Source of the DNA: a phage
DNA: 64,000 bases
Reading direction: 5' to 3' (one strand)
Sequence record: PZ151149.1
Part shown: in pieces, positions 1 to 64,000 of the stretch
How positions within the stretch are numbered: the stretch's first letter is position 1
Layout of the letters: every line of letters starts with the position of its first letter
Notes under the pieces: generated by a model
Database searches by the model: none
Told to the model about the DNA's origin: nothing
What the model saw: only the letters and a program-made list of their open reading frames with translations
Made by a program: the position numbers and the translations under genes

Positions 1-360
1 TTAGTCACGGGAAGACAACCCAGCCATAAAACGGCTTAAAAGCGTGTCACGATAAGCAAAGCATAATTGCTTATCAGGGGCAGTATCACACAGGTTGCGT
101 TTTGTTTTAGCGAAACTGGCAATACTAAGATCCCATGCTCGATTTTTTCGTTTTTCATCTCGGCCTTGTTTATAGGCTTCGTCGAGTTCAAGTGCGATAA
201 AATCGCTACACATGTTATCATCATCACAGAAGGTTTTAATGATCTTTTTGTTGATCTCAAATCCTTTGTATTCGAACTTTGGATAAGGTCGCTCATTACT
301 AGCAAGCGCACCAGCAGAGAACATCATAGCAATCATAGCAATTATTGTCAACTTTTTCAT
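1..360 (-). CDS. hypothetical secreted protein with N-terminal signal peptide (119 aa)
   Basis: ORF with hydrophobic N-terminus MKKLTIIAMIAMMFSAGALA; stop at window position 1-3; directly downstream of the SLT gene. Confidence 0.5.
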   Translation of the reverse strand: MKKLTIIAMIAMMFSAGALASNERPYPKFEYKGFEINKKIIKTFCDDDNMCSDFIALELDEAYKQGRDEKRKNRAWDLSIASFAKTKRNLCDTAPDKQLCFAYRDTLLSRFMAGLSSRD

Positions 361-367
361 ACATTCC

Positions 368-958
368 TCAATAGCGTTTAGTTTTAAGAATGCCTTTACT
401 CTTTAGATGGTTAGCTTTTTTTAGTACGTCATCAGCATAACCTAAACCGGCTTTATAGTTCCACCCTGCATTGTAAGAAGCTAGCGCGAGTCGGATATTA
501 CCGTTTCGAACATCCAGCCAGTATGCTAACTCATCCATCGCGTAGAATGCAGAAACCTCGCGATTCATGATAAAGTTGATAGTCTGGCGATCACTCATTT
601 TAACACCGCGCTTTGCATTTTTCGCTTTCACCGTTTTAAGGTAATTTTGAAATAATCCATAAGCATGATGATTTTTCTTTGGTGATAAGTTTGCACCCGC
701 GCTTGATTCTTGCCATGCGATACCCGCCAAGATGTGACCTAAACCCTTTCCGTTATAGCGAATATTCGGATGGTCCTTTTTCAACTTACCGCTTTTCTCG
801 AATTGCTCGCCGTATTGATAGGCGAAATGTAAATTATCTAGTTGGTGTGCTGTAAAGTTGTCTATCGGCGCTTTTTTGATCGGTGCGCTAGTCGATGCGT
901 GTGTAGCACCAACGGCTAGTGACAGACTCAATACTATCGCTTTTAGAACTTTTAACAT
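368..958 (-). CDS. lytic transglycosylase (SLT-domain) with signal peptide
   Basis: Signal-peptide-like N-terminus; motifs WQESS...YGLFQ...ASYNAG typical of soluble lytic transglycosylase family; RBS AGGAG upstream. Confidence 0.6.
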   Translation of the reverse strand: MLKVLKAIVLSLSLAVGATHASTSAPIKKAPIDNFTAHQLDNLHFAYQYGEQFEKSGKLKKDHPNIRYNGKGLGHILAGIAWQESSAGANLSPKKNHHAYGLFQNYLKTVKAKNAKRGVKMSDRQTINFIMNREVSAFYAMDELAYWLDVRNGNIRLALASYNAGWNYKAGLGYADDVLKKANHLKSKGILKTKRY

Positions 959-992
959 TAATTTCTCCTGTTTGGCTTAACTTTCTGATTCC

Positions 993-1021
993 ATAATATA
1001 GCCCTATCACCAGAAAGTCAA
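993..1021 (-). promoter_or_regulatory. sigma70-like promoter (TTGACT-N17-TATTAT) upstream of the lytic transglycosylase gene
   Basis: Hexamers read on minus strand with 17-nt spacer. Confidence 0.4.
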
Positions 1022-1043
1022 GCATTAATTTAACAAATTTCCA

Positions 1044-1466
1044 TTATTGGTCTACCCTCAAAACAACAGCCGACATTTTACCCGCAAGTCGTTTTGGATT
1101 CTCTATAATCATTCGGCAGCATAGACCGTGATACGGTTTACCCTCTTCGATTAGATCTACTGTCATTCCGATCCACATGTTACCGTCAGTAATTTCTAAT
1201 CGATTAGGTCGGTCTTCCATTTTCAGGAAGTCGAAGATCTCCGGCAAACGAGTTTCTACCTTATTGAATAGTTCCATTGTCTTATGTTCATCGATATGAC
1301 GATCGGTTAATCTGTCGATCATATGTGGACTAAAGCGAATGAAAATATACTCGCCGTAACCATCATTCAAGCACTTTTCTTTGATCTGCGCATTGGTTTT
1401 GCGCATTTCGGTTTCGAAGAATCTGCGCAGCTTACTACGGCGAACATGTACGTTAATTGTTTCCAT
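1044..1466 (-). CDS. hypothetical protein (140 aa)
   Basis: ORF from ATG at 1466 with AGGAG RBS; track ORF extends upstream without RBS. Confidence 0.5.
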   Translation of the reverse strand: METINVHVRRSKLRRFFETEMRKTNAQIKEKCLNDGYGEYIFIRFSPHMIDRLTDRHIDEHKTMELFNKVETRLPEIFDFLKMEDRPNRLEITDGNMWIGMTVDLIEEGKPYHGLCCRMIIENPKRLAGKMSAVVLRVDQ

Positions 1467-1467
1467 T

Positions 1468-1806
1468 TTATTCTCCTTTCTTGAACAAATTGCGAAGCCA
1501 GTATACAAACGGGATTTCTTTAAACTTGAATTTCTCTATAGTTAATTCTTTAGTAGCAAGATGAATACCATAAGAATCATGTGTCACGATATGCCATTTT
1601 CTATAGTCCAAATGTGAACAACCATTTGAATCTAGGTTAATAATAGTTTCTCGCTCACTAGGATTGTTTTTCCACGATTTTGTAATCGGATCGCACATAA
1701 TTCGACCTAGCGTACCATGAATAATCTCGCATTTGTAAACCTTTCCGGCAGTGATATAAGCGCAACCGTCATAGTCGGTATAAACAAACACTTCTTTAAC
1801 ACTCAT
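1468..1806 (-). CDS. hypothetical protein (112 aa), member of small tandem paralog group
   Basis: ATG at 1806 with AGGAG RBS, preceded by conserved promoter-leader module; shares CSHLD..W motif with next two ORFs. Confidence 0.5.
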   Translation of the reverse strand: MSVKEVFVYTDYDGCAYITAGKVYKCEIIHGTLGRIMCDPITKSWKNNPSERETIINLDSNGCSHLDYRKWHIVTHDSYGIHLATKELTIEKFKFKEIPFVYWLRNLFKKGE

Positions 1807-1837
1807 TTTAATACTCCTTTGTAGTTTCGATGGGGGT

Positions 1838-1866
1838 ATATTACTACCCCCGTTTTGACGTGTCAA
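1838..1866 (-). promoter_or_regulatory. early promoter-leader module copy 1 (TTGACA-N17-TAATAT)
   Basis: Consensus hexamers, 17-nt spacer, leader ACCCCCATCGAAAC then AGGAG. Confidence 0.6.
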
Positions 1867-2112
1867 CTACTTTTTCAAGAATTTTTTGAGTACATTCCAA
1901 AGACCTTTATTCTCGGCTTGTTTTGGTTCTTCGATCAGTGTCCATGTTCGACCGTCTAAGTGTGCACAATTTTTAAGGCAAATAAAAATCTGGTGTCCCT
2001 TATCATCACGGATATAACCACTATTCGCAAATCTTTCATGTGGTGTATATTCATACAGTGTATTCGGTGTAATATACTTGCGGTTACTATAAGGTGTCGT
2101 TACATATTTCAT
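1867..2112 (-). CDS. hypothetical protein (81 aa), tandem paralog
   Basis: ORF; motif Y.TP...GYI.DD.G..I...L..C.HLDG..W shared with 2109..2303. Confidence 0.45.
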   Translation of the reverse strand: MKYVTTPYSNRKYITPNTLYEYTPHERFANSGYIRDDKGHQIFICLKNCAHLDGRTWTLIEEPKQAENKGLWNVLKKFLKK

Positions 2113-2303
2113 GGTACTAACTCCCAACGATCACCGCGAAGATGAGAACATCCACCATCAAGAAGGATCGTAATACGAAACCCCGCATCATCTTCAATAT
2201 ACCCGATAGTCGGTGGATGTTCGTCGTCTCGTGTCGGGGTAAAATCATACATCTTTCCCGGTGTGATATCATTGCCTTTATTGCTATTGGTATAAACTTG
2301 CAT
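2109..2303 (-). CDS. hypothetical protein (64 aa), tandem paralog
   Basis: ORF; same motif as neighbour; stop overlaps next start (ATGA). Confidence 0.45.
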   Translation of the reverse strand: MQVYTNSNKGNDITPGKMYDFTPTRDDEHPPTIGYIEDDAGFRITILLDGGCSHLRGDRWELVP

Positions 2304-2324
2304 TTTCTTAATCTCCTACATTAA

Positions 2325-3023
2325 CTAACCACGGGTATAGTGTTCCAGAACAACGGTCAGATGAATATATTCTAATAAATCTTTCCAAAAGTCAACATCT
2401 GGTTCTTCCGGCATACCGTTTTTCTTTGCCTCTTCACGCGCGAGTTTAACACGCTCGTAGAGATCTTTCAATTCTTCCCGCACATTATCAAAGGTTCTTT
2501 CTCCTAACTTACACGCTAAAATAGAAGAACGTCGCGCGAGAGGGAATTGTAGATCACCAGTCTGATAGATTTCAAGTAGCTGATAACCAACACGCAGAGC
2601 ATGAGAAAGGTCTTTCCAGTTACTGAAATACTTTTCAGATTTGGCTACCTGCTTTTTGAGATAACCGGAGCACCCCCACATACCAACATGATAGAATTTA
2701 TCGCGATGTGTTCGGATGTATTCCCATTCTCTGGAGGATTCAATCAACATGTTACTAGGCGCGTGCACCATGTCAATAGCGCCGATATCACCTTTACATG
2801 CCAGATTGATAAACCGTTTTAGACTGAACATATTAACGTCAATATCGTCTTTGGTGTTCTTGATACCTTGACCGCTAGTGCTTTGGTCATAGTGTTCTTT
2901 CATCGATCCTAAGATAATTTCTTTCGCAGTCGGAACAAAGATACCACGATAATCTTTATCGGAATTTTCAGTATCAAGGCCGTATAAGTGAGATCCGAAG
3001 ACCATTTTAACCATTGTATGCAT
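2325..3023 (-). CDS. nucleotidyltransferase-like protein (Pol-beta-type NTase fold)
   Basis: N-terminal GSHLYGLDTENSDKDYRG motif (GS..YG...SD.D) typical of predicted nucleotidyltransferases; start may be one of three nearby Met codons. Confidence 0.5.
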   Translation of the reverse strand: MHTMVKMVFGSHLYGLDTENSDKDYRGIFVPTAKEIILGSMKEHYDQSTSGQGIKNTKDDIDVNMFSLKRFINLACKGDIGAIDMVHAPSNMLIESSREWEYIRTHRDKFYHVGMWGCSGYLKKQVAKSEKYFSNWKDLSHALRVGYQLLEIYQTGDLQFPLARRSSILACKLGERTFDNVREELKDLYERVKLAREEAKKNGMPEEPDVDFWKDLLEYIHLTVVLEHYTRG

Positions 3024-3036
3024 AATTAAACCCTCA

Positions 3037-3567
3037 TTAGTATTTTACGTTACGTCGAACGCCTTTTCGAATCTGACAAATAGCAGACGGTGAAACATTA
3101 TATTTTCTTGCAAGTTCTACACCCTTCATATGGGGAGAAGATAAAATCTCTTCCACTTGGTCGTCGGTAAGTTTTGCGTTTCCGTGGTTCTCTCCCCAAT
3201 TGTTGTTTAATCCTTCTTCCTTCGCATGAACAAGATTTCGGGTATCTGTCGTCCATTCAAGATTATAAAGGTCATAGTTTTGTTTGTTTCCATCCTTATG
3301 ATTAACTACACGGTAGTTATTTGGATTCGGAATAAACGCAACCGCCATAGCTTTATGCATGTTCACGGTTTTTCTAAATCCATCCGGCTTATAACATACT
3401 GTAAATTTAGAATAACCAGTTTTACCATAAACACTAATATAATTTCCGGTCTCTGTATTTCTAACCCTACCATGAGAGCTAATCTCAAATTGAGTGTAGG
3501 GCAACAGCGCATCAATCACTTTCCATTCTTCGACAGGATGGTCATCACAATATCTTTTAATCATCAT
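3037..3567 (-). CDS. HNH homing endonuclease (NUMOD4-like N-terminus)
   Basis: Motif VNHKDGNKQNYDLYNLEW (HNH) and N-terminal W..I....YEIS..GRVRN pattern; sits after a terminator between conserved genes. Confidence 0.65.
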   Translation of the reverse strand: MMIKRYCDDHPVEEWKVIDALLPYTQFEISSHGRVRNTETGNYISVYGKTGYSKFTVCYKPDGFRKTVNMHKAMAVAFIPNPNNYRVVNHKDGNKQNYDLYNLEWTTDTRNLVHAKEEGLNNNWGENHGNAKLTDDQVEEILSSPHMKGVELARKYNVSPSAICQIRKGVRRNVKY

Positions 3568-3575
3568 ATCACCTC

Positions 3576-3607
3576 ATAAAAATAAAGCCAACCCTTTCGG
3601 ATTGGCT
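3576..3607 (-). terminator. rho-independent terminator after the GrcA-like gene
   Basis: Hairpin GCCAATCC-GAAA-GGGTTGGC followed by T-run on minus strand. Confidence 0.5.
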
Positions 3608-3614
3608 TAAAAAA

Positions 3615-4031
3615 TTACATTGCTTCCGTAAAGGTGCGCGAAATAACGTCACGTTGTTGGTCTGGAGTCAGACTATTGAATCTTACGGCATATCCGCTAA
3701 CGCGAATGGTTAGTTGCGGATACTTATCAGGATTAGCAACCGCATCAAGAAGAAGATCGCGACTCATCACATTGATATTCGCGTGCTGACCACCTTCGAC
3801 AACCGGAGCGCCATTATCTACAACAACCGGACGGAAGCTAGTTGTGTGCAGTGCCAGCGAATCGACGTCTTCGGCGGTGATCACATGTTCTTCTGCGAAA
3901 GTTTTACTAACAATTACTTTAGCGCCGATCAGTGCTTTCGGTTCGGATACCAGAATCATAGGCGCGAAGTGTCCACCGATAATAGTACCTTTATGCTCAC
4001 CTTTCATGATTTGAATTGCTTTAAATTCCAT
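3615..4031 (-). CDS. grcA: autonomous glycyl radical cofactor (GrcA/YfiD-like)
   Basis: C-terminal glycyl-radical fingerprint [13 protein letters not shown] identical in type to pyruvate formate-lyase/GrcA; T4 is known to encode a YfiD homolog. Confidence 0.75.
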
Positions 4032-4166
4032 AATTCACCTCTTATAGATCAGGACGTTCGTCATTAACTTTTCCAACCAAAACCCCATAGAGCCTATCAG
4101 GTTGGACTTTACGATTCTTTTTAATTGTAGCACGAAATCGACGAGCTACGCTATCTTTATTTTTCA

Positions 4167-4652
4167 TCAGTTGATACCTAAGCCAATGAAAATAGGTTGG
4201 TCTTCTACATTACCCATCCCAACACTAAGTCGATTTACTTCTAAAAACTGCAATACGCTGTCAGTAAATCCTCGCATGGTAGTATCTAGGATAAAGATTG
4301 TTTTGTCAAGACTACGACCTCGCCAAGTGATCGGATTCAGGAAAGTTCGGATCGAAGTGCAATCTACATTTGAAATGTTGATATTTTCACCGCGACCGCG
4401 TTCTCGGATCGTTTTGGCATGTTCCCGCGTTGTTGAAACGATAAAAACACTATATCCTTTTCGCGTATAATGGTCATATAACTTGATTGTAGCGTCTGTA
4501 TGCCCTGTTTGACGGCCTAAATTGATTGAGACGATGGAATCTAGGTCATCAGCAAAATTACGTCGCTTACGGCGTTCTATGATGCCATCTACGGCAGATA
4601 CACACGCAGCATAAATCAAATCTTTACTTTCTAATTTTACATCAATATTCAT
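4167..4652 (-). CDS. hypothetical protein (161 aa)
   Basis: ORF with ATG start; no recognisable motif. Confidence 0.5.
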   Translation of the reverse strand: MNIDVKLESKDLIYAACVSAVDGIIERRKRRNFADDLDSIVSINLGRQTGHTDATIKLYDHYTRKGYSVFIVSTTREHAKTIRERGRGENINISNVDCTSIRTFLNPITWRGRSLDKTIFILDTTMRGFTDSVLQFLEVNRLSVGMGNVEDQPIFIGLGIN

Positions 4653-4714
4653 GGTAAAGTCTCCAGTGAACGGGGAGAGATCCTTAGATTGTCTCCCCGT
4701 TGATGGTTAATATT

Positions 4715-5104
4715 TTATTTTGGATCTGGGTATTTGCTGTGTGGCAATTGTAGATGAGGACCATCTTTGAAACTAGACCAATCCCCACCCCATTCAACAG
4801 GAACACCCAATTCTCGACCAGCTTGTTTAAATGCATCAGCGATCATGCGGTAATATTTCATGTTCCATGTATCCTTATCTTTAGGATACGCTACAACGTC
4901 AACCGCGAAACCGTGAAGATGACGAGATTTCATAGTCTTAGATTTACCTTCCGCAACATATTTCTTTTGCGTTTCTAGACTACGCACACCTTCCGTAATA
5001 CCAAAATCGACCGGAGTCAGTTCTAATGCACGATGAACGACTTTTACCAGGTCTGGATGTACACCAACAAGCCGATCTTTGCTTCTTTGAGATAATTTAA
5101 ACAT
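4715..5104 (-). CDS. L-alanyl-D-glutamate peptidase endolysin (peptidase M15, T5 Lys-like)
   Basis: Close resemblance to remembered phage T5 endolysin N-terminus (V.P.L.KV..RALEL.P.DF.I..G.R) and SRHLHGFAVDV zinc-binding motif. Confidence 0.7.
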   Translation of the reverse strand: MFKLSQRSKDRLVGVHPDLVKVVHRALELTPVDFGITEGVRSLETQKKYVAEGKSKTMKSRHLHGFAVDVVAYPKDKDTWNMKYYRMIADAFKQAGRELGVPVEWGGDWSSFKDGPHLQLPHSKYPDPK

Positions 5105-5132
5105 TATTCACCCCCTTTGTGAGTGATAATAT

Positions 5133-5324
5133 TTAGATTCCTGTGATCCTGCATAGAGTTCTTGTATTAGCACCAATCAGGATCGCATTAACGGCAACCA
5201 TTCCCCAATCAACCCACGGATTATTATAAATGCTAAATCCGTTTGCTAGGCCAAATACAAGCATTCCGGTACACATACTCAGAGCAATAATCAACATCAC
5301 GGTAAAACCAAATGCAAATCTCAT
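5133..5324 (-). CDS. small membrane protein (63 aa)
   Basis: ORF, two hydrophobic segments. Confidence 0.4.
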   Translation of the reverse strand: MRFAFGFTVMLIIALSMCTGMLVFGLANGFSIYNNPWVDWGMVAVNAILIGANTRTLCRITGI

Positions 5325-5325
5325 A

Positions 5326-5541
5326 TTATTTTCCTTTTCTCTGTTTACGTTTATAAAAGTAATACATTACCTCATCGCGTCCGGTGATCCAACATGCTAG
5401 GGCGGTAAACAGGTTTACAATTCCCAACACACCTACGGATGCGGCGCTGTCAACAGACATAGGAACAGTAAAGGCCATAACTAACATAGCAACGCCACAA
5501 ATGACATTAAGCACCATTATAATAAGACCGAAGAAAACCAT
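5326..5541 (-). CDS. holin-like small membrane protein (71 aa from internal ATG; long form starts 5592)
   Basis: Two hydrophobic helices followed by basic tail YKRKQRKGK; ATG at 5541 lies 3 nt after upstream stop. Confidence 0.4.
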   Translation of the reverse strand: MVFFGLIIMVLNVICGVAMLVMAFTVPMSVDSAASVGVLGIVNLFTALACWITGRDEVMYYFYKRKQRKGK

Positions 5542-5543
5542 TG

Positions 5544-5723
5544 TCAATCCTCCGACACAAGAAAACCAACAATCACGCCAGTGATAAGACATGATGCACC
5601 GCTAATAAGACAACCCGCGCCAAGTGATTCCCACCATATAAGGGAAGCGACGATAACACAGAGTCCCCAGACTACAGCAATCACAACATAGGCAATGGTC
5701 GCCCAAAACATATATTTGTTCAT
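5544..5723 (-). CDS. small membrane protein (59 aa)
   Basis: ORF; ATGA start-stop overlap with upstream gene. Confidence 0.4.
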   Translation of the reverse strand: MNKYMFWATIAYVVIAVVWGLCVIVASLIWWESLGAGCLISGASCLITGVIVGFLVSED

Positions 5724-5908
5724 AATAAATCCCATTCACCAAACAAATAAGAAAAAAGCCATATCAACAGAAACGAGGCGATTGATCCAGCAAGCAAAAT
5801 GATATTAGAGAATCCGCCGTCTATCCAGCCAATCAAACAGAATACGCCAGTATAGAAGCACAACCCCAGCACAAAGCATACTATAATCAACCATAGATAA
5901 AACGCCAT
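5720..5908 (-). CDS. small membrane protein (62 aa)
   Basis: ORF, strongly hydrophobic. Confidence 0.4.
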   Translation of the reverse strand: MAFYLWLIIVCFVLGLCFYTGVFCLIGWIDGGFSNIILLAGSIASFLLIWLFSYLFGEWDLL

Positions 5909-5969
5909 AGAAAGCCCTCCAGTTAGCTAATTTAGTGCGGGTAGTACATTCCCCTACCCGCTTTGTTAA

Positions 5970-6128
5970 TCAACGTAGAGCTTGTTCTAAAGCGATTCCA
6001 AACCATCCGCAAACAACACCCATACAGACAGCGACAAGAAGACTCATTCTCTCTTTAGGGATCATTGCAATCATAACAACAACCATACAGAAAGCCATTA
6101 CCATTGCAGTTAACATTTGTTCAATCAT
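5970..6128 (-). CDS. small membrane protein (52 aa)
   Basis: Minus-strand ORF MIEQMLTAMVMAFCMVVVMIAMIP...; below the ORF-track size cutoff; track shows only an antisense ORF here. Confidence 0.35.
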   Translation of the reverse strand: MIEQMLTAMVMAFCMVVVMIAMIPKERMSLLVAVCMGVVCGWFGIALEQALR

Positions 6129-6130
6129 TA

Positions 6131-6445
6131 TCACACCTTCAAAGTCATAGACGCATAGACATTAATACCAGGCCAGTTAGGATCGCAATTATACTCAACA
6201 TCCCATAGATAAAGCGGTTTAGATGTATCAGCCAGGTTTTTAAAATCTTCTACCCACATTTCAAGGCTATATGAAGGATAAACTAGGCTATCATACCCTC
6301 CGTAACGTTGGCCTACTGGTCGGTCAGTAAAGACTACCTCAAGATCCGGTAATTCTTTTTCTAGGATAACCGCCAGCGCATAAATCAGGCGGTCTTCCTT
6401 GTTACGCTGCCGTAGGACCGTTGTCAGTTGGTTCGTCTGGTTCAC
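6131..6445 (-). CDS. hypothetical protein (about 104 aa)
   Basis: ORF; likely GTG start at 6445 with GGAGG RBS 9 nt upstream; overlaps 3' end of upstream gene. Confidence 0.4.
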   Translation of the reverse strand: MNQTNQLTTVLRQRNKEDRLIYALAVILEKELPDLEVVFTDRPVGQRYGGYDSLVYPSYSLEMWVEDFKNLADTSKPLYLWDVEYNCDPNWPGINVYASMTLKV

Positions 6446-6722
6446 TAGCAACTACCTCCACATTTTCACAGAATGAAATTTTCACAGACACAATTTTACC
6501 ATAAGTGAAGAATGAATATACATTATCGAGATATTCAACGTCACCTACAATCACATCAAACTGCGGATCAGCAACTGCCGCAACATATTCTACCAGTTCA
6601 TCAAGAGAATGCAACTTAATTTCATCAATTCGGCTGTATTTGGTTGCATCTTTGATCTTAAAACCACGTTCTTTCAGTTTATCGATCAGAATTTCGCGCG
6701 GAGTTTCAAACAGTTTACTCAT
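6402..6722 (-). CDS. hypothetical protein (106 aa)
   Basis: ORF with ATG start. Confidence 0.5.
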   Translation of the reverse strand: MSKLFETPREILIDKLKERGFKIKDATKYSRIDEIKLHSLDELVEYVAAVADPQFDVIVGDVEYLDNVYSFFTYGKIVSVKISFCENVEVVASEPDEPTDNGPTAA

Positions 6723-6740
6723 AATATAATCCTCACACAG

Positions 6741-6941
6741 TTAATCAGTATAGTCAATAATCTTGCACATTACAATTGAAAGAACAAAGACCGCAACCCA
6801 CATATAGATCCCAGCAATCAATGCTACTTCAATATCACAATATCCAAGAAGTACAACAGGAATAAAAACAAACATACAGACCAGCGCAATGAAACTAGCA
6901 TATACGCTCGAAAATATGATGGCACTATTATTAATTTTCAT
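6741..6941 (-). CDS. small membrane protein (66 aa)
   Basis: ORF, hydrophobic. Confidence 0.4.
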   Translation of the reverse strand: MKINNSAIIFSSVYASFIALVCMFVFIPVVLLGYCDIEVALIAGIYMWVAVFVLSIVMCKIIDYTD

Positions 6942-6942
6942 A

Positions 6943-7125
6943 TTAACAATCCTCGCGGTTTAAGTCAACTATAATTGCATACAGCATAATGAAAACACTA
7001 GCAGATCCTAGAATCAATGCACCGTCACATTTTGAAACGCGCTCATCAAAATGTAACATTATCCATCCGAGGATGTTAAAGGCGCAGACCGCGCCTATGT
7101 TCGCTAACCAATTAATCTTTTTCAT
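6943..7125 (-). CDS. small membrane protein (60 aa)
   Basis: ORF, hydrophobic. Confidence 0.4.
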   Translation of the reverse strand: MKKINWLANIGAVCAFNILGWIMLHFDERVSKCDGALILGSASVFIMLYAIIVDLNREDC

Positions 7126-7133
7126 AATATACC

Positions 7134-7460
7134 TTAGAAAGAAACAGTTTTCAAGAAATCCAGATTTTCAGTACCGAAAACAGAAAAGTAGTGTTTTCCT
7201 TTTTCGGTTTTAGAGAAAGCGATTGTCTTCTCTACATGGTGACGGAAGCCAGACAGACGATCACCCAGGTCAAGGCGGCAAGCGTAAGTAGTGCCGTTTT
7301 CGAAAGTAACCTCGATTTGAGTTTTGTCATATTCGCTTTCATAGGCTTTTGCTGCCGCGTCCTGTGCTTTACGCTCGAAGTCTTCGAAGTGGAATACTTC
7401 GTTTGCGTTAGCGAATACAGAAGATTCAGAGAAGATAACTTTAACAGATACTGGTTTCAT
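7134..7460 (-). CDS. hypothetical protein (108 aa)
   Basis: ORF preceded by conserved promoter-leader module and AGGAG RBS. Confidence 0.55.
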   Translation of the reverse strand: MKPVSVKVIFSESSVFANANEVFHFEDFERKAQDAAAKAYESEYDKTQIEVTFENGTTYACRLDLGDRLSGFRHHVEKTIAFSKTEKGKHYFSVFGTENLDFLKTVSF

Positions 7461-7502
7461 TTTGATACTCCTTAGTAGTTCGTGTTTCGTTTCGATGGGT
7501 GT

Positions 7503-7531
7503 ATTATGATATACACCCTATCGTGTGTCAA
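7503..7531 (-). promoter_or_regulatory. early promoter-leader module copy 2 (TTGACA-N17-CATAAT)
   Basis: Consensus hexamers plus leader ACACCCATCGAAACGAAACAC. Confidence 0.6.
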
Positions 7532-7539
7532 CAACTTTT

Positions 7540-7728
7540 TTAGTCTTTTTTCATAATTTCTAGGGCAGTTTCTACCGCACCTTTCCAACCTTCCCACATA
7601 ATGGACATAGTGATGAAGGTAAAGCACCCGCAGGAATCAGCCTTTTTAGAAATAAACCATTCTACAAACTCTTCGCTCATACCATGCTCTTTAGCGGATT
7701 CGCGTAATTGTTCAATTTTGTCTTCCAT
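7540..7728 (-). CDS. hypothetical protein (62 aa)
   Basis: ORF. Confidence 0.4.
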   Translation of the reverse strand: MEDKIEQLRESAKEHGMSEEFVEWFISKKADSCGCFTFITMSIMWEGWKGAVETALEIMKKD

Positions 7729-7737
7729 AGTATCACC

Positions 7738-7926
7738 TCAACACTTAACGTTATTCAATCGATTTTGAAAGTACATATAACAAGCATAGTTCTGTTTTGG
7801 TTGTACCGTATCAGATAGACACGCTTTTACAGCCTCGCGGTCCGATGGATCTACACCCTCAGCTTTAAGTAATGCTAAAATCTGGTTATAGCGTACTCTT
7901 AGTTGTACTAATGGTTTCTCCCCCAT
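7738..7926 (-). CDS. hypothetical protein (62 aa)
   Basis: ORF. Confidence 0.4.
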   Translation of the reverse strand: MGEKPLVQLRVRYNQILALLKAEGVDPSDREAVKACLSDTVQPKQNYACYMYFQNRLNNVKC

Positions 7927-7937
7927 AATATACCCTC

Positions 7938-8165
7938 TTACAGTTGATCAGCAATGTATGCGGTGCATTTGCGGAGTTTAGCCATAGCACCACCTTTCAT
8001 GTCGCTTGCGCCTACAATGTTCATGATCTCTAAGCGATCAGCCGGATTCAGTCTAGTAGCCCAGATCTGGTTAGCCAGTTCCATTTTACCCATCTGCGGT
8101 TCCATCTCAAACAGTTCACGCTCAAAGTCGATAATTTCTTTTGCTGCGTCTTTAAAGTTAATCAT
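7938..8165 (-). CDS. hypothetical protein (75 aa)
   Basis: ORF preceded by promoter-leader module. Confidence 0.5.
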   Translation of the reverse strand: MINFKDAAKEIIDFERELFEMEPQMGKMELANQIWATRLNPADRLEIMNIVGASDMKGGAMAKLRKCTAYIADQL

Positions 8166-8194
8166 TTTGATTCTCCCGTTTCGTTGATGGTTGT

Positions 8195-8223
8195 ATTGTA
8201 GGGGAGTTATCCTCCCCTGTCAA
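8195..8223 (-). promoter_or_regulatory. early promoter-leader module copy 3 (TTGACA-N17-TACAAT)
   Basis: Consensus hexamers plus leader ATCAACGAAACGGGAG. Confidence 0.6.
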
Positions 8224-8231
8224 CACTTTTA

Positions 8232-8417
8232 TCAGAAATATGCAATATAGTTTGCCAGTCCTACAGAGTCATCATTCGGCATTGCTTTTACTGCCAGTTC
8301 AAACCCTGCTTCAACTTTCTGTTTAGCGGATTCTTCGTTATAACCCCAAATTACCAGAATAGCTACTACGTTTTCTTTGCTTACTGCTTTCAGTGCTTTA
8401 GTGATGCGACGTGCCAT
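8232..8417 (-). CDS. hypothetical protein (61 aa)
   Basis: ORF preceded by promoter-leader module. Confidence 0.5.
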   Translation of the reverse strand: MARRITKALKAVSKENVVAILVIWGYNEESAKQKVEAGFELAVKAMPNDDSVGLANYIAYF

Positions 8418-8463
8418 AATTTGATTCTCCGTTTAAGAAAGTGTGTTTCGTTTCGATGGGTGT

Positions 8464-8492
8464 ATTATGCTATAGGCGGGGTCTGGTGTCAA
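8464..8492 (-). promoter_or_regulatory. early promoter-leader module copy 4 (TTGACA-N17-CATAAT)
   Basis: Consensus hexamers plus leader ACACCCATCGAAACGAAACACAC. Confidence 0.6.
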
Positions 8493-8520
8493 CAACTTTT
8501 TTCAAAAAAATTTAGGCAAT

Positions 8521-8548
8521 AAAAAAGCCACTCCGAAGAGTGGCTTAT
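8521..8548 (-). terminator. rho-independent terminator
   Basis: Hairpin AGCCACTC-TTCG-GAGTGGCT then TTTTTT on minus strand. Confidence 0.65.
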
Positions 8549-8695
8549 AGGGGAAGGTAGCGAATCTTCCTTGTCTCCAACCTGCTAGCGGCCTAGCAAG
8601 TGAATGCTTTAGCGTACCGGATCACCCCATACGCTGCAATAAATGCGGCTAGGTGACGTCCAAATCATTCTAACCGCGCTGTCTTTAGTTCACTA

Positions 8696-8914
8696 TTATT
8701 TATATCGCTTTCTCTCGCGACGTTTTTGATCTTCTTCCTTGATAGAGTTAAATGCATCAAAAAGACACATGACACTGATCAGGAACATAACCGTATTTTC
8801 TACGATATCCCACGGCTTCGCATCAGTACAGATCCCCCAAACGGTAAGAAATGCAAATAGTGCAGAAGAGATCACAAGCATGATACTTGCTAAGATATAA
8901 AAAGTCATCTTCAT
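8696..8914 (-). CDS. small membrane protein (72 aa)
   Basis: ORF, hydrophobic with basic C-terminus. Confidence 0.4.
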   Translation of the reverse strand: MKMTFYILASIMLVISSALFAFLTVWGICTDAKPWDIVENTVMFLISVMCLFDAFNSIKEEDQKRRERKRYK

Positions 8915-9093
8915 GGTTTTACCTCAATTCTTCGATATTCATCACACATCCACGCAGTAAGCAAGAATCCCAACACATAAGCAACAAAATACGTTAATGC
9001 TTCTTCTGGTTCCGTGCTATGTGTCATCAGTAAACCAGCGAGAACAGTCTTAATAATTACATTTAAAATAATTAGCCACGCAAATAGTTTCAT
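8911..9093 (-). CDS. small membrane protein (60 aa)
   Basis: ORF, hydrophobic. Confidence 0.4.
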   Translation of the reverse strand: MKLFAWLIILNVIIKTVLAGLLMTHSTEPEEALTYFVAYVLGFLLTAWMCDEYRRIEVKP

Positions 9094-9329
9094 CGTTTGC
9101 CCAATTTCGGCCGAGTCTTTTCAAACTTATACATTCCGTAACAATCTCGAATCATCCACGTAACAAGAGCACCAGTCAACACCGACAACACACAGAAGAA
9201 GTAAAACGGTCCGGTTGCATTATCAACATGAGCAAGCCATGTAAAGAAAACACATGCTAAGAATGTAAAGAACATCATAAAGCACAAGAAAGCGAAATAT
9301 TTTATACTACTCATAGAGCCACCATACAA
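9090..9329 (-). CDS. small membrane protein (79 aa)
   Basis: ORF, hydrophobic. Confidence 0.4.
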   Translation of the reverse strand: MYGGSMSSIKYFAFLCFMMFFTFLACVFFTWLAHVDNATGPFYFFCVLSVLTGALVTWMIRDCYGMYKFEKTRPKLGKR

Positions 9330-9417
9330 CAGATCATAAGAAAACCCAACGCAATAAGAATTGCATCAAATTTAGTGAACTCAGGTCCACCTATCAACAT
9401 CATTCGTTCCTGTTCAG

Positions 9418-9615
9418 TCATAGATCACAGATCCATCTAACAACACCACATACAGCGATCAGGAGTGTAGGACCACTTGAGAAGAAAACCAATGTACAAA
9501 AATCATCTAGTGTAATACCGGAATAACTACCGACTGCAATCACACCGATGATCAGACACAGAAAGAAAACAAATGCAATCAGAAACAAAGTATTACTAAA
9601 CAGTTTAGTGATCAT
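9418..9615 (-). CDS. small membrane protein (65 aa from ATG at 9615)
   Basis: ORF, hydrophobic. Confidence 0.4.
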   Translation of the reverse strand: MITKLFSNTLFLIAFVFFLCLIIGVIAVGSYSGITLDDFCTLVFFSSGPTLLIAVCGVVRWICDL

Positions 9616-9808
9616 TAGACACCCCACGACGGTCAATTTCAAAAACTTTCTTATCACCAACGAAGCATGTCACAACTGCCTCGTTGACTTCCGCAAATTG
9701 TTGTGTTACCCACTTAAGGTCAGATCGAAACAATGTTTTGTTAATAACAAATGTTTTACCGATCTTATCCTTACCCATAAATTTTGCGTTAACCATATCC
9801 AATTCCAT
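9605..9808 (-). CDS. hypothetical protein (67 aa)
   Basis: ORF. Confidence 0.4.
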   Translation of the reverse strand: MELDMVNAKFMGKDKIGKTFVINKTLFRSDLKWVTQQFAEVNEAVVTCFVGDKKVFEIDRRGVSNDH

Positions 9809-9817
9809 ATTATAGCC

Positions 9818-9976
9818 TTATTTGCTAATCGCTAAACCTAATCCGAAGAGAGCACCCGACGCTACAGTATACCCGAAAGTTTCAAATGCAGTAAAGATAT
9901 CTAAGCCACCAGCTAACAGAGTTGCAGTAAACAGAGTACCAGCTACGAACATAAAAGTTTTACCGATAAATTTCAT
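9818..9976 (-). CDS. small membrane protein (52 aa)
   Basis: Minus-strand ORF MKFIGKTFMFVAGTLF... with GGAG RBS and promoter-leader module; below track size cutoff. Confidence 0.4.
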   Translation of the reverse strand: MKFIGKTFMFVAGTLFTATLLAGGLDIFTAFETFGYTVASGALFGLGLAISK

Positions 9977-10007
9977 CTTGATTCTCCTTTCGTTTGTTTG
10001 TGGGGGT

Positions 10008-10036
10008 ATCTTACTACCCCCGTTTCATGTTGTCAA
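10008..10036 (-). promoter_or_regulatory. early promoter-leader module copy 5 (TTGACA-N17-TAAGAT)
   Basis: Consensus hexamers plus leader ACCCCCACAAACAAACGAAAGGAG. Confidence 0.55.
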
Positions 10037-10042
10037 CTGTTT

Positions 10043-10420
10043 TTAAGAAAATTTTACTTCGTCTACAATGTCTTTCATGACATTGATTTCCATTCCGGTC
10101 AGAACACGTTGGAACATGTGCTGCACATACGCTTTCAGGTATTCATTTGATGGCTTACTATCGAAAGTCTTTTTAGTGTAGTAGTCATCACCGAAAGCTA
10201 CTGTAATTACATTTTCGTCGTCGTTCCAAGCGATATAAGCAAATTTGCCGTTATCCCAGAAGCGAGCACTAATTGCTACTTTTGTTGAATCGAATCCTAC
10301 TTCGCTGTGAGATTCAAGAACTACTTGCGTACCAGTTTCTTTATGAATGTAGTAGCGGGATACTAAGTCAAAGTTACGGGTGTAGTGACATTCGAATTTA
10401 TCTTTAAACATCATCATCAT
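10043..10420 (-). CDS. hypothetical protein (125 aa)
   Basis: ORF from ATG at 10420 with GGAG RBS downstream of promoter module; track ORF start lies inside the promoter. Confidence 0.5.
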   Translation of the reverse strand: MMMMFKDKFECHYTRNFDLVSRYYIHKETGTQVVLESHSEVGFDSTKVAISARFWDNGKFAYIAWNDDENVITVAFGDDYYTKKTFDSKPSNEYLKAYVQHMFQRVLTGMEINVMKDIVDEVKFS

Positions 10421-10457
10421 TTTGATTCTCCTAAGTGTGTTTCGTTTCGATATGTGC

Positions 10458-10486
10458 ATTATGCTATAGTCGTTTATGGTTGTCAA
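10458..10486 (-). promoter_or_regulatory. early promoter-leader module copy 6 (TTGACA-N17-CATAAT)
   Basis: Consensus hexamers plus leader ATCGAAACGAAACACAC. Confidence 0.6.
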
Positions 10487-10488
10487 CA

Positions 10489-10521
10489 ACTAAAAACAAA
10501 AAACCCCGAAAAATTTTCGGG
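10489..10521 (-). terminator. rho-independent terminator after the 57B-position gene
   Basis: Hairpin CCCCGAAAA-TTTTCGGGG followed by TTTTTTGTTTTT on minus strand. Confidence 0.6.
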
Positions 10522-10529
10522 GTATAAAA

Positions 10530-10994
10530 TTACAGTTTGGTCGTCCACTCCAGGTCTAGATCTTCGACATACTCATGAGATCGGACAATCTCTAAATCGA
10601 ACTCTAGGTCAGTGCCAAATTTACGCGCACCAACATCATAAGAAAGCGTGATATGCGGTACATATTCAGGATAATCCCACGTCGCACCTAAAGCAGTGCC
10701 GATATCGTGTCTGAATTGCATGTAGTCGCTTTCAAATGCCAACACAAGTGCATTAGTACCGGATTGAGTTTCAAACACTTTCAAATGGCATAGAGAGCCT
10801 AAGAACTTCTCCCCTTCTTCTGGGATAAACGGAACATAAACACGAGAATATAAGATAGTGCTATGCAGTTTATCACGAGTAACGGCATTAGGCAGATCGT
10901 AGAACTCCTGCAATTTTTCAATGCGGTCTAGTGTATCCTCAGTGAATTTAACCGCCGCATATGTACCTTTAACGGATTCTCGAAACGGGGTCAT
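10530..10994 (-). CDS. hypothetical protein at the T4 gene 57B position (154 aa)
   Basis: ORF with GGAGG RBS; position immediately downstream of 57A as in T4; sequence identity to 57B not verified. Confidence 0.5.
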   Translation of the reverse strand: MTPFRESVKGTYAAVKFTEDTLDRIEKLQEFYDLPNAVTRDKLHSTILYSRVYVPFIPEEGEKFLGSLCHLKVFETQSGTNALVLAFESDYMQFRHDIGTALGATWDYPEYVPHITLSYDVGARKFGTDLEFDLEIVRSHEYVEDLDLEWTTKL

Positions 10995-10996
10995 AA

Positions 10997-11257
10997 TCAA
11001 GCCTCCGTGATCAGTTCTACTTCCTCTTTAGCGTCTTCTGCTGCTTCGTCTTTAGGGAGAAGTTCTTTTACTTCTTCGACAATAGCATCAAGGGAAACAG
11101 TGCCATTTTCATCTGGCTGAATACCCAGAATGCGTACCAGTTCCATCAAGACACGCTCACGATCTTTCAGTTGGCCTTCTAAGAATGCGGCTTTTTCTTG
11201 AGTGTCGAACAGACGTACTTTCAGGACATTAATCATTTGTTCATGCTGATTGGACAT
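10997..11257 (-). CDS. 57A: tail fiber assembly chaperone gp57A
   Basis: Size and pattern (..DTQ..AA.L...GI..D....EEIVE.VK.L) match remembered T4 gp57A; synteny next to gene 1. Confidence 0.7.
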   Translation of the reverse strand: MSNQHEQMINVLKVRLFDTQEKAAFLEGQLKDRERVLMELVRILGIQPDENGTVSLDAIVEEVKELLPKDEAAEDAKEEVELITEA

Positions 11258-11289
11258 ATTCACATCTCCTACTTGTTGATAACTTTTTA

Positions 11290-11946
11290 TTAAATGTTCG
11301 CGAGAATCGCGCTTTCAAATTCTTCTAATGTACCATTATTTATGATAATGGTTTCACCGTCAATAGGCAAAATTCCTTTTTCGGTGGAGTGAGTCGATAC
11401 AATACCGGTATCACGCTGAATATGCAACACCTTAGCACGCATAGCACGCATGAGAGCAATTTCAATAGGCTGACGCACATCAACTACTACAAAATACCCT
11501 TCTTCACTTTTGCGCTTCATAAACTCATTCACGAAGAGATTACACCAATAAAGCGGATTAATCAAGTTAACCATTATCTCAGTACCGAGAGTGGTTAACA
11601 TAAGACGAATAGACCAGACGTTATTATGTTTTTCGCCGATCTCATTAACGACCTTGTAAATCTCAGCCAGACTATCACAAGTAAAGGAACTACCGCCATA
11701 CTTCGAATCTAGCATAAGCAGACACTGAATAAACCACTTATGCGCGGTATAGGTATCAATACCTAGATCGGCTTCTCTGTCACGCCCCAACCCGTCAAAG
11801 TCAAGATAAGTCAGACCTAAGTCTGGTTGGCATTCGCATAAGATTTCTTTGATCGGTGCTGCCAGTTGATAACTGTGTCCATCAATGATTAACGCGGCAG
11901 TGTCTTTTCCTACGCGCTTTTTACCACAAAGTGCAATCAATTTCAT
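11290..11946 (-). CDS. 1: deoxynucleoside monophosphate kinase gp1
   Basis: N-terminus MKLIALCGKKRVGKDT matches T4 gp1 MKLIFLSGVKRSGKDT P-loop; synteny. Confidence 0.9.
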   Translation of the reverse strand: MKLIALCGKKRVGKDTAALIIDGHSYQLAAPIKEILCECQPDLGLTYLDFDGLGRDREADLGIDTYTAHKWFIQCLLMLDSKYGGSSFTCDSLAEIYKVVNEIGEKHNNVWSIRLMLTTLGTEIMVNLINPLYWCNLFVNEFMKRKSEEGYFVVVDVRQPIEIALMRAMRAKVLHIQRDTGIVSTHSTEKGILPIDGETIIINNGTLEEFESAILANI

Positions 11947-11961
11947 AATATAAGCCTCTTG

Positions 11962-12552
11962 TTACTTTCTAAATGCAGGGTGCATAGCTTTAATACCTTC
12001 CACTCGCTGACGATCCGCCGCCTGAATTGCTGGGCGAGGAACGATCAGTTGACCATCACGTTCAATGCTCATTGTTTTAAATGGAAGAATTGCAGTACAC
12101 ACCAGAGATTCATGCATGTCATCGGTGTATGTTAACTCAAGTTCCCCCAATTGTGAACACCAACAACCATAAAAGTTAAAGGTGCATACAATGTTACGGC
12201 GTTCATTGTCCAGCATGTGAACTTGAACGGCTTCCGGCATTGAATCCTTCCACGCGGTGGAGTTACCGTTATTGTAGTCTACTATAGAAAGCATCCATGT
12301 GTAAAGGTTTAGATAGCTTTCCAAATGCTCATCGACAATAAACCGGACTACCAACGGGTCAAACTCTACATGACTGGAAGGATAATCAGCGACCGCCAAA
12401 CCATATTGACCAGCAACTTGTTTAGTCGGTGGAATGGTTATAGCCGGAAGTGTAACACCTTGACAGTTTAAAGTAAAGCCTTTTGTTAGTTGACCATCTG
12501 GAATGGCAATCTGCCAGTTGCTAGGGTTAGCATAGTTAAAGAGATTGGACAT
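11962..12552 (-). CDS. 3: tail completion / sheath stabilizer protein gp3-like
   Basis: Position between genes 1 and 2 as in T4; size close to gp3; identity not checked residue by residue. Confidence 0.6.
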   Translation of the reverse strand: MSNLFNYANPSNWQIAIPDGQLTKGFTLNCQGVTLPAITIPPTKQVAGQYGLAVADYPSSHVEFDPLVVRFIVDEHLESYLNLYTWMLSIVDYNNGNSTAWKDSMPEAVQVHMLDNERRNIVCTFNFYGCWCSQLGELELTYTDDMHESLVCTAILPFKTMSIERDGQLIVPRPAIQAADRQRVEGIKAMHPAFRK

Positions 12553-12582
12553 TACGATTCCTTAAATGAAAATATTTATCAA

Positions 12583-13116
12583 CTAAAAATTTAAACTAGC
12601 ATAATCTCCAAAATGTTCCTTTGCTGCTTCGTCATAAGCCTTTGCAGCATCAACTTCGTCAAGAAAGACGCCCAAATGGACCTTTCTACGATTGATTGAT
12701 ATCTGAGCACACCATTTGTTATTCTGTGTTCTAATCACTCCTTTATACTTACTCTTACAACCATCAAGTTTTCCGCGATTGAATGCATTTTCCTGAGAAG
12801 TGGATTCTCTCAAGTTATCCGGTGCATTATTTTCTCGGTTTCTATCTATATGGTCGATCATTTTAACTTGCGTACCATGTTCAAGATACCAAACAACCCT
12901 ATGAACTTTAATGACCAAAGAATAGCCATCACTGCGCCAAAACTTAAAACATAGATAACCTCGACTATTTTTATAAACTTTAACCGGGTCTCCTGCCTTA
13001 TACCATCGACCATTCTTTCCACTATCTTTCAAATGGTACAATATACCATTAACGTGTTTATACTTATCTCTAATTTCTTTTTGTGTAAAATCATCCCACA
13101 TCTTAAACCCAGACAT
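12583..13116 (-). CDS. HNH homing endonuclease with C-terminal AP2 DNA-binding domain
   Basis: HNH motif IDHIDRNRENNAPDNLRESTSQENAFN; AP2-like YKGVIRTQNNKWCAQISINRRKVHLGVFLDEVDAAKAYDEAA; inserted between genes 3 and 2. Confidence 0.7.
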   Translation of the reverse strand: MSGFKMWDDFTQKEIRDKYKHVNGILYHLKDSGKNGRWYKAGDPVKVYKNSRGYLCFKFWRSDGYSLVIKVHRVVWYLEHGTQVKMIDHIDRNRENNAPDNLRESTSQENAFNRGKLDGCKSKYKGVIRTQNNKWCAQISINRRKVHLGVFLDEVDAAKAYDEAAKEHFGDYASLNF

Positions 13117-13152
13117 ACATTTTCTCCTGATAATATTATTAATAACAACATC

Positions 13153-13182
13153 AATCTAACATATCTAGTATATAATGTCAAT
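13153..13182 (-). promoter_or_regulatory. possible sigma70-like promoter (TTGACA-N18-TAGATT) for the AP2-HNH gene
   Basis: Hexamers on minus strand; 18-nt spacer. Confidence 0.35.
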
Positions 13183-13232
13183 TGTCGCTTTGCGACGTGC
13201 CGTAGGCACTGACTACTTTTTAACCGAAACAA

Positions 13233-13267
13233 ATTTTCTATATTCTAAAGATCTTTCTTCGTTTTGG
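13233..13267. repeat. intergenic repeat copy A (ATTTTCTATATTCTAAAGATCTTTCTTCGTTTTGG)
   Basis: About 33 of 35 nt identical to 50186..50220; contains palindrome AAAGATCTTT. Confidence 0.6.
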
Positions 13268-13336
13268 TTATGTTTTAACCAATAACTATATTTTTATACA
13301 GTAATAAATAAAACTGGTACTATACGAGGACTTCTT

Positions 13337-13591
13337 ATGACAGAAGACATTTTGTTAAAACTCTATGATCGTTTGGATAACGAATTAGCAACATTGCGGG
13401 GTGAAGTTCTCTATTTGTCTAAATGCAATACAGATCTGATTAAGCAGATTGCCGAAAGGGATGACCAAATAAAATCCCTTTCAGGCGCATTACGTGATCG
13501 CGACAAGGCATTAGAGATTTTACAGCGTGTAACCAATAAAGAAGAGTTGAAAGACTTTCTACATGGTTATGCTCACGCCATCGATCTATAA
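13337..13591 (+). CDS. hypothetical coiled-coil protein (84 aa)
   Basis: ORF with GAGGA RBS; heptad-like charged sequence; followed by strong terminator. Confidence 0.5.
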   Translation: MTEDILLKLYDRLDNELATLRGEVLYLSKCNTDLIKQIAERDDQIKSLSGALRDRDKALEILQRVTNKEELKDFLHGYAHAIDL

Positions 13592-13592
13592 T

Positions 13593-13622
13593 AAAAAGCC
13601 CGTCAATGACGGGCTTAATTTT
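13593..13622. terminator. bidirectional rho-independent terminator
   Basis: Hairpin AGCCCGTC-AATG-ACGGGCT flanked by A-run and T-rich run; convergent genes on both sides. Confidence 0.6.
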
Positions 13623-14649
13623 AATATGTATCAGCTAATTTAATTATGTTATCAAGTTCCGTGATTGGTAAAGTTTCTGTGTATCCATCTTTCAACATGG
13701 ATTTATCAACAACGCCACAATGATAAGTTCTCTTTATTTCCTTTTCAAGTTCCCACGGAATCCAGCCATCAACACTTTGTTTGACGTAAACAAGTTTGTG
13801 AACAAACTTAGATTTCTGCATATGTTGTTTCATTCTGGTTTCCGGTAATTCATTGGTTACACCAAACTTTATAAATTTATCATCTAACGTCTGGATATAA
13901 AAATATCCCATCTCAGATGGACGATAGCCAGAAGAACTACATTTCGGACACCCTTTAGCATTTCTGTTGAACGTACAATATCTTACAGAAAATTCGGCGT
14001 CATGTTTTGTACATTTAAGTTTTATCCATGAATTTGCAGTACCTATCCATTCACCATCGACACCTATATATTCATACCCTAACTTTTTACATTTATCTTC
14101 TATTCTAGATAGTGCATCTTCCACGGGAACGACATATTCCGTCTTAAATTGTTCAGCCGCACATTTCTTACAACCACATGTACCATGATTTTTAAAATCA
14201 AAGAACTTTGTATTCTTCCAAATATGGTCATGTTTCTTGCATCTAAGAATCATCTTAGTAATTTGTGATTTCCAGCCACCAACAAATCCCAAAAATTCAT
14301 AATCAAGATCTTTACATTTTTCTTCAATGAATTTGGTTGCTTCATCTTCTGTCATAACTCCCCTACATTGAGGGCAACCAACAATAACCTTTTTAGCATA
14401 GAAACTATTACTGGAAACATCATAGACAGTTCCATGCTTATTGCATTGGATAACAGATCTAGTCAATTTTCCTTTCCATTCTCCAGTAAATCCTAAGAAT
14501 GTATGGTCGACAAGTTTACATCTTTCAATAACTTTATCTGCAAACTCTCTAGGAGATTTTGTTACCTTGTTTACTCTGTATTCTATTTCTTCCGGTTGAC
14601 GAAGATCATAAACGTGGGGATTTCTCCCCACGGAATTAATATTAAGCAT
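13621..14649 (-). CDS. putative endonuclease-like protein: three tandem Cys-containing repeats plus C-terminal GIY-YIG-like (T5orf172-like) motif
   Basis: Three roughly 85-aa repeats each with FLGF.GEWKG...C.KH...W...GC..C pattern; C-terminal GYFYIQ...KFGVT...R..H resembles a GIY-YIG core; ATG at 14649 just after gene 2 stop. Confidence 0.5.
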   Translation of the reverse strand: MLNINSVGRNPHVYDLRQPEEIEYRVNKVTKSPREFADKVIERCKLVDHTFLGFTGEWKGKLTRSVIQCNKHGTVYDVSSNSFYAKKVIVGCPQCRGVMTEDEATKFIEEKCKDLDYEFLGFVGGWKSQITKMILRCKKHDHIWKNTKFFDFKNHGTCGCKKCAAEQFKTEYVVPVEDALSRIEDKCKKLGYEYIGVDGEWIGTANSWIKLKCTKHDAEFSVRYCTFNRNAKGCPKCSSSGYRPSEMGYFYIQTLDDKFIKFGVTNELPETRMKQHMQKSKFVHKLVYVKQSVDGWIPWELEKEIKRTYHCGVVDKSMLKDGYTETLPITELDNIIKLADTY

Positions 14650-15463
14650 CTTTCCACACCTTCCTTGCATCATAGTTTTTACCTTTAGAAACAAATTTAT
14701 ATGTGTTAAGGTAGATAATATTGCTCCAGTCTTTCGGGCTAATCTCAACAAGTTTTGTTTTAATGTGTCCCGGTAGATATGCTTTGATCATGTGGTCACT
14801 ACCACGCATACCTTTTACATCACTCCATTTAATCTTCAAGCGTGTTTTATTGCTCAAGGTAGGAGTAGATGCATATTGCTTTAAAAGTGCTTCCAGAAAC
14901 TGCTGACGGGCTTTAGGCGTTACATAGTGTAAGTTAAGACCCAGCATTACAGTATTACCCGCCTTTGTCTTAGAATCACCCAGACAAATGATCAGCGGGA
15001 AAACATCCCAATATGGCAAAGTATCTTTATACTTCGCATCATACATAAAGGTATAGATTCGCCCTACTTGCGGTTTTACAATCTGGTGTCCCTTTATTCC
15101 AGCTTTTATTGTTTTAGTAAACCACTCCTGTGATTTTTCTTTAGGACGACTCTTTGATACAGCACGCATAGACGCACGAAAATCATTAATCATCATCATT
15201 GCGCGTTGCTGCTTATTGAGACCCTTTGCACCTTTCCCTTTTAGTTTTTCAACTTCTATTGCTGTTTTAATTTCGCTGGCATAACGAGACATACTTTTAG
15301 TGAAAGTCGCATAGGCTATTCCCTTAGAATCTGCAAATGCTTTAGCTGTCATTCCTTTGGCTTTTGCTTTCGCAAATTCTACACCCAATTCGACCCACTG
15401 TTTAGACTTTCGCTTTTGGGGAGACGGCTTTTCGTCTTCTGTGATTATTTCAAATACGCTCAT
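14642..15463 (-). CDS. 2: DNA end protector protein gp2
   Basis: 273 aa from ATG at 15463 (T4 gp2 is 274 aa); basic N-terminus; position between gene 3 side and gene 4 as in T4. Confidence 0.7.
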   Translation of the reverse strand: MSVFEIITEDEKPSPQKRKSKQWVELGVEFAKAKAKGMTAKAFADSKGIAYATFTKSMSRYASEIKTAIEVEKLKGKGAKGLNKQQRAMMMINDFRASMRAVSKSRPKEKSQEWFTKTIKAGIKGHQIVKPQVGRIYTFMYDAKYKDTLPYWDVFPLIICLGDSKTKAGNTVMLGLNLHYVTPKARQQFLEALLKQYASTPTLSNKTRLKIKWSDVKGMRGSDHMIKAYLPGHIKTKLVEISPKDWSNIIYLNTYKFVSKGKNYDARKVWKDA

Positions 15464-15497
15464 AATATTGTCCTCTATGTTTATGTTTGTTACACAC

Positions 15498-15526
15498 TTG
15501 ACAATCCTCTTTGCTATTGCTAAAAT
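15498..15526 (+). promoter_or_regulatory. sigma70-like promoter (TTGACA-N17-TAAAAT) for the HNH-NUMOD3 gene
   Basis: Hexamers with 17-nt spacer about 65 nt upstream of ATG. Confidence 0.5.
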
Positions 15527-15589
15527 GCAGACGAAAATAAACAGCGATACTTGTTGATAAATATCATTATAACACAGGAGGAACATTAG

Positions 15590-16612
15590 ATGCAAGATAT
15601 TAAGAACAAAATTTTGATGCAGTTTCCGAATGCAGATATCAAGTATTTAGAAAAGTATCTAGAAATTTGTGCAAACCCAGATAAGGATGGGGAATTAGAG
15701 AGGCATCATATTCTACCAAAATCAATTTGGAAGGAATATGAAGACCTTAAAATTCATGATTTTAATGCTGTTCACTTGAACACCGTTCGTCATATGATGG
15801 CACACTACTATTTCAGTAAAGCAACAAATTCCATTTGGAAGTCTGTTGTTATGATGTTTAATACCAGAATTGATATTATGAAGGAATTGCCAGAAGATAT
15901 TGTGTTGAAACTTGCTGGTATATCAGAAGAGGCAAAGCGAAAACATGTATACACGGAAGAATCTAGACTGAAAATGTCGGAATCACAAAAACGTTTCATG
16001 GCTTCTCTTGATGAAGAAGAATTAAAACGTCGCCATAAGAAAAGAACTGATTCCGTTAAAGAACATTTTAGAAACTTGAGCGATGAAGAACGAGAAAGAA
16101 AGTATAAAGAACGTGGCAAGAAAATATCAAAGGCGTTAAGTAATAGATCAGAGGAAAAACTTAAATTACGAAGAGAAAGGCTTCTACAAACTATAAACTC
16201 AAAGTCAGACGAAGAAAAACAAAGAATCGCCAAACTACTTTCAGATTCACAAAAACCGAAAGAAACATGGGGAAAATTTGATGAGTTATATGCATTATGG
16301 ATTGATCTGAATATGCCGGGTCAATATGTATTCAAGCGCGAGGCCATTAAACGTGGATACCCAGATAGGTCATATGATTACATCGTTAAAGAAATGAAAA
16401 ATAAGTACATAAAGGAGAATGGAAACGACATAATAAAATTAAATCCCAGAAAAAATTCTGGTGTCTGGGTATATTATGACGAAATATATAAGCTGTGGAA
16501 AGAAAATGGTATGCCTAGCGATAGAAAAACAAGAAAAATAGCGGTCGAGAATGGTTATCCCGACCAATGCTATCAAACTATAGTAAAAGACTTTAAGAAC
16601 TCACTTATTTAA
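15590..16612 (+). CDS. HNH homing endonuclease with NUMOD3-like repeats
   Basis: HNH motif ERHHILPKS...N.V.L....H..H; several S/T-EE-x-[RK]-x-K-x-S repeats resembling NUMOD3; opposite strand to flanking genes 2 and 4; own sigma70-like promoter and AGGAGG RBS. Confidence 0.7.
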   Translation: MQDIKNKILMQFPNADIKYLEKYLEICANPDKDGELERHHILPKSIWKEYEDLKIHDFNAVHLNTVRHMMAHYYFSKATNSIWKSVVMMFNTRIDIMKELPEDIVLKLAGISEEAKRKHVYTEESRLKMSESQKRFMASLDEEELKRRHKKRTDSVKEHFRNLSDEERERKYKERGKKISKALSNRSEEKLKLRRERLLQTINSKSDEEKQRIAKLLSDSQKPKETWGKFDELYALWIDLNMPGQYVFKREAIKRGYPDRSYDYIVKEMKNKYIKENGNDIIKLNPRKNSGVWVYYDEIYKLWKENGMPSDRKTRKIAVENGYPDQCYQTIVKDFKNSLI

Positions 16613-17074
16613 ACCTTTAAAACCGAACACCTTTTTTAATGTGTGTTCGGTTATGATTTTAAATTCCATATTATGTTTTTTACACAATGCTACTGCCGCT
16701 GCCCACTTTTCGGTATTTTTCGTCCACGTCCAAGCCTCCATCATATAACGCTGCTTTGTTTTAGTCGTTAATCGCTTTGGCTTTTCTGGTGGTCTAGTCT
16801 CTTTGGCTGGCTTAATTTCCCATAAATGCTCTTTTCCATCATCAAACTTAACATAAACATCAACAAAATATCTGTGACGCTTACCGTCTGTTGATGAATT
16901 GTAAGGAATTACAACGGTCTCAGATCCCCATTTAACCACATGAGGATTACGGTCACACCATTTAAAAACATGCAATTCCCAGCTTGAACGGTATGTGATT
17001 TTCCGTATATCCCCTTTATACTTTTCCTTATTCTCAGGAACATACTTGCCCTTATAAGTGTTAGATCCTCCCAT
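16601..17074 (-). CDS. 4: head completion protein gp4
   Basis: Size (157 aa) and divergent position next to gene 53 as in T4. Confidence 0.75.
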   Translation of the reverse strand: MGGSNTYKGKYVPENKEKYKGDIRKITYRSSWELHVFKWCDRNPHVVKWGSETVVIPYNSSTDGKRHRYFVDVYVKFDDGKEHLWEIKPAKETRPPEKPKRLTTKTKQRYMMEAWTWTKNTEKWAAAVALCKKHNMEFKIITEHTLKKVFGFKGLNK

Positions 17075-17089
17075 TTTAGCACCCTTTAT

Positions 17090-17097
17090 TATAAATA
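17090..17097 (+). promoter_or_regulatory. T4-type late promoter TATAAATA upstream of gene 53
   Basis: Exact TATAAATA 33 nt before ATG. Confidence 0.6.
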
Positions 17098-17129
17098 CAT
17101 AATACTATTTATCAATTGAGGGTGCTAAA

Positions 17130-17684
17130 ATGCTCTTTTCTTTCTTCCCTGCCATTGAATACAACGGCAAGATGATTACTGACATTGTGCGCAATTACCG
17201 CGCATATTTCAATGCAATAATTTCTGATTATAACATACAAACATATTACATTCAAGGTAGTCCACGACCGGAACAGGTTGCATATGAAGTATACGGAAAC
17301 CAGCAACTTTATTGGATCTTGCTGATGCTTAATGACGTATACGATCCGTTTCATGACTGGATCACCGATCAAGAGACAGCATACGAATCAGCCGAACAAC
17401 GATATGCAAACGTAGGAGGAAATCAAGTATTATACCACGTTGATATTGACGGAAACAAGTATTGGAATCTTACCGAATATCCGAAAGGATCAAGCAATTG
17501 GTATGATAAAGGGGATATTCATCATCGTCATTTGCAGTTTCATGGTGCACTGTCGGCGGTAGACACACTGGAAGATGCGATCCTCCGCAACGAGGAACGA
17601 CGCAAGATCAAGATCATAGATCCTACACAAATTAAACAATTTATTAACGCATTCATTCGAGAAATGGAAAAGGCTGATGTGTAA
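17130..17684 (+). CDS. 53: baseplate wedge protein gp53
   Basis: Synteny and size (184 aa vs 196 in T4). Confidence 0.8.
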   Translation: MLFSFFPAIEYNGKMITDIVRNYRAYFNAIISDYNIQTYYIQGSPRPEQVAYEVYGNQQLYWILLMLNDVYDPFHDWITDQETAYESAEQRYANVGGNQVLYHVDIDGNKYWNLTEYPKGSSNWYDKGDIHHRHLQFHGALSAVDTLEDAILRNEERRKIKIIDPTQIKQFINAFIREMEKADV

Positions 17685-17695
17685 GGTGATTAATT

Positions 17696-19495
17696 ATGCT
17701 AATGTTTAATAACTCCGTTAAATGGTTTACCGGAATTGTAGAAAACAGGGAAGATCCATTAATGCTGGGGCGCGTTCAGGTTAGGATTCATGGTATACAT
17801 CCTTCGCTATCCGCACACGGTGACATTCAAGGTCTCCCAACCGAAGATCTATTATGGATTACGCCAGTACAAGACATTACAAGCGCGGCGATCTCCGGTA
17901 TAGGTCAAAGTCCTACTGGTATTGTTGAAGGTTCAATGGTATTTGGATTGGCTTTAGATGAACGTTATTTAAACTGCGTTATTCTGGGTACTATTGCCGG
18001 ACAATATACAGAGAAACCACTCACTACAGAAGGTTTTTGTGACCCTTCGGGTGCATATCCTCGTTATATTGGTAATGATGTTAATATTCTTGCCCGTGGC
18101 GGTATTAACCCAGAAACCGGACAAACAACAAAACCTGATAGTGTCTATATTCGAGATGAAAACACTGGAGTTGCAGTAAATCCAGACGACGAGCCATTAG
18201 ATCAAATTCCGGTTGATGATAATCCTGATTTTACAATAGAAAAAATGCTTCGTGGCGATGAGGGATATCGTGAGAAATGGTATCTTGATTCAGAAGGATA
18301 TCCGACAATAGGCATCGGGCATTTGATCATTTATAAGAAAACCAGTGATCTGGGTATTATCAATAATGAACTTTCTAAGCTGGTAGGGCGTGAAGTTACA
18401 AACGGAAGACTTACCGCCGAAGAAGTTAGTAAAGTATTTGCCGACGATATAGAAAAGACCCGTCGTGATATGCGCAAACATCCACGAATTGCACCTGTCT
18501 ATAATAAATGTAATGCTTCTCGTCGTATGGCATTAGAAAATATGGCGTTTCAAATGGGCGTTGGTGGATTGGGTAAATTTAAGAATAGCCTTGCTGCAAT
18601 GCTAGCAGAAGAATGGAAACAAGCCTATGATGGATTACGTCAATCGGTATGGGCTAACCAAACTCCAGGACGCGCCAACCGTGTTTCTAAAATTATTCTT
18701 ACTGGTAACTTAGAATCATATGGCGTAATTGCTCCTAAGAAAGAGGAATCAATTTCTGATGATCCGAGAGCACGTTTGAGAAAAACCCGTATTGCTGCAT
18801 ATAAGACGCAGAGAGCAGAAGAAGACCCAGAAGCACCGTTTACCCCACAAGATACACGAATCATGTTTAAAGAGCCTAAGAGTTCGTATTCTGCAAGGTA
18901 TCCATATAACCATGTGTACGAGTCAGAGAGCGGTCATATTATCGAGATTGATGATACTCCTTCTCATGAGCGATATCATCGTAAACATCCTTCTGGTACA
19001 TTTGAAGAAACCAGACCGGACGGAACGAGGGTAGAAAAGATTGAAGGTGATGATTATCTGATCGTTAAACAAGGCCGGAAAGTAAACGTTAAGGGTAATT
19101 TGCAAGTTGTTGTTGAAGGTGACGCGCAAGTTTATTATATGGGTAATGTGATGCAAACCGTTGATGGTAACGTCACGGAATTTATTCGTGGTAATGTTAA
19201 TCAGACCGTTGAGGGTACAGCTAATATGCATGTTGTAGGTGATGTTACCGCTCAGCTTGACGCTAATTTAACGGCTAATGTCAAGGGTAATGCTGAATTA
19301 ATGATCGAGGGTAACACTACCGAAACAATTAAAGGTAACTATGATTTAACCGTTGAGGGTAATTTTAATATGACCGTCAATGGCACTAAATCAGATCAGG
19401 TTAATGGTGACTGGTCCCGTAATTGTGGTGCAAGCGTTAAAGATATTGCATCGGGTACAGTTAAAATTGATGGTAGCCGTATTGATCTTGGGTGA
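17696..19495 (+). CDS. 5: baseplate hub / tail lysozyme gp5
   Basis: Lysozyme core YLDSEGYPTIGIGHLI; C-terminal V.G repeats of a beta-helix; size 599 aa. Confidence 0.9.
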   Translation: MLMFNNSVKWFTGIVENREDPLMLGRVQVRIHGIHPSLSAHGDIQGLPTEDLLWITPVQDITSAAISGIGQSPTGIVEGSMVFGLALDERYLNCVILGTIAGQYTEKPLTTEGFCDPSGAYPRYIGNDVNILARGGINPETGQTTKPDSVYIRDENTGVAVNPDDEPLDQIPVDDNPDFTIEKMLRGDEGYREKWYLDSEGYPTIGIGHLIIYKKTSDLGIINNELSKLVGREVTNGRLTAEEVSKVFADDIEKTRRDMRKHPRIAPVYNKCNASRRMALENMAFQMGVGGLGKFKNSLAAMLAEEWKQAYDGLRQSVWANQTPGRANRVSKIILTGNLESYGVIAPKKEESISDDPRARLRKTRIAAYKTQRAEEDPEAPFTPQDTRIMFKEPKSSYSARYPYNHVYESESGHIIEIDDTPSHERYHRKHPSGTFEETRPDGTRVEKIEGDDYLIVKQGRKVNVKGNLQVVVEGDAQVYYMGNVMQTVDGNVTEFIRGNVNQTVEGTANMHVVGDVTAQLDANLTANVKGNAELMIEGNTTETIKGNYDLTVEGNFNMTVNGTKSDQVNGDWSRNCGASVKDIASGTVKIDGSRIDLG

Positions 19496-19500
19496 GGTAA

Positions 19501-20070
19501 TTGATGGTTGAAATTCTTCCTATGAGTTCAAAATTGGAGGATATCAGCGAGCGAGAAATCTTTGAGGTGGTGTTCTCTTATAAAGCAACGCCACCGGATG
19601 CAAATACCACATACACGATTAAAGAGTTTAAGATCAGCGAGTATCGCCCTAATAAGGGCGTTACCGTTGAAGAAACTAAAATATCTGGTGAGTATCGGGA
19701 TAGTTTTTCGCTTGGCGCGGATTCTCTTAAATATATAACGAAAGATAGAATTAAAAAATCTGCCGGAAGTTTTGACGATTTACCAGATCCAACTACAGCA
19801 GATCTATATTATTTTAACGCTCCTACACGTCTACAGGAGGTTTATACTTATAAAGTAACCCTAACCTATATCCAATCTGTTTCAGAGTCTTCTGGCGGTT
19901 CTGGTGAAGGAAATAGTGGTGGTTCCAATAGCCGAGAGGGTGCTGGTGAAACTAATACTCCTCCGGTAGTAACCGAGCACACAATAGAGAAAGTTTATAC
20001 TCAAACCGTTTTTGGAAATTGGGATGTGTGGGCGCAACAACTAAGAGATTATGTACATAGGGGTGTTTAA
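19501..20070 (+). CDS. 5.1: gp5.1-like protein
   Basis: Position between 5 and 5.4. Confidence 0.6.
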
Positions 20071-20363
20071 TGGCTGGATTATCCTACGATAAAGCTAAAA
20101 CTACAGGGCATGGTAATTACGGTCCTACGGTAATTAATGCAACTCAATCTAAGGTATTTGTTGAGGGTATCCCTGTATTAGTCGAAGGAGACCCAATTAC
20201 ACCACACACAAAAACAACAAAGCCTTATGATACACACGGGGGAACTACGGTCGCCAGTACCCCGAAAGTATTTGTTACCGGAAAGAAAGCAATTCAAATG
20301 GCAGATCGTATTAGCTGTGGCGATACCGTCGCTATGGCATCACCGAAGGTATTCATAAAATGA
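20070..20363 (+). CDS. 5.4: PAAR-repeat spike tip protein gp5.4
   Basis: 97 aa exactly as T4 gp5.4; Gly/Pro/His-rich PAAR-like sequence. Confidence 0.8.
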
Positions 20364-22264
20364 CAAAGCAAAAGATTACACAAATTCCTGATATTTTTAA
20401 TGCTGCTACATTCGATGAAATTAAAAGCGCATTAACAGACTGGATGAGAAACCAGGAAGAATTTAAAGATTTTGATTTTAATGGTGCTGGTATTAACGTA
20501 TTGATGGACTTGCTCGCATATAACACTCTGTATATTCAGCAATTCGCTAACGCCGCGCTATATGAATCTTTTATCAGAACGGCAATTAAGCGTAGTTCAG
20601 TTGTTCAAGCCGCGCAAGATTTAGGATATTTGCCAGCGAGTAAAACTAGTGCATCAACTACTATTATGTTGCACGTATCACATCCACGAAATCCGGCAAG
20701 TATTCGAATCCCACGAGGAACTAAATTTATTGCAAGTGTGGATCGCCAGACGTCTTACCCGTTTGTGACTACAGAAGACGTCGTGAGTGTTTTAGGTTCA
20801 AATGGTTTATATACGCCTATGCTTAAAGTCGCACAAGGTCGTATTGTTCGTACAGAAATGTTATTTGATCCGAAGAAACAAATTCTGATCCGCGATCCTG
20901 ATATTGACCGCGCTCAGGTTAAGTTGTGGGTAGACGGTGCTGAATGGAAAGACTGGACACGAGAAAGTATTGTTAATGCAACTGGTGCAAGCAATATTTT
21001 CTATATGCGTGAAACCGTAGACGGTCATACAGAAATCTTCTTTGGTGAAGGTGAATCAACTTTATCTGCTGCTGGCGGTGCACTGGAAGCAAATTATATT
21101 GGTGGACTTAAGCCGTCAACTGGTGCTAATATTGTTATCGAATATATCAGCACTAAAGGCGCGGAAGCAAACGGTTCAGTTAATTTCACATACGCGGATA
21201 CCCTTGCATCTATCTCTATTGTTACAATTATTGAGAATCCGACAAATGACCGTGATTATGTCGGTGCAGATGGTGGCGGTGATCCTGAATCAATCGAACG
21301 TATCCGTGAACTTGCTCCGGTAATGCGTGAATCTCAGCGTCGTTGTGTTACTGCTTCCGACTATGAGGCTTTTGTGTCTAGCCGTTTTGGTAGTATTGTT
21401 CAGGCGGTACAATGTTTCACCGACCGAGAAAAACCGGGTTATGCTTTTGTTGCTGTTAAGCCGAAATCTGGCTTGCGCTTGACAACTGTTCAAAAAGAAG
21501 ATATGCGTGATTATCTGGCAAAATATAACCTTGCCCCTATCACACCGAGCATCATTGACCCCAGCTATCTGTATATTAAACAGAATATTAAAGTTTCCTA
21601 TTCGATCAATGACTTATCAGAATCAGAGCAGTGGTTGCGCGGTGCGGTTATTGATCAGATTGACGCATATTATACCGACGAAGTGGAAATTTTTAACCAG
21701 ACCTTTAGTAAGTCTAAAATGCTTGCGCGTATTGACAAAGCTGATGTATCGGTGATAGGTTCTAGTGCAGAGATCGAGATGGTGCGAGAGATCGACAACT
21801 TCTATAAAGCGCCTATGGCTGGAATCAAGTTTTTAAACCAGTATAAGAGCGGAATCAAGTCTAGTTCATTCAACTTCGAAAAGGACGACAAGCAATATCC
21901 GATCCATTATGTAAGTACAGAAATGAACAAAGAATCCGGTTTAGCTAAATTGCTGGTTGGACCTTTCCCTGTTGGTTCTGTAATCGCTTTACCGCACTAT
22001 TCCGGCACTGATTTTGATAAAGAGGTTATCGACGGTGCGGACCTATACTTTGAGGTTGGAGAGGTTCAGCATTATGAAGACCTTATTTCATGGGATCTGG
22101 GTAAACTGAATATCAATAGCGATCGCTTTACTGGTTCATATATTGAGTTGACAGCTAAACCGATTGCTGATAACATCTTTACTAAAGACGGTTCTTTGAT
22201 CGTGTTTGAAAACGATCTCCGTCCTCAGTACACAACTATTAGTCTGGAGGCAATTGCTCAATGA
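20360..22264 (+). CDS. 6: baseplate wedge protein gp6
   Basis: Synteny, size 634 aa. Confidence 0.85.
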
Positions 22265-25200
22265 TTAAAGCGCCTAGTGTAACTAGCTTGACAATAGAAA
22301 AATTGTCTGCTAATCAGGCGTATATCACATGGGATGACGTAGGTGAAAACTTCTTTTATTTTGTGGAGTTAGCCGAAACCAGAACACGAGACGGGGAGAT
22401 CATCCCCGTCGATGAGTTAAGCTGGGTAAACCTGGGATATACTGCCGAACAAAACTGGTTTGAGGATAAAAACCTTTTTCCAGAATATTATTACAAGTTT
22501 CGTGTAGCAGTAGCCGCAGAAGGATTTGAACAAAGTAAATGGGTTGAGACAGAAGAGTTTCAGACATTTAAAACAAACGCATATAATTTTTCTATGATGC
22601 GAGAGTTCAACCTTGCAAACGAGTTTATAAAGGAAAAATTTACATACGATAATCGAGAGTATGTCAAGTTTAATACCGACCTTATTCAAGCATCATTGAT
22701 GAAGGAAGATTTTGTCTTTAGTCCTGAATATGCAAACATGACAAATATCTCAAACTACATTGTAGTTGATGAGAACTTTCATGAAATACAGGACCACATA
22801 GAAAAAGTTTGTACCGATATAAACCGCACCATGTTAGCGGAAATGAACGGTGTTTTGTACCTTTTCGAAAGGTTTCAGCCGATCGTGAAAGTATCAAACG
22901 ATAAAGGTCAATCATGGAAAGCATACAAGGCTTTTAATGACCGTGTAGGCAATCCGGTTTCCAGTACATGCGTTTATCAGTCTAAGACTACTACTTACGT
23001 TTTAGGTTATGACCGAATCTTTTACGGACGACAAGCGAGCGATACCCGATGGAGTGCGGACGATGTTCGATTTAGTGATGATACGATCACTTTTGCAAAG
23101 GTTGGTGACGAAAACGACTTAGGGTTTGATGTTGAGGTCTTTGGTGTATTTTCCAGATTAACAGGTGATACCACAAAATACGCCGAAGCTATGGCGTGTA
23201 GTGACGATTATTTGTGGGTTGGTGCTAAAGATGTTATTCGCCGGATTCGTCTTAAGAATACTCCTGTTGATACCGTACAGGGTTCGCCTACGTTTGGAGA
23301 AAAAATATTCGATCCTGATGTTATCCGAGTAACAGGAAATGATAAAGCTGTCATTCAGAAAATGGATGTGATCGACGGTAAATTGCTTGTATTTGTTACT
23401 GGTGAAGTTAAACAGCGTTATCAAGATCCAACTAAACCAGAAAACGTTGTTCCGTCAGATGATGCGGGTGTATACTTAATCGAGAGTGATGGTCTGTCTT
23501 TTCAGAGAGTATTTGGCAACACTCCGCAGGAAAGGGAATATATTCAGCATGGGTTCAGTAATATGTCAACCAATGGTGATGAGGTGTTCATAAGCCATTA
23601 TAATCATCACTTCGAAAGCATTTTACCTGATCCAGAAACTGCCGCGAAATATGAATTAAGCGAAGCTGTAAAATATTCTCAGGAGCCAACTTATCTAACT
23701 GATAAGAAAATACATCAAACTACTTTCAGGGCAAGTTATGATGATTTGCGTATCTGGGAGTTAGGACCGCAAGCGTATTATAATGAGGCCGATTATACAT
23801 GGATGCGTCGAAACGGTGTCCGTGTGTGGATCACAAATGATAATCGCCCGTTGGTTGTTTATCCAGAGGTTATCTATACTCAAGAAGTTGATACGTCTGG
23901 CATTCTTGACCAAAATAGGGTTAACCGAGAAGTTTATGATAAAGGGACCGTGACCTGTTATCTGAACAATGTTAAATTTGAAGGATTCAAACAATATGCA
24001 TCCGGCGTAATGTTCCATAAAAACACGGGAGAGATCATAGGATTCTATCAATTTAATTACCGTGTTCGTGATCAAGTTGGTGTATATTGGAAGCCAACAA
24101 ATGTAGCATTTGTTGCAGAACTGCAAAATCAGGTTCGGGAGGTTCCCTGGGTTCCGGTTCACTACGATCAAGAGCAAGTTCCAGATTTACGGCCTTTATT
24201 GAATAAAATGACGCCGGACAGCTTTTTGCTTGAAAATGAAAATTTCAGAAAATTCTCTGAATATTATCTGCAATTCTTAAGTGATGGTTCAGGAACATAT
24301 TATAATAAACTAAAAAATCTGATTAAAAACAAATACCCACGCGAGCAAGATGCATATGAGTATCTTTGGTCAGAGATGAACAAACGAAACATCTATGCAG
24401 ATAAAAACAAGCGAGATGCGGTAGTAAGATTCTTTGAATCCCGCAAATCAGATTTTTATTCCACTAAGGGCGTGGAGGCTTCTTATAAGTTCTTGTTTAA
24501 GTTACTTTATAATGAAGATGTGGAAATTGAGGTTGAATCACAAGCCGGACTAGAGTATGATATTGTTGTTAGTTCAACGAACATTGACGAGGATATCGTA
24601 GGTCGCACTATTTATACTCCAACCGGACGGGCTAACGTGACGTATCTTGAAAGGGAATATGAAGGTGGTCGCCTACGCTGGCGAGTAACCATTCATAACC
24701 TGATCGGGCGGTTTGAAGAAGGTCAAGTGATCAAATCAGAGAAAACAGCGTTTGAGGGGATGATCCTTGTTGGTGTACGTGGTAAAGAGTTGTTGAGTAG
24801 TTCAATCGACTATATCAACCGCTCACGAAGCCAATACACCATGAAGATTAAAAGTGCATTGCCAGTTTCTCGCTATGCAAATGATGTAATGCGATTCGTT
24901 CATCCTGTCGGCTTTGGGTTTATCGGTGTTACCCTGCTTACGATGTTCATTAACAGCGGGTTAAGCATGAAACACACAGAGACGATAATTCAATCTCTAA
25001 AAAATTATAAGTTTGACAGCGGATTGCCTAGCGTGTATCCTGATCGGGTGGCAGACCTTGACGTTGACGGAAACATTAAGAAAGACCCGCTTACCGGAAA
25101 AGCATTATATTTGACTTCACCTTTAATTGGTGAAGAATTTCCGGTTCCCCCTGAATATGATCAGGAGAACAGCGAATTGTTCCACGGACTTAAAGCAAGC

Positions 25201-25347
25201 GAACGAAGATTTGCAATGAGTCCACTGTTTGACCAGTCGGCGGTAACATTCTCTATGTTCCGTGAACTTGTAGATAAACGGTTGAAGGATAATATAGGGA
25301 ATCCACGCGATCCGAAGAATCCGACACAGAGGAAAATTAATGGCTAA
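22261..25347 (+). CDS. 7: baseplate wedge protein gp7
   Basis: Synteny, size 1028 aa (T4 1032). Confidence 0.85.
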   Translation: MIKAPSVTSLTIEKLSANQAYITWDDVGENFFYFVELAETRTRDGEIIPVDELSWVNLGYTAEQNWFEDKNLFPEYYYKFRVAVAAEGFEQSKWVETEEFQTFKTNAYNFSMMREFNLANEFIKEKFTYDNREYVKFNTDLIQASLMKEDFVFSPEYANMTNISNYIVVDENFHEIQDHIEKVCTDINRTMLAEMNGVLYLFERFQPIVKVSNDKGQSWKAYKAFNDRVGNPVSSTCVYQSKTTTYVLGYDRIFYGRQASDTRWSADDVRFSDDTITFAKVGDENDLGFDVEVFGVFSRLTGDTTKYAEAMACSDDYLWVGAKDVIRRIRLKNTPVDTVQGSPTFGEKIFDPDVIRVTGNDKAVIQKMDVIDGKLLVFVTGEVKQRYQDPTKPENVVPSDDAGVYLIESDGLSFQRVFGNTPQEREYIQHGFSNMSTNGDEVFISHYNHHFESILPDPETAAKYELSEAVKYSQEPTYLTDKKIHQTTFRASYDDLRIWELGPQAYYNEADYTWMRRNGVRVWITNDNRPLVVYPEVIYTQEVDTSGILDQNRVNREVYDKGTVTCYLNNVKFEGFKQYASGVMFHKNTGEIIGFYQFNYRVRDQVGVYWKPTNVAFVAELQNQVREVPWVPVHYDQEQVPDLRPLLNKMTPDSFLLENENFRKFSEYYLQFLSDGSGTYYNKLKNLIKNKYPREQDAYEYLWSEMNKRNIYADKNKRDAVVRFFESRKSDFYSTKGVEASYKFLFKLLYNEDVEIEVESQAGLEYDIVVSSTNIDEDIVGRTIYTPTGRANVTYLEREYEGGRLRWRVTIHNLIGRFEEGQVIKSEKTAFEGMILVGVRGKELLSSSIDYINRSRSQYTMKIKSALPVSRYANDVMRFVHPVGFGFIGVTLLTMFINSGLSMKHTETIIQSLKNYKFDSGLPSVYPDRVADLDVDGNIKKDPLTGKALYLTSPLIGEEFPVPPEYDQENSELFHGLKASERRFAMSPLFDQSAVTFSMFRELVDKRLKDNIGNPRDPKNPTQRKING

Positions 25348-26335
25348 TGAAAATAGTGTGATCTATCGCTCAATCATTACTAGTAAATTCAGAACGGAAA
25401 AACTTCTGAATTTCTATAATTCTGTAGGCGATGGAGCAAATCAAATTACAATTTATGGAACGTTTGGACGTTCGGAGCCGTGGTCAGAAAACGAAAAAGA
25501 GGTGGGCTTTGCCCCACCTTATCCGACCGATTCAACGGCTGGCGTTGTTGATATGTGGACCCATATGATGGGTGCGGTTAAGATTAACAAATCACTTCTT
25601 GATGCGGTCATCCCCCGTAAAGATTGGGGTGATACCGGACAGGATAACCCGCGCACGTTCTTTATCAATGACATTGTTGTTGTAAACTCAGCACCATATA
25701 ACCGTACAGATGTTGGTAGCGGCTGGATGGTGTATCGCGTAACCGATGTTCCTGATCGCGGTTACTGCTCGATTTCAAGCATTGATGCTAAAGTAGAGTG
25801 TTTGAAGTTGGGCGGAAAGTGGACCCCAACTCATGAATCAATTGCGCCACCTGTAGGAAAGGGCGATTCTATTGATATGGGTGATGGGTATCGTTGGGAA
25901 TATCTGTACACAATTCCACCTGATGCGGCGATCAACCGTTGCACCAATGAACATATTGTTGTACCGTTCCCCGATGAACTGCGACAAGATCCGGCGCGTT
26001 GGGGCTATGACAATGTGATCACCTGGTATAATGACTATAATCTGCTTTATCGGCTGAAAGTAGTAACTTTGCGTTTTCAGGCTTATATGGACTCTGCGCA
26101 ATTCCCAACTACCGCGTTAGTGGGTAATACTGGTTTCCGTCAGTTAAGCATTATCCTTAACCCATTGGAAAAGAAAGCACGCCCTAGCGATCCAGACGTT
26201 AAAGCGGTTAACGATAAGTACCGACCGCAAGACTTAGAGCCACACTCAGGAGAAATGATCTACATGGAAAACCGACAACCTATCGTTCGTTCACTGGATC
26301 AAACAGAACTTGTTTCTGTATTATTTGAGTTCTAA
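25340..26335 (+). CDS. 8: baseplate wedge protein gp8
   Basis: Synteny, size 331 aa (T4 334). Confidence 0.85.
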   Translation: MANENSVIYRSIITSKFRTEKLLNFYNSVGDGANQITIYGTFGRSEPWSENEKEVGFAPPYPTDSTAGVVDMWTHMMGAVKINKSLLDAVIPRKDWGDTGQDNPRTFFINDIVVVNSAPYNRTDVGSGWMVYRVTDVPDRGYCSISSIDAKVECLKLGGKWTPTHESIAPPVGKGDSIDMGDGYRWEYLYTIPPDAAINRCTNEHIVVPFPDELRQDPARWGYDNVITWYNDYNLLYRLKVVTLRFQAYMDSAQFPTTALVGNTGFRQLSIILNPLEKKARPSDPDVKAVNDKYRPQDLEPHSGEMIYMENRQPIVRSLDQTELVSVLFEF

Positions 26336-26348
26336 GTATATGATTTTA

Positions 26349-26376
26349 AAGCCAATTCGTGAGAATTGGCTTTTTC
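26349..26376 (+). terminator. rho-independent terminator after gene 8
   Basis: Hairpin AGCCAATTC-GTGA-GAATTGGCT then TTTTTC. Confidence 0.65.
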
Positions 26377-26387
26377 TATTTTGGGTG

Positions 26388-26415
26388 TTGACAATCTTGT
26401 CTGGTGAGGTATAAT
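26388..26415 (+). promoter_or_regulatory. sigma70-like promoter (TTGACA-N16-TATAAT) for the methyltransferase cassette
   Basis: Consensus hexamers just downstream of the gene 8 terminator. Confidence 0.55.
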
Positions 26416-26444
26416 GCTCACATCTAAACAACGGAGGATAAATT

Positions 26445-26702
26445 ATGGCACGTCGTAAATTTACAGATAATTGTGAAGCAATTCAGGTATCCCCTTGCGG
26501 TTGGGATGTGATTGCGAACGGTGAAAAGATCGGAGAGATCATCGATCATACTCATTCATCATTAGCTGATTACACCGATGAACTGTGGGAAGGTATCAAC
26601 TTCATGAATGACACTAAGCGATTCAAGACTATTGACGAAGCTATCTATTTTGTATACAATCCAACTTTCGGTATGTGGAGTGATAGAAAATGGCACGCGT
26701 AA
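26445..26702 (+). CDS. hypothetical protein (85 aa), first gene of inserted cassette
   Basis: ORF downstream of sigma70-like promoter. Confidence 0.5.
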   Translation: MARRKFTDNCEAIQVSPCGWDVIANGEKIGEIIDHTHSSLADYTDELWEGINFMNDTKRFKTIDEAIYFVYNPTFGMWSDRKWHA

Positions 26703-27022
26703 ATATTAAATTGCATTACACAATGAATAAAGCTAAGTTCCCAATGCAAAAGCATTACTATGGTCTACGTGCACAAGATCCTAAACTCTATGGTACTCAT
26801 TGGTTTTGTAAACATGATAACCAATGGCACACATACGAAGAAATGCACGAGATGATGAAACAGGGTATTGAATTTAGTTATTCTAATTATGACCATCGTA
26901 TAACTTGCATTCGAAAATTGAAACGATGGATTCGTAAGAATCCGCAATTTAAAAACTATGTGTTCTTTATGTCTCATACTTATCTGGGGCATAGCGTTAC
27001 CGTAACAGCAAAGGTTAAATAA
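26690..27022 (+). CDS. hypothetical protein (110 aa)
   Basis: ORF, His/Cys-containing; overlaps neighbours. Confidence 0.5.
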   Translation: MARVNIKLHYTMNKAKFPMQKHYYGLRAQDPKLYGTHWFCKHDNQWHTYEEMHEMMKQGIEFSYSNYDHRITCIRKLKRWIRKNPQFKNYVFFMSHTYLGHSVTVTAKVK

Positions 27023-27861
27023 TGGCACGACTTTCTAAACAAGAACAAAAATTACACGACCGAGCAATGGAGTTGATTAATTCAGATCGTCCATTGACAT
27101 TTGAAGAAAAAGAATTTTGCTATAATAACTATCATGGCGATGGGCTAGGTGGTTCCGGTGCATTCTTTACCCCAGAATGGCTTGCCTGGGATTTTACCAT
27201 TGACGCACACTGCACAGGAAAAGTATTGGACCTTTGTGCTGGGATCGGTCGTTTATCTTTTTGTATGTTGCATCGTTGTAAGCCAGAAAAGATCGTATGC
27301 GTCGAACTCAATCCAGAATTTGCGCGGATTGGCAAGCGACTATTACCGGAGGCAGAATGGATCACCAGCGATGTATTCGAATTTGAGTCAAACGAGAAAT
27401 TCGATGTTGTAATTAGCAATCCACCTTTCGGGAAAATCAATACTACCAACACAAAGGATGTATTTGAATATACTGGCGGTGAGTTTGAATTTAAGGTTAT
27501 GACGTTAGGCCAGAAGTTTGCCGATGTAGGTTACTTTATTGTTCCTTCTAGTTCCGCTGGTTTTGCCTATTCCGGCAGACCTTATTATGATGAATCAGTG
27601 AAGTCTAATAAATATCTAAAATGGAGCAAACAAACTGGTTTGGTGACTTATGCCGGATGTGGGATCGATACATCAGTCTATCGCGATGAATGGCATAATA
27701 CCAACGTTTTAACAGAAGTGGTTGAGGTTCGGTATTACGAGAAAGAAGCCGTAGAAGCGCCTAAATCGCGTCCTAACGAACAAATAGAAGAAAGTAAGGA
27801 GATTACCTTACCGAAACAGGAAAGCGAGTCTGGGACGCTCTCAGATTTGTTTGACATTTAA
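27022..27861 (+). CDS. SAM-dependent methyltransferase, probable N6-adenine DNA methyltransferase (gamma-class motif order)
   Basis: Motif X-like FFTPEW, motif I VLDLCAGIGRLS, motif IV VISNPPFGK in that order. Confidence 0.65.
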   Translation: MARLSKQEQKLHDRAMELINSDRPLTFEEKEFCYNNYHGDGLGGSGAFFTPEWLAWDFTIDAHCTGKVLDLCAGIGRLSFCMLHRCKPEKIVCVELNPEFARIGKRLLPEAEWITSDVFEFESNEKFDVVISNPPFGKINTTNTKDVFEYTGGEFEFKVMTLGQKFADVGYFIVPSSSAGFAYSGRPYYDESVKSNKYLKWSKQTGLVTYAGCGIDTSVYRDEWHNTNVLTEVVEVRYYEKEAVEAPKSRPNEQIEESKEITLPKQESESGTLSDLFDI

Positions 27862-27865
27862 TTAT

Positions 27866-27893
27866 AAGCCGTCCTTGTGGGCGGCTTTTTTGT
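27866..27893 (+). terminator. rho-independent terminator after the methyltransferase gene
   Basis: Hairpin AGCCGTCC-TTGT-GGGCGGCT then TTTTTTGT. Confidence 0.65.
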
Positions 27894-27901
27894 ATGTATT
27901 T

Positions 27902-27909
27902 TATAAATA
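27902..27909 (+). promoter_or_regulatory. T4-type late promoter TATAAATA upstream of gene 9
   Basis: Exact TATAAATA 28 nt before ATG. Confidence 0.6.
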
Positions 27910-27936
27910 ATACATCATAACATGAGGAATTAAACA

Positions 27937-28791
27937 ATGGCACAAGTTCCAAAGAAAAGAATAGACACAGGTACGGTCGGCAATCCATCGACTGGCGATA
28001 TCTTATATGATGGCGGTAATAAAATTAACGATAACTTTGATTCAATATATGACGCATTTGCTGATCAACGGTTTAAAGACGTAGACCACGGCGTAGGAAG
28101 AATGGTTATTCATGCAACCGGATACTATCAGAAGCATCCACGTCAAAGCTACTCGGGTTCCGCTGTTGAGATTGGGAGTCTACACGATATCGATACAACT
28201 CAAGGCGCACTTATTGCTATTCTACCTAAAGCAAAGGTCGGAGAGGGTGTTGTATTCATAAATAGTAACGGTAGCCTTTCAACGACGACACCGCTCAATA
28301 TTCGAACTCAAGCAGGTGATTCTATTAGCGGTTATTCCGGTGATGCTACAATAACACAACCATTTTCAAAAGTCACTGTTTGGTGTACTGCCGTTGAAGG
28401 TAGTCGCGTAACATGGCGATTGGGTATCGAAAGTATGTTTACCGATACAACAACGCCAGTAGATAAAACTGTTAACGTAACTGGAGTAGCAACAAACGTT
28501 GCTATTGCCGCAAAAACAGAATATGTTTCCATCAAATTATTAACTACCGCTAGCAATACATCCGGTTCAAAAATGCGTTCAAGTGAAACGCTACTGATGA
28601 TTGATTCTAAAGCCGGAAAAGTTTATGCGACGGAATATGCAGTTTTGCAGAAGACAGAAGATGAACTATACACGGTTCGTTATTTCATCGGTTCCGGCGA
28701 TAAAGTATATGCAGAGTATAAGGCTACTGGCGAAAATATTCGTTTAGCAGTTAAAGCCGTAGACACTATTAAAATCGGGGTTGCTACATGA
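27937..28791 (+). CDS. 9: baseplate wedge tail fiber connector gp9
   Basis: Synteny, size 284 aa (T4 288); late promoter upstream. Confidence 0.85.
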   Translation: MAQVPKKRIDTGTVGNPSTGDILYDGGNKINDNFDSIYDAFADQRFKDVDHGVGRMVIHATGYYQKHPRQSYSGSAVEIGSLHDIDTTQGALIAILPKAKVGEGVVFINSNGSLSTTTPLNIRTQAGDSISGYSGDATITQPFSKVTVWCTAVEGSRVTWRLGIESMFTDTTTPVDKTVNVTGVATNVAIAAKTEYVSIKLLTTASNTSGSKMRSSETLLMIDSKAGKVYATEYAVLQKTEDELYTVRYFIGSGDKVYAEYKATGENIRLAVKAVDTIKIGVAT

Positions 28792-30590
28792 AACAATTAA
28801 TTAATATCGGTAACGTTGTTGATGACGGTACAGGTGATTATCTAAGAAAAGGCGGTCAAAAGATTAATGACAACTTTTCTGAACTTTATACTAAGCTGGG
28901 GGATGGTGATATCCCTCACGCATCCGGTGCATGGAAAACGCACACAGATCCATTATTAAAGCCTAATTTTGGTGATGCGTGGGCGATTAATACAACGAAC
29001 AACGCTGTTTCTGTTGAATTGCCTAAAGGAAGCGCGAGTGATTACAATAAAACAATTAAACTTCGTGATGTTTGGCGCTCATGGGCTGCACATAACGTAA
29101 CATTGAAGCCAGCACAAGGTGATACCATTAAGGGATCTCCAATCGACCGTGAGTTGTATAAAGATTTTATGGATGTTGAACTGGTTTATTGTGCGCCTGG
29201 ACGTTGGGAATATATCGAAAACAAGCGAGTTGACACGATCACCACGTCTGACCTAAGCACAGTTGCTAAGGAAGTTTATATTGCAACCGAAGGACAAACA
29301 GACTTCCCTAATGTATTTGGTTCTAACACATATAACATTCGAAATGTTGAAGTATATTATCGAGGAAACCTTTTATATTATGGCAAGTCTTTTAGTGATG
29401 ACTCTAACTACGGTTCAATTGGCGAGGATGGATCACTTGTTGAACTTGATGGCAAAAGTATAAAACTTCGTTTTCCTTGTTCGGCTGGGGATACCGTTCA
29501 AATCATCACATATATGGATGGAATTGCGTCTTTCCGTTCTAGTTATATCACACACACAATTAGAGTGTATGATACCGGAATGACAGCACTAGAAACTATT
29601 CCGGGTGAAGTGTGGGTAGGTGATTTATCGACGAAAAAAGAATTTACCAATGCTGATTTGGGAGTTAGTAAACGTGATATAATTAACCCAAATTCATTTG
29701 AGTTATTAATAAATGGTACTCAAATGATTAAAGCTGGTGATGCTGATCTTCCTTCGTTTGTTTGTGAAGGTGCTGACGGAGAAACCGAAGAGAGTTGCGC
29801 ACTTGCTGGCGGTCAGTGGGTACAGTCTGGAGAAGATTATTCACTGGTATTTGATGAGAATAGCATTGTAACAGGGATTAAATTAGCTAAAGCGTTGGAC
29901 AATAGAGATACTATAACAATTCGTTGGTTTAATAACGATATCGGAACTCTATTAGAATGGGATGGTGTCGGCGGAATTAAAGAAAAAGCAGACAAGATTT
30001 ATCTCAATAACGAAGACGAAGTTAATTTAACAAAACAAATTGAATATACCGACTTCCAGAATCCTAGCCAGAAAAACACTCGTCCGGCAGAAGAGTATTC
30101 AGGTCGAATTATGGATATATATGCACTGTTTGATATTTTCCATCCAATCGGCACGATATACGAAAACGCACATAACCCAGCTAACCCAGCGACATATATG
30201 GGTATTGGTATCTGGGTTCGGTATGCGGAAGGAGAATTTCTTGCTGGTTGGTCTTCCGATGCCAGCGACCAGAATTTTGCATTAAACAATAACGATCTTG
30301 ATATTCATGGACAACCTACACACACCGCTGGTGGTACTGGTGGTGAAGTTGCCTATCAAATCAAGAAAGATATGATTCCTGAATTACAATCCAGCGATCG
30401 TGTTTTGGTGAAAGACGATACAGGGTCAATTATCATTGGTGGCTGTCAAGTTGATCCTGATGCGGCAGGTCCAGCGTTTACGAAATATAGAGAGGATATC
30501 GTAAAAGTTAATTCTGGAAATGCTGATCCATCAATGATGGGTATTCTTCCTCCATATCGCACCGTTCATCGCTGGTTAAGGGTAGGTTAA
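28788..30590 (+). CDS. 10: baseplate wedge protein gp10
   Basis: Synteny, size 600 aa (T4 602). Confidence 0.85.
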   Translation: MKQLINIGNVVDDGTGDYLRKGGQKINDNFSELYTKLGDGDIPHASGAWKTHTDPLLKPNFGDAWAINTTNNAVSVELPKGSASDYNKTIKLRDVWRSWAAHNVTLKPAQGDTIKGSPIDRELYKDFMDVELVYCAPGRWEYIENKRVDTITTSDLSTVAKEVYIATEGQTDFPNVFGSNTYNIRNVEVYYRGNLLYYGKSFSDDSNYGSIGEDGSLVELDGKSIKLRFPCSAGDTVQIITYMDGIASFRSSYITHTIRVYDTGMTALETIPGEVWVGDLSTKKEFTNADLGVSKRDIINPNSFELLINGTQMIKAGDADLPSFVCEGADGETEESCALAGGQWVQSGEDYSLVFDENSIVTGIKLAKALDNRDTITIRWFNNDIGTLLEWDGVGGIKEKADKIYLNNEDEVNLTKQIEYTDFQNPSQKNTRPAEEYSGRIMDIYALFDIFHPIGTIYENAHNPANPATYMGIGIWVRYAEGEFLAGWSSDASDQNFALNNNDLDIHGQPTHTAGGTGGEVAYQIKKDMIPELQSSDRVLVKDDTGSIIIGGCQVDPDAAGPAFTKYREDIVKVNSGNADPSMMGILPPYRTVHRWLRVG

Positions 30591-30591
30591 T

Positions 30592-31236
30592 ATGATTTCT
30601 AAAACACGTTCTAAAGCAAGCGTATTTTCTAGCGACGCAGCATTCATTTCATACGATCCGGGGTCTAAAGACCCCGTTATTGGCGACATTCGCCCAATTG
30701 GTGGATTAAACGTAGACCAATCTCGCAAAGGTTCTTTTATTAACAACGTACAATCAGCCATTGATGATTTGTATAGCATTTCTATGCTTAATGTCGGTGA
30801 TGTATTGGTAACTACAAATTCAACTCCACCGGAAGCGGCGGGACAAATAGAAACTCTTTCTTTCACTGGAACGGTAACAAATAAACACGATCCAGCCGCG
30901 ACAAAAGTTGTAATTGAAGTTTTGGGTTATCCATTTGTTGTTAATGTTGGAACATCGAATGTTGCATTATGCGAAATGGTCACAACAAAATTTACTGAAT
31001 TGAAAGACAAAAGTATTCTGTTCTCTAAAGTTGAGAGGAAAGGTACTGGCAACGATCAAATAGAGATTCAGTATATTGATTCAAACGCACACGAAGCAAC
31101 GGTCGTAGAAAAATATGGTATTAGCGTTCGTGGGGAAATAAATTCCCCTGCTCGTTATGGTTATGGTGCATGGTCCAGATTGGGAACGGAAGAAAAATTT
31201 GATTCAACACTATTTTATTTTAAGCGTATTGCGTAA
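30592..31236 (+). CDS. 11: baseplate wedge protein gp11
   Basis: Synteny, size 214 aa. Confidence 0.85.
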   Translation: MISKTRSKASVFSSDAAFISYDPGSKDPVIGDIRPIGGLNVDQSRKGSFINNVQSAIDDLYSISMLNVGDVLVTTNSTPPEAAGQIETLSFTGTVTNKHDPAATKVVIEVLGYPFVVNVGTSNVALCEMVTTKFTELKDKSILFSKVERKGTGNDQIEIQYIDSNAHEATVVEKYGISVRGEINSPARYGYGAWSRLGTEEKFDSTLFYFKRIA

Positions 31237-31247
31237 GGTGTAAAATT

Positions 31248-32651
31248 ATGAATAACACTATTAATCACGTAAAAGACGATGCACAGTATGTTAAGTTTGA
31301 CCCTACCGGAAATTGGCCTAGCAATATAAAAAACGTACAAGCGGCATTAGCCGCTATTCAGGGATTTGCTATTGCAGGTCTTCCAACGGCAACCGAAGAA
31401 ACAGCGGGTATTGCTGAAATTGCTACTCAACAAGAAGTAGATGATGGGTTGGATGGAACTAAAATTGTTACCCCCAAAACATTGGCTGTTAAGCTGTCAA
31501 GACCGGACGCAACAAAACTTGCCAAAGGGATCACTCGCTATGCTAATAACGATGAAGCTATGGGCGATACTCCAAATATTGCAATTGGTCCTGATACATT
31601 AACCCATGTATTCGAGAATAAGAAAGCAACGGAAACCGTACAGGGTACAATTAAAATCTGTTCTATGGATGCTGCAAAAATTGGTAGTGATGACACTATG
31701 GCAGTAACGCCTAAAAAGATGCACGCTGCTATTGCTCAGATTGTTCCTGGGTTGATTCCAGAACAAAACACGGCGACCGAGTCCCGTGAGGGTTTAGTTA
31801 GACTGGCGACAAGCCAACAAACGCTTGCTGGTACTATCAGAGAAGGATTTGCCGTTAGTCCATATGCATTTTCCAACGCAAGAGCCAATGAAAATCAGGC
31901 GGGTACGGTTAAAATTGCCTCATCCCAACAAATGATTGACGGTAATGACAACACAGTAGTAGTATCAGCACAAAAATTTGCGAACACTAAAGCAACCACT
32001 GGACAATTCGGTGTTGTTAAGCTAACAGATAACCCAGGATCAGGCGAGGCAAACGCAGCACTGTCGGCAAATGCTCGTGTATTGCCTCTAAGTGGTGGTG
32101 TCGTTACTGGCGATGTGTATCGTCATAGTGGAGGCGACGGAAACCAGTTTATCATTAAAAATGAACTGGATGGTCTTTGTATGCCTATTGGTGGCATCAT
32201 TCTTACAGCATTTAACAGTTTCGACCACGCACAATTCAAAATCTGCAACGGTCAATGGTTAAATAAACACCAATATCCAGTATTATTTTCACGAATCGGT
32301 TTCACTTACGGCGGAGATGGCGGAGACAACTTTGCTCTACCAGATATGCGAGGGCTTGTTGCTAGAGGATGCGACCACGGTCGAGGACTAGACCCAGGTC
32401 GCGGATTTGGTACTTATCAAGACGACACCATGCAACATATGACAGGTAACTTCCCTGTAGCTAACCGTTGGCGCGGTTGGACTGGTGGTGTATTTGCCAT
32501 CACAGGCGGTCAATGGAGCACGAACTATAAAAACGGTGGTGGTGATGATTGGGGTAGTATTGTTAACTTTGACAGCGCAAGACAGGTTAGAACGTCTGGC
32601 GAAACTCGCGTTAAAAGCCTTGCATTAAACTACATGATAAGGGTACAATAA
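31248..32651 (+). CDS. 12: short tail fiber protein gp12
   Basis: Synteny; C-terminal collar/receptor-binding-like region with FALPDMRG motif. Confidence 0.85.
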   Translation: MNNTINHVKDDAQYVKFDPTGNWPSNIKNVQAALAAIQGFAIAGLPTATEETAGIAEIATQQEVDDGLDGTKIVTPKTLAVKLSRPDATKLAKGITRYANNDEAMGDTPNIAIGPDTLTHVFENKKATETVQGTIKICSMDAAKIGSDDTMAVTPKKMHAAIAQIVPGLIPEQNTATESREGLVRLATSQQTLAGTIREGFAVSPYAFSNARANENQAGTVKIASSQQMIDGNDNTVVVSAQKFANTKATTGQFGVVKLTDNPGSGEANAALSANARVLPLSGGVVTGDVYRHSGGDGNQFIIKNELDGLCMPIGGIILTAFNSFDHAQFKICNGQWLNKHQYPVLFSRIGFTYGGDGGDNFALPDMRGLVARGCDHGRGLDPGRGFGTYQDDTMQHMTGNFPVANRWRGWTGGVFAITGGQWSTNYKNGGGDDWGSIVNFDSARQVRTSGETRVKSLALNYMIRVQ

Positions 32652-34420
32652 TGATCGAACAGTTAAACATTCGAAAGATCCCTAACGTCGATGGTGTCCC
32701 TGGAGAGGGACAGCATTCTATTAGCTGGATTAAAAATGGTGAATGTCTAAGCGCAGCAACCACAGAAACAGGACACGAGGGGACGCTTAACCGCGCCCCT
32801 TATGCTATTCAAGAAAATATTGTTCGTCTGGATGAAAATTCTAAGACAACGGTAACAAAAGTTAACGAAGTTGTTACCGCAGTTAATGATATTAAAACTA
32901 CTTTAGGCGCGGTTTCTGATGGTAGTATTATTGATATTGTCAATCAAACTATTGCAAAGGTTGAGTCTGTAGAAGAAAATTTAGGAGAAACTTCAAGGAC
33001 ATTACAAACCACAGTAGATGAACTGGCGGAGACAGGAAAGAAAATTGGTGTTCGTCCGGCAGCAGATCCGAGTACACGAACAATATATGATGATATTTCT
33101 TTCATCAAACAAGAATTGGGCGCTTTCCCTAACTTCAATATCAACGGTTATCCAGATCCAGGTAGTTCCGGTTCCGGTATCAAATATCGAGTTATCCAGA
33201 ATACGGAAGCATTAAACAACCACGGTCAGCGAATCCTCCAACTAGAAAACGACTGGCAAGATTCTGACGTTGGAGAGCTAACAAAACAAGTTAACAAAAT
33301 GCGAAGCGAGCTAGGCGATACATCACTAGCAACACAGGACAATGTTTATCTTCGTCTTCGCACAAATACTCGCAATATCGCTAGTATATCAAACGAAGTT
33401 CAGGAAGTAAAGAAAGCGATTCTATTTGAATCAATTCCTGATATCGGGACTAAAGTAACTAAGCTACAATCTGATTATACACAGCTTAATGATGAAGTCA
33501 ACGGCGTTGACGCTGGTATCCGTCCTCGTTTAACTCTTCTGGAAAATACGATTGGCAGTCCTCAAGCCGCTGGAAGTATTGATTATCGATTGACTAATCA
33601 AGAACGGGAATTTGTAGATCTTAAATCTATTGTCGGTGTTAGTGGTGCTGATGGTCTACGTGGTGAGGTTGCACGAATCTCTAACACAGTTGGTACTGAT
33701 AGTGAGCGTCATACTATCGCAGGTCGTCTAAAAATTGTAGAAAACACACAGGGACGACTAGAAGCTAGCGTACAGGATATCGAGCAAATGATCGGCGATC
33801 GAGATTCCGGTCTAACCGCTGGGGTTATTAAGCTGTCAAGCGACATGTACGGCAATCCAGAAGGAAGCACGCAGCTTGAACAAGATGGGATCGTGAAAAC
33901 TGTTAAGGAATTGAGCACATCAAATGCAAGCAAGGTAACAGACGTTCCTGATGATGGTTTCCATTATCTACGTAAGCACGGGGAATGGGTTCAGGTCGCA
34001 TGGGCGGCTGGTGCATTTAAAAACACCGCTCAGATTGATATTACTCTCGACGGACAAGATCAATACAAAGGAATCCCGCTAAACGATATGACCGAAGAAG
34101 TTCCTGCGCGTGGAATGGTTAAGAGCGAATCTCTTGTTACGGTTAACGACAAAGGCTTATTCCGTTGTGATTTCCGTTGTTCTGTAAATGCGGCACATAA
34201 CGCTACTTTCGTAGTCGGTATTGCTAAAAATGGTCTGATTGTACATGAGGTACGAAATGGTCATTATGGACCTGATGATTTAATTAGCTATTCTACCAGT
34301 GCTTTCCTAAATATTGAAAAGGGCGACCGGATCGATATTCGCATTAAGGGCGTATCCGAAGAAGCATTAGCGCAACAGCTACAAATTAAAGAGTTCCTCT
34401 TTGGAATTTCTCCGGTATAA
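32651..34420 (+). CDS. wac: fibritin (whisker) Wac with foldon and extra C-terminal domain
   Basis: N-terminus VDGVPGEGQHSISWIKNGE matches T4 Wac; foldon-like YLRKHGEWVQV near residue 440; about 138 further residues follow. Confidence 0.85.
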   Translation: MIEQLNIRKIPNVDGVPGEGQHSISWIKNGECLSAATTETGHEGTLNRAPYAIQENIVRLDENSKTTVTKVNEVVTAVNDIKTTLGAVSDGSIIDIVNQTIAKVESVEENLGETSRTLQTTVDELAETGKKIGVRPAADPSTRTIYDDISFIKQELGAFPNFNINGYPDPGSSGSGIKYRVIQNTEALNNHGQRILQLENDWQDSDVGELTKQVNKMRSELGDTSLATQDNVYLRLRTNTRNIASISNEVQEVKKAILFESIPDIGTKVTKLQSDYTQLNDEVNGVDAGIRPRLTLLENTIGSPQAAGSIDYRLTNQEREFVDLKSIVGVSGADGLRGEVARISNTVGTDSERHTIAGRLKIVENTQGRLEASVQDIEQMIGDRDSGLTAGVIKLSSDMYGNPEGSTQLEQDGIVKTVKELSTSNASKVTDVPDDGFHYLRKHGEWVQVAWAAGAFKNTAQIDITLDGQDQYKGIPLNDMTEEVPARGMVKSESLVTVNDKGLFRCDFRCSVNAAHNATFVVGIAKNGLIVHEVRNGHYGPDDLISYSTSAFLNIEKGDRIDIRIKGVSEEALAQQLQIKEFLFGISPV

Positions 34421-34426
34421 GAAATT

Positions 34427-34450
34427 AAAGGGGCGTTAAGCCCCTTTTCC
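34427..34450 (+). terminator. rho-independent terminator after wac
   Basis: Hairpin AGGGGC-GTTA-AGCCCCT then TTTCC. Confidence 0.5.
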
Positions 34451-34466
34451 GTTTATAGGTGATATT

Positions 34467-35399
34467 ATGTCAGGATATGTAACCAATAACCCAAGAGAAT
34501 TAAAAGACGCTATTCTGCGTCGTTTAGGCGCACCAGTAATTAACGTAGAAGTCACAGAAGACCAGATTTACGATTGTATTCAGAGAGCACTAGAACTCTA
34601 TGGGGAATATCATTTCGATGGTGTGAATAAAGGATATAAAGTATTTCGTGTTAGTGCAGAGCAAGCTCAACACGGGGTATTCGATTTAAGCGATTCTGGT
34701 GTATTCGCAGTAACTAAAATAATTCGAACAAACGTAGGTAGCGCGGCTACGATGGATGGCACTGCCGTTTATCCGTGGTTTACTGACTTTCTGTTGGGTT
34801 TAGCGGGTGTAAATGGCGGTTTAGGATCTGGCTGTAGTAAATTTTATGGTCCAAATGCAATGGGCGGTGATCTGGGATATTTCGAACAGCTTATGAGCTA
34901 TCGCGCAACTATGCAAAATATGCTCAATCCGCTTCCAGATTATTGGTATAATAGCGCAAACGGACAACTTAAGATTACAGGAAACTTCCGAGAAGGTGAT
35001 CTCATTGTTGTTGAATTATATGTTAAAAGCTATATAGACGTTCCTGATATGATCGGTGCGGTTGCTGGTTATGCTCATGCGGGAGGATGTTCTACCGCTG
35101 GCGGGATTAGCGCCGTTTATGATAACCCAACTGCTGGTTTAAGCGGGATTGTTGCTGGCATGGGACCGATCCGTGATAACAAGCAGGGCGCATATAATAA
35201 CCGTTGGGTTAAAGACTGCGCGACCGCGTTTACTCGTGAGCTATGGGGGCAGATCTTAGCTAAACATCAAGGGTTGCAATTACCAGGTGGTGTAACAGTT
35301 GATGGTGTCAGAATCATCGAAGAAGCACGCGCCGACATTGAGAAATTGCGACAAGAACTACTTGACTTAGATCCACCATTTGGTATACTAATGATTTGA
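34467..35399 (+). CDS. 13: neck protein gp13
   Basis: Synteny, size 310 aa (T4 309). Confidence 0.85.
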
Positions 35400-35436
35400 T
35401 TTATTGGGGGGAGTATTCCCCCATTTGGAGTAACAT

Positions 35437-36177
35437 ATGTTTAACAACACTCTTTTTGCTCGCCTTGAATCGCAAAAGGATTATGAGAATACACGACAAA
35501 CCGAGATTCTTAATCCTTACGTGAACTTTCACAAATATACAAATACTCAGACGTTAGCCGACGTTATGGTCGCCGAAGCTATTCAGATGCGAGGTGTAGA
35601 ATTATATTACATCCCTCGTGAATTTGTCAAACCAGACATGATCTTTGGTGAGGATGTTCAGAGCAAATTTACTAAAGCATGGAAATTTGCGGCCTATATT
35701 AATTCATTTGATGGTTATGAAGGTGTTGGTAATTTCTTCTCTAGTTTCGGTTATCAAGCCAATGATGAACTAACTTTTACGGTTAACCCCAACCTATTCA
35801 AGCATCAAGTAGATGGAAACGAGCCGAAAGCGGGTGATTTGATTTATATTCCTATGAGTAATGATTTATTTGAAATCAATTACTTAGAGCCATATCAGCC
35901 GTTTTTTCAGGCTGGCAAAAATGCCATGCGTAAAATCATTGCAGAGAAATTCGTGTATAGCGGTGAGGAATTGCGACCAGAATTACAACGCAACGAGGGA
36001 ATCAACGTTGATGAGTTCGCGGATCTGGATCTTGCACCGATCACTAATCTGGACGGGTTAACAGATATCAACTTAGATCAGTACAAAGAAGATAAGCAAT
36101 TCAGAAGCGAAGGACAAGATTTTATTGACCCGTTTGATCCTATTAATGGCAAGGGTTCACCTTTCGCCGATTTTTGA
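35437..36177 (+). CDS. 14: neck protein gp14
   Basis: Synteny, size 246 aa. Confidence 0.85.
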
Positions 36178-36203
36178 TAAATACTCATAAACAAGGGGGT
36201 CAA

Positions 36204-37037
36204 ATGTTCGGTTGGCACTATAATTCGTCAATTAGAAGGTATATTGTATTGCTGGGTAATTTATTCTCCGGCGTACAAATTAAAAGGGTGCGTAGTGACG
36301 GTGAGCGTTATATTAAAGTTCCAATTACCTACGCAAAGAAAGAAAAATTCATGATGAGTCTGGACAAATATAACAATATCTCCAGTGAGGAAGACGTAGC
36401 AAAGGTAGAAACTATTTTACCGCGCATGTGTCTTTCTTTGATTGATATGACATACGCCCAGAACTTTAAAACAAATATTGCAAATAAGACAGTACCAAAA
36501 TATACGGCTGATGGAATCAGGAGTGTGACACAATATAATCCTGTACCATATAAGTTTACTTTCGAGTTAGGGATTTATACGCGTAACGAAGATGATATGT
36601 TTCAGATAATTGAACAGATTCTTCCTTACTTCCAGCCTCATTTTAACTGTAAGATTAAAGAACTACACGGTAATGATGTATGGATTGATCGAGATATTCA
36701 GGTCACAATTAGTTCTATTACTCCAGATGAACAGGTAGGCGAAGATAAGTTTTCTCGTCGTCGTCTTGAGTGGACCATTATGTTTGAGTTCATCGGGTTT
36801 ATCTATCCTCCAGCTACCGACGTTAAGGGGGAAATTAGAACGATTTATCTTGATTTTCATGCCAATTCTCGTGAATTGAATCCTAGCGGTAATTTTGAAT
36901 CTGTGGATCACGAGGTCGTTAAACGTGACGTCGAGCAAGAAGAATGGGACGGAACTATCAAAGAATCATATTCTAGTGATATTCCAATACCAGTTGCACC
37001 GACTCCACCAGGTCCACGTATTGTAAGAGAATTTTAA
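36204..37037 (+). CDS. 15: tail sheath stabilizer gp15
   Basis: Start MFGWHYNSSIRRY matches T4 gp15 MFGYFYNSSFRRY; RBS AAGGGGG. Confidence 0.9.
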   Translation: MFGWHYNSSIRRYIVLLGNLFSGVQIKRVRSDGERYIKVPITYAKKEKFMMSLDKYNNISSEEDVAKVETILPRMCLSLIDMTYAQNFKTNIANKTVPKYTADGIRSVTQYNPVPYKFTFELGIYTRNEDDMFQIIEQILPYFQPHFNCKIKELHGNDVWIDRDIQVTISSITPDEQVGEDKFSRRRLEWTIMFEFIGFIYPPATDVKGEIRTIYLDFHANSRELNPSGNFESVDHEVVKRDVEQEEWDGTIKESYSSDIPIPVAPTPPGPRIVREF

Positions 37038-37050
37038 GAGGTAATTTATT

Positions 37051-39371
<2,321 letters not shown>

Positions 39372-39402
39372 CGATAATGCATAAAAAGATGAGGAAATTC
39401 TA

Positions 39403-41406
39403 ATGACTCTATTATCACCGGGTTTCGAAACGAAAGAAACTACTCTCTCCACTACCATTGTGCAATCTGCGACTGGTCGCGCGGCGCTGGTAGGTAAATT
39501 TCAATGGGGTCCAGCTTTCCAGATTGTTCAAGTAACTAATGAAGTTGAATTAGTTAATAAATTTGGTCAGCCGGATAATAACACCGCAGACTATTTCATG
39601 AGCGGGGCTAACTTCCTCCAGTATGGCAATGACCTGCGTGTTGTTCGTGTACTCAATAAAGAAAAAGCAAAAAACGCAACTGCCCTAGCTGGTAACGTCG
39701 AGTTTGAAATCACAAACGAAGGTTCAAACTATGAAGTAGGCGATACCATCAAGATTAAACATAACCGTCAAGATATTGAAACGGCAGGTAAAGTAACTAA
39801 AGTTGATGGTGATGGTAAAGTTAAGGGAGTATTTATCCCAACTGGTAAAATTATCGCTCACGCTAAAGCAATTGGTGTTTATCCAGAACTTGATGGCGGT
39901 TGGACGGCAGAGTTCACTTCTTCGTCAGGTAACGGTAGTGCGGCGCTGTCAGTAACTAAAATTGTTACTGATTCCGGTCTTCTGTTAACGGATCTGGAAA
40001 CTTCCCGAGCCAATATCACAAATCAAACTTTCTTGACTAAACTCCAGAAGTATGATATGCCAGCGGTAAGCGCGATCTATGCTGGTGAGATTGGCAACTC
40101 GCTGGAAGTTGAAATTCTGGCACGTAGCTCGTTCAGTGGCGCGGTAGCACCTGAATTAACTATGTATCCGTTCGGCGGAACTCGTGCCGCAGCACGCAAC
40201 CTAATTCCATATGCACCGCAGAATGATAATCAATATGCGTTTATTGTTCGTCGAGATGGTGTTGTGGTAGAATCCTATGTACTGTCTACTCTGAAAGGGG
40301 ATAAAGACGTATACGGCAATTCTATCTACATGGACGACTTCTTTGCTCGTGGTTCTAGCCAGTACATCTATGCAACCGCTCAGGGCTGGGTCGATGGTTT
40401 CAGTGGCGTTATCTCTCTTGCTGGTGGCGTTTCTGCTAACGAAGCAACGACTGGTGGAGTTGGTGCTGATCCGTTCATCGGTGCGATGATGCAAGGTTGG
40501 GATCTGTTTGCTGAACGTGAATCTATTCACGTAAACCTGTTGATCGCTGGTGCATGTGCTGGCGAAGGCGATGCGTTCTCTACCGTACAGAAACATGCTG
40601 TTTCCATCGGTGATGAGCGTCAGGATTGCTTAGTAATGGTTTCTCCGCCGCGTAGCACTGTTGTTAATATTCCGGTGACTACTGCAATTGATAACCTGAT
40701 TGCATGGCGCGAAGGTTCAGGAAACTATAATGAAAACAACATGAACATTAATACCACTTACGCGGTTATTGATGGTAACTACAAATATCAGTATGACAAA
40801 TACAACGACGTAAACCGTTGGGTTCCGTTGGCTGCTGATATTGCTGGTTTGTGCGCTCGTACTGATGCTGTATCCCAGCCGTGGATGAGTCCGGCAGGTT
40901 ATAACCGTGGTCAGATCATGAACGTGGTTAAACTGGCAATTGAGCCTCGCAAGGCGCACCGCGATCGTCTGTATCAGGCCGCAATTAACCCGGTGATCGG
41001 TGCTGGTGGTGAAGGGTTTATCCTGATGGGTGATAAAACAGCTACGACTGTTCCTAGCCCGTTTGACCGCATTAACGTTCGTCGTCTATTTAACATGCTG
41101 AAAAAGAATATCGGCGATTCAAGCAAATACAAACTGTTTGAAAACAACGATAACTTTACTCGCGCTTCCTTCCGTATGGAGGTTTCGCAATATCTCAGCA
41201 CGATTCGCTCTCTGGGTGGCATTTATGACTTCCGAGTACAATGCGACACCACGAACAACACGCCGGATGTAATTGATCGTAATGAATTTGTTGCTAGTAT
41301 GTTCATCAAACCAGCAAAATCGATCAACTATATCATGCTCAATTTCACTGCTGTTGCAACTGGTGCTGATTTTGACGAAATTATCGGTCCAGCTAACCAG
41401 GCATAA
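39403..41406 (+). CDS. 18: tail sheath protein gp18
   Basis: Synteny, size 667 aa, late promoter upstream. Confidence 0.9.
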   Translation: MTLLSPGFETKETTLSTTIVQSATGRAALVGKFQWGPAFQIVQVTNEVELVNKFGQPDNNTADYFMSGANFLQYGNDLRVVRVLNKEKAKNATALAGNVEFEITNEGSNYEVGDTIKIKHNRQDIETAGKVTKVDGDGKVKGVFIPTGKIIAHAKAIGVYPELDGGWTAEFTSSSGNGSAALSVTKIVTDSGLLLTDLETSRANITNQTFLTKLQKYDMPAVSAIYAGEIGNSLEVEILARSSFSGAVAPELTMYPFGGTRAAARNLIPYAPQNDNQYAFIVRRDGVVVESYVLSTLKGDKDVYGNSIYMDDFFARGSSQYIYATAQGWVDGFSGVISLAGGVSANEATTGGVGADPFIGAMMQGWDLFAERESIHVNLLIAGACAGEGDAFSTVQKHAVSIGDERQDCLVMVSPPRSTVVNIPVTTAIDNLIAWREGSGNYNENNMNINTTYAVIDGNYKYQYDKYNDVNRWVPLAADIAGLCARTDAVSQPWMSPAGYNRGQIMNVVKLAIEPRKAHRDRLYQAAINPVIGAGGEGFILMGDKTATTVPSPFDRINVRRLFNMLKKNIGDSSKYKLFENNDNFTRASFRMEVSQYLSTIRSLGGIYDFRVQCDTTNNTPDVIDRNEFVASMFIKPAKSINYIMLNFTAVATGADFDEIIGPANQA

Positions 41407-41479
41407 TCAGTAAATTAGCATAGATTAAAAGTTAAATCAAGCGGGGATTTTCTCCCCGCTCTATTAAGGAATATCAATT

Positions 41480-41974
41480 ATGGCACTCGATTTGAATGAT
41501 ATTACACGCGGTTTCGAGTCTGGCGATTTTGCTCGTCCTAACCTGTTTGAAGTTGAGATCCCGTATCTGGGGCAAAACTTTAAGCTGATGTGTAAGGCTG
41601 CGACTGTCCCGGCTGCAACCGTAGAAAAAATTGCTGTAGGCTATCAAAACCGTAAAATTAACATCGCTGGCGACCGTGTATACGACGACTGGACCATCAC
41701 TGTATTCAACGATGACGCACACAAGATCCGTGATGCTATCGTTGCATGGAGCGATCAGACACACGGCACTGGTTCGGCGATCACTGGTGCAACTCCTGCA
41801 CAATATAAGAAACAAGCTATTGTTCGTCAACTTAACCGTAACACCGAATCAACTAGCGAAAAAACATTGTACGGTATTTTCCCGACCAACGTTGGTGAAG
41901 TAACCCTCGATTGGGAACAAAACAACGAAGTTGAAACGTTTGAAGTTACTTTTGCTATCGATTGGGTAGAATAA
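41480..41974 (+). CDS. 19: tail tube protein gp19
   Basis: Strong match to T4 gp19 (TRGFESGDFARPNLF, KINIAGDR). Confidence 0.95.
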   Translation: MALDLNDITRGFESGDFARPNLFEVEIPYLGQNFKLMCKAATVPAATVEKIAVGYQNRKINIAGDRVYDDWTITVFNDDAHKIRDAIVAWSDQTHGTGSAITGATPAQYKKQAIVRQLNRNTESTSEKTLYGIFPTNVGEVTLDWEQNNEVETFEVTFAIDWVE

Positions 41975-42032
41975 ATATATTATCATGCGGGGAGAAGTTC
42001 CCCGCTTAATTTCTCCCAATTCGAGGTGAATA

Positions 42033-43598
42033 ATGTTTAGTAGATTAAAAATGCTTGCGCGTTGGGCTGATTTTGACAACGACAAATACGAAGAACAAAT
42101 TAAAGATAAAGCAGAGTCTATCGCCGCACCTAAAAACAATGATGGTGCTACGGAAGTAGAAATTAATGATAATTTACCTGCTAGCTCGTGGAACTCTCTT
42201 ACCCAGCAATTTTACAGCACCGACCAGAAAATCAGCACAACTAAGCAATTAGTTAACACATATCGCGGTTTGATGAATAACCATGAAGTCGAAAACGCTG
42301 TACAAAATATAGTTAACGATGCGATTGTATTTGAAGAAGGTCATGAAGTTGTTTCATTAAATCTTGAGGCGACTGGCTTTAGTGAATCTGTAAAAGAGCG
42401 CATTCATGAAGAATTTAAAGATCTTTTAAACACTATCCAGTTTGATAAGCGTGGTCAGGATATGTTCCGTCGCTGGTATGTCGATTCTCGTATTTTCTTC
42501 CATAAAATCATCGGCAAAAATCCAAAAGATGGTATCATAGAATTACGCCAGCTTGACCCACGTAATCTTGAATACGTTCGAGAGATCATTACAGAAGACA
42601 CACCGGAAGGTAAAATTTATAAAGCAACGAAAGAATATTTCATTTACACTGTAGGCAATAGCTCTTATTGCGCAGGTGGTCAAGTATTCTCTCCTAATAG
42701 TCGCGTTAAAATCCCGCGTAGTGCTATTACATACGCTCACAGCGGCTTGATGGATTGTGATGATAAATATATCATTGGTTATTTGCATCGGGCTGTTAAG
42801 CCAGCAAACCAGCTTAAATTGTTGGAAGACGCAATGGTCGTTTATCGTATCACGCGTGCACCGGAACGCCGAGTGTTCTTTATTGATACCGGAAACATGA
42901 ACAACCGCAAGGCTGCACAGCACATGAACTCAGTGGCACAGTCTTTTAAAAACCGCGTTGTTTATGATGCATCGACTGGTAAACTTAAAAACCAGCAAGC
43001 AAATCTATCAATGACAGAGGACTACTGGTTACAGCGTCGAGATGGTAAAGCAATCACCGACGTTACTACTTTACCGGGTGCATCCGGTATGAGTGATATC
43101 GATGATATTCGCTACTTTAACCGTAAATTGTATGAAGCGTTGCGTGTGCCATTGTCACGCAGCAATCTCTCCGATGCTAATATGGTGATCGGTGGTGACG
43201 GTTCAGAAATTACTCGCGATGAGTTGGAATTTTCGAAATTCATTAGAACTCTGCAATCACAGTTTTCGGAAGTATTGCGCGATCCGCTTAAATACAATCT
43301 GATTCTCAAAAATGTAATTACGGAAGACGATTGGGATCGTGAAATAAATAATATCAAGGTGGTTTTCCATCGGGACTCTTACTATACAGAAGTTAAAGAC
43401 GCGGAAATTTTAGAGCGTCGAATCGGTCTAATCGAACGTATTACACCTTACATTGGTAAATATTTCTCTAACCAGACAGTGATGCGTGACATTCTGAAAT
43501 ATACCGATGACCAGATGGACACCGAGAAGAAACAGATCGAAGAAGAAGCGAACGATCCGCGCTTTAAACAAACTCCCGATGAAATAGAGGATTTTTAA
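42033..43598 (+). CDS. 20: portal vertex protein gp20
   Basis: Strong match to T4 gp20 (HFRRWYVDSRIFFHKII, YLHRAVKPANQLKLLED). Confidence 0.95.
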   Translation: MFSRLKMLARWADFDNDKYEEQIKDKAESIAAPKNNDGATEVEINDNLPASSWNSLTQQFYSTDQKISTTKQLVNTYRGLMNNHEVENAVQNIVNDAIVFEEGHEVVSLNLEATGFSESVKERIHEEFKDLLNTIQFDKRGQDMFRRWYVDSRIFFHKIIGKNPKDGIIELRQLDPRNLEYVREIITEDTPEGKIYKATKEYFIYTVGNSSYCAGGQVFSPNSRVKIPRSAITYAHSGLMDCDDKYIIGYLHRAVKPANQLKLLEDAMVVYRITRAPERRVFFIDTGNMNNRKAAQHMNSVAQSFKNRVVYDASTGKLKNQQANLSMTEDYWLQRRDGKAITDVTTLPGASGMSDIDDIRYFNRKLYEALRVPLSRSNLSDANMVIGGDGSEITRDELEFSKFIRTLQSQFSEVLRDPLKYNLILKNVITEDDWDREINNIKVVFHRDSYYTEVKDAEILERRIGLIERITPYIGKYFSNQTVMRDILKYTDDQMDTEKKQIEEEANDPRFKQTPDEIEDF

Positions 43599-43841
43599 AT
43601 GAAACAATTTATCGAAGCAATTAAAACTCGCGATCTAACGCTGATCGAAAAAGAATTTGATAAGATCATGGAGGCTAAAAAAGCCCAGATCATCGAATCC
43701 CAGCGTGTCGAAATCGCATCCAGTATCATGATCGAAGGTGAAGAAGAAAAAGACCGCGATGATGAAGAAGATATGGAAGATGAGGACGACGAAGACGAAG
43801 ATCGCAAAGACGATAAAAAAGACAAAGAAGACGACGAATGA
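43599..43841 (+). CDS. 67: prohead core protein gp67
   Basis: 80 aa as in T4 gp67; acidic C-terminal tail; synteny. Confidence 0.8.
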   Translation: MKQFIEAIKTRDLTLIEKEFDKIMEAKKAQIIESQRVEIASSIMIEGEEEKDRDDEEDMEDEDDEDEDRKDDKKDKEDDE

Positions 43842-43853
43842 TAGGAAGCCAAC

Positions 43854-44261
43854 ATGATTAAAGATTTTACTCCTAAAGCTGACTTAGAAACTTTTCTGCC
43901 GGAAGCACAGGAAAAATTAGACATGTTGGCTATGTTTGAGTCAGAAGAACTATTGAAAATCGTTGAAGGTATCTCCGAGGATGAGCCGGAACTGGCGGTA
44001 GCAATGCTGTCTATCATCGACGGAATTACTGTAAATGAAGCAATGGTTAAACATGTAAACGCACGCGGGGAAGTTGCACGTAAGAAAGATCGCAAAACCC
44101 GTGAGCGTAATGCTTACATGACTACTGGCCTAAGCAAAGCTAAACGCCGTCAAATTGCCCGTCGTGCTGCAAAAACCAAACGTGCAAATCCATCTATCGA
44201 ACGTCATGCGGAACGTAAGCGCAAAAAAGCAATGCGTAAACGTAAGGCGTTAGGATTATAA
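43854..44261 (+). CDS. 68: prohead core protein gp68
   Basis: Synteny, size 135 aa, basic C-terminus. Confidence 0.8.
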   Translation: MIKDFTPKADLETFLPEAQEKLDMLAMFESEELLKIVEGISEDEPELAVAMLSIIDGITVNEAMVKHVNARGEVARKKDRKTRERNAYMTTGLSKAKRRQIARRAAKTKRANPSIERHAERKRKKAMRKRKALGL

Positions 44262-44272
44262 CAGGAAACAAC

Positions 44273-44968
44273 ATGGAAAAGAACGAATTACTGATCGAAC
44301 AATGGGGCGTTCCTTGTGCTCGCGGTAGTTCGTCATTGCTTGAATCATTTGATGATAAGGCTACAGGAAATCTCTATATTCAAGGGATTTTCCTGCAAGC
44401 CGAAACGGTAAACCGCAATAAACGCTGGTATCCTCGCAGTGTTCTAGAAAATGCGGTTACTAAATACATACATGAACAAGTTGAGACACATCAAGCTCTA
44501 GGCGAACTTAATCACCCAGCAAGAGCAATGCCAGATCCATCTAATGCTTGCATCATAATTGAAAAATTATGGTGGGAAGGTAATAACGTGATGGGTAAAG
44601 CCCGTGTTATTGAAGGGGATAAAGGCGCAGGTGATAAACTTGCTGCACTGATTCGCGCTGGCTGGATTCCTGGCGTTTCCTCCCGTGGGTTGGGTCGGTT
44701 GAAAGACTCTGGTCGCGGATACAATATTGTACAGGAAGGTTTTGTGTTGACGGTTGGTGTTGATGTTGTTTGGGGTCCGAGCGCACCAGATGCGTGGGTA
44801 ACTCCGGTGGTTGAGTCAACGGATAGCGATTCTAGCGCGTCAGACGCACCAGAAAGCGATAAAACCGAAAAAGTGACTAACCCTACAGCCTCACAACAAA
44901 ACATCGTAGAATCGAATAATAGCGCGTTTATGGCGCTCGCAGAAGCGTTATCTAAACGCTATAAATAA
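44273..44968 (+). CDS. 21: prohead core protein and protease gp21
   Basis: Strong match to T4 gp21 (ALGELNHP, AGWIPGVSSRGLG, WGPSAPDAWVTP). Confidence 0.95.
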   Translation: MEKNELLIEQWGVPCARGSSSLLESFDDKATGNLYIQGIFLQAETVNRNKRWYPRSVLENAVTKYIHEQVETHQALGELNHPARAMPDPSNACIIIEKLWWEGNNVMGKARVIEGDKGAGDKLAALIRAGWIPGVSSRGLGRLKDSGRGYNIVQEGFVLTVGVDVVWGPSAPDAWVTPVVESTDSDSSASDAPESDKTEKVTNPTASQQNIVESNNSAFMALAEALSKRYK

Positions 44969-44999
44969 TAACGTCGTTATCAACAAGAAGGTTATAACC

Positions 45000-45794
45000 A
45001 TGCTTAAAGAAATGCTGCTCGAAGAAGCAAAACAGATCACCGTAGACGTTGCTCTCGATGACCTGTTTGAATCCGTCGAACTGTCGCCGGAAGTAAAAGA
45101 AAATTTTGGTGCTATCTACGCTCAGGCGGTAAAAGCTAATGCTGTTGCACTGGCAGAAAGCCACATTGAAAAAATCGCCGCTAAAGCCGATGAACTGGTA
45201 GAATCAAAGGTCGAAGAAGCACGCACCGAGATTGAAACCAAACTGTACGAAGATGCAGATAAATTCCTGAATCACTTAGGCGCTAAATGGCTGGCAGAAA
45301 ATAAAGAAGCCGTCACCCGTAATATTAAAGCGGATCTGTGCGAATCCCTGATTGGTTCTCTGAAAGATGTTTTCGTTACTCACAATGTTGTAGTACCGGA
45401 AGAATCTGTAGACGTTGTTGCTGAACTTGACGAAGCACTCAAAGAAGAAAAAGAAAAAACCTCTGAACTCTTTGATGCCAAACTGCAACTTGAAAGCGAA
45501 ATTCGTGGCATGAAGCGCGAACAAGCGATCAATGAAAGCACTCGTGATCTTTCCGATACTCAGAAAGAAAAAGTAACCGCGCTGATTGAAGGTCTGGAAT
45601 ATAGCGAAACTTTCGATAAGAAATTAACTGCAATTGTCGAAATGGTTGCTAAGAAAGAAGACAAACCAGCGAAGATTGAAGAATCACTAAATACTGATGC
45701 TGACAAGCTGAATGTTATTGCAGAAGCTGTCGAAAAATCAGATAAAAAGGCAACTGTAGATTCCGGCGTATCCCGCTACCTGAATTTCATCTAA
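45000..45794 (+). CDS. 22: prohead core scaffold protein gp22
   Basis: Synteny, size 264 aa, acidic coiled-coil composition. Confidence 0.85.
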   Translation: MLKEMLLEEAKQITVDVALDDLFESVELSPEVKENFGAIYAQAVKANAVALAESHIEKIAAKADELVESKVEEARTEIETKLYEDADKFLNHLGAKWLAENKEAVTRNIKADLCESLIGSLKDVFVTHNVVVPEESVDVVAELDEALKEEKEKTSELFDAKLQLESEIRGMKREQAINESTRDLSDTQKEKVTALIEGLEYSETFDKKLTAIVEMVAKKEDKPAKIEESLNTDADKLNVIAEAVEKSDKKATVDSGVSRYLNFI

Positions 45795-45812
45795 TGTAAT
45801 TCAAATCTACTT

Positions 45813-45820
45813 TATAAATA
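45813..45820 (+). promoter_or_regulatory. T4-type late promoter TATAAATA upstream of gene 23
   Basis: Exact TATAAATA 34 nt before ATG. Confidence 0.65.
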
Positions 45821-45853
45821 CTTTAGGTTAACAACAAACAAGGTTTAAAGAAC

Positions 45854-47440
45854 ATGAAAACTACCAAAGAACTGATGGAAAAATGGTCCCCGCTGCTGGA
45901 GAACGAAAAACTGCCGGAAATCGCAACTGCGTCTAAGCAGAAACTGGTTGCTAAAATTCTGGAATCTCAGGAAGCGGACTTTGCTGTAGACCCGATCTAT
46001 AAGGATGAAAAAGTTGTTGAAGCATTCGGTGGCTTTATCGCAGAAGCCGAAGTTGCTGGCGACCACGGTTATGATGCATCTCAGATCGCGGCTGGTCAGA
46101 CTACTGGTGCAATCACCAACGTAGGTCCGGCTGTTATCGGTATGGTTCGCCGTGCTATCCCTAACCTGATCGCATTTGATATTTGTGGCGTTCAGCCGAT
46201 GAGCACCCCGACTAGCCAGATCTTTGCAATCCGTTCTGTATACGGTCCTAACCCGCTGGCATCTCAGGCTAAAGAAGCATTCCATCCGATGTATGCTCCT
46301 GATGTGTTCCATAGCTCTCTGGCTGCTAAAGGTGCAACCACTGGTTCCCCGACTGGTACTCCGTTTGCTAAACTGGCAATCGGTACTCAGATTGCAGCGG
46401 GTGATATTGTTCACCACACCTTCGCAGAAACTGGTATTGCATATCTGCAAAACGTTACCGCAGACGCAGTAACCCCTACCAAAGCAGGTCAAGAAACCGC
46501 AGACGAAACTGTTATGAAGCTGATGGAAGAAGGTAAGCTGGCTGAAATCGCTTATGGTATGGCTACTTCCATCGCGGAAATTCAGGAAGGCTTTAACGGT
46601 TCTCAGAATAACCCGTGGGCTGAAATGTCAATGCGTATTGACAAACAGGTTGTTGAAGCGAAATCTCGCCAACTGAAAGCCCGTTACTCTATCGAAGTTG
46701 CACAGGATCTGCGTGCTGTACATGGTATGGACGCTGACGCTGAACTGAATGCGATCCTGGCTAACGAAGTTCTGCTGGAAATCAACCGTGAAATCGTTGA
46801 TGTAATCAACTTTACCGCTCAGGTTGGTAAAACTGGTATGACTCAGACCGTTGGTTCTAAAGCTGGTGTATTTGACCTGCAAGACCCGATCGATACTCGC
46901 GGTGCTCGTTGGGCTGGTGAATCCTTCAAATCTCTGATCTACCAGATCGACAAAGAAGCTGCTGAAATCGCTCGTCAGACTGGTCGCGGTGCTGGTAACT
47001 TTGTTATCGCTTCCCGTAACGTTGTAAACATTCTGGCTTCTGCTGATCAGGGTATCAGTCTTGCTATGCAGGGTGCTGCAAAAGGTCTGAATACCGACAC
47101 CACTAAAGCTGTTTTCGCTGGTGTTCTGGCTGGTAAGTACAAAGTATTCATCGACCAGTATGCTCGTCAGGACTACTTCACCGTAGGTTACAAAGGCGAC
47201 AACGAAATGGATGCTGGTATCTACTATGCTCCGTATGTTGCTCTGACTCCGCTGCGTGCAACTGATCCGCAGTCTTTCCACCCGGTTCTGGGCTTCAAGA
47301 CTCGCTACGGCATCGGTATTAACCCGTTTGCAGACAGCAAATCCCAGGCACCGTCCGCTCGCATCACCTCCGGTATGTTGAGCAAAGACAGCGTAGGTAA
47401 AAACGCATACTTCCGTCGTGTATGGGTTAAAGGTTGCTAA
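45854..47440 (+). CDS. 23: major capsid protein gp23
   Basis: Strong match to T4 gp23 throughout (GMVRRAIPNLIAFDICGVQPM, YYAPYVALTPLR); late promoter TATAAATA upstream. Confidence 0.97.
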   Translation: MKTTKELMEKWSPLLENEKLPEIATASKQKLVAKILESQEADFAVDPIYKDEKVVEAFGGFIAEAEVAGDHGYDASQIAAGQTTGAITNVGPAVIGMVRRAIPNLIAFDICGVQPMSTPTSQIFAIRSVYGPNPLASQAKEAFHPMYAPDVFHSSLAAKGATTGSPTGTPFAKLAIGTQIAAGDIVHHTFAETGIAYLQNVTADAVTPTKAGQETADETVMKLMEEGKLAEIAYGMATSIAEIQEGFNGSQNNPWAEMSMRIDKQVVEAKSRQLKARYSIEVAQDLRAVHGMDADAELNAILANEVLLEINREIVDVINFTAQVGKTGMTQTVGSKAGVFDLQDPIDTRGARWAGESFKSLIYQIDKEAAEIARQTGRGAGNFVIASRNVVNILASADQGISLAMQGAAKGLNTDTTKAVFAGVLAGKYKVFIDQYARQDYFTVGYKGDNEMDAGIYYAPYVALTPLRATDPQSFHPVLGFKTRYGIGINPFADSKSQAPSARITSGMLSKDSVGKNAYFRRVWVKGC

Positions 47441-47524
47441 TATAAGCCATTCCTGAAAACTCCTGTCGGGTGCAATGCCCGACTTATCATAAACCTTATG
47501 ACAGTGTAAAGTGTTAATTCCAAA

Positions 47525-47555
47525 GGGAAGACTCGAAAGGGTCTTCCCTTTTTGC
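47525..47555 (+). terminator. rho-independent terminator after gene 23
   Basis: Hairpin GGGAAGAC-TCGAAAG-GGTCTTCCC then TTTTT. Confidence 0.7.
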
Positions 47556-47569
47556 GTATCATACCCCGT

Positions 47570-47577
47570 TATAAATA
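47570..47577 (+). promoter_or_regulatory. T4-type late promoter TATAAATA after the gene 23 terminator
   Basis: Exact TATAAATA; long leader to gene 24. Confidence 0.5.
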
Positions 47578-47842
47578 AGGTTGCAAGCCTATATTCTATT
47601 GGGAGCGAAAATAGATACACACAACAAACAATTCCACCAATTTTCGTAGTAACTGCATGGCAAAGGGACCAATGAATGAAATGAGCGTTCATGTTGATAT
47701 TGGGTCGGATAGATTTGGTAGATATACAAATCTGGTGTATGCCGACCTTGTTATGACACTCCAGCGTGACGCTAGCGGTAATTTTTGGTTTTGGTACGCT
47801 GTTCCCTGAATTAACCACAAATTCTCCATAAGGAGGAAATGC

Positions 47843-47995
47843 ATGAGTAAGAAAGAAAACAGCTATGTTATGACTCGTAAGGAATACAACGAATTGATGT
47901 TAGCATTAGCTTATGCAATTATTCGTTCTGATCATGCAATTAATCTGGTAAACAAAGTTAACCGTAGCGTTGATAATGTTTCTAGGAAGAAGTAA
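47843..47995 (+). CDS. hypothetical small protein (50 aa)
   Basis: ORF MSKKENSYVMTRKEYNELMLALAYAIIRSDHAINLVNKVNRSVDNVSRKK with strong AAGGAGG RBS 6-8 nt upstream; below track size cutoff. Confidence 0.45.
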   Translation: MSKKENSYVMTRKEYNELMLALAYAIIRSDHAINLVNKVNRSVDNVSRKK

Positions 47996-48078
47996 GTTTA
48001 TTTTGGAATCCTTCGGATTCCTTTTTCTTTTTGTATAAATATGATATATCCATTAAGGCAAATACAGGATTCATAAAC

Positions 48079-49320
48079 ATGACTCATATTTTTACTGAAC
48101 TGTTGCGGGAATCTACTTCCTCAGTAGCTAACCAGACAGCGCGACCGCAACTATTATCATTAACTCGCGCGGTAAACAACCTGATTTTCTCTGATCTGGT
48201 AGCAATCCAGCCAACGGATCAACCAGTATCTGCATTGTACGGCCTACGTTATCTTAACCGTGATGGTCAGATGACTTTCCGAACTGCTACAACCTATGGT
48301 GGCGCGGCTGGTGATCGCACAGAGATTGAAGAGTTTTCAAAAGAAAAATCTTATAACGAAGGCGCACTATTCAAATCAGACGATGTTGTATACGAAGTTG
48401 TGACCGCTGGTACAGTCGGTGAAGATGCCGAAACTCCAGAAGCTGCAATCTTTAAAGGCATAATGACAAACAAAATTCGTTTCTATAGCGATTGTGCATC
48501 GGTAGAATACTTTGAAGATAAAAACACCGAAATTTCGTCTACCTCTATGCAGTTTGATAAATGGCAGGTTAATGTAGGTTCTCGTAAACTGAAAACCTCA
48601 TTCACGACCGAATTGATGCAGGATCTTGAGGCAAGCCAAATCAACTCTGAAAACTCTGTAATTGATCTTCTGGCTACTGTTGCTTCCGAAGAGATCAACA
48701 AAGATATTATTCAGAAGTTGATCACTGTATCATCTCGCTATAAAATTAAAGGGATCACCCCTGATGGCGTACTTTCTCTCGTTAGCGTTCAGGATGCACC
48801 AACACAAGCGCGTGAACTTTACCGCTATGCTTGCGAAATGAGCAATCAAATGTTGCGGACTTCCTCCTTTGCTGGTACATACGTTTTGGCGTCTTCTCGC
48901 GTGGTTGGCCTCCTGCAATCTACCGGATGGATGGAAGAAACCGACAATGCTCTAAGCGAAGGTCGTCTACGTTGCGGTCTGGAAGTGTACGCAGACACGA
49001 CAACACCTTTCGATTATATGCTCGTTGGTTGTAAGCACATGATCGGTGATATGGAGAGTGTAGGTTCTCTGTTCTACTCCCCATATACAGAAGCCGACGG
49101 CGCTGGCGCGTATAAGAGTGTAATTGACCCTAATAGCTTCCAGCATCATGTAGCTATTATGAATCGTTATTCACTCTCTGTCAACCCATATACATCAAAA
49201 GTTGATCAGGAAGAACACCAGGTCATCAAGGGTGACGATTGGGGTAAAATGGCTGGACGTTCAGAAATGTCCTACATTTTAGGAATCGAACTGCCACCGC
49301 TTGAGATTGACAACGCTTAA
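48079..49320 (+). CDS. 24: capsid vertex protein gp24
   Basis: Match to T4 gp24 from ELLREST onward; start at ATG 48079 rather than track start 48031. Confidence 0.9.
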   Translation: MTHIFTELLRESTSSVANQTARPQLLSLTRAVNNLIFSDLVAIQPTDQPVSALYGLRYLNRDGQMTFRTATTYGGAAGDRTEIEEFSKEKSYNEGALFKSDDVVYEVVTAGTVGEDAETPEAAIFKGIMTNKIRFYSDCASVEYFEDKNTEISSTSMQFDKWQVNVGSRKLKTSFTTELMQDLEASQINSENSVIDLLATVASEEINKDIIQKLITVSSRYKIKGITPDGVLSLVSVQDAPTQARELYRYACEMSNQMLRTSSFAGTYVLASSRVVGLLQSTGWMEETDNALSEGRLRCGLEVYADTTTPFDYMLVGCKHMIGDMESVGSLFYSPYTEADGAGAYKSVIDPNSFQHHVAIMNRYSLSVNPYTSKVDQEEHQVIKGDDWGKMAGRSEMSYILGIELPPLEIDNA

Positions 49321-49907
49321 CTAAATATCTAACCAAGACAAGTCAGATCCGCCCAAGATTTTTTCGACGGCGGATCTATTTTCTTGATGATATAAGTTAA
49401 AACATGGTATCCCATGTCTACGGGCAACATAAACAGCAATTCTAGTTCCTCCCGAAACGATTCCATTAACTTCTTTCGCCCAAAATAACACACAATCTAC
49501 AGGATCATCAAGTGTCTCACCTAAGACTTGAGCAACATTTCTAGAAAACAGATTTTGCATGTATAACGGTATAGAACGAGGATTATCATAAACGTGTTCT
49601 AATTCATCCATCGCCAGATTTTTTGTTCTAAGGTTTGCCATGCAATAACATCATGACCGTTATGCTTGTGGTCATAAAACTTCCAATTTGGAATGAAAAT
49701 TTTTCTATAATCTGGATCGTAATACTTCATGAAAGCATTGTCCATACCGTAAGCCCCTCCAGAATGCGCTACAACGCGATTTTCTGACAATACCCTCCCA
49801 ATGGTACTAGCCATTATCAAAATGTCGCTAGGCGCTTTTCTAGAGCCTATTAAAGCACATCTACGAAGTGGTTTTACTCCAAATAGATCTTGTAACTGGT
49901 CAAACAT
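49321..49907 (-). CDS. DprA/Smf-like Rossmann-fold protein, split into two overlapping reading frames at an A6 run (frameshifted, possibly pseudogene)
   Basis: N half ALIGSRKAPSDI...AHSGGAYGMDNAF and C half IVSGGTRIAVYVARRHGIPCFNL together resemble one DprA/Smf-type domain; track ORFs 49599..49907 and 49321..49641 overlap around AACAAAAAATC. Confidence 0.45.
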
Positions 49908-50044
49908 AATATTTCCTCCATAGAAAGCAATATCATACTACAAGTTAATAACAAATACAAGTATCCGCGTAGCGGAAGCGAGCACAGCGAGCAATAAAAC
50001 ACTTCCAGTAATTGATTAATAAATGTTCGAAACAAATTTTTATT

Positions 50045-50100
50045 ATTCTATAAGATAAGTCTTCGTTTTGATCATAATTTAATCATACATGTAAAAACTA
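50045..50100. repeat. intergenic repeat copy C (core CTTCGTTTTGATCATAATTTAATCA)
   Basis: 25-nt core identical to 50210..50234; 149 bp spacing. Confidence 0.6.
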
Positions 50101-50185
50101 CACAAAAGGATATCGCTTCGCGAACTCCTACGGAGTATAACATTTGTGTTACAATATGTAGTGAGTAATAATTAACCAAAGATAC

Positions 50186-50245
50186 ATTTTCTATGTTCTA
50201 AAGATCTTTCTTCGTTTTGATCATAATTTAATCAAACAGTATTAA
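50186..50245. repeat. intergenic repeat copy B (ATTTTCTATGTTCTAAAGATCTTTCTTCGTTTTGATCATAATTTAATCA)
   Basis: Combines the copy A segment and the copy C core. Confidence 0.6.
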
Positions 50246-50286
50246 TATTGTGCACATGTAAACTAAAATTATGTTAATAACATATA

Positions 50287-50313
50287 CAAAAAAGCCGCCC
50301 AGAAGGACGGCTA
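50287..50313 (-). terminator. rho-independent terminator after 50321..50758
   Basis: Hairpin AGCCGTCC-TTCT-GGGCGGCT then TTTTTT on minus strand. Confidence 0.6.
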
Positions 50314-50320
50314 ATGTTAA

Positions 50321-50758
50321 TTATTTGTTGATAACGATCTGATTTCGGCGAATGGTAACATTACTCTTAGAGATGATCAGATCATCCGGCACGACGTTAG
50401 TTTTGTATGGTTGGAAGCGAACAAGCATCTGATTGCGTTTAGACCCTTCCTTAATCTTGATCTCCATCTGGATATTGTTGCCTACGTGAGCAACCGCAAT
50501 TTCACCTTTATTCTCATAGACCCACTTGATGGTAACGTCTCCAGCAAAAGCCTTAATAACTTGCAATGCTTCGTCGTATGCGGTAGAGCTGTGAACTTTC
50601 AGAAGTCCAGCCGTAGCAAGACGGGAGCAGGTGATCGCCGGAGATTGCCAAACATCAACATTAATTTGCTCAATCAGAGTAACACCGCCCTGATCAACTG
50701 CTTTGAATGCTTCGAACATTGCCTTTTTCATTGCTACGTGGTTTTTACGGAATTTCAT
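50321..50758 (-). CDS. hypothetical protein (145 aa)
   Basis: ORF; followed by rho-independent terminator. Confidence 0.5.
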   Translation of the reverse strand: MKFRKNHVAMKKAMFEAFKAVDQGGVTLIEQINVDVWQSPAITCSRLATAGLLKVHSSTAYDEALQVIKAFAGDVTIKWVYENKGEIAVAHVGNNIQMEIKIKEGSKRNQMLVRFQPYKTNVVPDDLIISKSNVTIRRNQIVINK

Positions 50759-50804
50759 AATTAGTCACCTCTATTGATTAGTTATTCAGAATATTAATTA
50801 CAAA

Positions 50805-51080
50805 TCAGGACATTGCCCGTTTGAATGCGTCCATTATAACAGTGTTATTTGGCTTGTCAACACGTTTTTGAACTTTATTTTTAAATTTTTTGTTGATGTG
50901 GTGTTTACGATAAACAACCTTTTCACGGCTGGCGTAAGCCTCGCGTGCATCTTTTACCATCAACCATGCCTTAGCCGCATCTTGTCCGCTGATCCCGCCA
51001 ATCTTTTTAGCAATATCAACAAAATTAAGACCGTGGTCTTCGCGTAGCATGTAAACCATTAACGCTGTTTTCTTGTCCAT
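50805..51080 (-). CDS. small basic protein with helix-turn-helix-like segment (91 aa; long form would start at 51188)
   Basis: LNFVDIAKKIGGISGQDAAKAW resembles an HTH; Lys-rich C-terminus; start ambiguous. Confidence 0.4.
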   Translation of the reverse strand: MDKKTALMVYMLREDHGLNFVDIAKKIGGISGQDAAKAWLMVKDAREAYASREKVVYRKHHINKKFKNKVQKRVDKPNNTVIMDAFKRAMS

Positions 51081-51277
51081 CACTTCGCCCCATTGACGAT
51101 TAACAGGATAGTGATCAGTACCGGAAACTGGATCATGACAGTACCAAAAAACCGGATAAACGCATTTTCTGATTTCCATACATGACATGCGACTAGCTGA
51201 TAGACCATTGTTGCAACCAAAGCCAGAAAATACATCTCGATTGGTGTTTCTTTGATCAATCGTACAATCTCATTCAT
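51080..51277 (-). CDS. small membrane protein (65 aa)
   Basis: ORF with GAGGTGA RBS, downstream of sigma70-like promoter; hydrophobic. Confidence 0.45.
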   Translation of the reverse strand: MNEIVRLIKETPIEMYFLALVATMVYQLVACHVWKSENAFIRFFGTVMIQFPVLITILLIVNGAK

Positions 51278-51403
51278 ACTTCACCTCATACATTCATAAA
51301 CACAACAACGAATAATACAGTAACAGTTATCAACGCCATTTTCAACCCCACATTCATAATATTTTCTTCGCCTCACTATGACAGTAGCATGTCGATGCGT
51401 GCC

Positions 51404-51431
51404 ATTATAGGCATCTAAATAGCTCTGTCAA
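51404..51431 (-). promoter_or_regulatory. sigma70-like promoter (TTGACA-N16-TATAAT) for the module downstream of hoc
   Basis: Consensus hexamers on minus strand right after the hoc terminator. Confidence 0.55.
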
Positions 51432-51451
51432 GCACTAAAAACAAAAAAGCC

Positions 51452-51476
51452 ACCCCGAAGGATGGCTGATAGATTT
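51452..51476 (-). terminator. rho-independent terminator after hoc
   Basis: Hairpin AGCCATCC-TTCG-GGGTGGCT then TTTTTTGTTTTT on minus strand. Confidence 0.65.
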
Positions 51477-51478
51477 CA

Positions 51479-52693
51479 TTAAGCAGGATGCGTTTCACGA
51501 ATGCATAGAACTCGCTCTAACGTATCTCGGTCCAGTTTATGTAAATCTTTGGAATGATACATGAAACCATTGCGAGATTCCATGCAAGTGCAATCACTAT
51601 ATTTTTCTTCCGCTGCCGCGATTGTCTCCAGATCTTTGGCGTACTTGCTGGTAGAATAAACTTCTCGGTCACGCCACTCTAACCCAGCCTCATTGAATTT
51701 AACAATCTCGTCAAATACCCACCATCCAATGTAGATAAATGAAGTTTTGCGCCACGGGATCGGGTGTACGTAACGAAACATTTTAACAACTTCAATGGAA
51801 CATTTTCTGCTTGTACTTGCTGCAACTTCTACTGTTTCATTTTCGATCTGTTGATATAGTTTAGCAACACACCAGAATTTGGCTGTGTCATCGTAAGTAG
51901 CACTCTCTTTGAACAGATGACCGTCTGGAGTGATAGAAAATCCTTCCAGTTCTTCGCCGTCCTCACTACCGATTAGAGTCGGTGACAGTTGCCCTTCGCG
52001 CTGCAAATACCAGTTATGTTTGATCGTCAATTCAGGCATACCGCTAGAATCGCCTACAATGTCCTCTGACACAACATAATTAAGTAAGATCTCATTACCT
52101 AGTGCCACGGTCTTTGATTCCACCACATCCTGATCTACGTTCATTGTTGCCAGCATGATTTTAGTCGATGCGCTATTGGCTGAATTTTCCGACTCACCCC
52201 ACACTTTTACAGTATACACGCCGTTTTTATCTGCTGTAAATTTTTGGATTGTAGTATTCTGTTTTGTGTCTATAACTTCTTCGCCCTTACTCCAACTATA
52301 ATGTAGTTCATAGTTGTCTGCTGGAGTCTTCCCACCCGAAAATTTTACTGTTGCATGTAATTCTACGTCTTTTTGTGATGATACGTAGAAATGCGGCGGT
52401 TCGGTGATATTTACGATTAATTCCGCTTCTTCCATGAGGAAAACTTCAGATTCTACTGATTCCGTCGTATCGGTATCTTGTACCGTTACTTTATAGCTAC
52501 CCGCATTTTCACTTGTTGCGCCTTCTACAGTTAGCGTAGCTGTGCTATTTTCATGCGGTTTGTCGTCTTTTGTCCATGTATATGTCAAATTGCTGGGTAA
52601 TGGTTCGTCACCCTCTACAGTCGCCGTTAAGGTGAAACCATCGCCAGCAAGAAAACATCTTTTGTCAGATTTAATTGATACTGTGAAAGCCAT
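51479..52693 (-). CDS. hoc: Hoc-like outer capsid decoration protein with Ig-like domains
   Basis: Repeated Ig-like segments (YTWTKDDKP...ATLTVEGATSENAGSYKVTV); position after gene 24 as in T4; terminator immediately downstream. Confidence 0.65.
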   Translation of the reverse strand: MAFTVSIKSDKRCFLAGDGFTLTATVEGDEPLPSNLTYTWTKDDKPHENSTATLTVEGATSENAGSYKVTVQDTDTTESVESEVFLMEEAELIVNITEPPHFYVSSQKDVELHATVKFSGGKTPADNYELHYSWSKGEEVIDTKQNTTIQKFTADKNGVYTVKVWGESENSANSASTKIMLATMNVDQDVVESKTVALGNEILLNYVVSEDIVGDSSGMPELTIKHNWYLQREGQLSPTLIGSEDGEELEGFSITPDGHLFKESATYDDTAKFWCVAKLYQQIENETVEVAASTSRKCSIEVVKMFRYVHPIPWRKTSFIYIGWWVFDEIVKFNEAGLEWRDREVYSTSKYAKDLETIAAAEEKYSDCTCMESRNGFMYHSKDLHKLDRDTLERVLCIRETHPA

Positions 52694-52788
52694 ATAAAGC
52701 CACTCCCATAGAAAATCCGAATTTAATTAATTGAAATAGTTGATTGCCATCAACCAGATAACCATTGCGAGATTCTAATACATGAGTA

Positions 52789-52953
52789 TTAGAATAGTGA
52801 TGCAACGAGGCCGAAATAGTATCGATCTCGTCTGGGTATTTGTTCTGCTATAAAGTCTGCTGTACTCACAACAATCTTTAACAGAAGTGGATGACCAACG
52901 GAGCCATAAACCGGACCTTCTGTTTGATGCAATACATTGATTTTGTTAGACAT
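52789..52953 (-). CDS. hypothetical protein (54 aa)
   Basis: ORF with GAGGA RBS. Confidence 0.35.
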   Translation of the reverse strand: MSNKINVLHQTEGPVYGSVGHPLLLKIVVSTADFIAEQIPRRDRYYFGLVASLF

Positions 52954-53032
52954 GTAGTATCCTCTTTTTAATTGCATAACGGAACTACAATTAAAATTAT
53001 AACAAATATTTCACAACTTTTATCACCCAAAA

Positions 53033-53758
53033 TTACTTGAGTGTGTGGAATTGGCTATGTTTAGTCTCTCGCACCTTGACAGACCCATCGCGTTTGATAT
53101 AATAGATCAGTGACTTGAGGGTGTCGTGTACATACGCGTGCGGGAAACGCTCTGGATACTTCTTCCAATCTGGAGTATTAACGATCCAGTCGAAGATCCA
53201 CCACGGGCAGGAGTAGTAACCACGACCGCCACCGATCAAGCAAATGGTCGGACGGAAGCCAGTAAGATCGCAAAATGAATCAGTGTCATGTGCGGGGGGA
53301 CGATGTTCTGCTTCGTCAGAGAAAATGTTTGCTACCGGAGATTCCACTTTAACTTCCGGTGCTTCTTCAACATCTGACTTAACTTCTTCAACCACTGGTT
53401 CAACTGTTGGAGATTCTTCTTTTGTTTCTTCAATGACGATCTCAGGTTCTTTCATTGCTTCAACCAGAGACGGGTCAACTTCGTCGAATACCACTTTATC
53501 ATCTGCGGTGTCTGTTGCCAGAATAAGATCGTTAATACTGGTTCCTTCTGCCGGAGTTTCTTCTTCCATTTCGGAAGCCAGTTTAGTTAATTCGGTTTCT
53601 ACGAACTCGATCATGTTCTCTAGTGATAAAGTCTTTTTGACCTTAATATCAAATTGTTTTGCGTAGTCCGCTAATTCTGTTTTAGCTGTTTTCTGTGCTT
53701 CTTTGTCGTCGGACGCCGCAATAGCGCGGAGTTCTTCGAAATATTCTTTATCAAACAT
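53033..53758 (-). CDS. hypothetical acidic protein (241 aa), at the T4 inh position
   Basis: ORF, Glu-rich central region, Trp-rich C-terminal domain; homology to Inh not verified. Confidence 0.5.
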   Translation of the reverse strand: MFDKEYFEELRAIAASDDKEAQKTAKTELADYAKQFDIKVKKTLSLENMIEFVETELTKLASEMEEETPAEGTSINDLILATDTADDKVVFDEVDPSLVEAMKEPEIVIEETKEESPTVEPVVEEVKSDVEEAPEVKVESPVANIFSDEAEHRPPAHDTDSFCDLTGFRPTICLIGGGRGYYSCPWWIFDWIVNTPDWKKYPERFPHAYVHDTLKSLIYYIKRDGSVKVRETKHSQFHTLK

Positions 53759-53784
53759 GTTATTCTCCTGATTGGGGGTGTTTG

Positions 53785-53792
53785 TATAAATA
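53785..53792 (+). promoter_or_regulatory. T4-type late promoter TATAAATA upstream of uvsW
   Basis: Exact TATAAATA 37 nt before ATG. Confidence 0.55.
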
Positions 53793-53828
53793 TTTGTATA
53801 CTGTATTTATTGAGTGAGGCTATTCGCT

Positions 53829-55331
53829 ATGCAAGATATTAAAATTCACTTTCTGAACTATTCCCATGTTCAAATTGAATGTAGCGATTCAATTTTATTA
53901 GAAATGCGAGATTATTTTAGTTTTGAAGTCGAGGGAGCAAGATTTCAAAAACGAGTAAAATACGGCGGCTGGGATGGGCGTATTCGTCTTTTAGACTACA
54001 ACGGAAAGTTGCCAATCGGCCTAACTAAAACCGTTGGCATCTTCGCTAAAAATATGGGTTATTCTGTATGGGTAGATCCTCGCTTATTCGAAAAAGAACA
54101 GGTTACAGAAGAAGAGATCACAAAATGGTGTAACGACTTGGAATTATATTCCGGTGCTAACAGGATCACCCCGCACTGGTATCAATCAAAGGCTGTCTTT
54201 GAAGGTATTCATCATAAACGCCGTATGTTAGTTTTGCCTACGTCCGCTGGTAAATCTGCAATTGCTTGTATGTTGTCTCGCTGGTACTTAGAGAACTACG
54301 AAGGGAAAGTGCTGATCATCGTTCCTACCACGTCGCTAGTGCTGCAAATGCGTGATGATTTTGTTGATTATCGCCAGTTTCCGTATGAAGCAATTCATAC
54401 TATCATGAGCGGTACTAGTAAACACGTAGGTGATCGCCTGATCGTTGTTAGTACGTGGCAATCAGCATGTAAACAGCCGAGTGAATGGTTCCAGCAATTT
54501 GGGATGGTTATTGTTGATGAATGTCACAAGGCCACTGCTAAAAACCTGCTAAACATCGTTACTGATATGGATCATTGCCAGTTTAAGATCGGTATGACTG
54601 GTTCCCCTCGTGACGGGAAAGCTAACATGATGCAGTATGTCGGTCTTTTCGGTGATATTTCTAAGATCGTGAGTATTGACCGCCTGATGGAAGAAGGTCA
54701 AGTGACGAAACTGAAAATCAACTGTCTTTTCCTTCGTTATACCGATGAGGAATGTAGCTCGGTTAAGGGTAAAGAATATGCGGAAGAGATCAAGTATATT
54801 ACGTCTAACCCACGACGTAATAAGTTTGCTTGTAATTTGGCGCTAAAACTCGCTAAGAAGGGCGAAAACGTATTCCTGATGTTCCGCAATACTAAGCACG
54901 GAAAACTTATGTATGACGCGTTACAGAAGGTACACGACAAGGTTTATTATATTGACGGTGGAGTTAAGACAGAAGAACGTGATGAATTTAAGAAATTAGC
55001 GGAAGGGGAAACAGGGATCATTTGCGTTGCATCCTATGGTGTGTTCTCTACTGGTGTTTCAATTAAGAATTTGCACCATGTTATTTTCGGTCATCCAGTG
55101 AAGGAATCAACTATCGTTCGTCAGAGTATCGGTCGTGCATTGCGTAAACATGGTTCTAAGGATATTGCAACGGTCTGGGATCTTATCGATCATTTGGCGG
55201 TTAAGACAAAGAGCAAGAATGCTAAGAAACAGTTTAGCCACCTTAATTATGCTCTTAAACATGCCCTTGAAAGAATAAAAATTTACAACACAGATCGATT
55301 CGAATATGTCACGAAAACAATCGAGATTTAA
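53829..55331 (+). CDS. uvsW: UvsW DNA/RNA helicase
   Basis: Strong match to T4 UvsW (MQDIKIHF, PTSAGKS, IVDECHKA, IATVWDLID); late promoter upstream. Confidence 0.95.
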   Translation: MQDIKIHFLNYSHVQIECSDSILLEMRDYFSFEVEGARFQKRVKYGGWDGRIRLLDYNGKLPIGLTKTVGIFAKNMGYSVWVDPRLFEKEQVTEEEITKWCNDLELYSGANRITPHWYQSKAVFEGIHHKRRMLVLPTSAGKSAIACMLSRWYLENYEGKVLIIVPTTSLVLQMRDDFVDYRQFPYEAIHTIMSGTSKHVGDRLIVVSTWQSACKQPSEWFQQFGMVIVDECHKATAKNLLNIVTDMDHCQFKIGMTGSPRDGKANMMQYVGLFGDISKIVSIDRLMEEGQVTKLKINCLFLRYTDEECSSVKGKEYAEEIKYITSNPRRNKFACNLALKLAKKGENVFLMFRNTKHGKLMYDALQKVHDKVYYIDGGVKTEERDEFKKLAEGETGIICVASYGVFSTGVSIKNLHHVIFGHPVKESTIVRQSIGRALRKHGSKDIATVWDLIDHLAVKTKSKNAKKQFSHLNYALKHALERIKIYNTDRFEYVTKTIEI

Positions 55332-55333
55332 TA

Positions 55334-55360
55334 AATAGGGGCTTTAATGCCCCTTTATTC
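55334..55360 (+). terminator. rho-independent terminator after uvsW
   Basis: Hairpin AGGGGC-TTTAAT-GCCCCT then TTATTCT. Confidence 0.5.
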
Positions 55361-55374
55361 TACGGAGATTAAAA

Positions 55375-55611
55375 ATGATTAGCTTTAAACGTTTTTTGGT
55401 TGAGGCCGCTATTGACGGTTTTATGAGTAAGATTTATTCTTGTAATACTATCGAGGGATTAAATGAACTTGAGGCATATTATGAGAAGCGCAAGAAAGAA
55501 ACAGAATTGAAACCTGCTGATGATATTTCGATCCGTGATGCCATCGCTGGACGCCGTAAGCAACTGGAAGCGGACAACGAGCCAGAAGAGGAGCCGGAAG
55601 AGGATTTTTAA
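55375..55611 (+). CDS. uvsW.1: UvsW.1-like protein
   Basis: 78 aa ORF directly after uvsW as in T4 (UvsW.1 is 76 aa). Confidence 0.75.
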   Translation: MISFKRFLVEAAIDGFMSKIYSCNTIEGLNELEAYYEKRKKETELKPADDISIRDAIAGRRKQLEADNEPEEEPEEDF

Positions 55612-55616
55612 GATAT

Positions 55617-55645
55617 AAAAAAGCCCCATCAATGATGGGGCAAAA
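55617..55645 (-). terminator. rho-independent terminator at the convergence of uvsW.1 and the uvsY operon
   Basis: Hairpin GCCCCATC-AATG-ATGGGGC; T-run on the minus strand. Confidence 0.55.
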
Positions 55646-55679
55646 TAAACCAATTAAAATCGGTTATCAACAAATTACA

Positions 55680-55851
55680 TTAACAGCATTGTTTGCTCTA
55701 CGAGTTGTTCTTGTTCTTCGCCGTTCGCATCTTCACTAATCGAACGTTCTGTTACTAGCTGTAAGCAGTAGCCAGTGTGAACAACGCCGTTTTCTGTCTG
55801 GACGGCTAACGCATCCTCGACAGGTTGTTTACAACAAATACAGATTTTCAT
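55680..55851 (-). CDS. small Cys-rich protein (57 aa)
   Basis: Minus-strand ORF MKICICCKQPVEDALAVQTENGVVHTGYCLQ...; C..CC...HTGYC suggests metal binding; below track size cutoff. Confidence 0.4.
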
Positions 55852-55872
55852 AAAAATTCCTCCTGCATGTAT

Positions 55873-56280
55873 TTAGCGACCAGATTCCAGCATACGCAAT
55901 TCTATAGCATTCTTGATCGCAAAGCCACGAGATTTAACGATATCAAGTGCGCGACCAGCAAAGTCCATTACCATCTGGTAATATGCAATTTTCGTATCAA
56001 GCGGTAAGATCTCGTCGTCTGCTGCCATGACAACTTTCAATTCTGATTTCTCATATTCAGCGCGACACCAGTCATCACTACGGTTAGTGTAAAAGTCAAG
56101 ACGATTTTTCATAGCCTTTTTCTTTTTAGCCTCAAGAGCAATCGTCTCTCTTTTCGCCTCGCTGTAAATCCTTAACCACTTTGAGTATACTACCGGATTA
56201 TTCAGCGCCTCCCATTGCAACTTAGTTGCATCGATCTTCATGTCAGCTTCTAATTGTTCTTTCAAATCGTTTAGGTCCAT
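55873..56280 (-). CDS. uvsY: recombination mediator UvsY
   Basis: Match to T4 UvsY along the length (KSRGFAIK, YSKWL). Confidence 0.9.
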   Translation of the reverse strand: MDLNDLKEQLEADMKIDATKLQWEALNNPVVYSKWLRIYSEAKRETIALEAKKKKAMKNRLDFYTNRSDDWCRAEYEKSELKVVMAADDEILPLDTKIAYYQMVMDFAGRALDIVKSRGFAIKNAIELRMLESGR

Positions 56281-56327
56281 AATATCCCCTTATTCACACT
56301 AAGACCTATATCATATCACACACAAAA

Positions 56328-56714
56328 TCACTTTGCAAGTCTTATGCGTAGTTGTTCAAGATCATCTGGGTTATCTATTACTGAAAAGTAGATTGATACT
56401 ATGATTGAGTTATCGTCGTACTGCGGAGTTACTTCTACTGTCAGGTTTCGGACCCGTGGTTCATAGTTTCGGATCGCCTCATTAATGTTTTTTGATAAGG
56501 TATCCACTGTCAGTGGGTTCATGTTCTCAAACAGTGATTTATTGAGATCGCATCCAAACAGTGGATCAAATGGACGAGATCCCTTGCGAGTAGTCACGAT
56601 CAGTAGAATAGAATCCTTAACCGCTTTAATACCTATGTTCTTTTTAACGTCGTTATTCCACGATCTGGATATATTGAGATCCAAATCAGTATACATCTGA
56701 TTAATAGTTGCCAT
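56328..56714 (-). CDS. 25: baseplate wedge protein gp25
   Basis: Near-identical motifs to T4 gp25 (TTRKGSRPFDP.FGCDL, IRNYEPR, FSVIDNPDD); ATG at 56714. Confidence 0.95.
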   Translation of the reverse strand: MATINQMYTDLDLNISRSWNNDVKKNIGIKAVKDSILLIVTTRKGSRPFDPLFGCDLNKSLFENMNPLTVDTLSKNINEAIRNYEPRVRNLTVEVTPQYDDNSIIVSIYFSVIDNPDDLEQLRIRLAK

Positions 56715-56722
56715 GTTATACC

Positions 56723-57352
56723 TCAAAGAATTTTAAGGAAACTGGATAGACCTGATAATGAATATACACCAGATTCCCCGCATTCGCACTTGATCGGTAC
56801 TGCCAGCGTGATTTGATTTCTTGTTAGCTCGTCGATCACTTCTTCCACTTTATCCGTGGTAAGCATATCCAGCACGCGGTCAAAGTCCTGTGCGTTCAGG
56901 TCGTCTATATTGAATTGCTGATCGCCGATCACGATATATTCGATACATGCAATTACCATCTGCATAATATCAACATCTTCTGTAAACTTAGGTTGACGAA
57001 ATTTGATTTTTACTTGTCCTAAGTCCAGAATATACGGTTCAACTTCTGGTATCTGTGTGCGTGAAACATCAAGAGAGTATACTTTCTCTTTATTGCATAC
57101 ACCACACACCCAAGTAGCATCAATTTTCATCTTATTGAGGCTGTGACACCATAAGAGAAGAAAAATATATTCTGCTTCGCATTTCTCTAGCTCTAATGCA
57201 TTGATCCCCGTACATTCATGTATGATCTTTATAACAACCTCTGACAGCTTGCCAGTCTCTTTTGCTGCTACCAGTTTTTGAAATTCGCCGAAGGTGAAAG
57301 CACGGGCGTGTATCAACTTTTCGCCTAATTGGATCTTGAAAAAGTATTGCAT
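56723..57352 (-). CDS. 26: baseplate hub protein gp26
   Basis: Synteny, 209 aa (T4 208). Confidence 0.85.
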   Translation of the reverse strand: MQYFFKIQLGEKLIHARAFTFGEFQKLVAAKETGKLSEVVIKIIHECTGINALELEKCEAEYIFLLLWCHSLNKMKIDATWVCGVCNKEKVYSLDVSRTQIPEVEPYILDLGQVKIKFRQPKFTEDVDIMQMVIACIEYIVIGDQQFNIDDLNAQDFDRVLDMLTTDKVEEVIDELTRNQITLAVPIKCECGESGVYSLSGLSSFLKIL

Positions 57353-57394
57353 AATAAAACACCCTTTATAAACACATAGAATTATTTAGTATTT

Positions 57395-57402
57395 TATAAA
57401 TA
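57395..57402 (+). promoter_or_regulatory. T4-type late promoter TATAAATA upstream of gene 51
   Basis: Exact TATAAATA 21 nt before ATG. Confidence 0.55.
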
Positions 57403-57422
57403 CCCGAAAGGGGGATTATACC

Positions 57423-58193
57423 ATGAATATTATCCGAATAAAACTACCGGAAGGTGTGCAGAGATTTAAACCATTCACGGTAAAAGATTATAGAGATTTC
57501 CTTCTGGTGTCAACTGAAATTAAGATGAATCCAGAAGAAGAACAAACGATTCTGGATGAGCTATTAGAAGAAATATATCCAGACGTAGATCCGGCATTTC
57601 GTGAATATATTTTCCTGAATGTCTTTACTAGTTCAATTGGTAAAACTAAGATACCGCTTTGTTTTACTTGCCCGACTTGCAACAAAGAAAGAAAAATGTT
57701 GCTTAACTTACAGGTTGAAGCACTAAAACCAATCGTTCTAGAGGCCGCAGGGCTTAAAATAACTTTCCGGTATGTTAAACCATCAACCGACTATGCAAAA
57801 ACGTTTCTGGATGCGATAGAGCGTGTATCTGATGGTGTTAATGATTATCTATGGACTGAATTACCGGAAGAAGTTAGAGAACAGGTTATAGATTCAATCT
57901 CATTTGCTGAATTTGAAGAAGTTGTTAAGCAGATGCACACAATCAAGATCGAACAAAAGATATCTTGTTGTGAAAGTCATGACCTGAAATACATAGGTCT
58001 TCTTCCATTATTCAAATTGTTGTTGAATCCAGATGAGTTATTCATCTTTTATCGAATAAACCATCTATTGGCAAAATCAAATTATTCTATCAGTGATCTT
58101 ATGGACATGTTACCCGTCGAGAGAAACATTGCACTGACACTGGTCGAGAAAGACGTAAAAGAGGCAAACAATGCAAAGAACGGGGTTTCCTAA
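57423..58193 (+). CDS. 51: baseplate hub assembly protein gp51
   Basis: Synteny, size 256 aa, late promoter upstream. Confidence 0.8.
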   Translation: MNIIRIKLPEGVQRFKPFTVKDYRDFLLVSTEIKMNPEEEQTILDELLEEIYPDVDPAFREYIFLNVFTSSIGKTKIPLCFTCPTCNKERKMLLNLQVEALKPIVLEAAGLKITFRYVKPSTDYAKTFLDAIERVSDGVNDYLWTELPEEVREQVIDSISFAEFEEVVKQMHTIKIEQKISCCESHDLKYIGLLPLFKLLLNPDELFIFYRINHLLAKSNYSISDLMDMLPVERNIALTLVEKDVKEANNAKNGVS

Positions 58194-59280
58194 TGTCTCA
58201 ATAAAACTTTATCAGGATTATGAGGCATTTCTAAATCATCGCTTTATAGAATTGGGTGCTACCTTTGTTACAATGACTCTGCGTGATTCGATTCGTGGGG
58301 TGAACGAAGGATTGTTGCAATTCTATGATAATAAGGCGATGCATACAAAATTAAATGGACGAGAGATCATTCAGATTTCGCTATCCACTGCTAATACAGA
58401 TGAAGTGTTTAACCGAATCTATGGGATCTCTCATAGTAATGTAACGATTGACCAAAAATCTGACAACATTTTAACATTCCAGTTAAAGAGCTATCACGAA
58501 ACACTAAACCTTAAATTTTCTCGCTCATTAACAAATAACGCTGTTAATAACGTAACTAGCATGATCGATGCCATCTATAAGGAAGTTCCTTTATGGAAAC
58601 CTACTATAAAGGGTGATAACGTTGTTATTCCTCGTTGTCCGTGGGTTAGTACCATAAATGACTATATGGATTTTGTTAGGGCATACGGGCAAAGCGTAGA
58701 AACCGAGTCTTTCGTGTATTGCTGGGAAGATTTTGATGGTATAACGATCGCTGGACACGATACAATATTAAAAAATGAGCCAATACCAGCTATAATCTGT
58801 GAGCCTAGACTCATGGGGCAATTTATTGATATGTCGCCTAATCTGATGGTTTTTAATTTCGAGTGGCAGACTAAGAGCAATGCTAAAGTTAAAAATTCAT
58901 TTAGCAATGTGACATACACAACTATTGATTTTGTTACTAAGCAGTATAATAAAATTGTTGTTGGTAATGGGGATAATATTGCACACTTTGCTCATGGTGG
59001 CGCTTATGGTAATTTAACTTATAAGAATGCGTTTTTGGAAGGTTCTAAACTTGCCACAATAGAACAATATGATTCATATGCTACCGCAGTGTGTCACGGT
59101 AATTTTTCGTTGCGACCCGGTATTGTTATTCGATTCTTTGATGAGAAGCAACAAGCACGCAATGATTTTATTGTTGACGAAGTGGTGCATGAAATTAGCC
59201 GAGAGCAATCATTAACTCACCTGTATATGATCGGTAACAGCGAAGAATTACAGGAAGTCAAATTTGAAGGTAAGATATAA
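58171..59280 (+). CDS. 27: baseplate hub protein gp27
   Basis: Synteny, size 369 aa. Confidence 0.85.
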   Translation: MQRTGFPNVSIKLYQDYEAFLNHRFIELGATFVTMTLRDSIRGVNEGLLQFYDNKAMHTKLNGREIIQISLSTANTDEVFNRIYGISHSNVTIDQKSDNILTFQLKSYHETLNLKFSRSLTNNAVNNVTSMIDAIYKEVPLWKPTIKGDNVVIPRCPWVSTINDYMDFVRAYGQSVETESFVYCWEDFDGITIAGHDTILKNEPIPAIICEPRLMGQFIDMSPNLMVFNFEWQTKSNAKVKNSFSNVTYTTIDFVTKQYNKIVVGNGDNIAHFAHGGAYGNLTYKNAFLEGSKLATIEQYDSYATAVCHGNFSLRPGIVIRFFDEKQQARNDFIVDEVVHEISREQSLTHLYMIGNSEELQEVKFEGKI

Positions 59281-59798
59281 TGACAGAAACTAAACCTATG
59301 TTAAAATTTGTTGTTCCTGTAAAAAAATTAGAGATAAACGGGAAACATATCAAGATCCCAAAAATGGGGATTAAGCAACATCGATTATTAAAAGATGTTC
59401 GTAGCTGTGATGAAACATTAAAGATTCTTCTTGATTCAATCTGTCCTGGGTTAAACGCTGCCGAGTCTGAATTGGTTATGCTTAACCTTTGTGCGTTTAA
59501 TGGTAAGTGTCTGGAAGAAAAAGATGGTCTTAAGCTGTCTGATGTGTATATTTGTACAGAGACTGAATTTACTTTAAATGGTAAAGTCTTTAAATTTAAA
59601 AATCCAATGTATACTTCTGACCCCATTATCGATGACGCTGATTTCTTGAGTCATCATTATCACGGTCCTAGCGTAGACTTCCATGATTTCCCAGCTTTTA
59701 TTATGGATTGGGCTACAGGATTAAGAAAAACTATTGCACTGGATACACCGGAAGGTACTATCTATGGTGGAATTAACATATTGGATCGCCTATCATGA
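59280..59798 (+). CDS. 28: baseplate hub distal protein gp28
   Basis: Synteny, size 172 aa (T4 177). Confidence 0.8.
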   Translation: MTETKPMLKFVVPVKKLEINGKHIKIPKMGIKQHRLLKDVRSCDETLKILLDSICPGLNAAESELVMLNLCAFNGKCLEEKDGLKLSDVYICTETEFTLNGKVFKFKNPMYTSDPIIDDADFLSHHYHGPSVDFHDFPAFIMDWATGLRKTIALDTPEGTIYGGINILDRLS

Positions 59799-61528
59799 AT
59801 GACGCATTAACATCATTTCGCGGGATGCGCAAGGAAGCGGAAGAAAACCCGATTGATAAACTTAACAAATTAGATAAACTTGATTCTATTGATAATTTGC
59901 AAGCCGCTACCGAATTGGTAGCGGAGACAGTAGAACAAAAATCTAATGAAGTTGTTGGAGCGGTAGAGGATAACACCGCAGCCAATGAATTGACGGCAGA
60001 AAATACACAATCTACCGCTGGCAATACCCAAAAAACTTATGAAGAATTGCAAAAACTCAATAATTTCTCTTCTCAGATGAATGAGAAATTACGTGGTTTT
60101 GGTGTTATGATGGAACGTAGATTTGGTGTTGTCAGTAAAATGGCTAGCGGTATTGGTGCGATTGAAGAAGCACTGAAAAAACCGGAACAACCGCAAACAA
60201 TGCCATCACCTCAGCCAGTTTTGCCTACTGTACCGGAACAGCCTAATAATGACAACTATCAAGGTCTTCCAAAGAAAAAACCAGATGTTGATGACCGAAA
60301 GAAAAAGAACGCCACAGATAAGCGTAATGCGGATTCTATGGAAAATCTTCTTAAAGTTGTTCGTGGAGGATTTAAAGAAACCATAAGTATCTCTAATAAG
60401 GTCTTAGGGATGTTATTTAAGATCACTTTGACCGCTATGGCAGAAGCCGCAAAATGGGGTGCTATTTTGATGGGTATTGTTTTTGTCATTGATACCCTGA
60501 TGGTTCATTTCAGATATTGGAGTGATTTATTCGAAACAAAATTCAATGAATTTATGGATAAGGCTGGAGGATGGGCTGGTCCTATTAGCGATATTTTAAC
60601 TACTGTTCGTCAGGTTCGAGATTATTGGTCTAAAGGCGAATATGGAGAGTTAATTAAATCTCTTGTTATGGGTATTGGTGATGCATTCTATAAAACCTTT
60701 ATCCAACTTGATCGAATTATCACTACGGGTATTGCTAAAATTCTTCGTATGATCCCTGGTATGGGTGATTATGCCGATAAGTTAGAATATGGTGCTTTAA
60801 AATCTGCTGTCGCTCAAGGCTATACGCCAAATGAAAGAGAACTCGAATTAATGGATAAGGTCGAGTCTGAACACGAAGAAGACAAATATGGAGAGCGTAC
60901 TGGTTGGACCGGAAAAGCCCGTGATATTGGCGAAGCTATTGGGGATTCTATTAAGGATAAAGTTAACGAAGGTCTTGTTAGTCTGGGTTGGCGAGATCAA
61001 AAGGATGTTGACGCAGAGAAACGACAAGAAGAATTAAAACGCGGGGAATACAAGTCTGTTTCTGCTGAACAACGATCTGCTAGTCGTAAACTTAGAATTA
61101 AAAGCGAGGGCGCGATCAATAATATTAATGAAGTTATGGAGAATTTGAGCGGTGACTATGACAAAGAAAGAATGGGAGAGTTGAAAAAGGATATTGATGT
61201 TTACCGTGAGCAAGTTCAAGATCCTACATTAGTTGAAAGTGATCGTTCTCAGTTAGAGCGTCTTATTGAAAAATTTGATGAGATGTATGCTGATAAAACT
61301 AAGGGTGTTGTGCAAACACAGCCGGTTCCTGCAACTGAAACGGAAACAGCAAAACAAGCGGAACGTACTGAACAAATGCAGAAACAAGCTGCAATCCAGC
61401 AACAAACGACAAATCAGACCTCAAACGTAAATAATACACAAATTGTAACAAACAATAGAACTATTAAACAGGGTGCACCAACAACTAGAATTGATGCCCC
61501 AGGTACAATTAATATGGGGAACTTTTAA
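59795..61528 (+). CDS. 29: tail length tape-measure / baseplate hub protein gp29
   Basis: Synteny, size 577 aa (T4 590). Confidence 0.85.
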   Translation: MNDALTSFRGMRKEAEENPIDKLNKLDKLDSIDNLQAATELVAETVEQKSNEVVGAVEDNTAANELTAENTQSTAGNTQKTYEELQKLNNFSSQMNEKLRGFGVMMERRFGVVSKMASGIGAIEEALKKPEQPQTMPSPQPVLPTVPEQPNNDNYQGLPKKKPDVDDRKKKNATDKRNADSMENLLKVVRGGFKETISISNKVLGMLFKITLTAMAEAAKWGAILMGIVFVIDTLMVHFRYWSDLFETKFNEFMDKAGGWAGPISDILTTVRQVRDYWSKGEYGELIKSLVMGIGDAFYKTFIQLDRIITTGIAKILRMIPGMGDYADKLEYGALKSAVAQGYTPNERELELMDKVESEHEEDKYGERTGWTGKARDIGEAIGDSIKDKVNEGLVSLGWRDQKDVDAEKRQEELKRGEYKSVSAEQRSASRKLRIKSEGAINNINEVMENLSGDYDKERMGELKKDIDVYREQVQDPTLVESDRSQLERLIEKFDEMYADKTKGVVQTQPVPATETETAKQAERTEQMQKQAAIQQQTTNQTSNVNNTQIVTNNRTIKQGAPTTRIDAPGTINMGNF

Positions 61529-62586
61529 TGAAAATTAGTGTTATCAATGATGCCGTTGATAGCTTTAAAGCGGGGGTTAAAACCTCCGCTGGTTTTACCT
61601 CAAAAAATAAAGGGAAAACATTAACCGCTCAATTCCCCGCTGAACGTGCTAGCGGTAATGATGCTAGCGGTTATTATATCAACGACTTATATAATAATGG
61701 TCTGTTATTCACTGCATACGATTACACATCTCGTACTACTGGATCGTTGCGTGATTTCAGGAAAAAGAAAAATGTTGCTAGCGGTTTTGGCGGTAGCGTT
61801 AATATCGCTGGTTTTGATTTAAATTTGGGTGGGAGAAATGCTGCATTTGACCGAGAGGCAATTGCTAATATTCTTCTTCCTCGTAGTCAATCTGACGTTG
61901 ACGCTGCCAGCCATAAGTTTAATGATGTTGGTGAATCTGTTATTTCTCGCGGCGGTGGTACTTTAGGCGGTGCTCTTTCTAATATGGCATCTACTGCCGT
62001 TTTTGGTGGTATCGAAAGTATTACTGGTGGATACCTTGCCGATCACGGTGAACAGATTTATAATACGGCGCGAAGCATGTATGCGGGTGCTGACGCACGA
62101 ACGAAAAACTACGTATGGCATCTAACCCCACGTAGTATTGAAGACCTTCGCAATATTCTGATCATATACGAAACGTTTTTAGAGTTGTCTTATGGTTCTA
62201 GTGGTATTTCCAGCACCGCAAAAGAATTAAAAGCGGAAGTTGATGCGTGGTATAAAAATACACTATTGAGCAAATCCACTCCAGCCGAGGCAAAGAGAAA
62301 TGATACGCTGTTTGAAGGGATCACCGATTTTCTATCAAACGTAATTACTGTATCTAACCCGACAATATGGATGATCTCTAACTTCGGTAAGCGTACATCA
62401 TTTGAAGGGCGTAGCGATGCATTTGGTCCCGCTCAGATCTCAAGTGTACGTCTGGACAAGTCGCCTGATGGTAAGTTTAATGGTCTTGCTATTTCTCCTA
62501 ACTTGCCTAGTACATTTGTTCTGGAAGTATCATTTAGAGAGATCTTGACACTTTCCCGTGGTACTATATTTGGGAGTGCGGCATAA
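61528..62586 (+). CDS. 48: baseplate tail-tube junction protein gp48
   Basis: Synteny, size 352 aa. Confidence 0.85.
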   Translation: MKISVINDAVDSFKAGVKTSAGFTSKNKGKTLTAQFPAERASGNDASGYYINDLYNNGLLFTAYDYTSRTTGSLRDFRKKKNVASGFGGSVNIAGFDLNLGGRNAAFDREAIANILLPRSQSDVDAASHKFNDVGESVISRGGGTLGGALSNMASTAVFGGIESITGGYLADHGEQIYNTARSMYAGADARTKNYVWHLTPRSIEDLRNILIIYETFLELSYGSSGISSTAKELKAEVDAWYKNTLLSKSTPAEAKRNDTLFEGITDFLSNVITVSNPTIWMISNFGKRTSFEGRSDAFGPAQISSVRLDKSPDGKFNGLAISPNLPSTFVLEVSFREILTLSRGTIFGSAA

Positions 62587-63518
62587 TGTTTGATTTAAAT
62601 GATTTTAACGAACAAGCCGCTAACCTTGACTTTCAGCGATCTAACTTATTCAGCGTGGCATTTGCCACCACTCCAAGTAATAAGACACAAGCGATCCTAG
62701 AAAGTATGGGTGGTGCGGTATATGATATTATACCAAATGCATTAAATGACTATTTCGGGATTACTCGTGGTGATTATACTGACGCATTAACAAATCTTGC
62801 TGTACAGGGTGTTAGGCGTGCTGTTGATTCATCCGGTGTCAAAAAGTATCTTTTAGGTGCAATGTCATCCCGTGTAGTTCAATCTCTTCTGGGGCAATTT
62901 GATGTTGGTACATATGCGCTTGACTGGTTCAATATGGCATATAAGACAAGCGGTCTTCTGGTGTATGCTGTTAAGGTTCCAGAAAACAGATTGAATTATG
63001 AAATGGACCGTAACCACAATGCGCCAAACATTCGAATTACCGGACGTGATTTTGATCCGCTTGTATTGAGCTTTAGAATGGACTCTAGCGCATCAAACTA
63101 TAGAGCAATGCAGGATTGGGTTAACTCAGTAGAAGACCCCGTTACAGGGCTTCGTGCGCTTCCTGTTGACGTTGAAGCAGATATTCAGGTTAACTTACAT
63201 AACCGAATGGGAGTTCCTCACACGATCATGATGTTTAATGGTTGTGTTCCTGTTGGTGTGAGTGCACCGGAATTAAACTATGAAAACAACAACGAAATCA
63301 CAACATTCGATGTTACTTTCGCATATCGTTCTATGCAAACTGGTGCTGTAGGAGAGCAAGCCGCGCGAGAATGGATTGAGGATAAGGCAATAAACGCAAT
63401 AACAAACACTTTCGGCAATAATTTACTTGATAGTGGGTTATCTGCTGCTGGTAATGCTTTATCGCGTCTAAATGGCGTTGGTGGGCGTGTGGTGAATACT
63501 GTCACTAACTGGTTCTGA
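62586..63518 (+). CDS. 54: baseplate tail-tube initiator gp54
   Basis: Synteny, size 310 aa (T4 320). Confidence 0.85.
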   Translation: MFDLNDFNEQAANLDFQRSNLFSVAFATTPSNKTQAILESMGGAVYDIIPNALNDYFGITRGDYTDALTNLAVQGVRRAVDSSGVKKYLLGAMSSRVVQSLLGQFDVGTYALDWFNMAYKTSGLLVYAVKVPENRLNYEMDRNHNAPNIRITGRDFDPLVLSFRMDSSASNYRAMQDWVNSVEDPVTGLRALPVDVEADIQVNLHNRMGVPHTIMMFNGCVPVGVSAPELNYENNNEITTFDVTFAYRSMQTGAVGEQAAREWIEDKAINAITNTFGNNLLDSGLSAAGNALSRLNGVGGRVVNTVTNWF

Positions 63519-63523
63519 TAATC

Positions 63524-63555
63524 GAAAGGCGGGGATAATCCCCGCCTTTTTATTT
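63524..63555 (+). terminator. rho-independent terminator after gene 54
   Basis: Hairpin GGCGGGGAT-AA-TCCCCGCC then TTTTTATTT. Confidence 0.65.
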
Positions 63556-64000
63556 GATTAAATCATCACATTGTTTGCGTAGTTTATAGCGATACTGTTT
63601 TGATTGTAGCAATTGAAGTTTTTCATAATCCCCTTCCTCATATGCAGCCGAAAGATCATCTTGATACGCTGCCTCCGTACCAATCACACATATACCAAAT
63701 TGGCGACGTTTACGCGCGTCTTCTTCTGCTTTACGGTTCATTTCTTCAATTGAATTTTCATGGCCATAATAATATTCGTAAATGCGTTTCTTCTCTGCTT
63801 CTTTATCTGCCTTAATCTTTGCGATCTGTTCTGCTGATTCCGGTTGACGACCTAAACGCTGTAATGAGGCGTCTTTCTTTTCAAGGTAGTCAATCACGCA
63901 ATCTTCAACGCTATTAAATGGAAAACGTGACTCTTTCTGCCATCGTTCACATGACCGTACAAACTCGTGTGTATTCTTAGATGCCAGTGTCAGATCATGC
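63550..64000 (-). CDS. hypothetical protein, partial (5' end beyond window)
   Basis: Minus-strand frame open to the window edge; Glu/Lys-rich. Confidence 0.45.
   Translation of the reverse strand, partial: HDLTLASKNTHEFVRSCERWQKESRFPFNSVEDCVIDYLEKKDASLQRLGRQPESAEQIAKIKADKEAEKKRIYEYYYGHENSIEEMNRKAEEDARKRRQFGICVIGTEAAYQDDLSAAYEEGDYEKLQLLQSKQYRYKLRKQCDDLIK

Follow-up and report, generated by a model that had tools for sequence, protein, structure and literature searches.

The gene at 13621..14649 (minus strand) of the window, i.e., the whole 64,000-nucleotide stretch of phage DNA analysed here (sequence record PZ151149.1), is likely to be a free-standing, putatively active homing endonuclease gene (HEG) of the CapR-repeat/T5orf172 class in the late-gene region of a Krischvirus. 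The source of the window is a Krischvirus, an RB49-like, T4-related coliphage (Straboviridae). The assignment is based on the identities of the domains, the conservation of the catalytic residues, a presence/absence polymorphism with exact boundaries, a divergent flank, and mosaicism among the alleles. The coding sequence begins with the ATG at 14649 and ends with the TAA at 13621-13623 on the minus strand, according to the open reading frame list and its translation, and the identical start codon is annotated in Cognac, ELT3, and G2248. The gene lies in the late structural region among the virion genes gp3, gp2, gp4, and gp53, and no paralogue was found within the 64-kb window. The protein and its parts are as follows.

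13621..14649, minus strand: coding sequence of the putative CapR-repeat/T5orf172-type homing endonuclease (342 amino acids plus the stop codon)
14551..14649, minus strand: N-terminal leader, residues 1-33, outside the repeats (read from the sequence)
14347..14550, minus strand: CapR-type repeat 1, residues 34-101 (putative zinc ligands C69, H72, C92, and C95)
14122..14346, minus strand: CapR-type repeat 2, residues 102-176 (putative zinc ligands C137, H140, C160, and C163)
13909..14121, minus strand: CapR-type repeat 3, residues 177-247 (putative zinc ligands C213, H216, C234, and C237)
13624..13908, minus strand: predicted T5orf172/MUG113-like GIY-YIG nuclease domain, residues 248-342 (95 amino acids; assigned from the conserved residues given below)

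The AlphaFold2 model of the protein has a mean pLDDT of 85 overall and approximately 95 in the C-terminal domain, and residues 1-9 have a pLDDT below 50. Three equal units, each helix-strand-strand-strand-helix, precede a domain of the form strand-strand-helix-strand-helix in this model; structure prediction had been proposed in the preliminary description as a check on the repeat fold and on the C-terminus. A Foldseek search with the full-length model against the PDB was uninformative: the best matches were tandem dsRBD proteins (E = 1.7e-3; TM scores, 0.13-0.17), probably because helix-strand-strand-strand-helix units recur in the bead-like model, and no dsRBD relationship is claimed.

The three internal homologous repeats, which had been noticed in the sequence beforehand, were confirmed by Smith-Waterman self-comparison with shuffled sequences. 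The scores were 115 (repeats 1 and 2), 85 (repeats 1 and 3), and 109 (repeats 2 and 3), against approximately 24 ± 4.6 for the shuffles (n = 1000); this corresponds to z = 13-20 (19.8 for repeat 1 to repeat 2 and 17.8 for repeat 3 to repeat 2), and 0 of 1000 shuffles scored as well. By the same method, no likeness between the C-terminus and any of the repeats was detected (z < 1 for every repeat). The internal repeats were missed by self-BLASTP run at default sensitivity. The repeats had been put at roughly 85 residues each, filling the N-terminal 250 residues; the measured period is 68-75 residues, and although three repeats are indeed present, the array spans residues 34-247, and the leader of residues 1-33 is not part of it. 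The conserved motifs are located where they were first read, i.e., FLGF at 51 and 119 (YIGV at 194), C-x-K-H at 69, 137, and 213, and C-x-x-C at 92, 160, and 234.

The repeats belong to the CapR homology domain family of Pfam (PF21817) and, judged from their sequence, are predicted to bind zinc and DNA, which agrees with the initial impression of zinc-ribbon-type modules: the protein scores 54.6 bits against this model, of which the curated gathering score is 24.2 bits. In isolation, repeat 2 (32.0 bits) and repeat 3 (30.7 bits) exceed this cut-off; repeat 1 alone scores 18.6 bits as CapR and 18.8 bits as DUF723, each below the cut-off, and matches the family repeat profile built in this analysis with E = 2.3e-18. 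Of the zinc modules DUF4379 (PF14311) and DUF723 (PF05265), the latter matches repeat 1 only, weakly and below its cut-off, and the repeats as a set score best as CapR. Each repeat contains a C-x2-H pair followed 19-21 residues on by a C-x2-C pair, and across 522 repeats of the family the four ligand positions are occupied by Cys (96%), His (54%) or Cys (20%), Cys (97%), and Cys (94%). This is the CapR arrangement of two ligand pairs separated by about 20-26 residues (Netter 2021) in a variant spelling, with His as the second ligand and CxxC in place of CxC; the first zinc knuckle is thus C-x2-H in this protein, whereas it is C-x2-C in CapR. The capsid repressor of the Vibrio cholerae satellite PLE, after which the Pfam family is named, is homologous to the repeat unit and shares the zinc-ligand motif. 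Its binding to DNA in mobility shift assays depends on the Cys ligands, as judged from a Cys-to-Ser mutant (PMC8096241). PLE CapR is, however, a 15.5-kDa single-domain repressor without a nuclease, whereas the protein described here combines three repeats with a nuclease domain.

The C-terminus is a divergent GIY-YIG domain of the T5orf172/MUG113 branch, which is predicted to be a nuclease. Its conserved residues are Y251, K261-F262-G263, R272, H276, E302, and D321-G-Y-T-E-T326, and the string GYFYIQ...KFGVT...R(x3)H that had first suggested a GIY-YIG or T5orf172-type core is located at residues 248-276. In sets of 41 and 145 homologues, no or almost no variation is seen at Y251, K261, G263, R272, E302, and D321-G-Y-T-E-T326; Y251, R272, and E302, which correspond to the catalytic Tyr, Arg, and Glu of the GIY-YIG superfamily, are invariant or at least 90% conserved in both sets. 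The domain has the strand-strand-helix-strand-helix core of the GIY-YIG fold, and matches to that fold were obtained. The tyrosine of the second motif (YIG) is replaced by F262, and K-[IVF]-G is the usual T5orf172 form.

The T5orf172/MUG113 profiles (PF10544/PF13455) do not match the protein itself (at E ≤ 1 for the whole protein and E ≤ 10 for the isolated domain), and the best direct Pfam match of the C-terminus is to GIY-YIG (PF01541), with 14.4 bits against a cut-off of 22.6 bits (E = 0.047). The placement in this branch is supported through homologues. The C-terminal 105 residues match 440 cluster representatives at E ≤ 1e-3, and 31 of the 145 aligned homologues match MUG113 and 16 match T5orf172 (E ≤ 1e-3); one homologue (P0019; E = 2.1e-18 to the query) carries PF13455. 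Furthermore, the family-invariant E302 aligns with the catalytic E180 of Odn (Gp88) of phage ICP1, a T5orf172 nuclease in which the E180A mutation abolishes cutting, and which is the only member of the T5orf172 branch for which metal-dependent DNA cleavage has been demonstrated in vitro (PMC8263062). The nuclease domains of Odn and the query share aligned Y-x-Y-[VI], [IV]-K-[VF]-G, and E-x-R motifs and the catalytic Glu, although the similarity is weak (14.4 bits). Odn differs in having a RepA_N DNA-binding domain instead of CapR repeats, and it is an anti-satellite weapon and not a homing element.

Neither the family profile nor hhalign aligned the domain meaningfully with residues 1-92 of I-TevI (sequence verified as 100% T4; hhalign probability, 0.7%). 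When the 145-member alignment was used as a profile to search the PDB sequences, nothing significant emerged: there were only weak matches to DUF4379 mitoribosomal entries (E of approximately 0.03-0.07) and no GIY-YIG entry. Because the comparison with I-TevI reveals no direct sequence similarity, the link to canonical GIY-YIG enzymes rests on the fold, on transitivity through Pfam, and on Odn. The distinction from T4 Seg proteins drawn in the preliminary description holds, since the nuclease domain is C-terminal and not N-terminal and the family profile misses I-TevI; membership in the T4 Seg/I-TevI type is ruled out on these grounds. In I-TevI and SegA-G of T4, the domain order is opposite, and NUMOD or HTH elements with one zinc finger are present in contrast to the CapR zinc repeats found here. 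The likeness to SLX1 and HIGLE is limited to the fold; these are eukaryotic structure-specific GIY-YIG nucleases of DNA repair that have a RING/PHD partner domain and pair with SLX4.

T5orf172 homing endonucleases with repeated CapR domains have been described as a phage class (Netter 2021, PMC8096241; Barth 2023, PMC10448857). The ICP1 proteins Gp130/tcgB, Gp165, Gp174, Gp121, and Gp53 likewise consist of N-terminal CapR-type zinc repeats and a C-terminal T5orf172-type GIY-YIG domain (PMC8096241; PMC10448857). Gp130/tcgB, a named CapR-type putative HEG, is 25.9% identical to the query over residues 108-342 in tblastn (E = 3e-6); its nuclease domain matches the family profile with 63.7 bits. 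Among the relatives collected, 185 of 191 contain CapR-type repeats, from one to seven each, and three is the commonest count. The ICP1 CapR-domain putative HEGs and the present gene are free-standing, adjoin essential genes at the boundaries of sequence exchange, and have DNA-binding repeats that are shuffled between alleles. Unlike the ICP1 HEGs, the gene is carried by a T4-type Straboviridae coliphage, and its nuclease domain has diverged too far to match the Pfam T5orf172 model directly. Barth et al. do not mention Krischvirus and note T4 itself as being without T5orf172 genes (PMC10448857).

The whole protein also matches PHROG 681 ("endonuclease") with E = 1.6e-79 over residues 18-339, and near-identical genes in ECD7, Phi1 (RefSeq), and Skers are labelled "endonuclease" or "putative GIY-YIG nuclease family protein." The NCBIfam search assigned the protein to no family, and the Phi1 genome paper (PMC2839356) does not discuss ORF 130.1, the Phi1 version of the gene. 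It had been suggested that such a DNA-binding array, driving a nuclease, may be undescribed; this is not upheld, in view of the PHROG match, the existing labels, and the published class (PMC8096241; PMC10448857). As the design was already described in 2021-2023, the protein is a well-behaved further example of it and not a new kind of protein.

The surroundings of the gene contain the following features.

13624..14629, no strand assigned: insertion relative to HEG-less Krischviruses, e.g., MIZ4 (blastn and junction alignment)
14642..15463, minus strand: gp2 (DNA end protector), the upstream gene (orthologue annotation in ECD7, Phi1, and MIZ4)
13596..13616, no strand assigned: bidirectional intrinsic terminator hairpin (terminator scan of both strands and junction alignment)
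14613..14632, minus strand: terminator-like 8-bp hairpin with a GNRA loop, CGUGGGGA-GAAA-UCCCCACG followed by UUUAUGAUCU (terminator scan and fold)
14646..14725, minus strand: hyper-divergent 3'-terminal patch of gp2, which adjoins the insertion and is also the HEG ribosome-binding region (identity comparison)

Compared with MIZ4 (L002) and seven other empty-site genomes by blastn and junction alignment, the window contains an insert of approximately 1006 bp that fits exactly between the stop codon of gp2 and the gp2 terminator, and the empty site is identical in all eight HEG-less genomes examined. The insert boundaries are uncertain by approximately 5 nt because TTAAT is present at both junctions. 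A target-site duplication was rejected as the origin of this repeat, since HEGs make no such duplications, and its occurrence is probably fortuitous in AT-rich DNA. The gene is present in 11 of 59 Krischvirus records, i.e., in approximately 9 of about 55 distinct phages. Presence or absence at one fixed site, with clean boundaries, in otherwise near-identical genomes is the pattern of an HEG. Two further endonuclease genes have been inserted independently nearby, and the three HEG inserts of this neighbourhood are distributed independently of one another: the window carries inserts 1 to 3, Cognac carries 2 and 3, ECD7 and Phi1 carry 2, phiS carries 1, Makalu carries 3, and MIZ4 carries none. 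Around gp2 and gp4, the gp3-gp53 interval has four sites at which endonuclease genes were inserted independently, which fits the picture of nucleases at the boundaries of genetic exchange. The open reading frame is intact in all seven Krischvirus alleles (the window and six other genomes, 342-344 amino acids), and two metagenomic alleles are likewise without frameshifts or stops.

The last 80 nt of gp2 in the window are 69-78% identical to those of seven of the eight HEG-less genomes, against 97-98% for the remainder of gp2. This patch is a candidate for a co-conversion tract, a target-site (immunity) region, or both, as would be found beside an HEG, with MIZ4 and Phi1 as exceptions. Three haplotypes of the patch track HEG status and HEG allele, of which Phi1 carries the third; MIZ4 has the carrier-type patch and lacks the HEG, and the patch is therefore not strictly linked to the gene. 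It could also reflect in part the needs of the HEG ribosome-binding site, or unrelated recombination. Between the Phi1 and window alleles, the nuclease domain has 0 differences in 95 residues and repeat 1 is near-identical, whereas repeats 2 and 3 differ by approximately 40%. The Phi1-type allele adjoins a different gp2 patch, and this pairing recurs in L018, a genome only 80% identical overall. It is conceivable, if rather doubtful, that the CapR repeats form a re-targetable modular array in which individual repeats set the target specificity.

The HEG appears to share a transcript with gp2 and to be start-stop coupled to it; the L018 orthologue of gp2 matches Pfam Phage_T4_gp2. The ATG of the HEG overlaps the final gp2 codons (ATGCTTAA), and a Shine-Dalgarno-like run (AAGGAAGG) is located inside gp2, 9 nt upstream of this ATG. 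No T4 late promoter (TATAAATA) was found within 2 kb of the gene, and the sequence upstream of the start showed no convincing sigma-70 promoter for the gene itself. The terminator at 13596..13616, which is annotated in GEC-3S, Makalu_002, and G2248, stands directly after gp2 in HEG-less phages and after the HEG stop codon here. The second hairpin (14613..14632) begins 10 nt past the gp2 stop, within HEG codons 6-13, and is kept in all seven HEG-carrying loci with a GAAA/GCAA change of the loop as the sole difference; it may limit read-through into the HEG.

From these features we infer a scheme for DNA binding, cleavage, target location, homing, and regulation. The three CapR-type zinc modules (C-x2-H...C-x2-C), arranged like beads on a string, would jointly recognise a long asymmetric DNA site, and the T5orf172-type GIY-YIG domain would cut nearby by means of Y251, R272, and E302. 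In related phages without the gene, the most likely target would be the gp2 3' end or the point where gp2 meets its terminator. In a mixed infection, the break would be repaired from the HEG-carrying genome, and the HEG and the adjacent gp2 patch of approximately 80 nt would be copied into the recipient; carriers would be protected because the insertion and the diverged patch alter the target site. The HEG, without a promoter of its own, would be read from gp2 transcripts by means of the ribosome-binding site inside the gp2 end, and the terminator-like hairpin just past the start codon probably holds its expression low. Experimental homing has been demonstrated for no CapR/T5orf172 HEG (PMC10448857).

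An improbable alternative is a domesticated or moonlighting DNA-binding protein, in which the CapR array regulates transcription or excludes or attacks a competitor and homing is not the main function. PLE CapR and I-TevI, as an autorepressor, are the models for regulation and ICP1 Odn is that for exclusion: CapR is a stand-alone repressor derived from the CapR/T5orf172 HEG class (PMC8096241), and in Odn a T5orf172 nuclease has been turned against a satellite (PMC8263062). The position in a late structural operon with translational coupling to gp2 is compatible with such a role, and seven of seven intact alleles with a nuclease domain 100% conserved between diverged alleles suggest selection. 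However, most Krischviruses are viable without the gene, which therefore provides no conserved phage function; the clean empty site and the conversion-like flanking patch are typical of HEG traffic, and the catalytic residues are kept, unlike in the nuclease-less CapR. A role in defence was rejected because the PADLOC match is only at chance level (ThsB, E = 0.0034).

It is still more improbable that the gene is an inactive or decaying selfish remnant whose polymorphism stems from ordinary recombination at a hot spot and not from ongoing homing. The loss of the YIG tyrosine (F262), scores below the Pfam thresholds for GIY-YIG and T5orf172, the general recombination and HEG hot spot with its four insertion sites, and the exchange of the patch without the gene in MIZ4 would be consistent with decay. 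On the other hand, K-[F/I]-G is the family norm in place of Y-I-G and Odn (IKVG) is active, Y251, R272, and E302 are retained at the levels given above across the 145 relatives, and the seven alleles and the two metagenomic ones are free of frameshifts and stops. The nuclease domain has diverged at 0 of 95 residues, against 40% in the DNA-binding repeats, a contrast that speaks for purifying selection or recent spread. The neighbouring virion genes might suggest a Cys-rich phage protein, structural or otherwise unrelated, with a fortuitous resemblance to nucleases; this reading is effectively refuted by the PHROG 681 match, the CapR score above the Pfam cut-off, the GIY-YIG fold matches, and the absence of the gene from most sister phages.

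Taken by itself, the homing endonuclease gene described here is of little weight, being one more selfish nuclease gene in a published class, and its identification corrects the "hypothetical protein" labels on the gene in several Krischvirus genomes. In T4-type coliphages, usually just the Seg, Mob, and intron-encoded enzymes are considered; CapR/T5orf172 putative homing endonucleases also occur in these phages. The locus is a convenient experimental system, with many natural carrier and non-carrier phages of E. coli, a defined 1-kb insert, an 80-nt candidate target or co-conversion patch, and a pair of alleles whose only differences lie in two predicted DNA-binding repeats. If the modular reading is true, the window-type and Phi1-type alleles with their own gp2 patches are a natural specificity-switch pair, and should the patch prove to be the site of recognition or immunity, such allele-patch pairs could help to derive a recognition code for CapR modules. 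On the same condition, these pairs could also supply the first experimental proof that CapR/T5orf172 enzymes home, in an easily handled E. coli phage system.

The window phage is a Krischvirus, i.e., an RB49/Phi1/ECD7-like T4-type coliphage, and the 2.6 kb surrounding the gene studied are 98% identical to phages Cognac and ECD7. The gene lies among gp3, an 84-aa ORF, gp2 (the DNA end protector), gp4, and gp53. As proposed in the preliminary description, an ORF occupies 13621-14649; it runs on the minus strand from the ATG at 14649 to the TAA at 13621-13623 and encodes 342 residues. An alternative TTG start (up to 14751) is merely an extension back into the upstream gene, and the annotations of Cognac, ELT3, and G2248 use the same ATG. 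Judging from its sequence, the most likely function of the gene, and one that we strongly favor, is that of a free-standing homing endonuclease gene (HEG).

Residues 34-101, 102-176, and 177-247 (repeats 1 to 3) are mutually homologous (Smith-Waterman scores of 85-115, compared with approximately 24 ± 4.6 for shuffled sequences; z = 13-20), and none of 1000 shuffles scored as high as observed. The three tandem repeats for which a self-alignment had been suggested are thus real, with a period of 68-75 aa rather than roughly 85; they cover residues 34-247 and not the whole of the N-terminal 250 residues, of which 1-33 form a separate leader. No likeness of any repeat to the C-terminus was found by the same comparison. 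A zinc-type motif, as proposed, is also present: each repeat contains C-x2-H followed 19-21 residues on by C-x2-C, and across 522 repeat instances in 185 related proteins, the four putative ligand positions are C (96%), H (54%) or C (20%), C (97%), and C (94%). The whole protein matches the Pfam CapR homology domain, PF21817 (54.6 bits, cut-off 24.2). Repeats 2 and 3 each exceed the cut-off alone, whereas repeat 1 falls below it (18.6 bits), although by sequence comparison it is clearly homologous to repeat 2. The AlphaFold2 model (41-sequence input alignment, mean pLDDT = 85, pTM = 0.41) agrees with a repeat fold, giving three equal helix-strand-strand-strand-helix units and then a strand-strand-helix-strand-helix domain (pLDDT ~95); the low pTM fits units arranged like separate beads on a string. 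In the Vibrio cholerae satellite PLE, CapR serves as the capsid-operon repressor. It was shown to bind DNA, for which its Cys ligands are needed, and a descent from the N-terminal domains found in T5orf172 homing endonucleases of ICP1 was proposed (Netter et al., PMC8096241).

A Pfam search with the C-terminal domain (residues 248-342) gave no model over threshold, only GIY-YIG (PF01541) at 14.4 bits against 22.6. Homologues, conserved residues, and an alignment to ICP1 Odn still assign the domain to the T5orf172/MUG113 branch of the GIY-YIG superfamily, in line with the initial suggestion. The isolated 105 aa retrieved 440 cluster representatives at E ≤ 1e-3; MUG113 was matched by 31 and T5orf172 by 16 of 145 aligned C-terminal homologues, and each by 11 of 41 full-length homologues. 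Y251, K261-F262-G263, R272, E302, and DGYTET (321-326) show no variation or almost none, and the family profile aligns E302 onto Odn E180, where substitution by Ala abolishes cleavage by Odn both in vitro and in vivo (PMC8263062). I-TevI was not found by the C-terminal family in the sequence-level comparison, and the domain order of I-TevI and Seg proteins is the opposite; a Seg-type enzyme is therefore rejected. The preliminary description had likewise not recognized the combination from T4 Seg proteins.

Its further suggestion that the combination may be undescribed is not supported, since the class is published and common (PHROG 681; Netter et al., PMC8096241; Barth et al. 2023, PMC10448857). 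PHROG 681 "endonuclease" matches the whole protein (E = 1.6e-79), the orthologues of ECD7 and Phi1 are annotated in RefSeq as "endonuclease", and that of Skers is labeled "putative GIY-YIG nuclease family protein". The protein is similar to ICP1 Gp130/tcgB, which Netter et al. (PMC8096241) list among the CapR-type putative HEGs. CapR, DUF723, or related zinc modules occur, usually repeated, on 87% of T5orf172 HEGs and are shuffled by recombination (Barth et al. 2023, PMC10448857). That paper labels a related module "DUF4397 (PF14344)" in the text and "DUF723/4379" in a figure legend; in our Pfam scans, the family co-occurring with CapR is PF14311 (DUF4379). This nuclease domain is shared by 191 collected proteins, of which 185 contain between one and seven CapR-like repeats, most often three (77 proteins), and tblastn relatives occur in 446 phage records (hosts Escherichia, Vibrio, Salmonella, Aeromonas, Klebsiella, and others). 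In RB49, a paralogue of 485 aa (RB49p240, "endonuclease", 1015-2472) lies between gene 32 and frd; its nuclease domain is closely related (125 bits against the family profile), and this class thus occupies more than one Krischvirus locus.

Three separate insertions distinguish the window from MIZ4 and other Krischviruses that lack HEGs.

Insertions in the window
Insert 1: 12584-13178 (ORF 12583..13116), minus strand, 177-aa HNH_3+AP2 endonuclease (phrog_99, E = 1e-46)
Insert 2: 13624-14629, minus strand, the gene studied
Insert 3: 15479-16613 (ORF 15590..16612), plus strand, 340-aa HNH-type "homing endonuclease" (phrog_655)

Insert 1 encodes an endonuclease of the "IPA-HNH" type of Barth et al. 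2023 (PMC10448857); phiS shares this insert, whereas ECD7, MIZ4, and most relatives do not. Insert 3, whose protein gave no match in the Pfam search, lies between gp2 and gp4, and the 3' end of its ORF overlaps gp4 convergently. The three inserts assort independently.

Distribution of the inserts
All three: window
2 and 3: Cognac
2 only: ECD7, Phi1
1 only: phiS
3 only: Makalu_002, PHB13
None: MIZ4, KFS-EC, GEC-3S

A further 696-nt "homing endonuclease" gene, absent from the window, lies between gp4 and gp53 in ELT4 (3249-3944) and Brandy (3251-3946). This is the fourth insertion site in the gp3-gp53 interval, which is thus a hot spot whose sites are occupied independently of one another. Insert 2 is carried by 11 of 59 matching records (~9 distinct phages) and falls precisely between the stop codon of gp2 and a bidirectional terminator (13596-13616), which consequently now lies directly 3' of the HEG stop codon. 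The HEG ATG overlaps the final gp2 codons (ATGCTTAA). In ECD7 (~4465-4479), a 6-nt ATTAAT is duplicated at HEG codons 2-3 (MLNININS vs MLNINS), within AT-rich, TTAAT-containing junction sequence that blurs the insertion boundary.

No late promoter motif was found near the gene, and no convincing promoter of its own upstream of its start, whereas inserts 1 and 3 bring sigma-70-like promoters (13181..13153 and a near-consensus TTGACA-17-TAAAAT with TG at 15498-15526, respectively). In the terminator scan, a hairpin at 14632-14613 (minus strand; 8-bp stem, GNRA loop, U-rich tail) scored as terminator-like; it lies 10 nt past the stop codon of gp2, within codons 6-13 of the HEG. It is kept in 7/7 carriers, the sole change being in the loop (GAAA in the window, GCAA in the other carriers). 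This hairpin may stand in for the displaced gp2 terminator and may attenuate the HEG, holding expression at read-through levels.

A flank alignment of seven carriers and eight non-carriers shows that the window shares 69-78% identity with 7/8 non-carriers over the final 80 nt of gp2 (14646-14725), whereas the other 753 nt are 97-98% identical. The differences include amino acid changes (carriers, ...YLNTYKFVSKGKN; non-carriers, ...YMPTYQFMSKGKK). At the level of alignment, such a sharply bounded patch beside an HEG is the pattern that co-conversion or target-site divergence would produce; the part 9 nt before the ATG (AAGGAAGG vs AAGGAAAG) may instead be the HEG ribosome-binding site. Three haplotypes of the patch occur, following the presence of the HEG and its allele; Phi1 has the third. 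MIZ4 has the carrier-type patch, yet an empty site, possibly through gene loss or a conversion that ended short of the gene.

The Phi1 allele is a mosaic in which repeats 2 and 3 are ~40% different and repeat 1 is nearly identical.

Amino acid differences between the Phi1 and window alleles
Leader and repeat 1: 10/101
Repeat 2: 30/75
Repeat 3: 28/71
Nuclease domain: 0/95

Over 2.3 kb, nucleotide divergence is confined to 13929-14378 (repeats 3 and 2) and to 14679-14728 in the gp2 patch. In L018, a metagenomic Krischvirus-like contig with only 80% overall identity, the allele (P0002) is again of the Phi1 type, and so is the gp2 end (GNIIFMPTFRFLSKGKN), which indicates that repeats 2-3 and the patch travel together. 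This co-travel with putative DNA-binding repeats is suggestive, not proof, of the patch being a recognition or immunity site; alternatively, both could stem from one recombination tract inherited from a common ancestor.

Barth et al. (PMC10448857) describe cleavage, target, and homing as untested for every CapR/T5orf172 HEG. The gene studied places this class in a phage group where it had not been discussed, and its main value lies in experimental tractability in E. coli, where naturally occurring carrier/non-carrier pairs and a two-allele specificity contrast are available.

Follow-up and report, generated by a model that had tools for sequence, protein, structure and literature searches.

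Cassettes termed PeSL (promoter-early stem-loop) have been described for the phages RB49 and Phi1 (Arbiol et al. 2010, PMC2839356; Comeau et al. 2014, PMC4122927). The early promoters of these phages are near-perfect sigma-70 sites (PMC2839356, PMC4122927), and a stem-loop located upstream of the -35 box represents one of five published PeSL subclasses (PMC2839356). The concept was tested in Phi1 and RB49, and excision and insertion by recombination between flanking PeSLs, with mini-circles, belong to its definition (PMC2839356). Neither of the two publications mentions the cassette locus between genes 8 and 9 or any methyltransferase.

In phage T4, the C-termini of gp43, gp55 and gp33 bind the gp45 sliding clamp; these tails can replace one another and occupy common sites on the clamp (PMC2988020), and the ends of gp43 and gp55 are experimentally established gp45 ligands (PMC2988020, PMC9690074). 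QL(S/D)LF is the beta-clamp motif of bacteria, and in eukaryotes the maintenance methyltransferase DNMT1 is recruited to PCNA by a PIP box (PMC9690074). The known gp45 ligands are the polymerase and late-transcription factors, and the literature gave no report in which an enzyme that modifies DNA is a partner of gp45. Orphan anti-restriction methyltransferases of the T4 Dam type are encoded by phages, are early, act on adenine and have no partner nuclease; T4 Dam itself is an alpha-class enzyme.

The DNA analysed here, a stretch of 64,000 nucleotides (sequence record PZ151149.1; "the window"), belongs to the genus Krischvirus and thus to the RB49-like coliphages of the RB49/Phi1/JSE type. Between its genes 8 and 9 lies an early cassette with a methyltransferase gene. 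It appears fairly probable that this cassette is a PeSL-type early moron which became fixed in Krischvirus, and that its product, a clamp-tethered orphan adenine methyltransferase, marks replicating phage DNA against restriction.

Architecture of the locus between genes 8 and 9

The order at the locus is gp8, terminator, early promoter, three ORFs, terminator, late promoter box TATAAATA and gp9. The following features were assigned:

25340-26335, plus strand: gp8 (Pfam Phage-Gp8, E 2.7e-143)
26348-26373, plus strand: terminator-like hairpin 3' of gp8, 11 pairs and T-run (hairpin scan; fold -16.3 kcal/mol)
26388-26415, plus strand: sigma-70 consensus early promoter, TTGACA-16-TATAAT (12/12 match)
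26433-26438, plus strand: Shine-Dalgarno sequence GGAGGA ahead of ORF1 (sequence)
26445-26702, plus strand: ORF1, 85 aa, mildly acidic, phrog_16603 (ATG at 26445)
26690-27022, plus strand: ORF2, 110 aa, basic, phrog_12630 (ORF list, PHROG match)
27022-27861, plus strand: methyltransferase ORF, 279 aa (ORF list)
27022-27735, plus strand: catalytic domain of the methyltransferase, residues 1-238 (motifs X, I and IV)
27157-27174, plus strand: motif X, GAFFTP, residues 46-51
27229-27249, plus strand: motif I, DLCAGIG, residues 70-76
27418-27429, plus strand: motif IV, NPPF, residues 133-136
27736-27834, plus strand: low-complexity linker, residues 239-271, predicted to be disordered (pLDDT, composition)
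27835-27861, plus strand: C-terminal peptide TLSDLFDI and stop, putative gp45-binding epitope (likeness to the gp43 C-terminus)
27866-27887, plus strand: intrinsic terminator closing the early unit, 9 pairs (6 G-C) and T-run (hairpin scan)
27902-27909, plus strand: late promoter box TATAAATA ahead of gp9 (sequence)
27937-28791, plus strand: gp9 (Pfam T4_gp9_10_N, E 4e-40)

The promoter is the sole perfect sigma-70 match in a 4-kb stretch, and six such sites occur in the whole window (0.14 expected). ORF1 and ORF2 overlap by 13 nt and ORF2 and the methyltransferase ORF by 1 nt, which indicates translational coupling. To judge by its sequence, the hairpin downstream of gp8 ends the gp6-gp7-gp8 late transcript and also provides the stem-loop of a PeSL-type element. 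On the minus strand of the cassette, ORFs of up to 106 aa fall wholly within the three plus-strand genes and were treated as shadows.

These results agree with the first-pass annotation, which had described a self-contained early-type unit of promoter, three genes and terminator at this site, between two genes served by late signals; the terminator of the gp8 transcript lies on one side and the late promoter box before gp9 on the other. Its statement that genes 8 and 9 are adjacent in T4 was also confirmed (gap of 63 nt). All three proteins of the cassette do start with MAR, as had been noted. This common start was dismissed as a signal and looks incidental, because the homologues of ORF1 and ORF2 in phage HMD-6 begin with MSL and MAH.

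The layout corresponds to that of a PeSL, with a hairpin, a near-perfect sigma-70 promoter and AT-rich upstream DNA in an intergenic position, followed by a Shine-Dalgarno sequence and an ATG. The architecture is therefore of the published, already known type of RB49 and Phi1: in the same phage group, a consensus sigma-70 promoter beside a stable stem-loop drives non-core ORFs and insulates the neighbouring late virion genes. Unlike the published cassettes, the present one is located in a conserved virion module and not in a hyperplastic region, and it is fixed in the genus instead of varying between close relatives. At its downstream end, a terminator and a late promoter were found and not a second early promoter.

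No restriction endonuclease gene is present near the methyltransferase gene; the unit otherwise holds two small ORFs without a Pfam match, and the flanks are baseplate genes. A gene for a specificity (S) subunit was likewise not seen in the unit or its flanks.

Conservation and history of the cassette

The gp8-to-gp9 query matched 59 Krischvirus records with 90-99% identity, at least 80% of it being covered in 58 of them. The cassette occupies the gene 8/9 site in 58 of the 59 records and is missing there from T4, which argues for an old genus-level moron and not for a recent pickup. The same slot is used in L020, a more divergent metagenomic relative, in which the methyltransferase gene occurs without ORF1 or ORF2 (gp8, terminator, TTGACA-17-TATAAT, methyltransferase, terminator/TATAAATA, gp9). 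The hairpin after gp8 has the same position in L020 as in Krischvirus, and an equivalent of the downstream terminator is also present. In RB43 and Miro, the methyltransferase gene sits elsewhere and not between genes 8 and 9. The G+C content of the cassette (35-42%) and of its flanks (37-48%) gives no foreign-DNA signature, so that the insertion is not datable by base composition.

By its distribution, the cassette is an old genus-level moron, fixed between genes 8 and 9 of the Krischvirus lineage. The earlier proposal of an acquired moron is thus retained in so far as the unit is autonomous, with a promoter and a terminator of its own, and the gene 8/9 junction of T4 lacks the insert; it has to be modified because the occurrence is not sporadic, the site being kept in L020 and in all but one of the 59 Krischvirus records. 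Conservation in all relatives, which had been named as an argument against acquisition, holds within the genus but not across other genera of the Straboviridae. The methyltransferase is the payload that defines the slot between genes 8 and 9.

Class and substrate of the methyltransferase

The motifs FFTPEW, DLCAGIG and NPPF, for which the last gene had been annotated as a gamma-class N6-adenine methyltransferase, are all present (GAFFTPEW at residues 46-53). They follow the linear order X, I, IV of the gamma class, and NPPF represents the catalytic tetrapeptide (D/N)PP(Y/F). In an alignment of 40 homologues, most positions of motifs X, I and IV were invariant or nearly so, and N133, P134, P135, F136 and G137 were invariant. 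The motif order is in line with the class assignment. The AF2 model shows one Rossmann domain, which bears two paired helices at its N-terminus and a small insert at residues 180-225; a discrete target-recognition domain is absent from it.

The order X, I, IV and the motifs GxFFTP, AGxG and NPPF are shared with HsdM/N6_Mtase proteins, the Eco57I family and M.TaqI. Unlike these, the phage enzyme has only 238 catalytic residues and neither a target-recognition domain nor a specificity subunit; it is an orphan with a putative clamp-binding tail. The HMM search suggested in the first-pass annotation gave a divided result: the score for Pfam N6_Mtase was below the cut-off (17.2 versus 20.4), and that for Eco57I was just above its own (27.2 versus 25.3). 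Another family member, P0136, just exceeded the N6_Mtase cut-off (20.5). The methyltransferase also matched phrog_3820, "DNA methyltransferase" (E 1e-115). The best Pfam match was the MTS small domain (38.7 bits), a family whose members mostly methylate RNA or protein. A match to an RNA or protein family had been named as a reason to abandon the assignment; the MTS match points in this direction, but the NCBIfam equivalogs for such enzymes scored far under their cut-offs (RsmC 29.3 versus 295, TrmN 16.6 versus 350, PrmC, TIGR03534, 37.4 versus 199.1). The HMM scores draw no clean line between methyltransferases of DNA and those of RNA or protein, and in sequence and fold comparisons METTL5 and PH1948 scored as high as DNA enzymes. 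In GenBank, the members of this family bear inconsistent and mostly wrong names (prmC, RNA methylase, radical SAM protein).

The best surviving alternative is an RNA methyltransferase of the METTL5, RsmC or TrmN6 type, which would form m6A or m2G in rRNA or tRNA and alter host translation, the tail motif being coincidental or used otherwise. Besides the MTS match and the missing DNA target-recognition domain, the best PDB sequence matches (PH1948 and RsmC) and the original note for RB49 ("similar to rRNA guanine-N2-methyltransferase") speak for it. We nevertheless regard it as unlikely. In addition to the low equivalog scores, motif X, GxFFTP, and the helix preceding it align with HsdM and not with RNA enzymes; in the profile alignment, the stretch efilenykgdaigatGafftP aligns to HsdM of EcoR124. 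A polymerase-type tail, like the QLxLF tails of other family members described below, would be meaningless on an enzyme that acts on RNA, and in other phages the gene lies among replication genes. The assignment to the DNA methyltransferases is based on the HsdM-like motif X and above all on the putative clamp-binding tail. From these features we infer that the protein is an orphan gamma-class enzyme acting on the N6 of adenine in DNA, for which an anti-restriction role is suggested.

Krischvirus also encodes a T4-type Dam, and a second adenine methyltransferase therefore needs a rationale of its own. The cassette enzyme belongs to a different family from T4 Dam, and the Krischvirus Dam (...EVYVTNVD) has no clamp-type tail. 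Data on adenine methylation in Krischvirus were not found in the literature, in which one paper from 2026 covers cytosine modifications only.

The C-terminal tail of the methyltransferase

The methyltransferase ends with TLSDLFDI and the gp43 polymerase of Phi1 with SLTDLFDI. In a scan of the C-termini of 629 ORFs (about 98% of the genome), the methyltransferase tail was the best non-self match to that of gp43 (score 32; gp43 itself 39; next ORF 19). At the DNA level, the tail region and gene 43 share 21 of 27 nt, including the last 15 nt, a stretch which is too short to distinguish copying from gene 43 from convergence.

The peptide is preceded by the linker of residues 239-271, which contains nine acidic and five basic residues and varies in length and sequence among relatives; for residues 250-279 the pLDDT was about 50. 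The protein thus resembles the gp45 ligands gp43, gp55 and gp33, in which the extreme C-terminus is likewise a short peptide of hydrophobic and acidic character behind a variable, flexible linker, and its peptide is nearly identical to the gp43 end of the same phage. In T4, gp43 ends with SLDFLFG and gp55 with SLDFLYEAND (common SLDFL[FY]); the Krischvirus proteins gp55 and gp33 end with ...SLDQFYEIEN and ...TNTLDI. The gp45 gene is located outside the window. TLSDLFDI is a candidate epitope for binding to the gp45 sliding clamp, and a tail that nearly copies that of gp43 suggests DNA methylation at the replication fork. In the searchable literature, which included few subscription journals, nothing relevant was found on clamp-binding motifs of methyltransferases from phages or bacteria.

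Tails across the methyltransferase family

The family was represented by 145 sequences clustered at 50% identity, 92 of which have tails of at least 10 aa. The motif [LIMF]F occurred in the last 10 residues of 50 of these 92 tails (6.0 +/- 2.2 in shuffles) and Q[LIMF]x[LIMF]F in 17 (0.1 in shuffles), one of the 17 being from a lambdoid prophage. A homologue from a lambdoid phage or prophage ends with QQLDLFGEAA, and its gene lies between the lambda-type O/P replication genes and NinB. No clamp gene was present in the 13 kb of this element that were seen, and it would therefore rely on the host clamp. Pseudomonas, Rhodospirillales and Kitasatospora also have homologues with QLxLF tails.

In RB43 and Miro, the methyltransferase gene is located between the genes for the gp41 helicase and the gp61 primase. 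The methyltransferases end with NLFTFTIE (RB43) and DLFTFTIE (Miro), and the polymerases with NTLFGDDW and NDLFGDW, respectively; in RB43 and Slopekvirus, the tails of both proteins have only the (N/D)LF core in common. Many family members are tail-less, among them enterobacterial prophage copies and those of Aeromonas CC2 and Sinorhizobium phiM19, which indicates that the tail is accessory and not required for activity.

We lean slightly towards the view that these proteins form a widespread, so far undescribed class of orphan adenine methyltransferases of phages and prophages, coupled to the replisome by a C-terminal clamp peptide which co-evolved with the clamp used. This peptide would be polymerase-like (LSDLFDI, DLFTF) in T4-type phages encoding gp45 and of the QL(S/D)LF type where elements, lambdoid or other, depend on the beta-clamp of their host.

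The tail could also be mainly regulatory, competing with gp43, gp33 and gp55 for gp45 and thereby tuning replication or delaying late transcription, with methylation being secondary or absent. Its near identity with the polymerase tail, the exchangeability of the three T4 tails at common clamp sites (PMC2988020) and early expression from a consensus promoter would fit such a function. This explanation is quite unlikely, since the positions of the catalytic motifs are mostly invariant across the family, including the tailed members, which argues for selection on catalysis. Furthermore, beta-clamp motifs are attached to the same domain in temperate elements, which would have no evident use for regulation of this kind.

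ORF1 and ORF2

Neither small ORF had a Pfam match; the best NCBIfam match of ORF1 was below the threshold (12 bits versus a cut-off of 500), and ORF2 had none near it. Homologues of ORF1 were found only in Krischvirus and in three further records with 60-80% identity; the two listed carriers outside Krischvirus, FV3 and HMD-6, are rV5-like. Of ORF2, only five clusters exist among 5.8 billion proteins, and its AF2 model (pLDDT 62.9) was too poor for a fold search. Two ORF2 alleles of about 70% identity occur within Krischvirus, in flanks which are otherwise 93-100% identical, and relative to RB49 ORF2 is a mosaic patch.

Translational coupling in one operon and the common conservation of the trio in 58 Krischvirus genomes might indicate that the two small ORFs and the methyltransferase belong to a single system, either as specificity or regulatory subunits or as an anti-defence trio. 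This appears improbable. L020 possesses the methyltransferase alone with the same slot and signals, the ORF1-ORF2 pair exists in rV5-like phages without a methyltransferase nearby, and about 230 other phages have the methyltransferase without ORF1 and ORF2; in addition, ORF2 was exchanged for another allele within nearly constant flanks. The "two unknown partners" assumed in the first-pass annotation have a separate evolutionary history, as L020 and the rV5-like phages indicate, and on these comparisons the methyltransferase has no obligate partner in either ORF1 or ORF2. The two ORFs are probably a separately mobile pair that landed later between the promoter and the methyltransferase gene.

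That the methyltransferase is a PrmC/HemK protein acting on the glutamine of release factors, as annotated in the records of phages 011D4, kaaroe, ECD7, kvi and E26, is extremely improbable, because in the weak TIGR03534 match only motifs I-IV align, and both motif X and the clamp-type tail favour DNA as the substrate.

Proposed function and significance

As a cassette, the unit is nothing unusual among RB49-type phages and has already been annotated; the new point is the tail of the methyltransferase. The following proposal builds on the observed anatomy and conservation of the locus, the fold and motifs of the methyltransferase, the identity of its tail and the enrichment of clamp motifs across the family. 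Late read-through from gp8 would be stopped by the first terminator, and the consensus sigma-70 promoter would drive ORF1, ORF2 and the methyltransferase gene from the start of infection. The second terminator would insulate gp9, which is presumably served by its own late promoter. The tail peptide may dock at the gp45 site used by gp43, gp33 and gp55; the enzyme would therefore travel with the clamps on phage DNA in replication, methylating adenines during synthesis. In this way, progeny genomes would carry the mark before they are packaged and hence be shielded from host restriction. This phage, like RB49, reportedly lacks hydroxymethylcytosine. We infer replication-coupled DNA methylation from the putative tail epitope, and its purpose is probably anti-restriction.

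Such a system would correspond, in prokaryotes, to the complex of DNMT1 with PCNA, as in both cases a DNA methyltransferase carries a short clamp motif that would couple methylation to replication. The two enzymes are unrelated (C5-cytosine class versus N6-adenine type), the motif of DNMT1 is N-terminal and internal and that of the phage enzyme is at the C-terminal end, and the interaction of DNMT1 is experimental, whereas that of the phage protein is predicted.

Binding of the tail to the clamp would mean that DNA methylation coupled to replication also occurs outside the eukaryotes, of which no report was found in the literature searched, and such coupling would be the first analogue of DNMT1-PCNA in prokaryotes. 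The gp45 clamp would gain a new class of clients beside the polymerase and the late-transcription factors. The QLxLF tails in the family make the idea testable in easy systems, namely lambdoid prophages and the beta clamp of E. coli, and clamp-tethered methyltransferases might serve as reagents to mark nascent DNA. For the phages themselves, this coupling would explain how fast-replicating DNA with canonical bases is fully methylated before packaging, and it would provide protection against restriction in those T4-like phages for which canonical cytosine has been reported or inferred (Krischvirus, RB43-like phages and Slopekvirus).

Organization of the gp8-gp9 region

The window is derived from an RB49-like coliphage of the genus Krischvirus, family Straboviridae. 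Its 3.45-kb stretch from the baseplate gene gp8 to gp9 matched 59 phage records with 90-99% identity, among them RB49, Phi1 and JSE. The anatomy described in the first-pass annotation was exact, as all elements were found as placed:

25340-26335, + strand, gp8 (strong Pfam match)
26348-26373, + strand, hairpin plus T-run, 3' of gp8
26388-26415, + strand, sigma-70 promoter, TTGACA-16-TATAAT (12/12 consensus match)
26445-26702, + strand, ORF1
26690-27022, + strand, ORF2 (13-nt overlap with ORF1)
27022-27861, + strand, methyltransferase ORF (1-nt overlap with ORF2)
27866-27887, + strand, G+C-rich terminator, 3' of the methyltransferase gene
27902-27909, + strand, late box TATAAATA, upstream of gp9
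27937-28791, + strand, gp9 (strong Pfam match)

In T4, genes 8 and 9 are indeed adjacent, separated by only 63 nt. Perfect TTGACA-N15-18-TATAAT sites occurred six times in the window at an expectation of 0.14, which excludes chance and identifies them as genuine phage signals. Further perfect promoters are located at 51404-51431 (- strand), 50833, 53076 and 57487; that at 51404 has a strong G+C hairpin and T-run ahead of it and represents another element of the type discussed below. A remaining - strand match at 35601 could be fortuitous; a + strand ORF (35437-36177) overlaps it.

Arbiol et al. (2010) described from Phi1 and RB49 an element, the PeSL, in which an early promoter with sigma-70 consensus is coupled to a stable stem-loop, and showed that promoter and terminator both function (PMC2839356). 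One of its five published subclasses has the stem-loop 5' of the -35 box, which is the arrangement in the cassette. According to the proposal of the same authors, PeSLs shield late virion genes against early transcription and favour the shuffling of ORFs flanked by them (PMC2839356). Because the composite matches these PeSLs, the cassette belongs to a known type of element; it also corresponds to the classical definition of a moron. Neither this locus nor any methyltransferase is mentioned in that study or in its extension (PMC4122927), but the PeSL architecture is published, and the cassette and the methyltransferase gene had been annotated before.

The methyltransferase and its class

The third ORF matched the 'DNA methyltransferase' family phrog_3820 (E 1e-115). 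The suggested HMM search gave a divided result: Eco57I passed its cut-off (27.2 bits; cut-off 25.3), N6_Mtase remained below (17.2; cut-off 20.4), and MTS scored highest (38.7 bits). The gamma-class N6-adenine motifs noticed earlier are present in gamma-class order (motif X GAFFTP, motif I DLCAGIG, motif IV NPPF), and 40 homologues share most of these residues with little or no variation. Furthermore, the helix and motif X of the family profile ('efilenykgdaigatGafftP') aligned with the HsdM subunit of EcoR124, and the AF2 model (pLDDT 85.6) shows a single Rossmann domain. Adenine-N6 chemistry thus appears well supported. No nuclease gene was found near the methyltransferase gene, which is an orphan.

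GenBank names for this family are inconsistent (prmC, putative RNA methylase, radical SAM protein, DNA methyltransferase, hypothetical protein). The NCBIfam models PrmC, RsmC and TrmN all scored far below their cut-offs, and with 37 bits for PrmC versus a cut-off of 199 the label 'prmC/release factor glutamine methyltransferase' is unsupported.

Fold and HMMs alone would fit a DNA as well as an RNA substrate. In P0125 (389 aa) and the homologue of Dickeya phage JA29, the catalytic domain is fused to a C-terminal fragment of PF01555, a bona fide beta-class DNA methylase domain, which replaces the clamp-type tail described below and gives modest further support for a DNA substrate.

The C-terminal tail resembles the clamp-binding end of gp43

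Residues 239-271 form a linker of low complexity for which disorder is predicted, and the protein ends TLSDLFDI; in Phi1, which belongs to the same genus, the end of the gp43 DNA polymerase is SLTDLFDI. When 629 ORFs (~98% of the genome) were scored against the gp43 end, gp43 itself reached 39, the methyltransferase tail 32 and the next best ORF 19; the late-transcription factors gp55 (...SLDQFYEIEN) and gp33 (...TNTLDI) also belonged to the top group. In T4, where gp43 ends SLDFLFG and gp55 ends SLDFLYEAND, the hydrophobic, acidic C-termini of gp43, gp55 and gp33 are experimentally established, interchangeable ligands of the sliding clamp gp45, and the gp55 epitope is preceded by a variable flexible linker (PMC2988020; PMC9690074). 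Relatives of the methyltransferase with 64-66% identity end TLTDLFDI, SLSMFDI and LDFVDFSEI, so that the motif is kept behind linkers of differing length and sequence. The RB43 and Slopekvirus enzymes end NLFTFTIE and DLFTFTIE, and the polymerases NTLFGDDW and NDLFGDW.

The last 27 nt of the methyltransferase gene (window 27835-27861) and of gene 43 (Phi1 15971-15997) match at 21 positions, with complete identity over the final 15 nt (LFDI and stop codon); this match is too short to distinguish copying of the tail from convergence. The third-best genome match to the gp43 end was the Phi1 DNA ligase gp30 (12134-13630, ...NTVKEVFDV), which may likewise be a client of gp45.

With a catalytic-domain profile, 1059 relatives were retrieved from 1.84 billion representative proteins. 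Among the top 150, the C-terminal end of the domain was complete in 145, and 92 of these had tails of 10 residues or more. [LIMF]F occurred within the last 10 residues of 50 of the 92 tails (6.0 +/- 2.2 in shuffles) and Q[LIMF]x[LIMF]F in 17 (0.1 in shuffles), concentrated at the extreme C-terminus. A C-terminal QL(S/D)LF is canonical for beta-clamp binding in bacteria (PMC9690074). A homologue ending ...QQLDLFGEAA is encoded in a lambdoid phage, with the lambda-type replication genes O and P on one side and NinB on the other; no clamp gene was present in the 13 kb seen, and this phage would rely on the host clamp. Further QLxLF-type tails came from Pseudomonas, Rhodospirillales and Kitasatospora genomes. 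Since gp43-like ends occur in T4-type phages and QL(S/D)LF in the lambdoid homologue and others, the tail type appears to track the clamp that the element would use, polymerase-like with gp45-encoding phages and beta-type elsewhere. Prophage-end copies, Aeromonas CC2 and Sinorhizobium phiM19 are without a tail; the tail is thus an optional module.

Age and distribution of the cassette

The first-pass annotation regarded the unit as an acquired moron, but as a sporadic insert this does not hold among relatives: gp8 homologues with >95% identity were all from Krischvirus, and 58 of these 59 records carry the full insert. L020, a more divergent metagenomic relative, has a 65% identical methyltransferase in the same slot, with a terminator, TTGACA-17-TATAAT, the methyltransferase gene and a terminator fused to TATAAATA; ORF1 and ORF2 are absent from this slot. 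Homologues of both (67 and 61% identical) form an adjacent, overlapping pair in the rV5-like phages HMD-6 (2756-3330, in a set of small early genes) and FV3, neither of which has a methyltransferase gene near the pair, and ORF2 without ORF1 occurs in ~26 rV5-like phages. Krischvirus genomes contain two ORF2 alleles (~98% and ~70% identity). Window 26540-26940, comprising the ORF1 3' end and most of ORF2, is 60-86% identical to RB49 between flanks of 93-100%, which points to a small recombinational replacement within the cassette. Its base composition is unremarkable. Because L020 has the methyltransferase alone, rV5-like phages have the pair alone and ORF2 alleles were swapped, the methyltransferase appears to be the older occupant of the slot, with ORF1-ORF2 as a separately mobile pair that joined it later. 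The two were also proposed as partners of the enzyme; since L020 has the enzyme without the pair, and HMD-6 and FV3 the pair without the enzyme nearby, a partnership is not demonstrable.

ORF1 and ORF2 had no domain matches (Pfam, NCBIfam). ORF2 fell into only five clusters among 5.8 billion proteins and gave a structure model of poor quality. The original RB49 record (AY343333) divides ORF1 into the two short ORFs 140w and 141w (1238-1484), probably by a frameshift or sequencing error; in other genomes it is a single ORF of 85 aa.

Methyltransferase homologues with about 45-50% identity were found in about 230 other phage records, among them those of RB43-like phages, Slopekvirus, phages of Aeromonas and Sinorhizobium, and a Brevibacterium phage. 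In RB43 and Miro the gene is flanked by those of gp41 helicase and gp61 primase. Nearly all of the 56 Escherichia phage matches were Krischvirus. The nearest homologues from cells (53-61% identical; Citrobacter and Enterobacter chromosomes) are tail-less. Each is the final gene of an enterobacterial prophage or island and directly adjoins core chromosomal genes, which is the classic moron position; the gene is very common in Citrobacter freundii (887 contigs). Krischvirus also encodes a T4-type Dam without a clamp-type tail (Phi1 39544-40356), so these phages appear to carry two adenine-type methyltransferases.

Putative function

We propose that an orphan N6-adenine DNA methyltransferase is expressed early from the cassette promoter, that its C-terminal peptide would tether it to gp45 clamps on replicating DNA, and that it would there methylate nascent phage DNA. 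Anatomy, conservation, fold, motifs, tail identity and motif enrichment were observed; from these we infer clamp binding, DNA substrate, sequence specificity and anti-restriction benefit. Protection from restriction is the probable benefit, and the distribution agrees with this: absence of hydroxymethylcytosine is reported or inferred for the T4-like genera with the enzyme, RB49-like, RB43-like and Slopekvirus (PMC8056088), and no T-even record was among the matches listed. The Krischvirus phage SAP has hypermodified cytosines and the 99.96% identical TB34 canonical ones, by a pathway not identified (PMC13390438, 2026); no link to the methyltransferase was seen in that article.

An RNA methyltransferase, compatible with fold and HMMs, is unlikely, as it accounts for the family-wide clamp motifs less well than tethering. 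Slightly less probable still, and equally so, are two further explanations, which also fit these motifs less well: with a tail resembling gp45 ligands, the protein could be a competitor or regulator of the clamp, or the overlapping ORF1, ORF2 and methyltransferase genes could encode a three-protein system, even though pair and enzyme occur apart. A PrmC protein methyltransferase, the GenBank label notwithstanding, is very improbable, given its score and its poorer fit to the motifs.

For the tethered enzyme, a search with most subscription journals outside its range yielded no description of a phage or bacterial DNA methyltransferase with a clamp-binding motif; the sole methyltransferase-clamp link found was the eukaryotic DNMT1-PCNA (PMC9690074). 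If the tether is confirmed, replication-coupled methylation would be established in prokaryotic viruses, and gp45 and the beta clamp would gain a new class of clients.

Follow-up and report, generated by a model that had tools for sequence, protein, structure and literature searches.

A predicted C1q/TNF-like knob follows the retained foldon in the RB49-type fibritin of a JSE-like Krischvirus phage

Results

The wac gene and its neighbours

The stretch of phage DNA analysed here (sequence record PZ151149.1, 64,000 nucleotides) is called the window. Since it is 97% identical in DNA sequence to phage JSE over positions 26000-46000, the phage is a JSE-like Krischvirus. The wac gene, which encodes the neck whisker protein fibritin, is located on the plus strand at 32651..34420 and specifies 589 amino acids. 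It was identified from the open reading frame (ORF) list, by tblastn, and by matches to phrog_1056 and T4 fibritin (2bsg). The phrog_1056 profile, 'fibritin neck whisker', matches residues 1-581 with an E-value of 1e-180. In tblastn against GenBank phages, the full-length protein showed 99.2% identity to that of phage phiS and 98.6% to that of JSE, and it matched RB49 and Phi1, where the gene is annotated as wac or fibritin neck whisker, at 78%; 100% of its length was covered in all 40 among the matches listed. According to the ORF list, no other ORF of at least 50 amino acids overlaps 33944-34417 on either strand.

wac lies between the gp12 short tail fibre gene (31248..32651, plus strand; Pfam Collar, E-value 3.8e-16) and the gp13 neck protein gene (34467..35399, plus strand; ORF list and JSE annotation), which is the gene position of T4-type fibritins. 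One base is shared between the wac start codon and the gp12 stop codon. Counterparts of gp13, gp14 and gp15 are located downstream of wac, as judged from the JSE annotation. A GC-rich terminator-like hairpin, AAAGGGGCGTTAAGCCCCTTT (34427..34447; formally assigned to the minus strand in the scan), begins 7 nt 3' of the wac stop codon, and phage G2248 has an annotated terminator at the corresponding site.

In phmmer searches of PDB sequences, residues 7-431 were collinear with residues 6-436 of T4 fibritin 2bsg (E-value 2.3e-52). The first 50 residues (32651..32800, plus strand) correspond to the collar/neck-binding domain, whose role is known from the literature (PMC3797505); residues 7-84 align to the T4 fibritin N-terminal fragments 1ox3 and 2ibl with an E-value of about 2e-14. 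They are followed by a fibrous shaft (residues 51-424; 32801..33922, plus strand), which aligns collinearly to 2bsg and 3j2o. Judging from these alignments, the protein possesses the conserved neck-binding domain of about 50 residues and the long shaft homologous to the segmented coiled coil that are both expected of a T4-type fibritin.

The foldon is retained inside the protein

A foldon-like β-hairpin (residues 425-450, NASKVTDVPDDGFHYLRKHGEWVQVA; 33923..34000, plus strand) follows the shaft at the end of the Pfam Fibritin_C match. The earlier note, made from the sequence alone, had described the motif YLRKHGEWVQV as an internal foldon-like segment, and the motif indeed occupies residues 439-449 (nucleotides 33965-33997). 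Fibritin_C covers residues 368-450, corresponding to profile positions 2-91 of 93, with an E-value of 1.5e-24 and a score of 86 bits (cut-off 21). A second phmmer segment aligned residues 425-449 to residues 456-480 of T4 fibritin, that is, to the foldon. When the 30-residue segment was compared with the T4 foldon by pairwise BLASTP, 11 of 26 positions were identical (E-value 6e-8). The equivalents of T4 P463, Y469, R471 and W476 were invariant in all 11 diverse RB49-type fibritins aligned, and dN/dS in the segment was 0.05 among Krischvirus wac genes. On account of these matches, the invariant residues and the low dN/dS, the foldon is homologous to that of T4, constrained and internal, as the earlier note had supposed.

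The foldon is followed by 140 residues after V449, or 139 if counted from W451, so the previous estimate of about 138 was right. T4 fibritin ends 4 residues after the foldon hairpin. Thus, the N-terminal domain, shaft and foldon hairpin are homologous to and collinear with those of T4 fibritin (2bsg, 1aa0, 1avy), whereas the part after the foldon is 139-140 residues long here and 4 residues long in T4. As in T4-type fibritins, the hairpin lies at the C-terminal end of the shaft, though in an internal and not a terminal position. These comparisons show that the foldon was retained and the new domain appended after it, rather than the foldon being replaced.

The C-terminal domain is predicted to be a jelly roll

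The additional domain was defined as residues 451-589 (34001..34417, plus strand; 139 residues) and, as the predicted distal end of the whisker, is hereafter called the knob. No significant match among PDB sequences was obtained by phmmer with the domain or by two profile searches. Pfam BclA_C matched the knob at 17.4 bits against a cut-off of 38 (E-value 0.004). When family members were scanned separately, the sub-threshold matches were consistent: BclA_C matches were seen in four of five and then in five of 11 (best E-value 1.7e-4), and sub-threshold C1q matches in three of 11 (best E-value 0.0097). Neither Pfam C1q (PF00386) nor BclA_C (PF18573) reached its gathering threshold with the knob. 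Because sequence searches of the PDB gave nothing significant, the fold assignment is based on the predicted structure together with the sub-threshold Pfam matches.

A single-sequence AlphaFold2 model of the knob was discarded (pLDDT 46.7). The model built from a five-sequence alignment had a pLDDT of 74.3 and a pTM of 0.71, and was all-β with about ten strands; it is a prediction of the monomer, and confidence is low for its first 40 residues. Beyond the foldon, the protein is thus predicted to be folded and not disordered, in line with the earlier note. The predicted structure is a compact jelly roll superposable on C1q/TNF heads. Its nearest structural neighbours were the cyanophage A4 tail fibre (score 11.0), the cell-wall-binding domain (CBD) of the A-1(L) short tail fibre (10.6), EDA-A1 and the Caprin-2 C1q domain (10.1 each), F-BclA, BclA and ExsFA (9.7-10.0), and Cerebellin-1 (9.7). 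About 25 TNF ligands, complement C1q, collagen VIII NC1 and adiponectin followed at 8.1-9.6, and the lactococcal phage 1358 receptor-binding protein and the TM4 gp23 receptor-binding domain at 8.4 and 8.2, respectively. PRD1 P5 is also among the phage receptor-binding knobs of similar fold. Foldseek concurs, with Cbln1 as the best match (4.7e-5) and 4-1BBL and C1QL next. The best matches among predicted viral structures were phage "C1q domain containing" proteins, tail fibre proteins, and collagen-like proteins of giant viruses with C1q heads. The compact jelly-roll tail proposed from the sequence is therefore borne out by the monomer prediction, in which the nearest folds are C1q/TNF-like trimeric heads and phage receptor-binding knobs. 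The suggested likeness to C1q/TNF is upheld by the structural neighbours and Foldseek, but not by the sequence families, which stay below threshold. The knob is very probably a C1q/TNF-like jelly roll, as far as a predicted structure can tell.

The knob occurs in a few related phage groups

By tblastn, the knob was found in 58 phage records, all Krischvirus and including RB49, Phi1 and JSE, with 74-100% identity over 139 amino acids. It is 100% identical in JSE and phiS and 76% identical in RB49, so that by sequence the protein carries the expanded C-terminal domain of RB49-type fibritins. A word-indexed homologue search with the domain and its alignment as queries returned two 110-residue fragments only (P0001 and P0002). 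Both start at the internal Met481 and were rejected as a separate gene, being gene-calling artefacts across a run of N; they come from an RB49-like scaffold (TONG22-1 scaffold_107; locus L002, 2409-4333). In an exhaustive HMMER scan of 1.84 billion representatives, only P0003 and P0004 were real relatives. P0004, a 591-residue fibritin of an uncultured phage with 29% identity (E-value 1e-6), was the sole addition; a repeat protein (P0005) was regarded as spurious.

The fibritin of Serratia phage 92A1 is 591 residues long and matches the domain with a pairwise E-value of 3e-12. tblastn starting from it detected Serratia phages WSPA, 4S, PS2, Muldoon and SP1 and Cronobacter phage VP8, and also recovered the same 58 Krischvirus records. 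The groups found to bear the knob are therefore Krischvirus, Muldoonvirus, the Serratia phage 92A1 group and one uncultured lineage. Wherever it was examined, the knob makes up the C-terminus of fibritin, immediately after a foldon-like hairpin and an AAG linker. By sequence, the knob is a module specific to fibritin; by its predicted fold, it belongs to a common type of phage fibre-tip module.

Selection and recombination

Thirteen Krischvirus wac genes were compared. Mean dN/dS was 0.05 in the N-terminus, 0.09 in the shaft, 0.05 in the foldon and about 0.17 in the knob, and these ratios are rough because dS is near saturation in the N-terminus, shaft and foldon. The knob is under purifying selection and is somewhat freer than the rest of fibritin. 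Its variable sites cluster in the first ~45 residues, and the C-terminal two thirds, which carry most of the strands, are its most conserved part.

gp12 and wac form one divergent cassette with two alleles, a JSE type and an RB49 type, which share 73-78% amino acid identity (window 31248-34420; loci L004-L014). Compared with RB49, gp12 is 73% identical and gp13 96%, and gp13 is 95.5-99.7% identical across Krischvirus. The divergent gp12-wac cassette beside the conserved gp13 indicates a recombination boundary at the end of wac. In phages ECD7 and Makalu002, wac shows 99-100% DNA identity to RB49 until about residue 465, and is 99-100% identical to the window from about residue 476-490 to the end. 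This switch of identity indicates recent intragenic recombination inside the knob domain. The switch zone corresponds to about 34043-34120 of the window, or residues 465-490 (loci L005 and L009). The recombination qualifies the published view that exchange of the fibritin C-terminal module has ceased (PMC3797505).

The C-terminal region of the long tail fibre protein gp37 shows 52-100% identity within Krischvirus and matches Tequatrovirus at ~52%, and this match of the gp37 tip indicates exchange of the receptor-binding region across genera. The C-terminal 300 residues of JSE gp37 (locus L003, 31116-32015) range from 100% identity down to 52% (phiS, G37-3), and RB32 is one of the Tequatrovirus phages that match at the ~52% level. 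The knob is far less variable than the gp37 tip (74-100% versus 52-100%). The high allelic diversity and horizontal exchange typical of host-range determinants were not seen in the knob, which shows 74-100% identity, occurs in few related groups and has a dN/dS of 0.17.

Relation between the knob and gp36

Novel C-termini of gpwac reportedly accompany novel C-termini of gp36, according to the abstract of Letarov et al. (2005). T4 gp36 has 221 residues; JSE gp36 has 496 (locus L003, 27548-29035), and Pfam Phage_T4_gp36 matches only residues 57-153 of it. The gp36 proteins of the knob-bearing Serratia phages are related to JSE gp36 over most of this extra length, with 97% coverage and 31% identity in 92A1 and 80% coverage in Muldoon. 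The co-occurrence of the knob with a long gp36 fits the idea of covariation at the clade level, but is suggestive only. Within Krischvirus, knob identity and gp36 identity were uncorrelated (Spearman -0.12, p 0.39, n=52), and co-evolution of knob and gp36 alleles was accordingly rejected there. In phiS, for example, the knob is 100% and gp36 89.5% identical, and in RB49 the values are 76% and 95%. Strict co-occurrence across clades was also rejected. Pseudomonas phage PspYZU05 has a T4-type fibritin of 463 residues that ends shortly after the foldon (locus L021, 25018-26409), and its gp36-like protein is long and covers 95% of the C-terminal region of JSE gp36; thus, a long gp36 and a whisker knob are not strictly coupled. 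In view of this phage and of the missing correlation, the co-occurrence at the clade level may reflect shared ancestry only, being confounded by common descent.

Many Klebsiella and Enterobacter phages have tail fibre proteins that share, with 60-75% identity, a short motif of JSE gp36 (at about residues 70-113 of the C-terminal 336-residue query), and so does the L-shaped tail fibre pb1 of T5.

Discussion

The RB49-type fibritin with its expanded C-terminal domain was reportedly described by Letarov et al. in 2005. Eight types of fibritin, among them the RB49 type, are distinguished by their C-terminal modules (Letarov & Krisch 2013, PMC3797505). The fibritin of the window differs in nothing substantive from those of RB49, Phi1 and JSE, with which it shares the family, the architecture and the gene position between gp12 and gp13. 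Since the RB49 type is published and the domain is 100% identical to that of JSE, the C-terminal extension is already known; the architecture has been in the literature for two decades and is no new kind of system. The RB49-type C-terminus was called 'alien' or 'unrelated to T4 Wac' in earlier papers (including PMC3797505), and no published assignment of a C1q/TNF fold to a fibritin was found in our literature searches. What this study adds is the fold assignment, the retention of the foldon, the wider distribution (Muldoonvirus, the 92A1 group and an uncultured lineage) and the ongoing recombination within the module. The RB43- and JS98-type fibritins follow the same principle, in that the N-terminus and shaft are conserved and the C-terminal end is modular; however, RB43 fibritin has Ig-like domains and JS98 fibritin two foldons with a spacer, and neither has been described with a C1q-like knob (PMC3797505).

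The predicted relatives of the knob by fold differ from it in their setting. C1q, TNF and BclA heads are associated with a collagen triple-helix stalk, whereas the knob is carried by an α-helical coiled coil and a foldon, and its sequence similarity to the C1q and BclA_C families is below every threshold (17 bits versus 38). The short tail fibre gp33 CBD of A-1(L) (8ke9) and the A4 tail fibre (9k09) have a knob-like fold with 9% sequence identity. They are receptor-binding fibres attached to the baseplate, whereas the knob is on a neck whisker and its host binding is putative.

The analysis shows what the gene is, that its foldon is homologous to that of T4, how the knob is predicted to fold, where it occurs and how it is selected. 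The protein is the RB49-type fibritin of a JSE-like Krischvirus, in which a T4-like collar-binding domain, a T4-like segmented coiled-coil shaft and a retained foldon are followed by an appended 139-residue knob with a predicted C1q/TNF-like jelly-roll fold. We propose that three knob domains pack into a trimeric head at the far end of each of the six whiskers. gC1q heads are commonly credited with nucleating and registering collagen stalks. The knob may likewise act as a C-terminal nucleus for trimerisation and registration, from which the coiled coil would fold. For the trimeric state and the folding requirement of RB49-type fibritin we rely on the literature: only T4 and JS98 fibritins form trimers on small foldon motifs alone, the T4 foldon being sufficient for trimerisation and the RB49 foldon not, and RB49 fibritin cannot fold on the foldon-like motif alone but requires the expanded C-terminus (PMC3797505). 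In addition, the knob may substitute for the bare foldon at the whisker tip and offer the surface for contact with the long tail fibre near the knee. Such a contact would aid fibre attachment and hold the fibres retracted, the canonical role of T4 fibritin; the long tail fibre is suggested as docking partner by the T4 paradigm and by the position of the knob. We give an even chance to this explanation as a whole, in which a trimeric C1q/TNF-like knob would be both a folding nucleus and a fibre-docking head.

The missing correlation between knob and gp36 alleles and the plain fibritin of PspYZU05 weigh against this explanation, as do the limits of a monomer model built from five sequences. The nearest structural neighbours of the knob also weigh against it, because they include proven host-binding knobs such as the A-1(L) gp33 CBD (PMC10966104) as well as proteins whose PDB titles name them lectins or receptor-binding proteins. 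The knob might instead be an auxiliary adhesin or lectin that reversibly binds a conserved glycan of the host surface, either LPS core or O-antigen, so that the flexible whiskers would hold the virion close to the cell until the tail fibres engage. Letarov and Krisch proposed the same idea for the Ig-bearing fibritin of RB43 (PMC3797505). Besides the neighbours of similar fold, among them the stem-CBD of A-1(L) gp33 (PMC10966104), it is favoured by the linkage of wac to gp12 and by LPS-predictive k-mers reported in the fibritin gene. However, hitch-hiking with gp12 would give rise to both the k-mer signal and the cassette linkage, and ECD7 and Makalu002 have a JSE-type knob although their gp12 and shaft are of the RB49 type, which indicates that the linkage of gp12 to the knob is breakable. 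Unlike gp37, the knob has no hypervariable loops and is not exchanged with other genera, and the literature gives it a folding role (PMC3797505). In view of the purifying selection, the few related groups, the lower variability than in gp37 and the published folding role, the 'added adhesin or environmental sensor' of the earlier note is unsupported. We consider it rather unlikely that the putative trimeric knob is a glycan-binding auxiliary adhesin.

The opposite simplification is that the knob has no specific ligand and is only a cap for folding and stability, an obligate trimer that clamps the C-terminal end of the coiled coil because the foldon of the RB49-type lineage has become insufficient. 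This agrees with the need of RB49 fibritin for its expanded C-terminus (PMC3797505), with the solved trimers of C1q/TNF-type heads such as the Cbln1 C1q domain (5kc5) and collagen VIII NC1 (1o91), and with the conservation of the strand-rich C-terminal two thirds of the knob. On the other hand, the strong constraint on the foldon (dN/dS 0.05, invariant P/Y/R/W) would be odd if it were redundant, and 30 residues suffice for folding in T4 and JS98. The whisker tip is the site at which T4 fibritin contacts the tail fibre (PMC3797505), and a head of 3 x 139 residues there is unlikely to be inert. A mere cap therefore seems quite improbable to us. That the extension is an artefact of read-through, frameshift or a fused downstream gene is hardly conceivable. 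The two 110-residue 'proteins' in the metagenome database that start at Met481 might be taken to suggest it, but both stem from the run of N in the scaffold. Moreover, the 589-residue ORF is intact and of equal length in 13 translated Krischvirus genes, and the domain and the full-length protein recur as described above (58 records, and 100% of the length in all 40 among the matches listed).

The foldon is widely used as a trimerisation tag, and the whiskers are the classic phage "environment sensor". An added C1q/TNF-like head offers a structural hypothesis for the need of the RB49 protein for an expanded C-terminus, and marks a surface where tail-fibre docking or host binding could reside. 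As a compact module conserved in its clade, the knob could also serve engineering. It is an unlikely idea that RB49-like phages have at the whisker tip a C1q/TNF-like lectin for a conserved sugar of the E. coli outer surface. If so, the six neck whiskers would form a third set of host-binding fibres, close to the capsid, and would be more than a chaperone and latch for the tail fibres. Such a lectin might contribute to the way in which RB49-like phages deal with hosts protected by O-antigen, a problem addressed in PMC9569957.

Other features of the window

Further downstream, at 35437-37037, gp15 directly follows gp14 and their ends overlap. In JSE, a homing endonuclease gene is located between gp14 and gp15 (locus L001, 9567-10322), and other Krischvirus phages have seg-like endonuclease genes between gp13 and gp14 instead. 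The GC skew of the window has two sign changes, one near 16-18 kb and one near 48-50 kb, which presumably mark the points where transcription switches direction between blocks of early and late genes.

Follow-up and report, generated by a model that had tools for sequence, protein, structure and literature searches.

The DprA-like locus and its setting

The window, a 64-kb (64,000-nucleotide) stretch of phage DNA (sequence record PZ151149.1), derives from a Krischvirus, as revealed by megablast of the whole stretch, and belongs with the T4-type coliphages RB49, Phi1, JSE and GEC-3S. The closest GenBank records share ~97.8% identity with it over 24 kb, and no identical record was found. On its minus strand, the window contains two open reading frames, ORF1 and ORF2, which overlap by 43 nt around a run of six As (Table 1). 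ORF1 follows the native protein up to residue 96, then continues with six out-of-frame residues (IWRWMN) and ends at a premature TAG (49601..49599). From Asn8 (49620..49618) onward, ORF2 corresponds to native residues 97–195 and carries the invariant GGTRIAV and IPCFN motifs. The original prediction held that the two ORFs are halves of one gene, and that a one-base change in the A-run would fuse them into a protein of about 190 aa. Both points agree with what we find: one additional A turns ORF1 and ORF2 into a single frame of 195 aa, the relatives have seven As where the window has six, and the two ORFs match consecutive segments of one protein family profile (PHROG 768), which is encoded by a single 588-nt CDS in the relatives.

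The gene is arranged tail-to-tail with gene 24 (capsid vertex), and a 145-aa ORF, gene 24.3, a 65-aa ORF and hoc lie upstream of it. The same set of neighbours is present in JSE, Phi1 and E26. As had been proposed, the gene takes the slot of rnlB in T4, the first position beyond gene 24, with opposite orientation and ahead of 24.3 and hoc. The record of phage Skers labels it “putative RNA ligase”, a positional mislabel that arises from the location of rnlB in T4; the protein has no ligase match, and an RNA ligase identity is rejected. The intergenic region upstream of the gene is modular, with two terminator-like hairpins and a direct repeat in two copies. The 25-nt core of this repeat has no further copy within the window, and an Rfam scan of the whole window gave no match. 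The region may be an instance of the repeated regulatory cassettes that are known from phages of the RB49 type.

Table 1. Coordinates of the features of the DprA-like locus, and of mobile-element-like ORFs elsewhere in the window.
Feature	Position	Strand	Length	Remarks
ORF1	49599..49907	−	102 aa	residues 1–96 native; GSR and SGGAxGMD motifs
ORF2	49321..49641	−	106 aa	−1 frame, open
Overlap motif AACAAAAAATC	49627..49617	−
A6 homopolymer (T6 on the plus strand)	49619..49624	−		site of the 1-nt deletion; A7 or AAAAGAA in relatives
Shine-Dalgarno sequence GGAGG	49915..49919	−		7 nt 5′ of the gene ATG (49907..49905)
ORF2-frame ATG (Met11 of ORF2)	49611..49609	−		starts 10 nt 5′ of the ORF1 stop codon
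Upstream intergenic region	49908..50320	−	413 nt	modular
Terminator-like hairpins	50293–50312, 49964–49976			GTTAATAACAnATACAA (plus-strand orientation) after each
Direct repeat, two copies	50052–50089, 50201–50238		38 nt	copies 149 nt apart
ORF of HNH/AP2-like appearance (by eye)	12583..13116	−	177 aa	in the window, not in JSE
ORF in place of JSE endonuclease EpJSE_00134	13621..14751	−	376 aa
ORF with HNH-like motif (by eye)	15590..16612	+	340 aa	between genes 2 and 4

To type the run in relatives, an 80-nt query centred on it was matched to 59 GenBank Krischvirus records, and the matched span was read in each. The query spans 81 nt in 55 records, and 78 nt of it match 79 nt of the record in three more. 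These 58 records contain the intact 588-nt CDS with A7 or AAAAGAA at the run; E26, FL38, JSE, Phi1 and G2248, in which it encodes 195 aa, are examples. The codons at the run are CAA AAA AAT (A7) or CAA AAG AAT: most relatives have the slippery CAA AAA AAT, and the synonymous AAG interrupts the run in FL38, G2248 and the locus L017. The only 80-nt match is that of phage Whisky (MZ504878.1), which carries the A6 allele. Its annotation gives a 309-nt CDS only (HFGIMCCB_00163), the 102-aa product of which (QZI94012.1) is identical to ORF1. Whisky thus shares with the window the A6 frameshift, the 102-aa product and the Leu141 haplotype, but six synonymous substitutions in the gene and a divergence of 1.1% over 3 kb make it a different phage. 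Gene calls on six further SRA (Logan) contigs, each from a different run (SRR12268564, SRR31707705, SRR25936285, SRR33880973, ERR956666 and SRR24962600), give exactly this 102-aa product; the downstream ORF is the 106-aa form on five of them and a 96-aa version on the sixth (L015), on which the gene caller chose the Met11 start. An exact scan of IMG/VR for the A6 context gave no match, and a scan with the flank pattern returned two contigs only, one A7 and one AAAAGAA. The JGI metagenome scan returned a single contig, with A7. With so few matches, these scans say little about the frequency of A6. A 141-aa entry of phage JEP8 was considered as a second type of inactivation and rejected; it reflects the choice of start in the annotation, and the gene is intact.

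The intact protein and the truncated product

ORF1 fits the PHROG 768 profile at positions 4–88 (E=1e-22), ORF2 at positions 89–181 (E=2e-32), and the fused translation at positions 4–181 of 191 (E=2e-60). These fits, together with the single 588-nt CDS of the relatives, indicate that the pair of ORFs did not arise by chance. By its full-length profile match and its synteny beside gene 24, the gene is a member of PHROG 768 and of the Krischvirus ORF164 orthologues; the RefSeq name of the intact gene is “DprA-like DNA recombination-mediator protein”. In Pfam, the only match of the protein is DNA_processg_A (PF02481; positions 45–90 of 212), with 22.3 bits compared with a gathering cutoff of 29.6, and at this threshold the protein is not assigned to DprA/Smf. 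A phmmer search against DprA of the PDB gave E=0.7.

The structural comparison was made with an AlphaFold2 model of an intact homologue (P0003, 93% identical; pLDDT 84, pTM 0.84), which has an alternating β/α, Rossmann-like layout. The top 11 Foldseek matches of this model in the PDB are DprA chains (E=2e-6 to 6e-4, TM ~0.5), led by Helicobacter pylori DprA (E=2e-6, TM 0.54), followed by the Rhodopseudomonas palustris and Streptococcus pneumoniae proteins. ShosA, LOG and Moco-carrier proteins, all of the SLOG superfamily, come next (all E≤1e-2). The likeness to the DprA, LOG, Moco-carrier and ShosA clades places the protein in the SLOG superfamily, and the DprA/Smf-like Rossmann domain predicted from the first reading is supported. 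The phage protein shares with bacterial DprA/Smf (PF02481; 4LJK, 5MLL, 3UQZ, 3MAJ) the Rossmann-like fold and the GSR ... SGGAxG(I/M)D motifs. In contrast to canonical DprA, it is a single 195-aa domain without the SAM or C-terminal winged-helix (DML1) domain, and the identity is 16–20%. Because the Pfam match is below threshold and the additional domains are absent, we classify it as a stand-alone SLOG domain of the DprA clade rather than a bona fide DprA.

A word-indexed search returned six close relatives, including a Morganella phage protein of the same name. In a profile search of 1.84 billion representatives, 4341 proteins were found at E≤1e-3; most of the best 150 of these are 175–195 aa long and match across both halves, which confirms that the natural unit is one domain. 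The alternative that ORF1 and ORF2 are two independently conserved small genes is rejected on the same grounds and by the one CDS of the relatives.

Fusions are present among some of the distant homologues (P0031, P0067, P0143, P0164). They comprise N-terminal NADAR domains joined to the SLOG domain in proteins of 320–335 aa, a 728-aa protein in which RecJ (DHH-DHHA1-RecJ_OB) is fused to SLOG, and a homologue of 1475 aa in which the DprA-like domain is combined with YAcAr, LDcluster4 and NADAR domains. Viral stand-alone SLOG domains are predicted to sense or process ADP-ribose-derived immune signals, and most of them are assigned to the YpsA-like clade (Iyer et al., 2022; PMC9503650). The protein described here resembles them in being a stand-alone phage SLOG domain with NADAR-fused distant homologues, whereas it is nearest to the DprA clade. 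Fusion to RecJ and resemblance to DprA point to ssDNA instead of ADP-ribose signals. The intact protein probably binds ssDNA or a nucleotide or ADP-ribose-derived ligand, and would act in recombination and repair or in counter-defence. Our literature search found no experimental work on the DprA-like protein of RB49-type phages.

In the AlphaFold model, the frameshift lies at the 96/97 boundary, between a low-confidence region and the helix formed by residues 96–106. The 102-aa product lacks strands β4 (residues 139–143) and β5 (residues 169–171) and the helix of residues 155–164, and with them the invariant motifs G153-G154-T155-R156-I157-A158-V159 and I167-P168-C169...N171. A loss of function is expected, since the truncated product is unable to complete the sheet. 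Judged from the model and from conservation, A6 very probably abolishes or strongly reduces the function of the gene.

Occurrence and authenticity of the A6 allele

A sequencing or assembly artefact would mean that the phage truly has A7 and that one A was lost in base-calling or in the consensus. Indel errors typically occur at homopolymers, only one of the GenBank relatives is out of frame, the repaired protein matches a common intact protein exactly, and a probable error of this type exists in a public record, the JSE RefSeq entry, in which the gp27-like baseplate hub gene is split at an A6 run. In opposition to these points, A6 is also found in seven other independent assemblies, including that of the window's closest local relative, which renders a one-off miscall unlikely. 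Errors should strike coding and non-coding sequence alike, yet in those contigs every other coding homopolymer has a constant length. This comparison covers 20.6 kb and 22 runs (A/T of at least 6, G/C of at least 5) in JSE and six A6-carrying loci: the run of the DprA-like gene is the only coding run with length variation, and the two other runs that vary, in one contig, are both intergenic. The confinement of the variation among coding runs to this gene suggests real mutations that are filtered by selection, not a coding-blind error. No other sizeable gene of the window is broken relative to JSE; in the whole 64 kb compared with JSE, no uncompensated frame-breaking indel is present in another sizeable gene, and the other 1-nt indels are intergenic, compensated within a few bases, or located at the extreme 3′ end of small ORFs. 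This check of all 1-nt indels leads us to reject a generally error-prone window assembly. A sequencing error in the window's A6 is unlikely, and we give the artefact explanation as a whole little credence.

The comparison with JSE revealed further differences. The gp27-like baseplate hub ORF is intact in the window (58171..59280, plus strand; 369 aa), with A5 at ~58891. In the JSE RefSeq record, A6 at this site is accompanied by two overlapping “baseplate hub” CDSs (EpJSE_00183/00184), and the Logan contigs have 369 aa; the gene is essential, and the JSE split is probably a homopolymer error or a frameshift in the record. A T5/T4 polymorphism (47782..47786) alters the C-terminus of a ~50-aa hypothetical ORF, the homologue of EpJSE_00166 (47657..47809, plus strand), which sits between genes 23 and 24. 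The window has T5, as do Phi1, FL38, ECD7-like phages and several SRA contigs, and JSE, Whisky and L017 have T4; since both states are common, this ORF is possibly not a genuine gene, or not one under constraint. Presence/absence differences are observed at mobile-element-like ORFs (Table 1; domain calls by eye). The window lacks the homing endonuclease EpJSE_00154 of JSE and the segment in which JSE encodes EpJSE_00105 (JSE 5476–6121 and 36019–36823), and gene 2 is only 82.6% identical between the window and JSE.

Eight different SNP haplotypes carry the A6 allele, one each in the window, in Whisky and in the six SRA contigs. The A6 allele of one contig, L014 (ERR956666), equals the JSE gene minus one A and is otherwise identical; L014 is also the nearest local relative of the window, at 0.4% divergence. 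Over 3.4 kb, the A6 carriers differ pairwise by 0.4–2.1%, as much as any two of the compared phages, and a local neighbour-joining tree of the same region intersperses A6 and A7 carriers. A6 is polyphyletic in the local tree, and independent length changes that recur among close relatives are a trait which the run shares with contingency loci. A single old A6 allele could, less probably, have been spread by the recombination that is so frequent in T4-type phages, in place of recurrent mutation.

Purifying selection on the gene is strong in each of its halves (pN/pS ~0.05). None of the A6 alleles compared has a second lesion, and that of the window has no amino-acid change relative to a common intact protein. 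The repaired translation is 100% identical to this intact protein, present on 67 contigs, and identical to that of vB_EcoM_011D4 and others, which indicates that the gene has not decayed since the frameshift. Two A6 carriers, L011 (SRR31707705) and L015 (SRR24962600), have private non-synonymous changes 3′ of the frameshift, L98M and G149R; in this half, the sampled A7 alleles have only the shared L/I141 polymorphism. In so small a sample, the two changes are a weak hint of relaxed constraint or first decay. The A6 pattern is recurrent, young and rare, as mutation-selection balance at a slippage hot spot predicts.

Origin and meaning of the split gene

The full-length protein could be made from the A6 allele if the run were a site of programmed recoding, by −1 ribosomal frameshifting or by transcriptional slippage. 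A −1 slip of P-site tRNA-Lys from AAA to the overlapping AAA would indeed restore the exact native ...EQKNLAMDE... sequence. The properties of the locus do not agree with such a program. The two-frame arrangement is not conserved, as the GenBank relatives other than Whisky have one in-frame CDS. The zero frame reads CAA AAA ATC and offers no X_XXY_YYZ heptamer, and no SD-like (GGAGG-like) stimulator is located upstream. The 74 nt downstream of the run are no better folded than shuffled sequences (MFE −8.3 kcal/mol compared with a shuffle mean of −10.4; z=+0.91). Efficient slippage of E. coli RNA polymerase would need more than six As. Programmed frameshifting is rejected for the lack of a heptamer, of a stimulatory structure and of conservation, and programmed recoding in either form is extremely improbable. 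At most, traces of full-length protein would arise from A6, through tRNA-Lys slipping by −1 on A_AAA_A or through stuttering of RNA polymerase. Among the three options originally offered for the split, without a preference, a real and recent inactivating allele is the one we favour; slippage-dependent expression is disfavoured, and a one-off sequencing error is unlikely, given the seven other assemblies.

The A6 state may also be functional, either as the OFF state of a phase-variation-like A tract, selected on some hosts, or as a source of two halves that are both made and reassemble. The occurrence of A6 on many backgrounds is consistent with this proposal, as is the retention of the slippery CAA AAA AAT in most relatives, despite the synonymous AAG option. 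The break occurs in a low-confidence loop region (pLDDT 62–72 for residues 71–90), and the ATG near the ORF1 stop would allow ORF2 to be made by reinitiation; Met11 is conceivable as the sole plausible termination-reinitiation start, for a C-terminal fragment of 96 aa. For a switch, the NADAR fusions of distant homologues and the predicted role of viral SLOG domains in counter-defence (PMC9503650) are also relevant, in that the dispensability of a counter-defence gene would vary with the host.

Other observations weigh against both forms of the proposal. At a contingency locus, the tract usually has at least 8–9 units and both states are common in populations; here, the ON state has 7 As, which is short, and the OFF state is rare: it is on 7 contigs, compared with 360 or more that carry the listed intact forms, and in a single one of the 59 GenBank records. 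More distant homologues do not conserve the run, and L98M and G149R in two A6 carriers hint at relaxed constraint, not at continued function. For the split protein in particular, a direct reading of the sequence revealed no Shine-Dalgarno sequence ahead of either ORF2 ATG. A functional A6 state is rather unlikely on balance. The bolder form, in which the A7 tract would be a low-frequency switch that repeatedly silences, within Krischvirus populations, a SLOG protein of counter-defence or DNA metabolism, or in which the halves would reassemble into an active split enzyme, is still less probable. If the switch were true, OFF would be favoured on hosts whose defence senses the protein, or against which the protein is useless.

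We consider it likely that the split reflects a real and recent loss of one A (A7 to A6) by recurrent slippage in a non-essential accessory gene of Krischvirus, and that the loss is inactivating. Strand slippage during replication of the phage DNA would most likely be the event that drops one A from A7. Translation of the A6 allele would then stop after residue 96 and six foreign residues. The same mutation would arise repeatedly in the phage group while remaining rare and young. A hot spot in a gene that is under purifying selection in nature and dispensable in the short term would yield a rare, young and repeated allele.

The gene, its family label and the exact truncated allele, that of Whisky, are already in public databases. 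For annotation, the locus should be entered as a single (pseudo)gene with a frameshift, assigned to the family DprA-like/PHROG 768, rather than as two hypothetical proteins. If the allele is recurrent as we propose, its appearance in independent phages marks the A7 run as a natural mutational hot spot and shows that, over short times at least, the phages can do without the DprA-like gene. The window phage or Whisky would provide a natural knockout with which the stand-alone DprA-like SLOG protein of RB49-type phages can be probed.

RB49 ORF164, Phi1 ORF164 and JSE EpJSE_00169 are the same gene at the same locus, with ~99% nucleotide identity. The window differs from them by the absence of one A of the A7 run, which leaves the 102-aa and 106-aa ORFs. 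Runs of A are classical frameshift hot spots in the replication of T4, where Streisinger-type slippage affects rII and the lysozyme gene e. The present allele resembles the T4 A-run hot spots in that 1 nt is lost from an A-run of a T4-type phage, independently and recurrently. In contrast to the T4 hot spots, which come from laboratory mutant hunts, the run in the DprA-like gene varies naturally among isolates and metagenomes.
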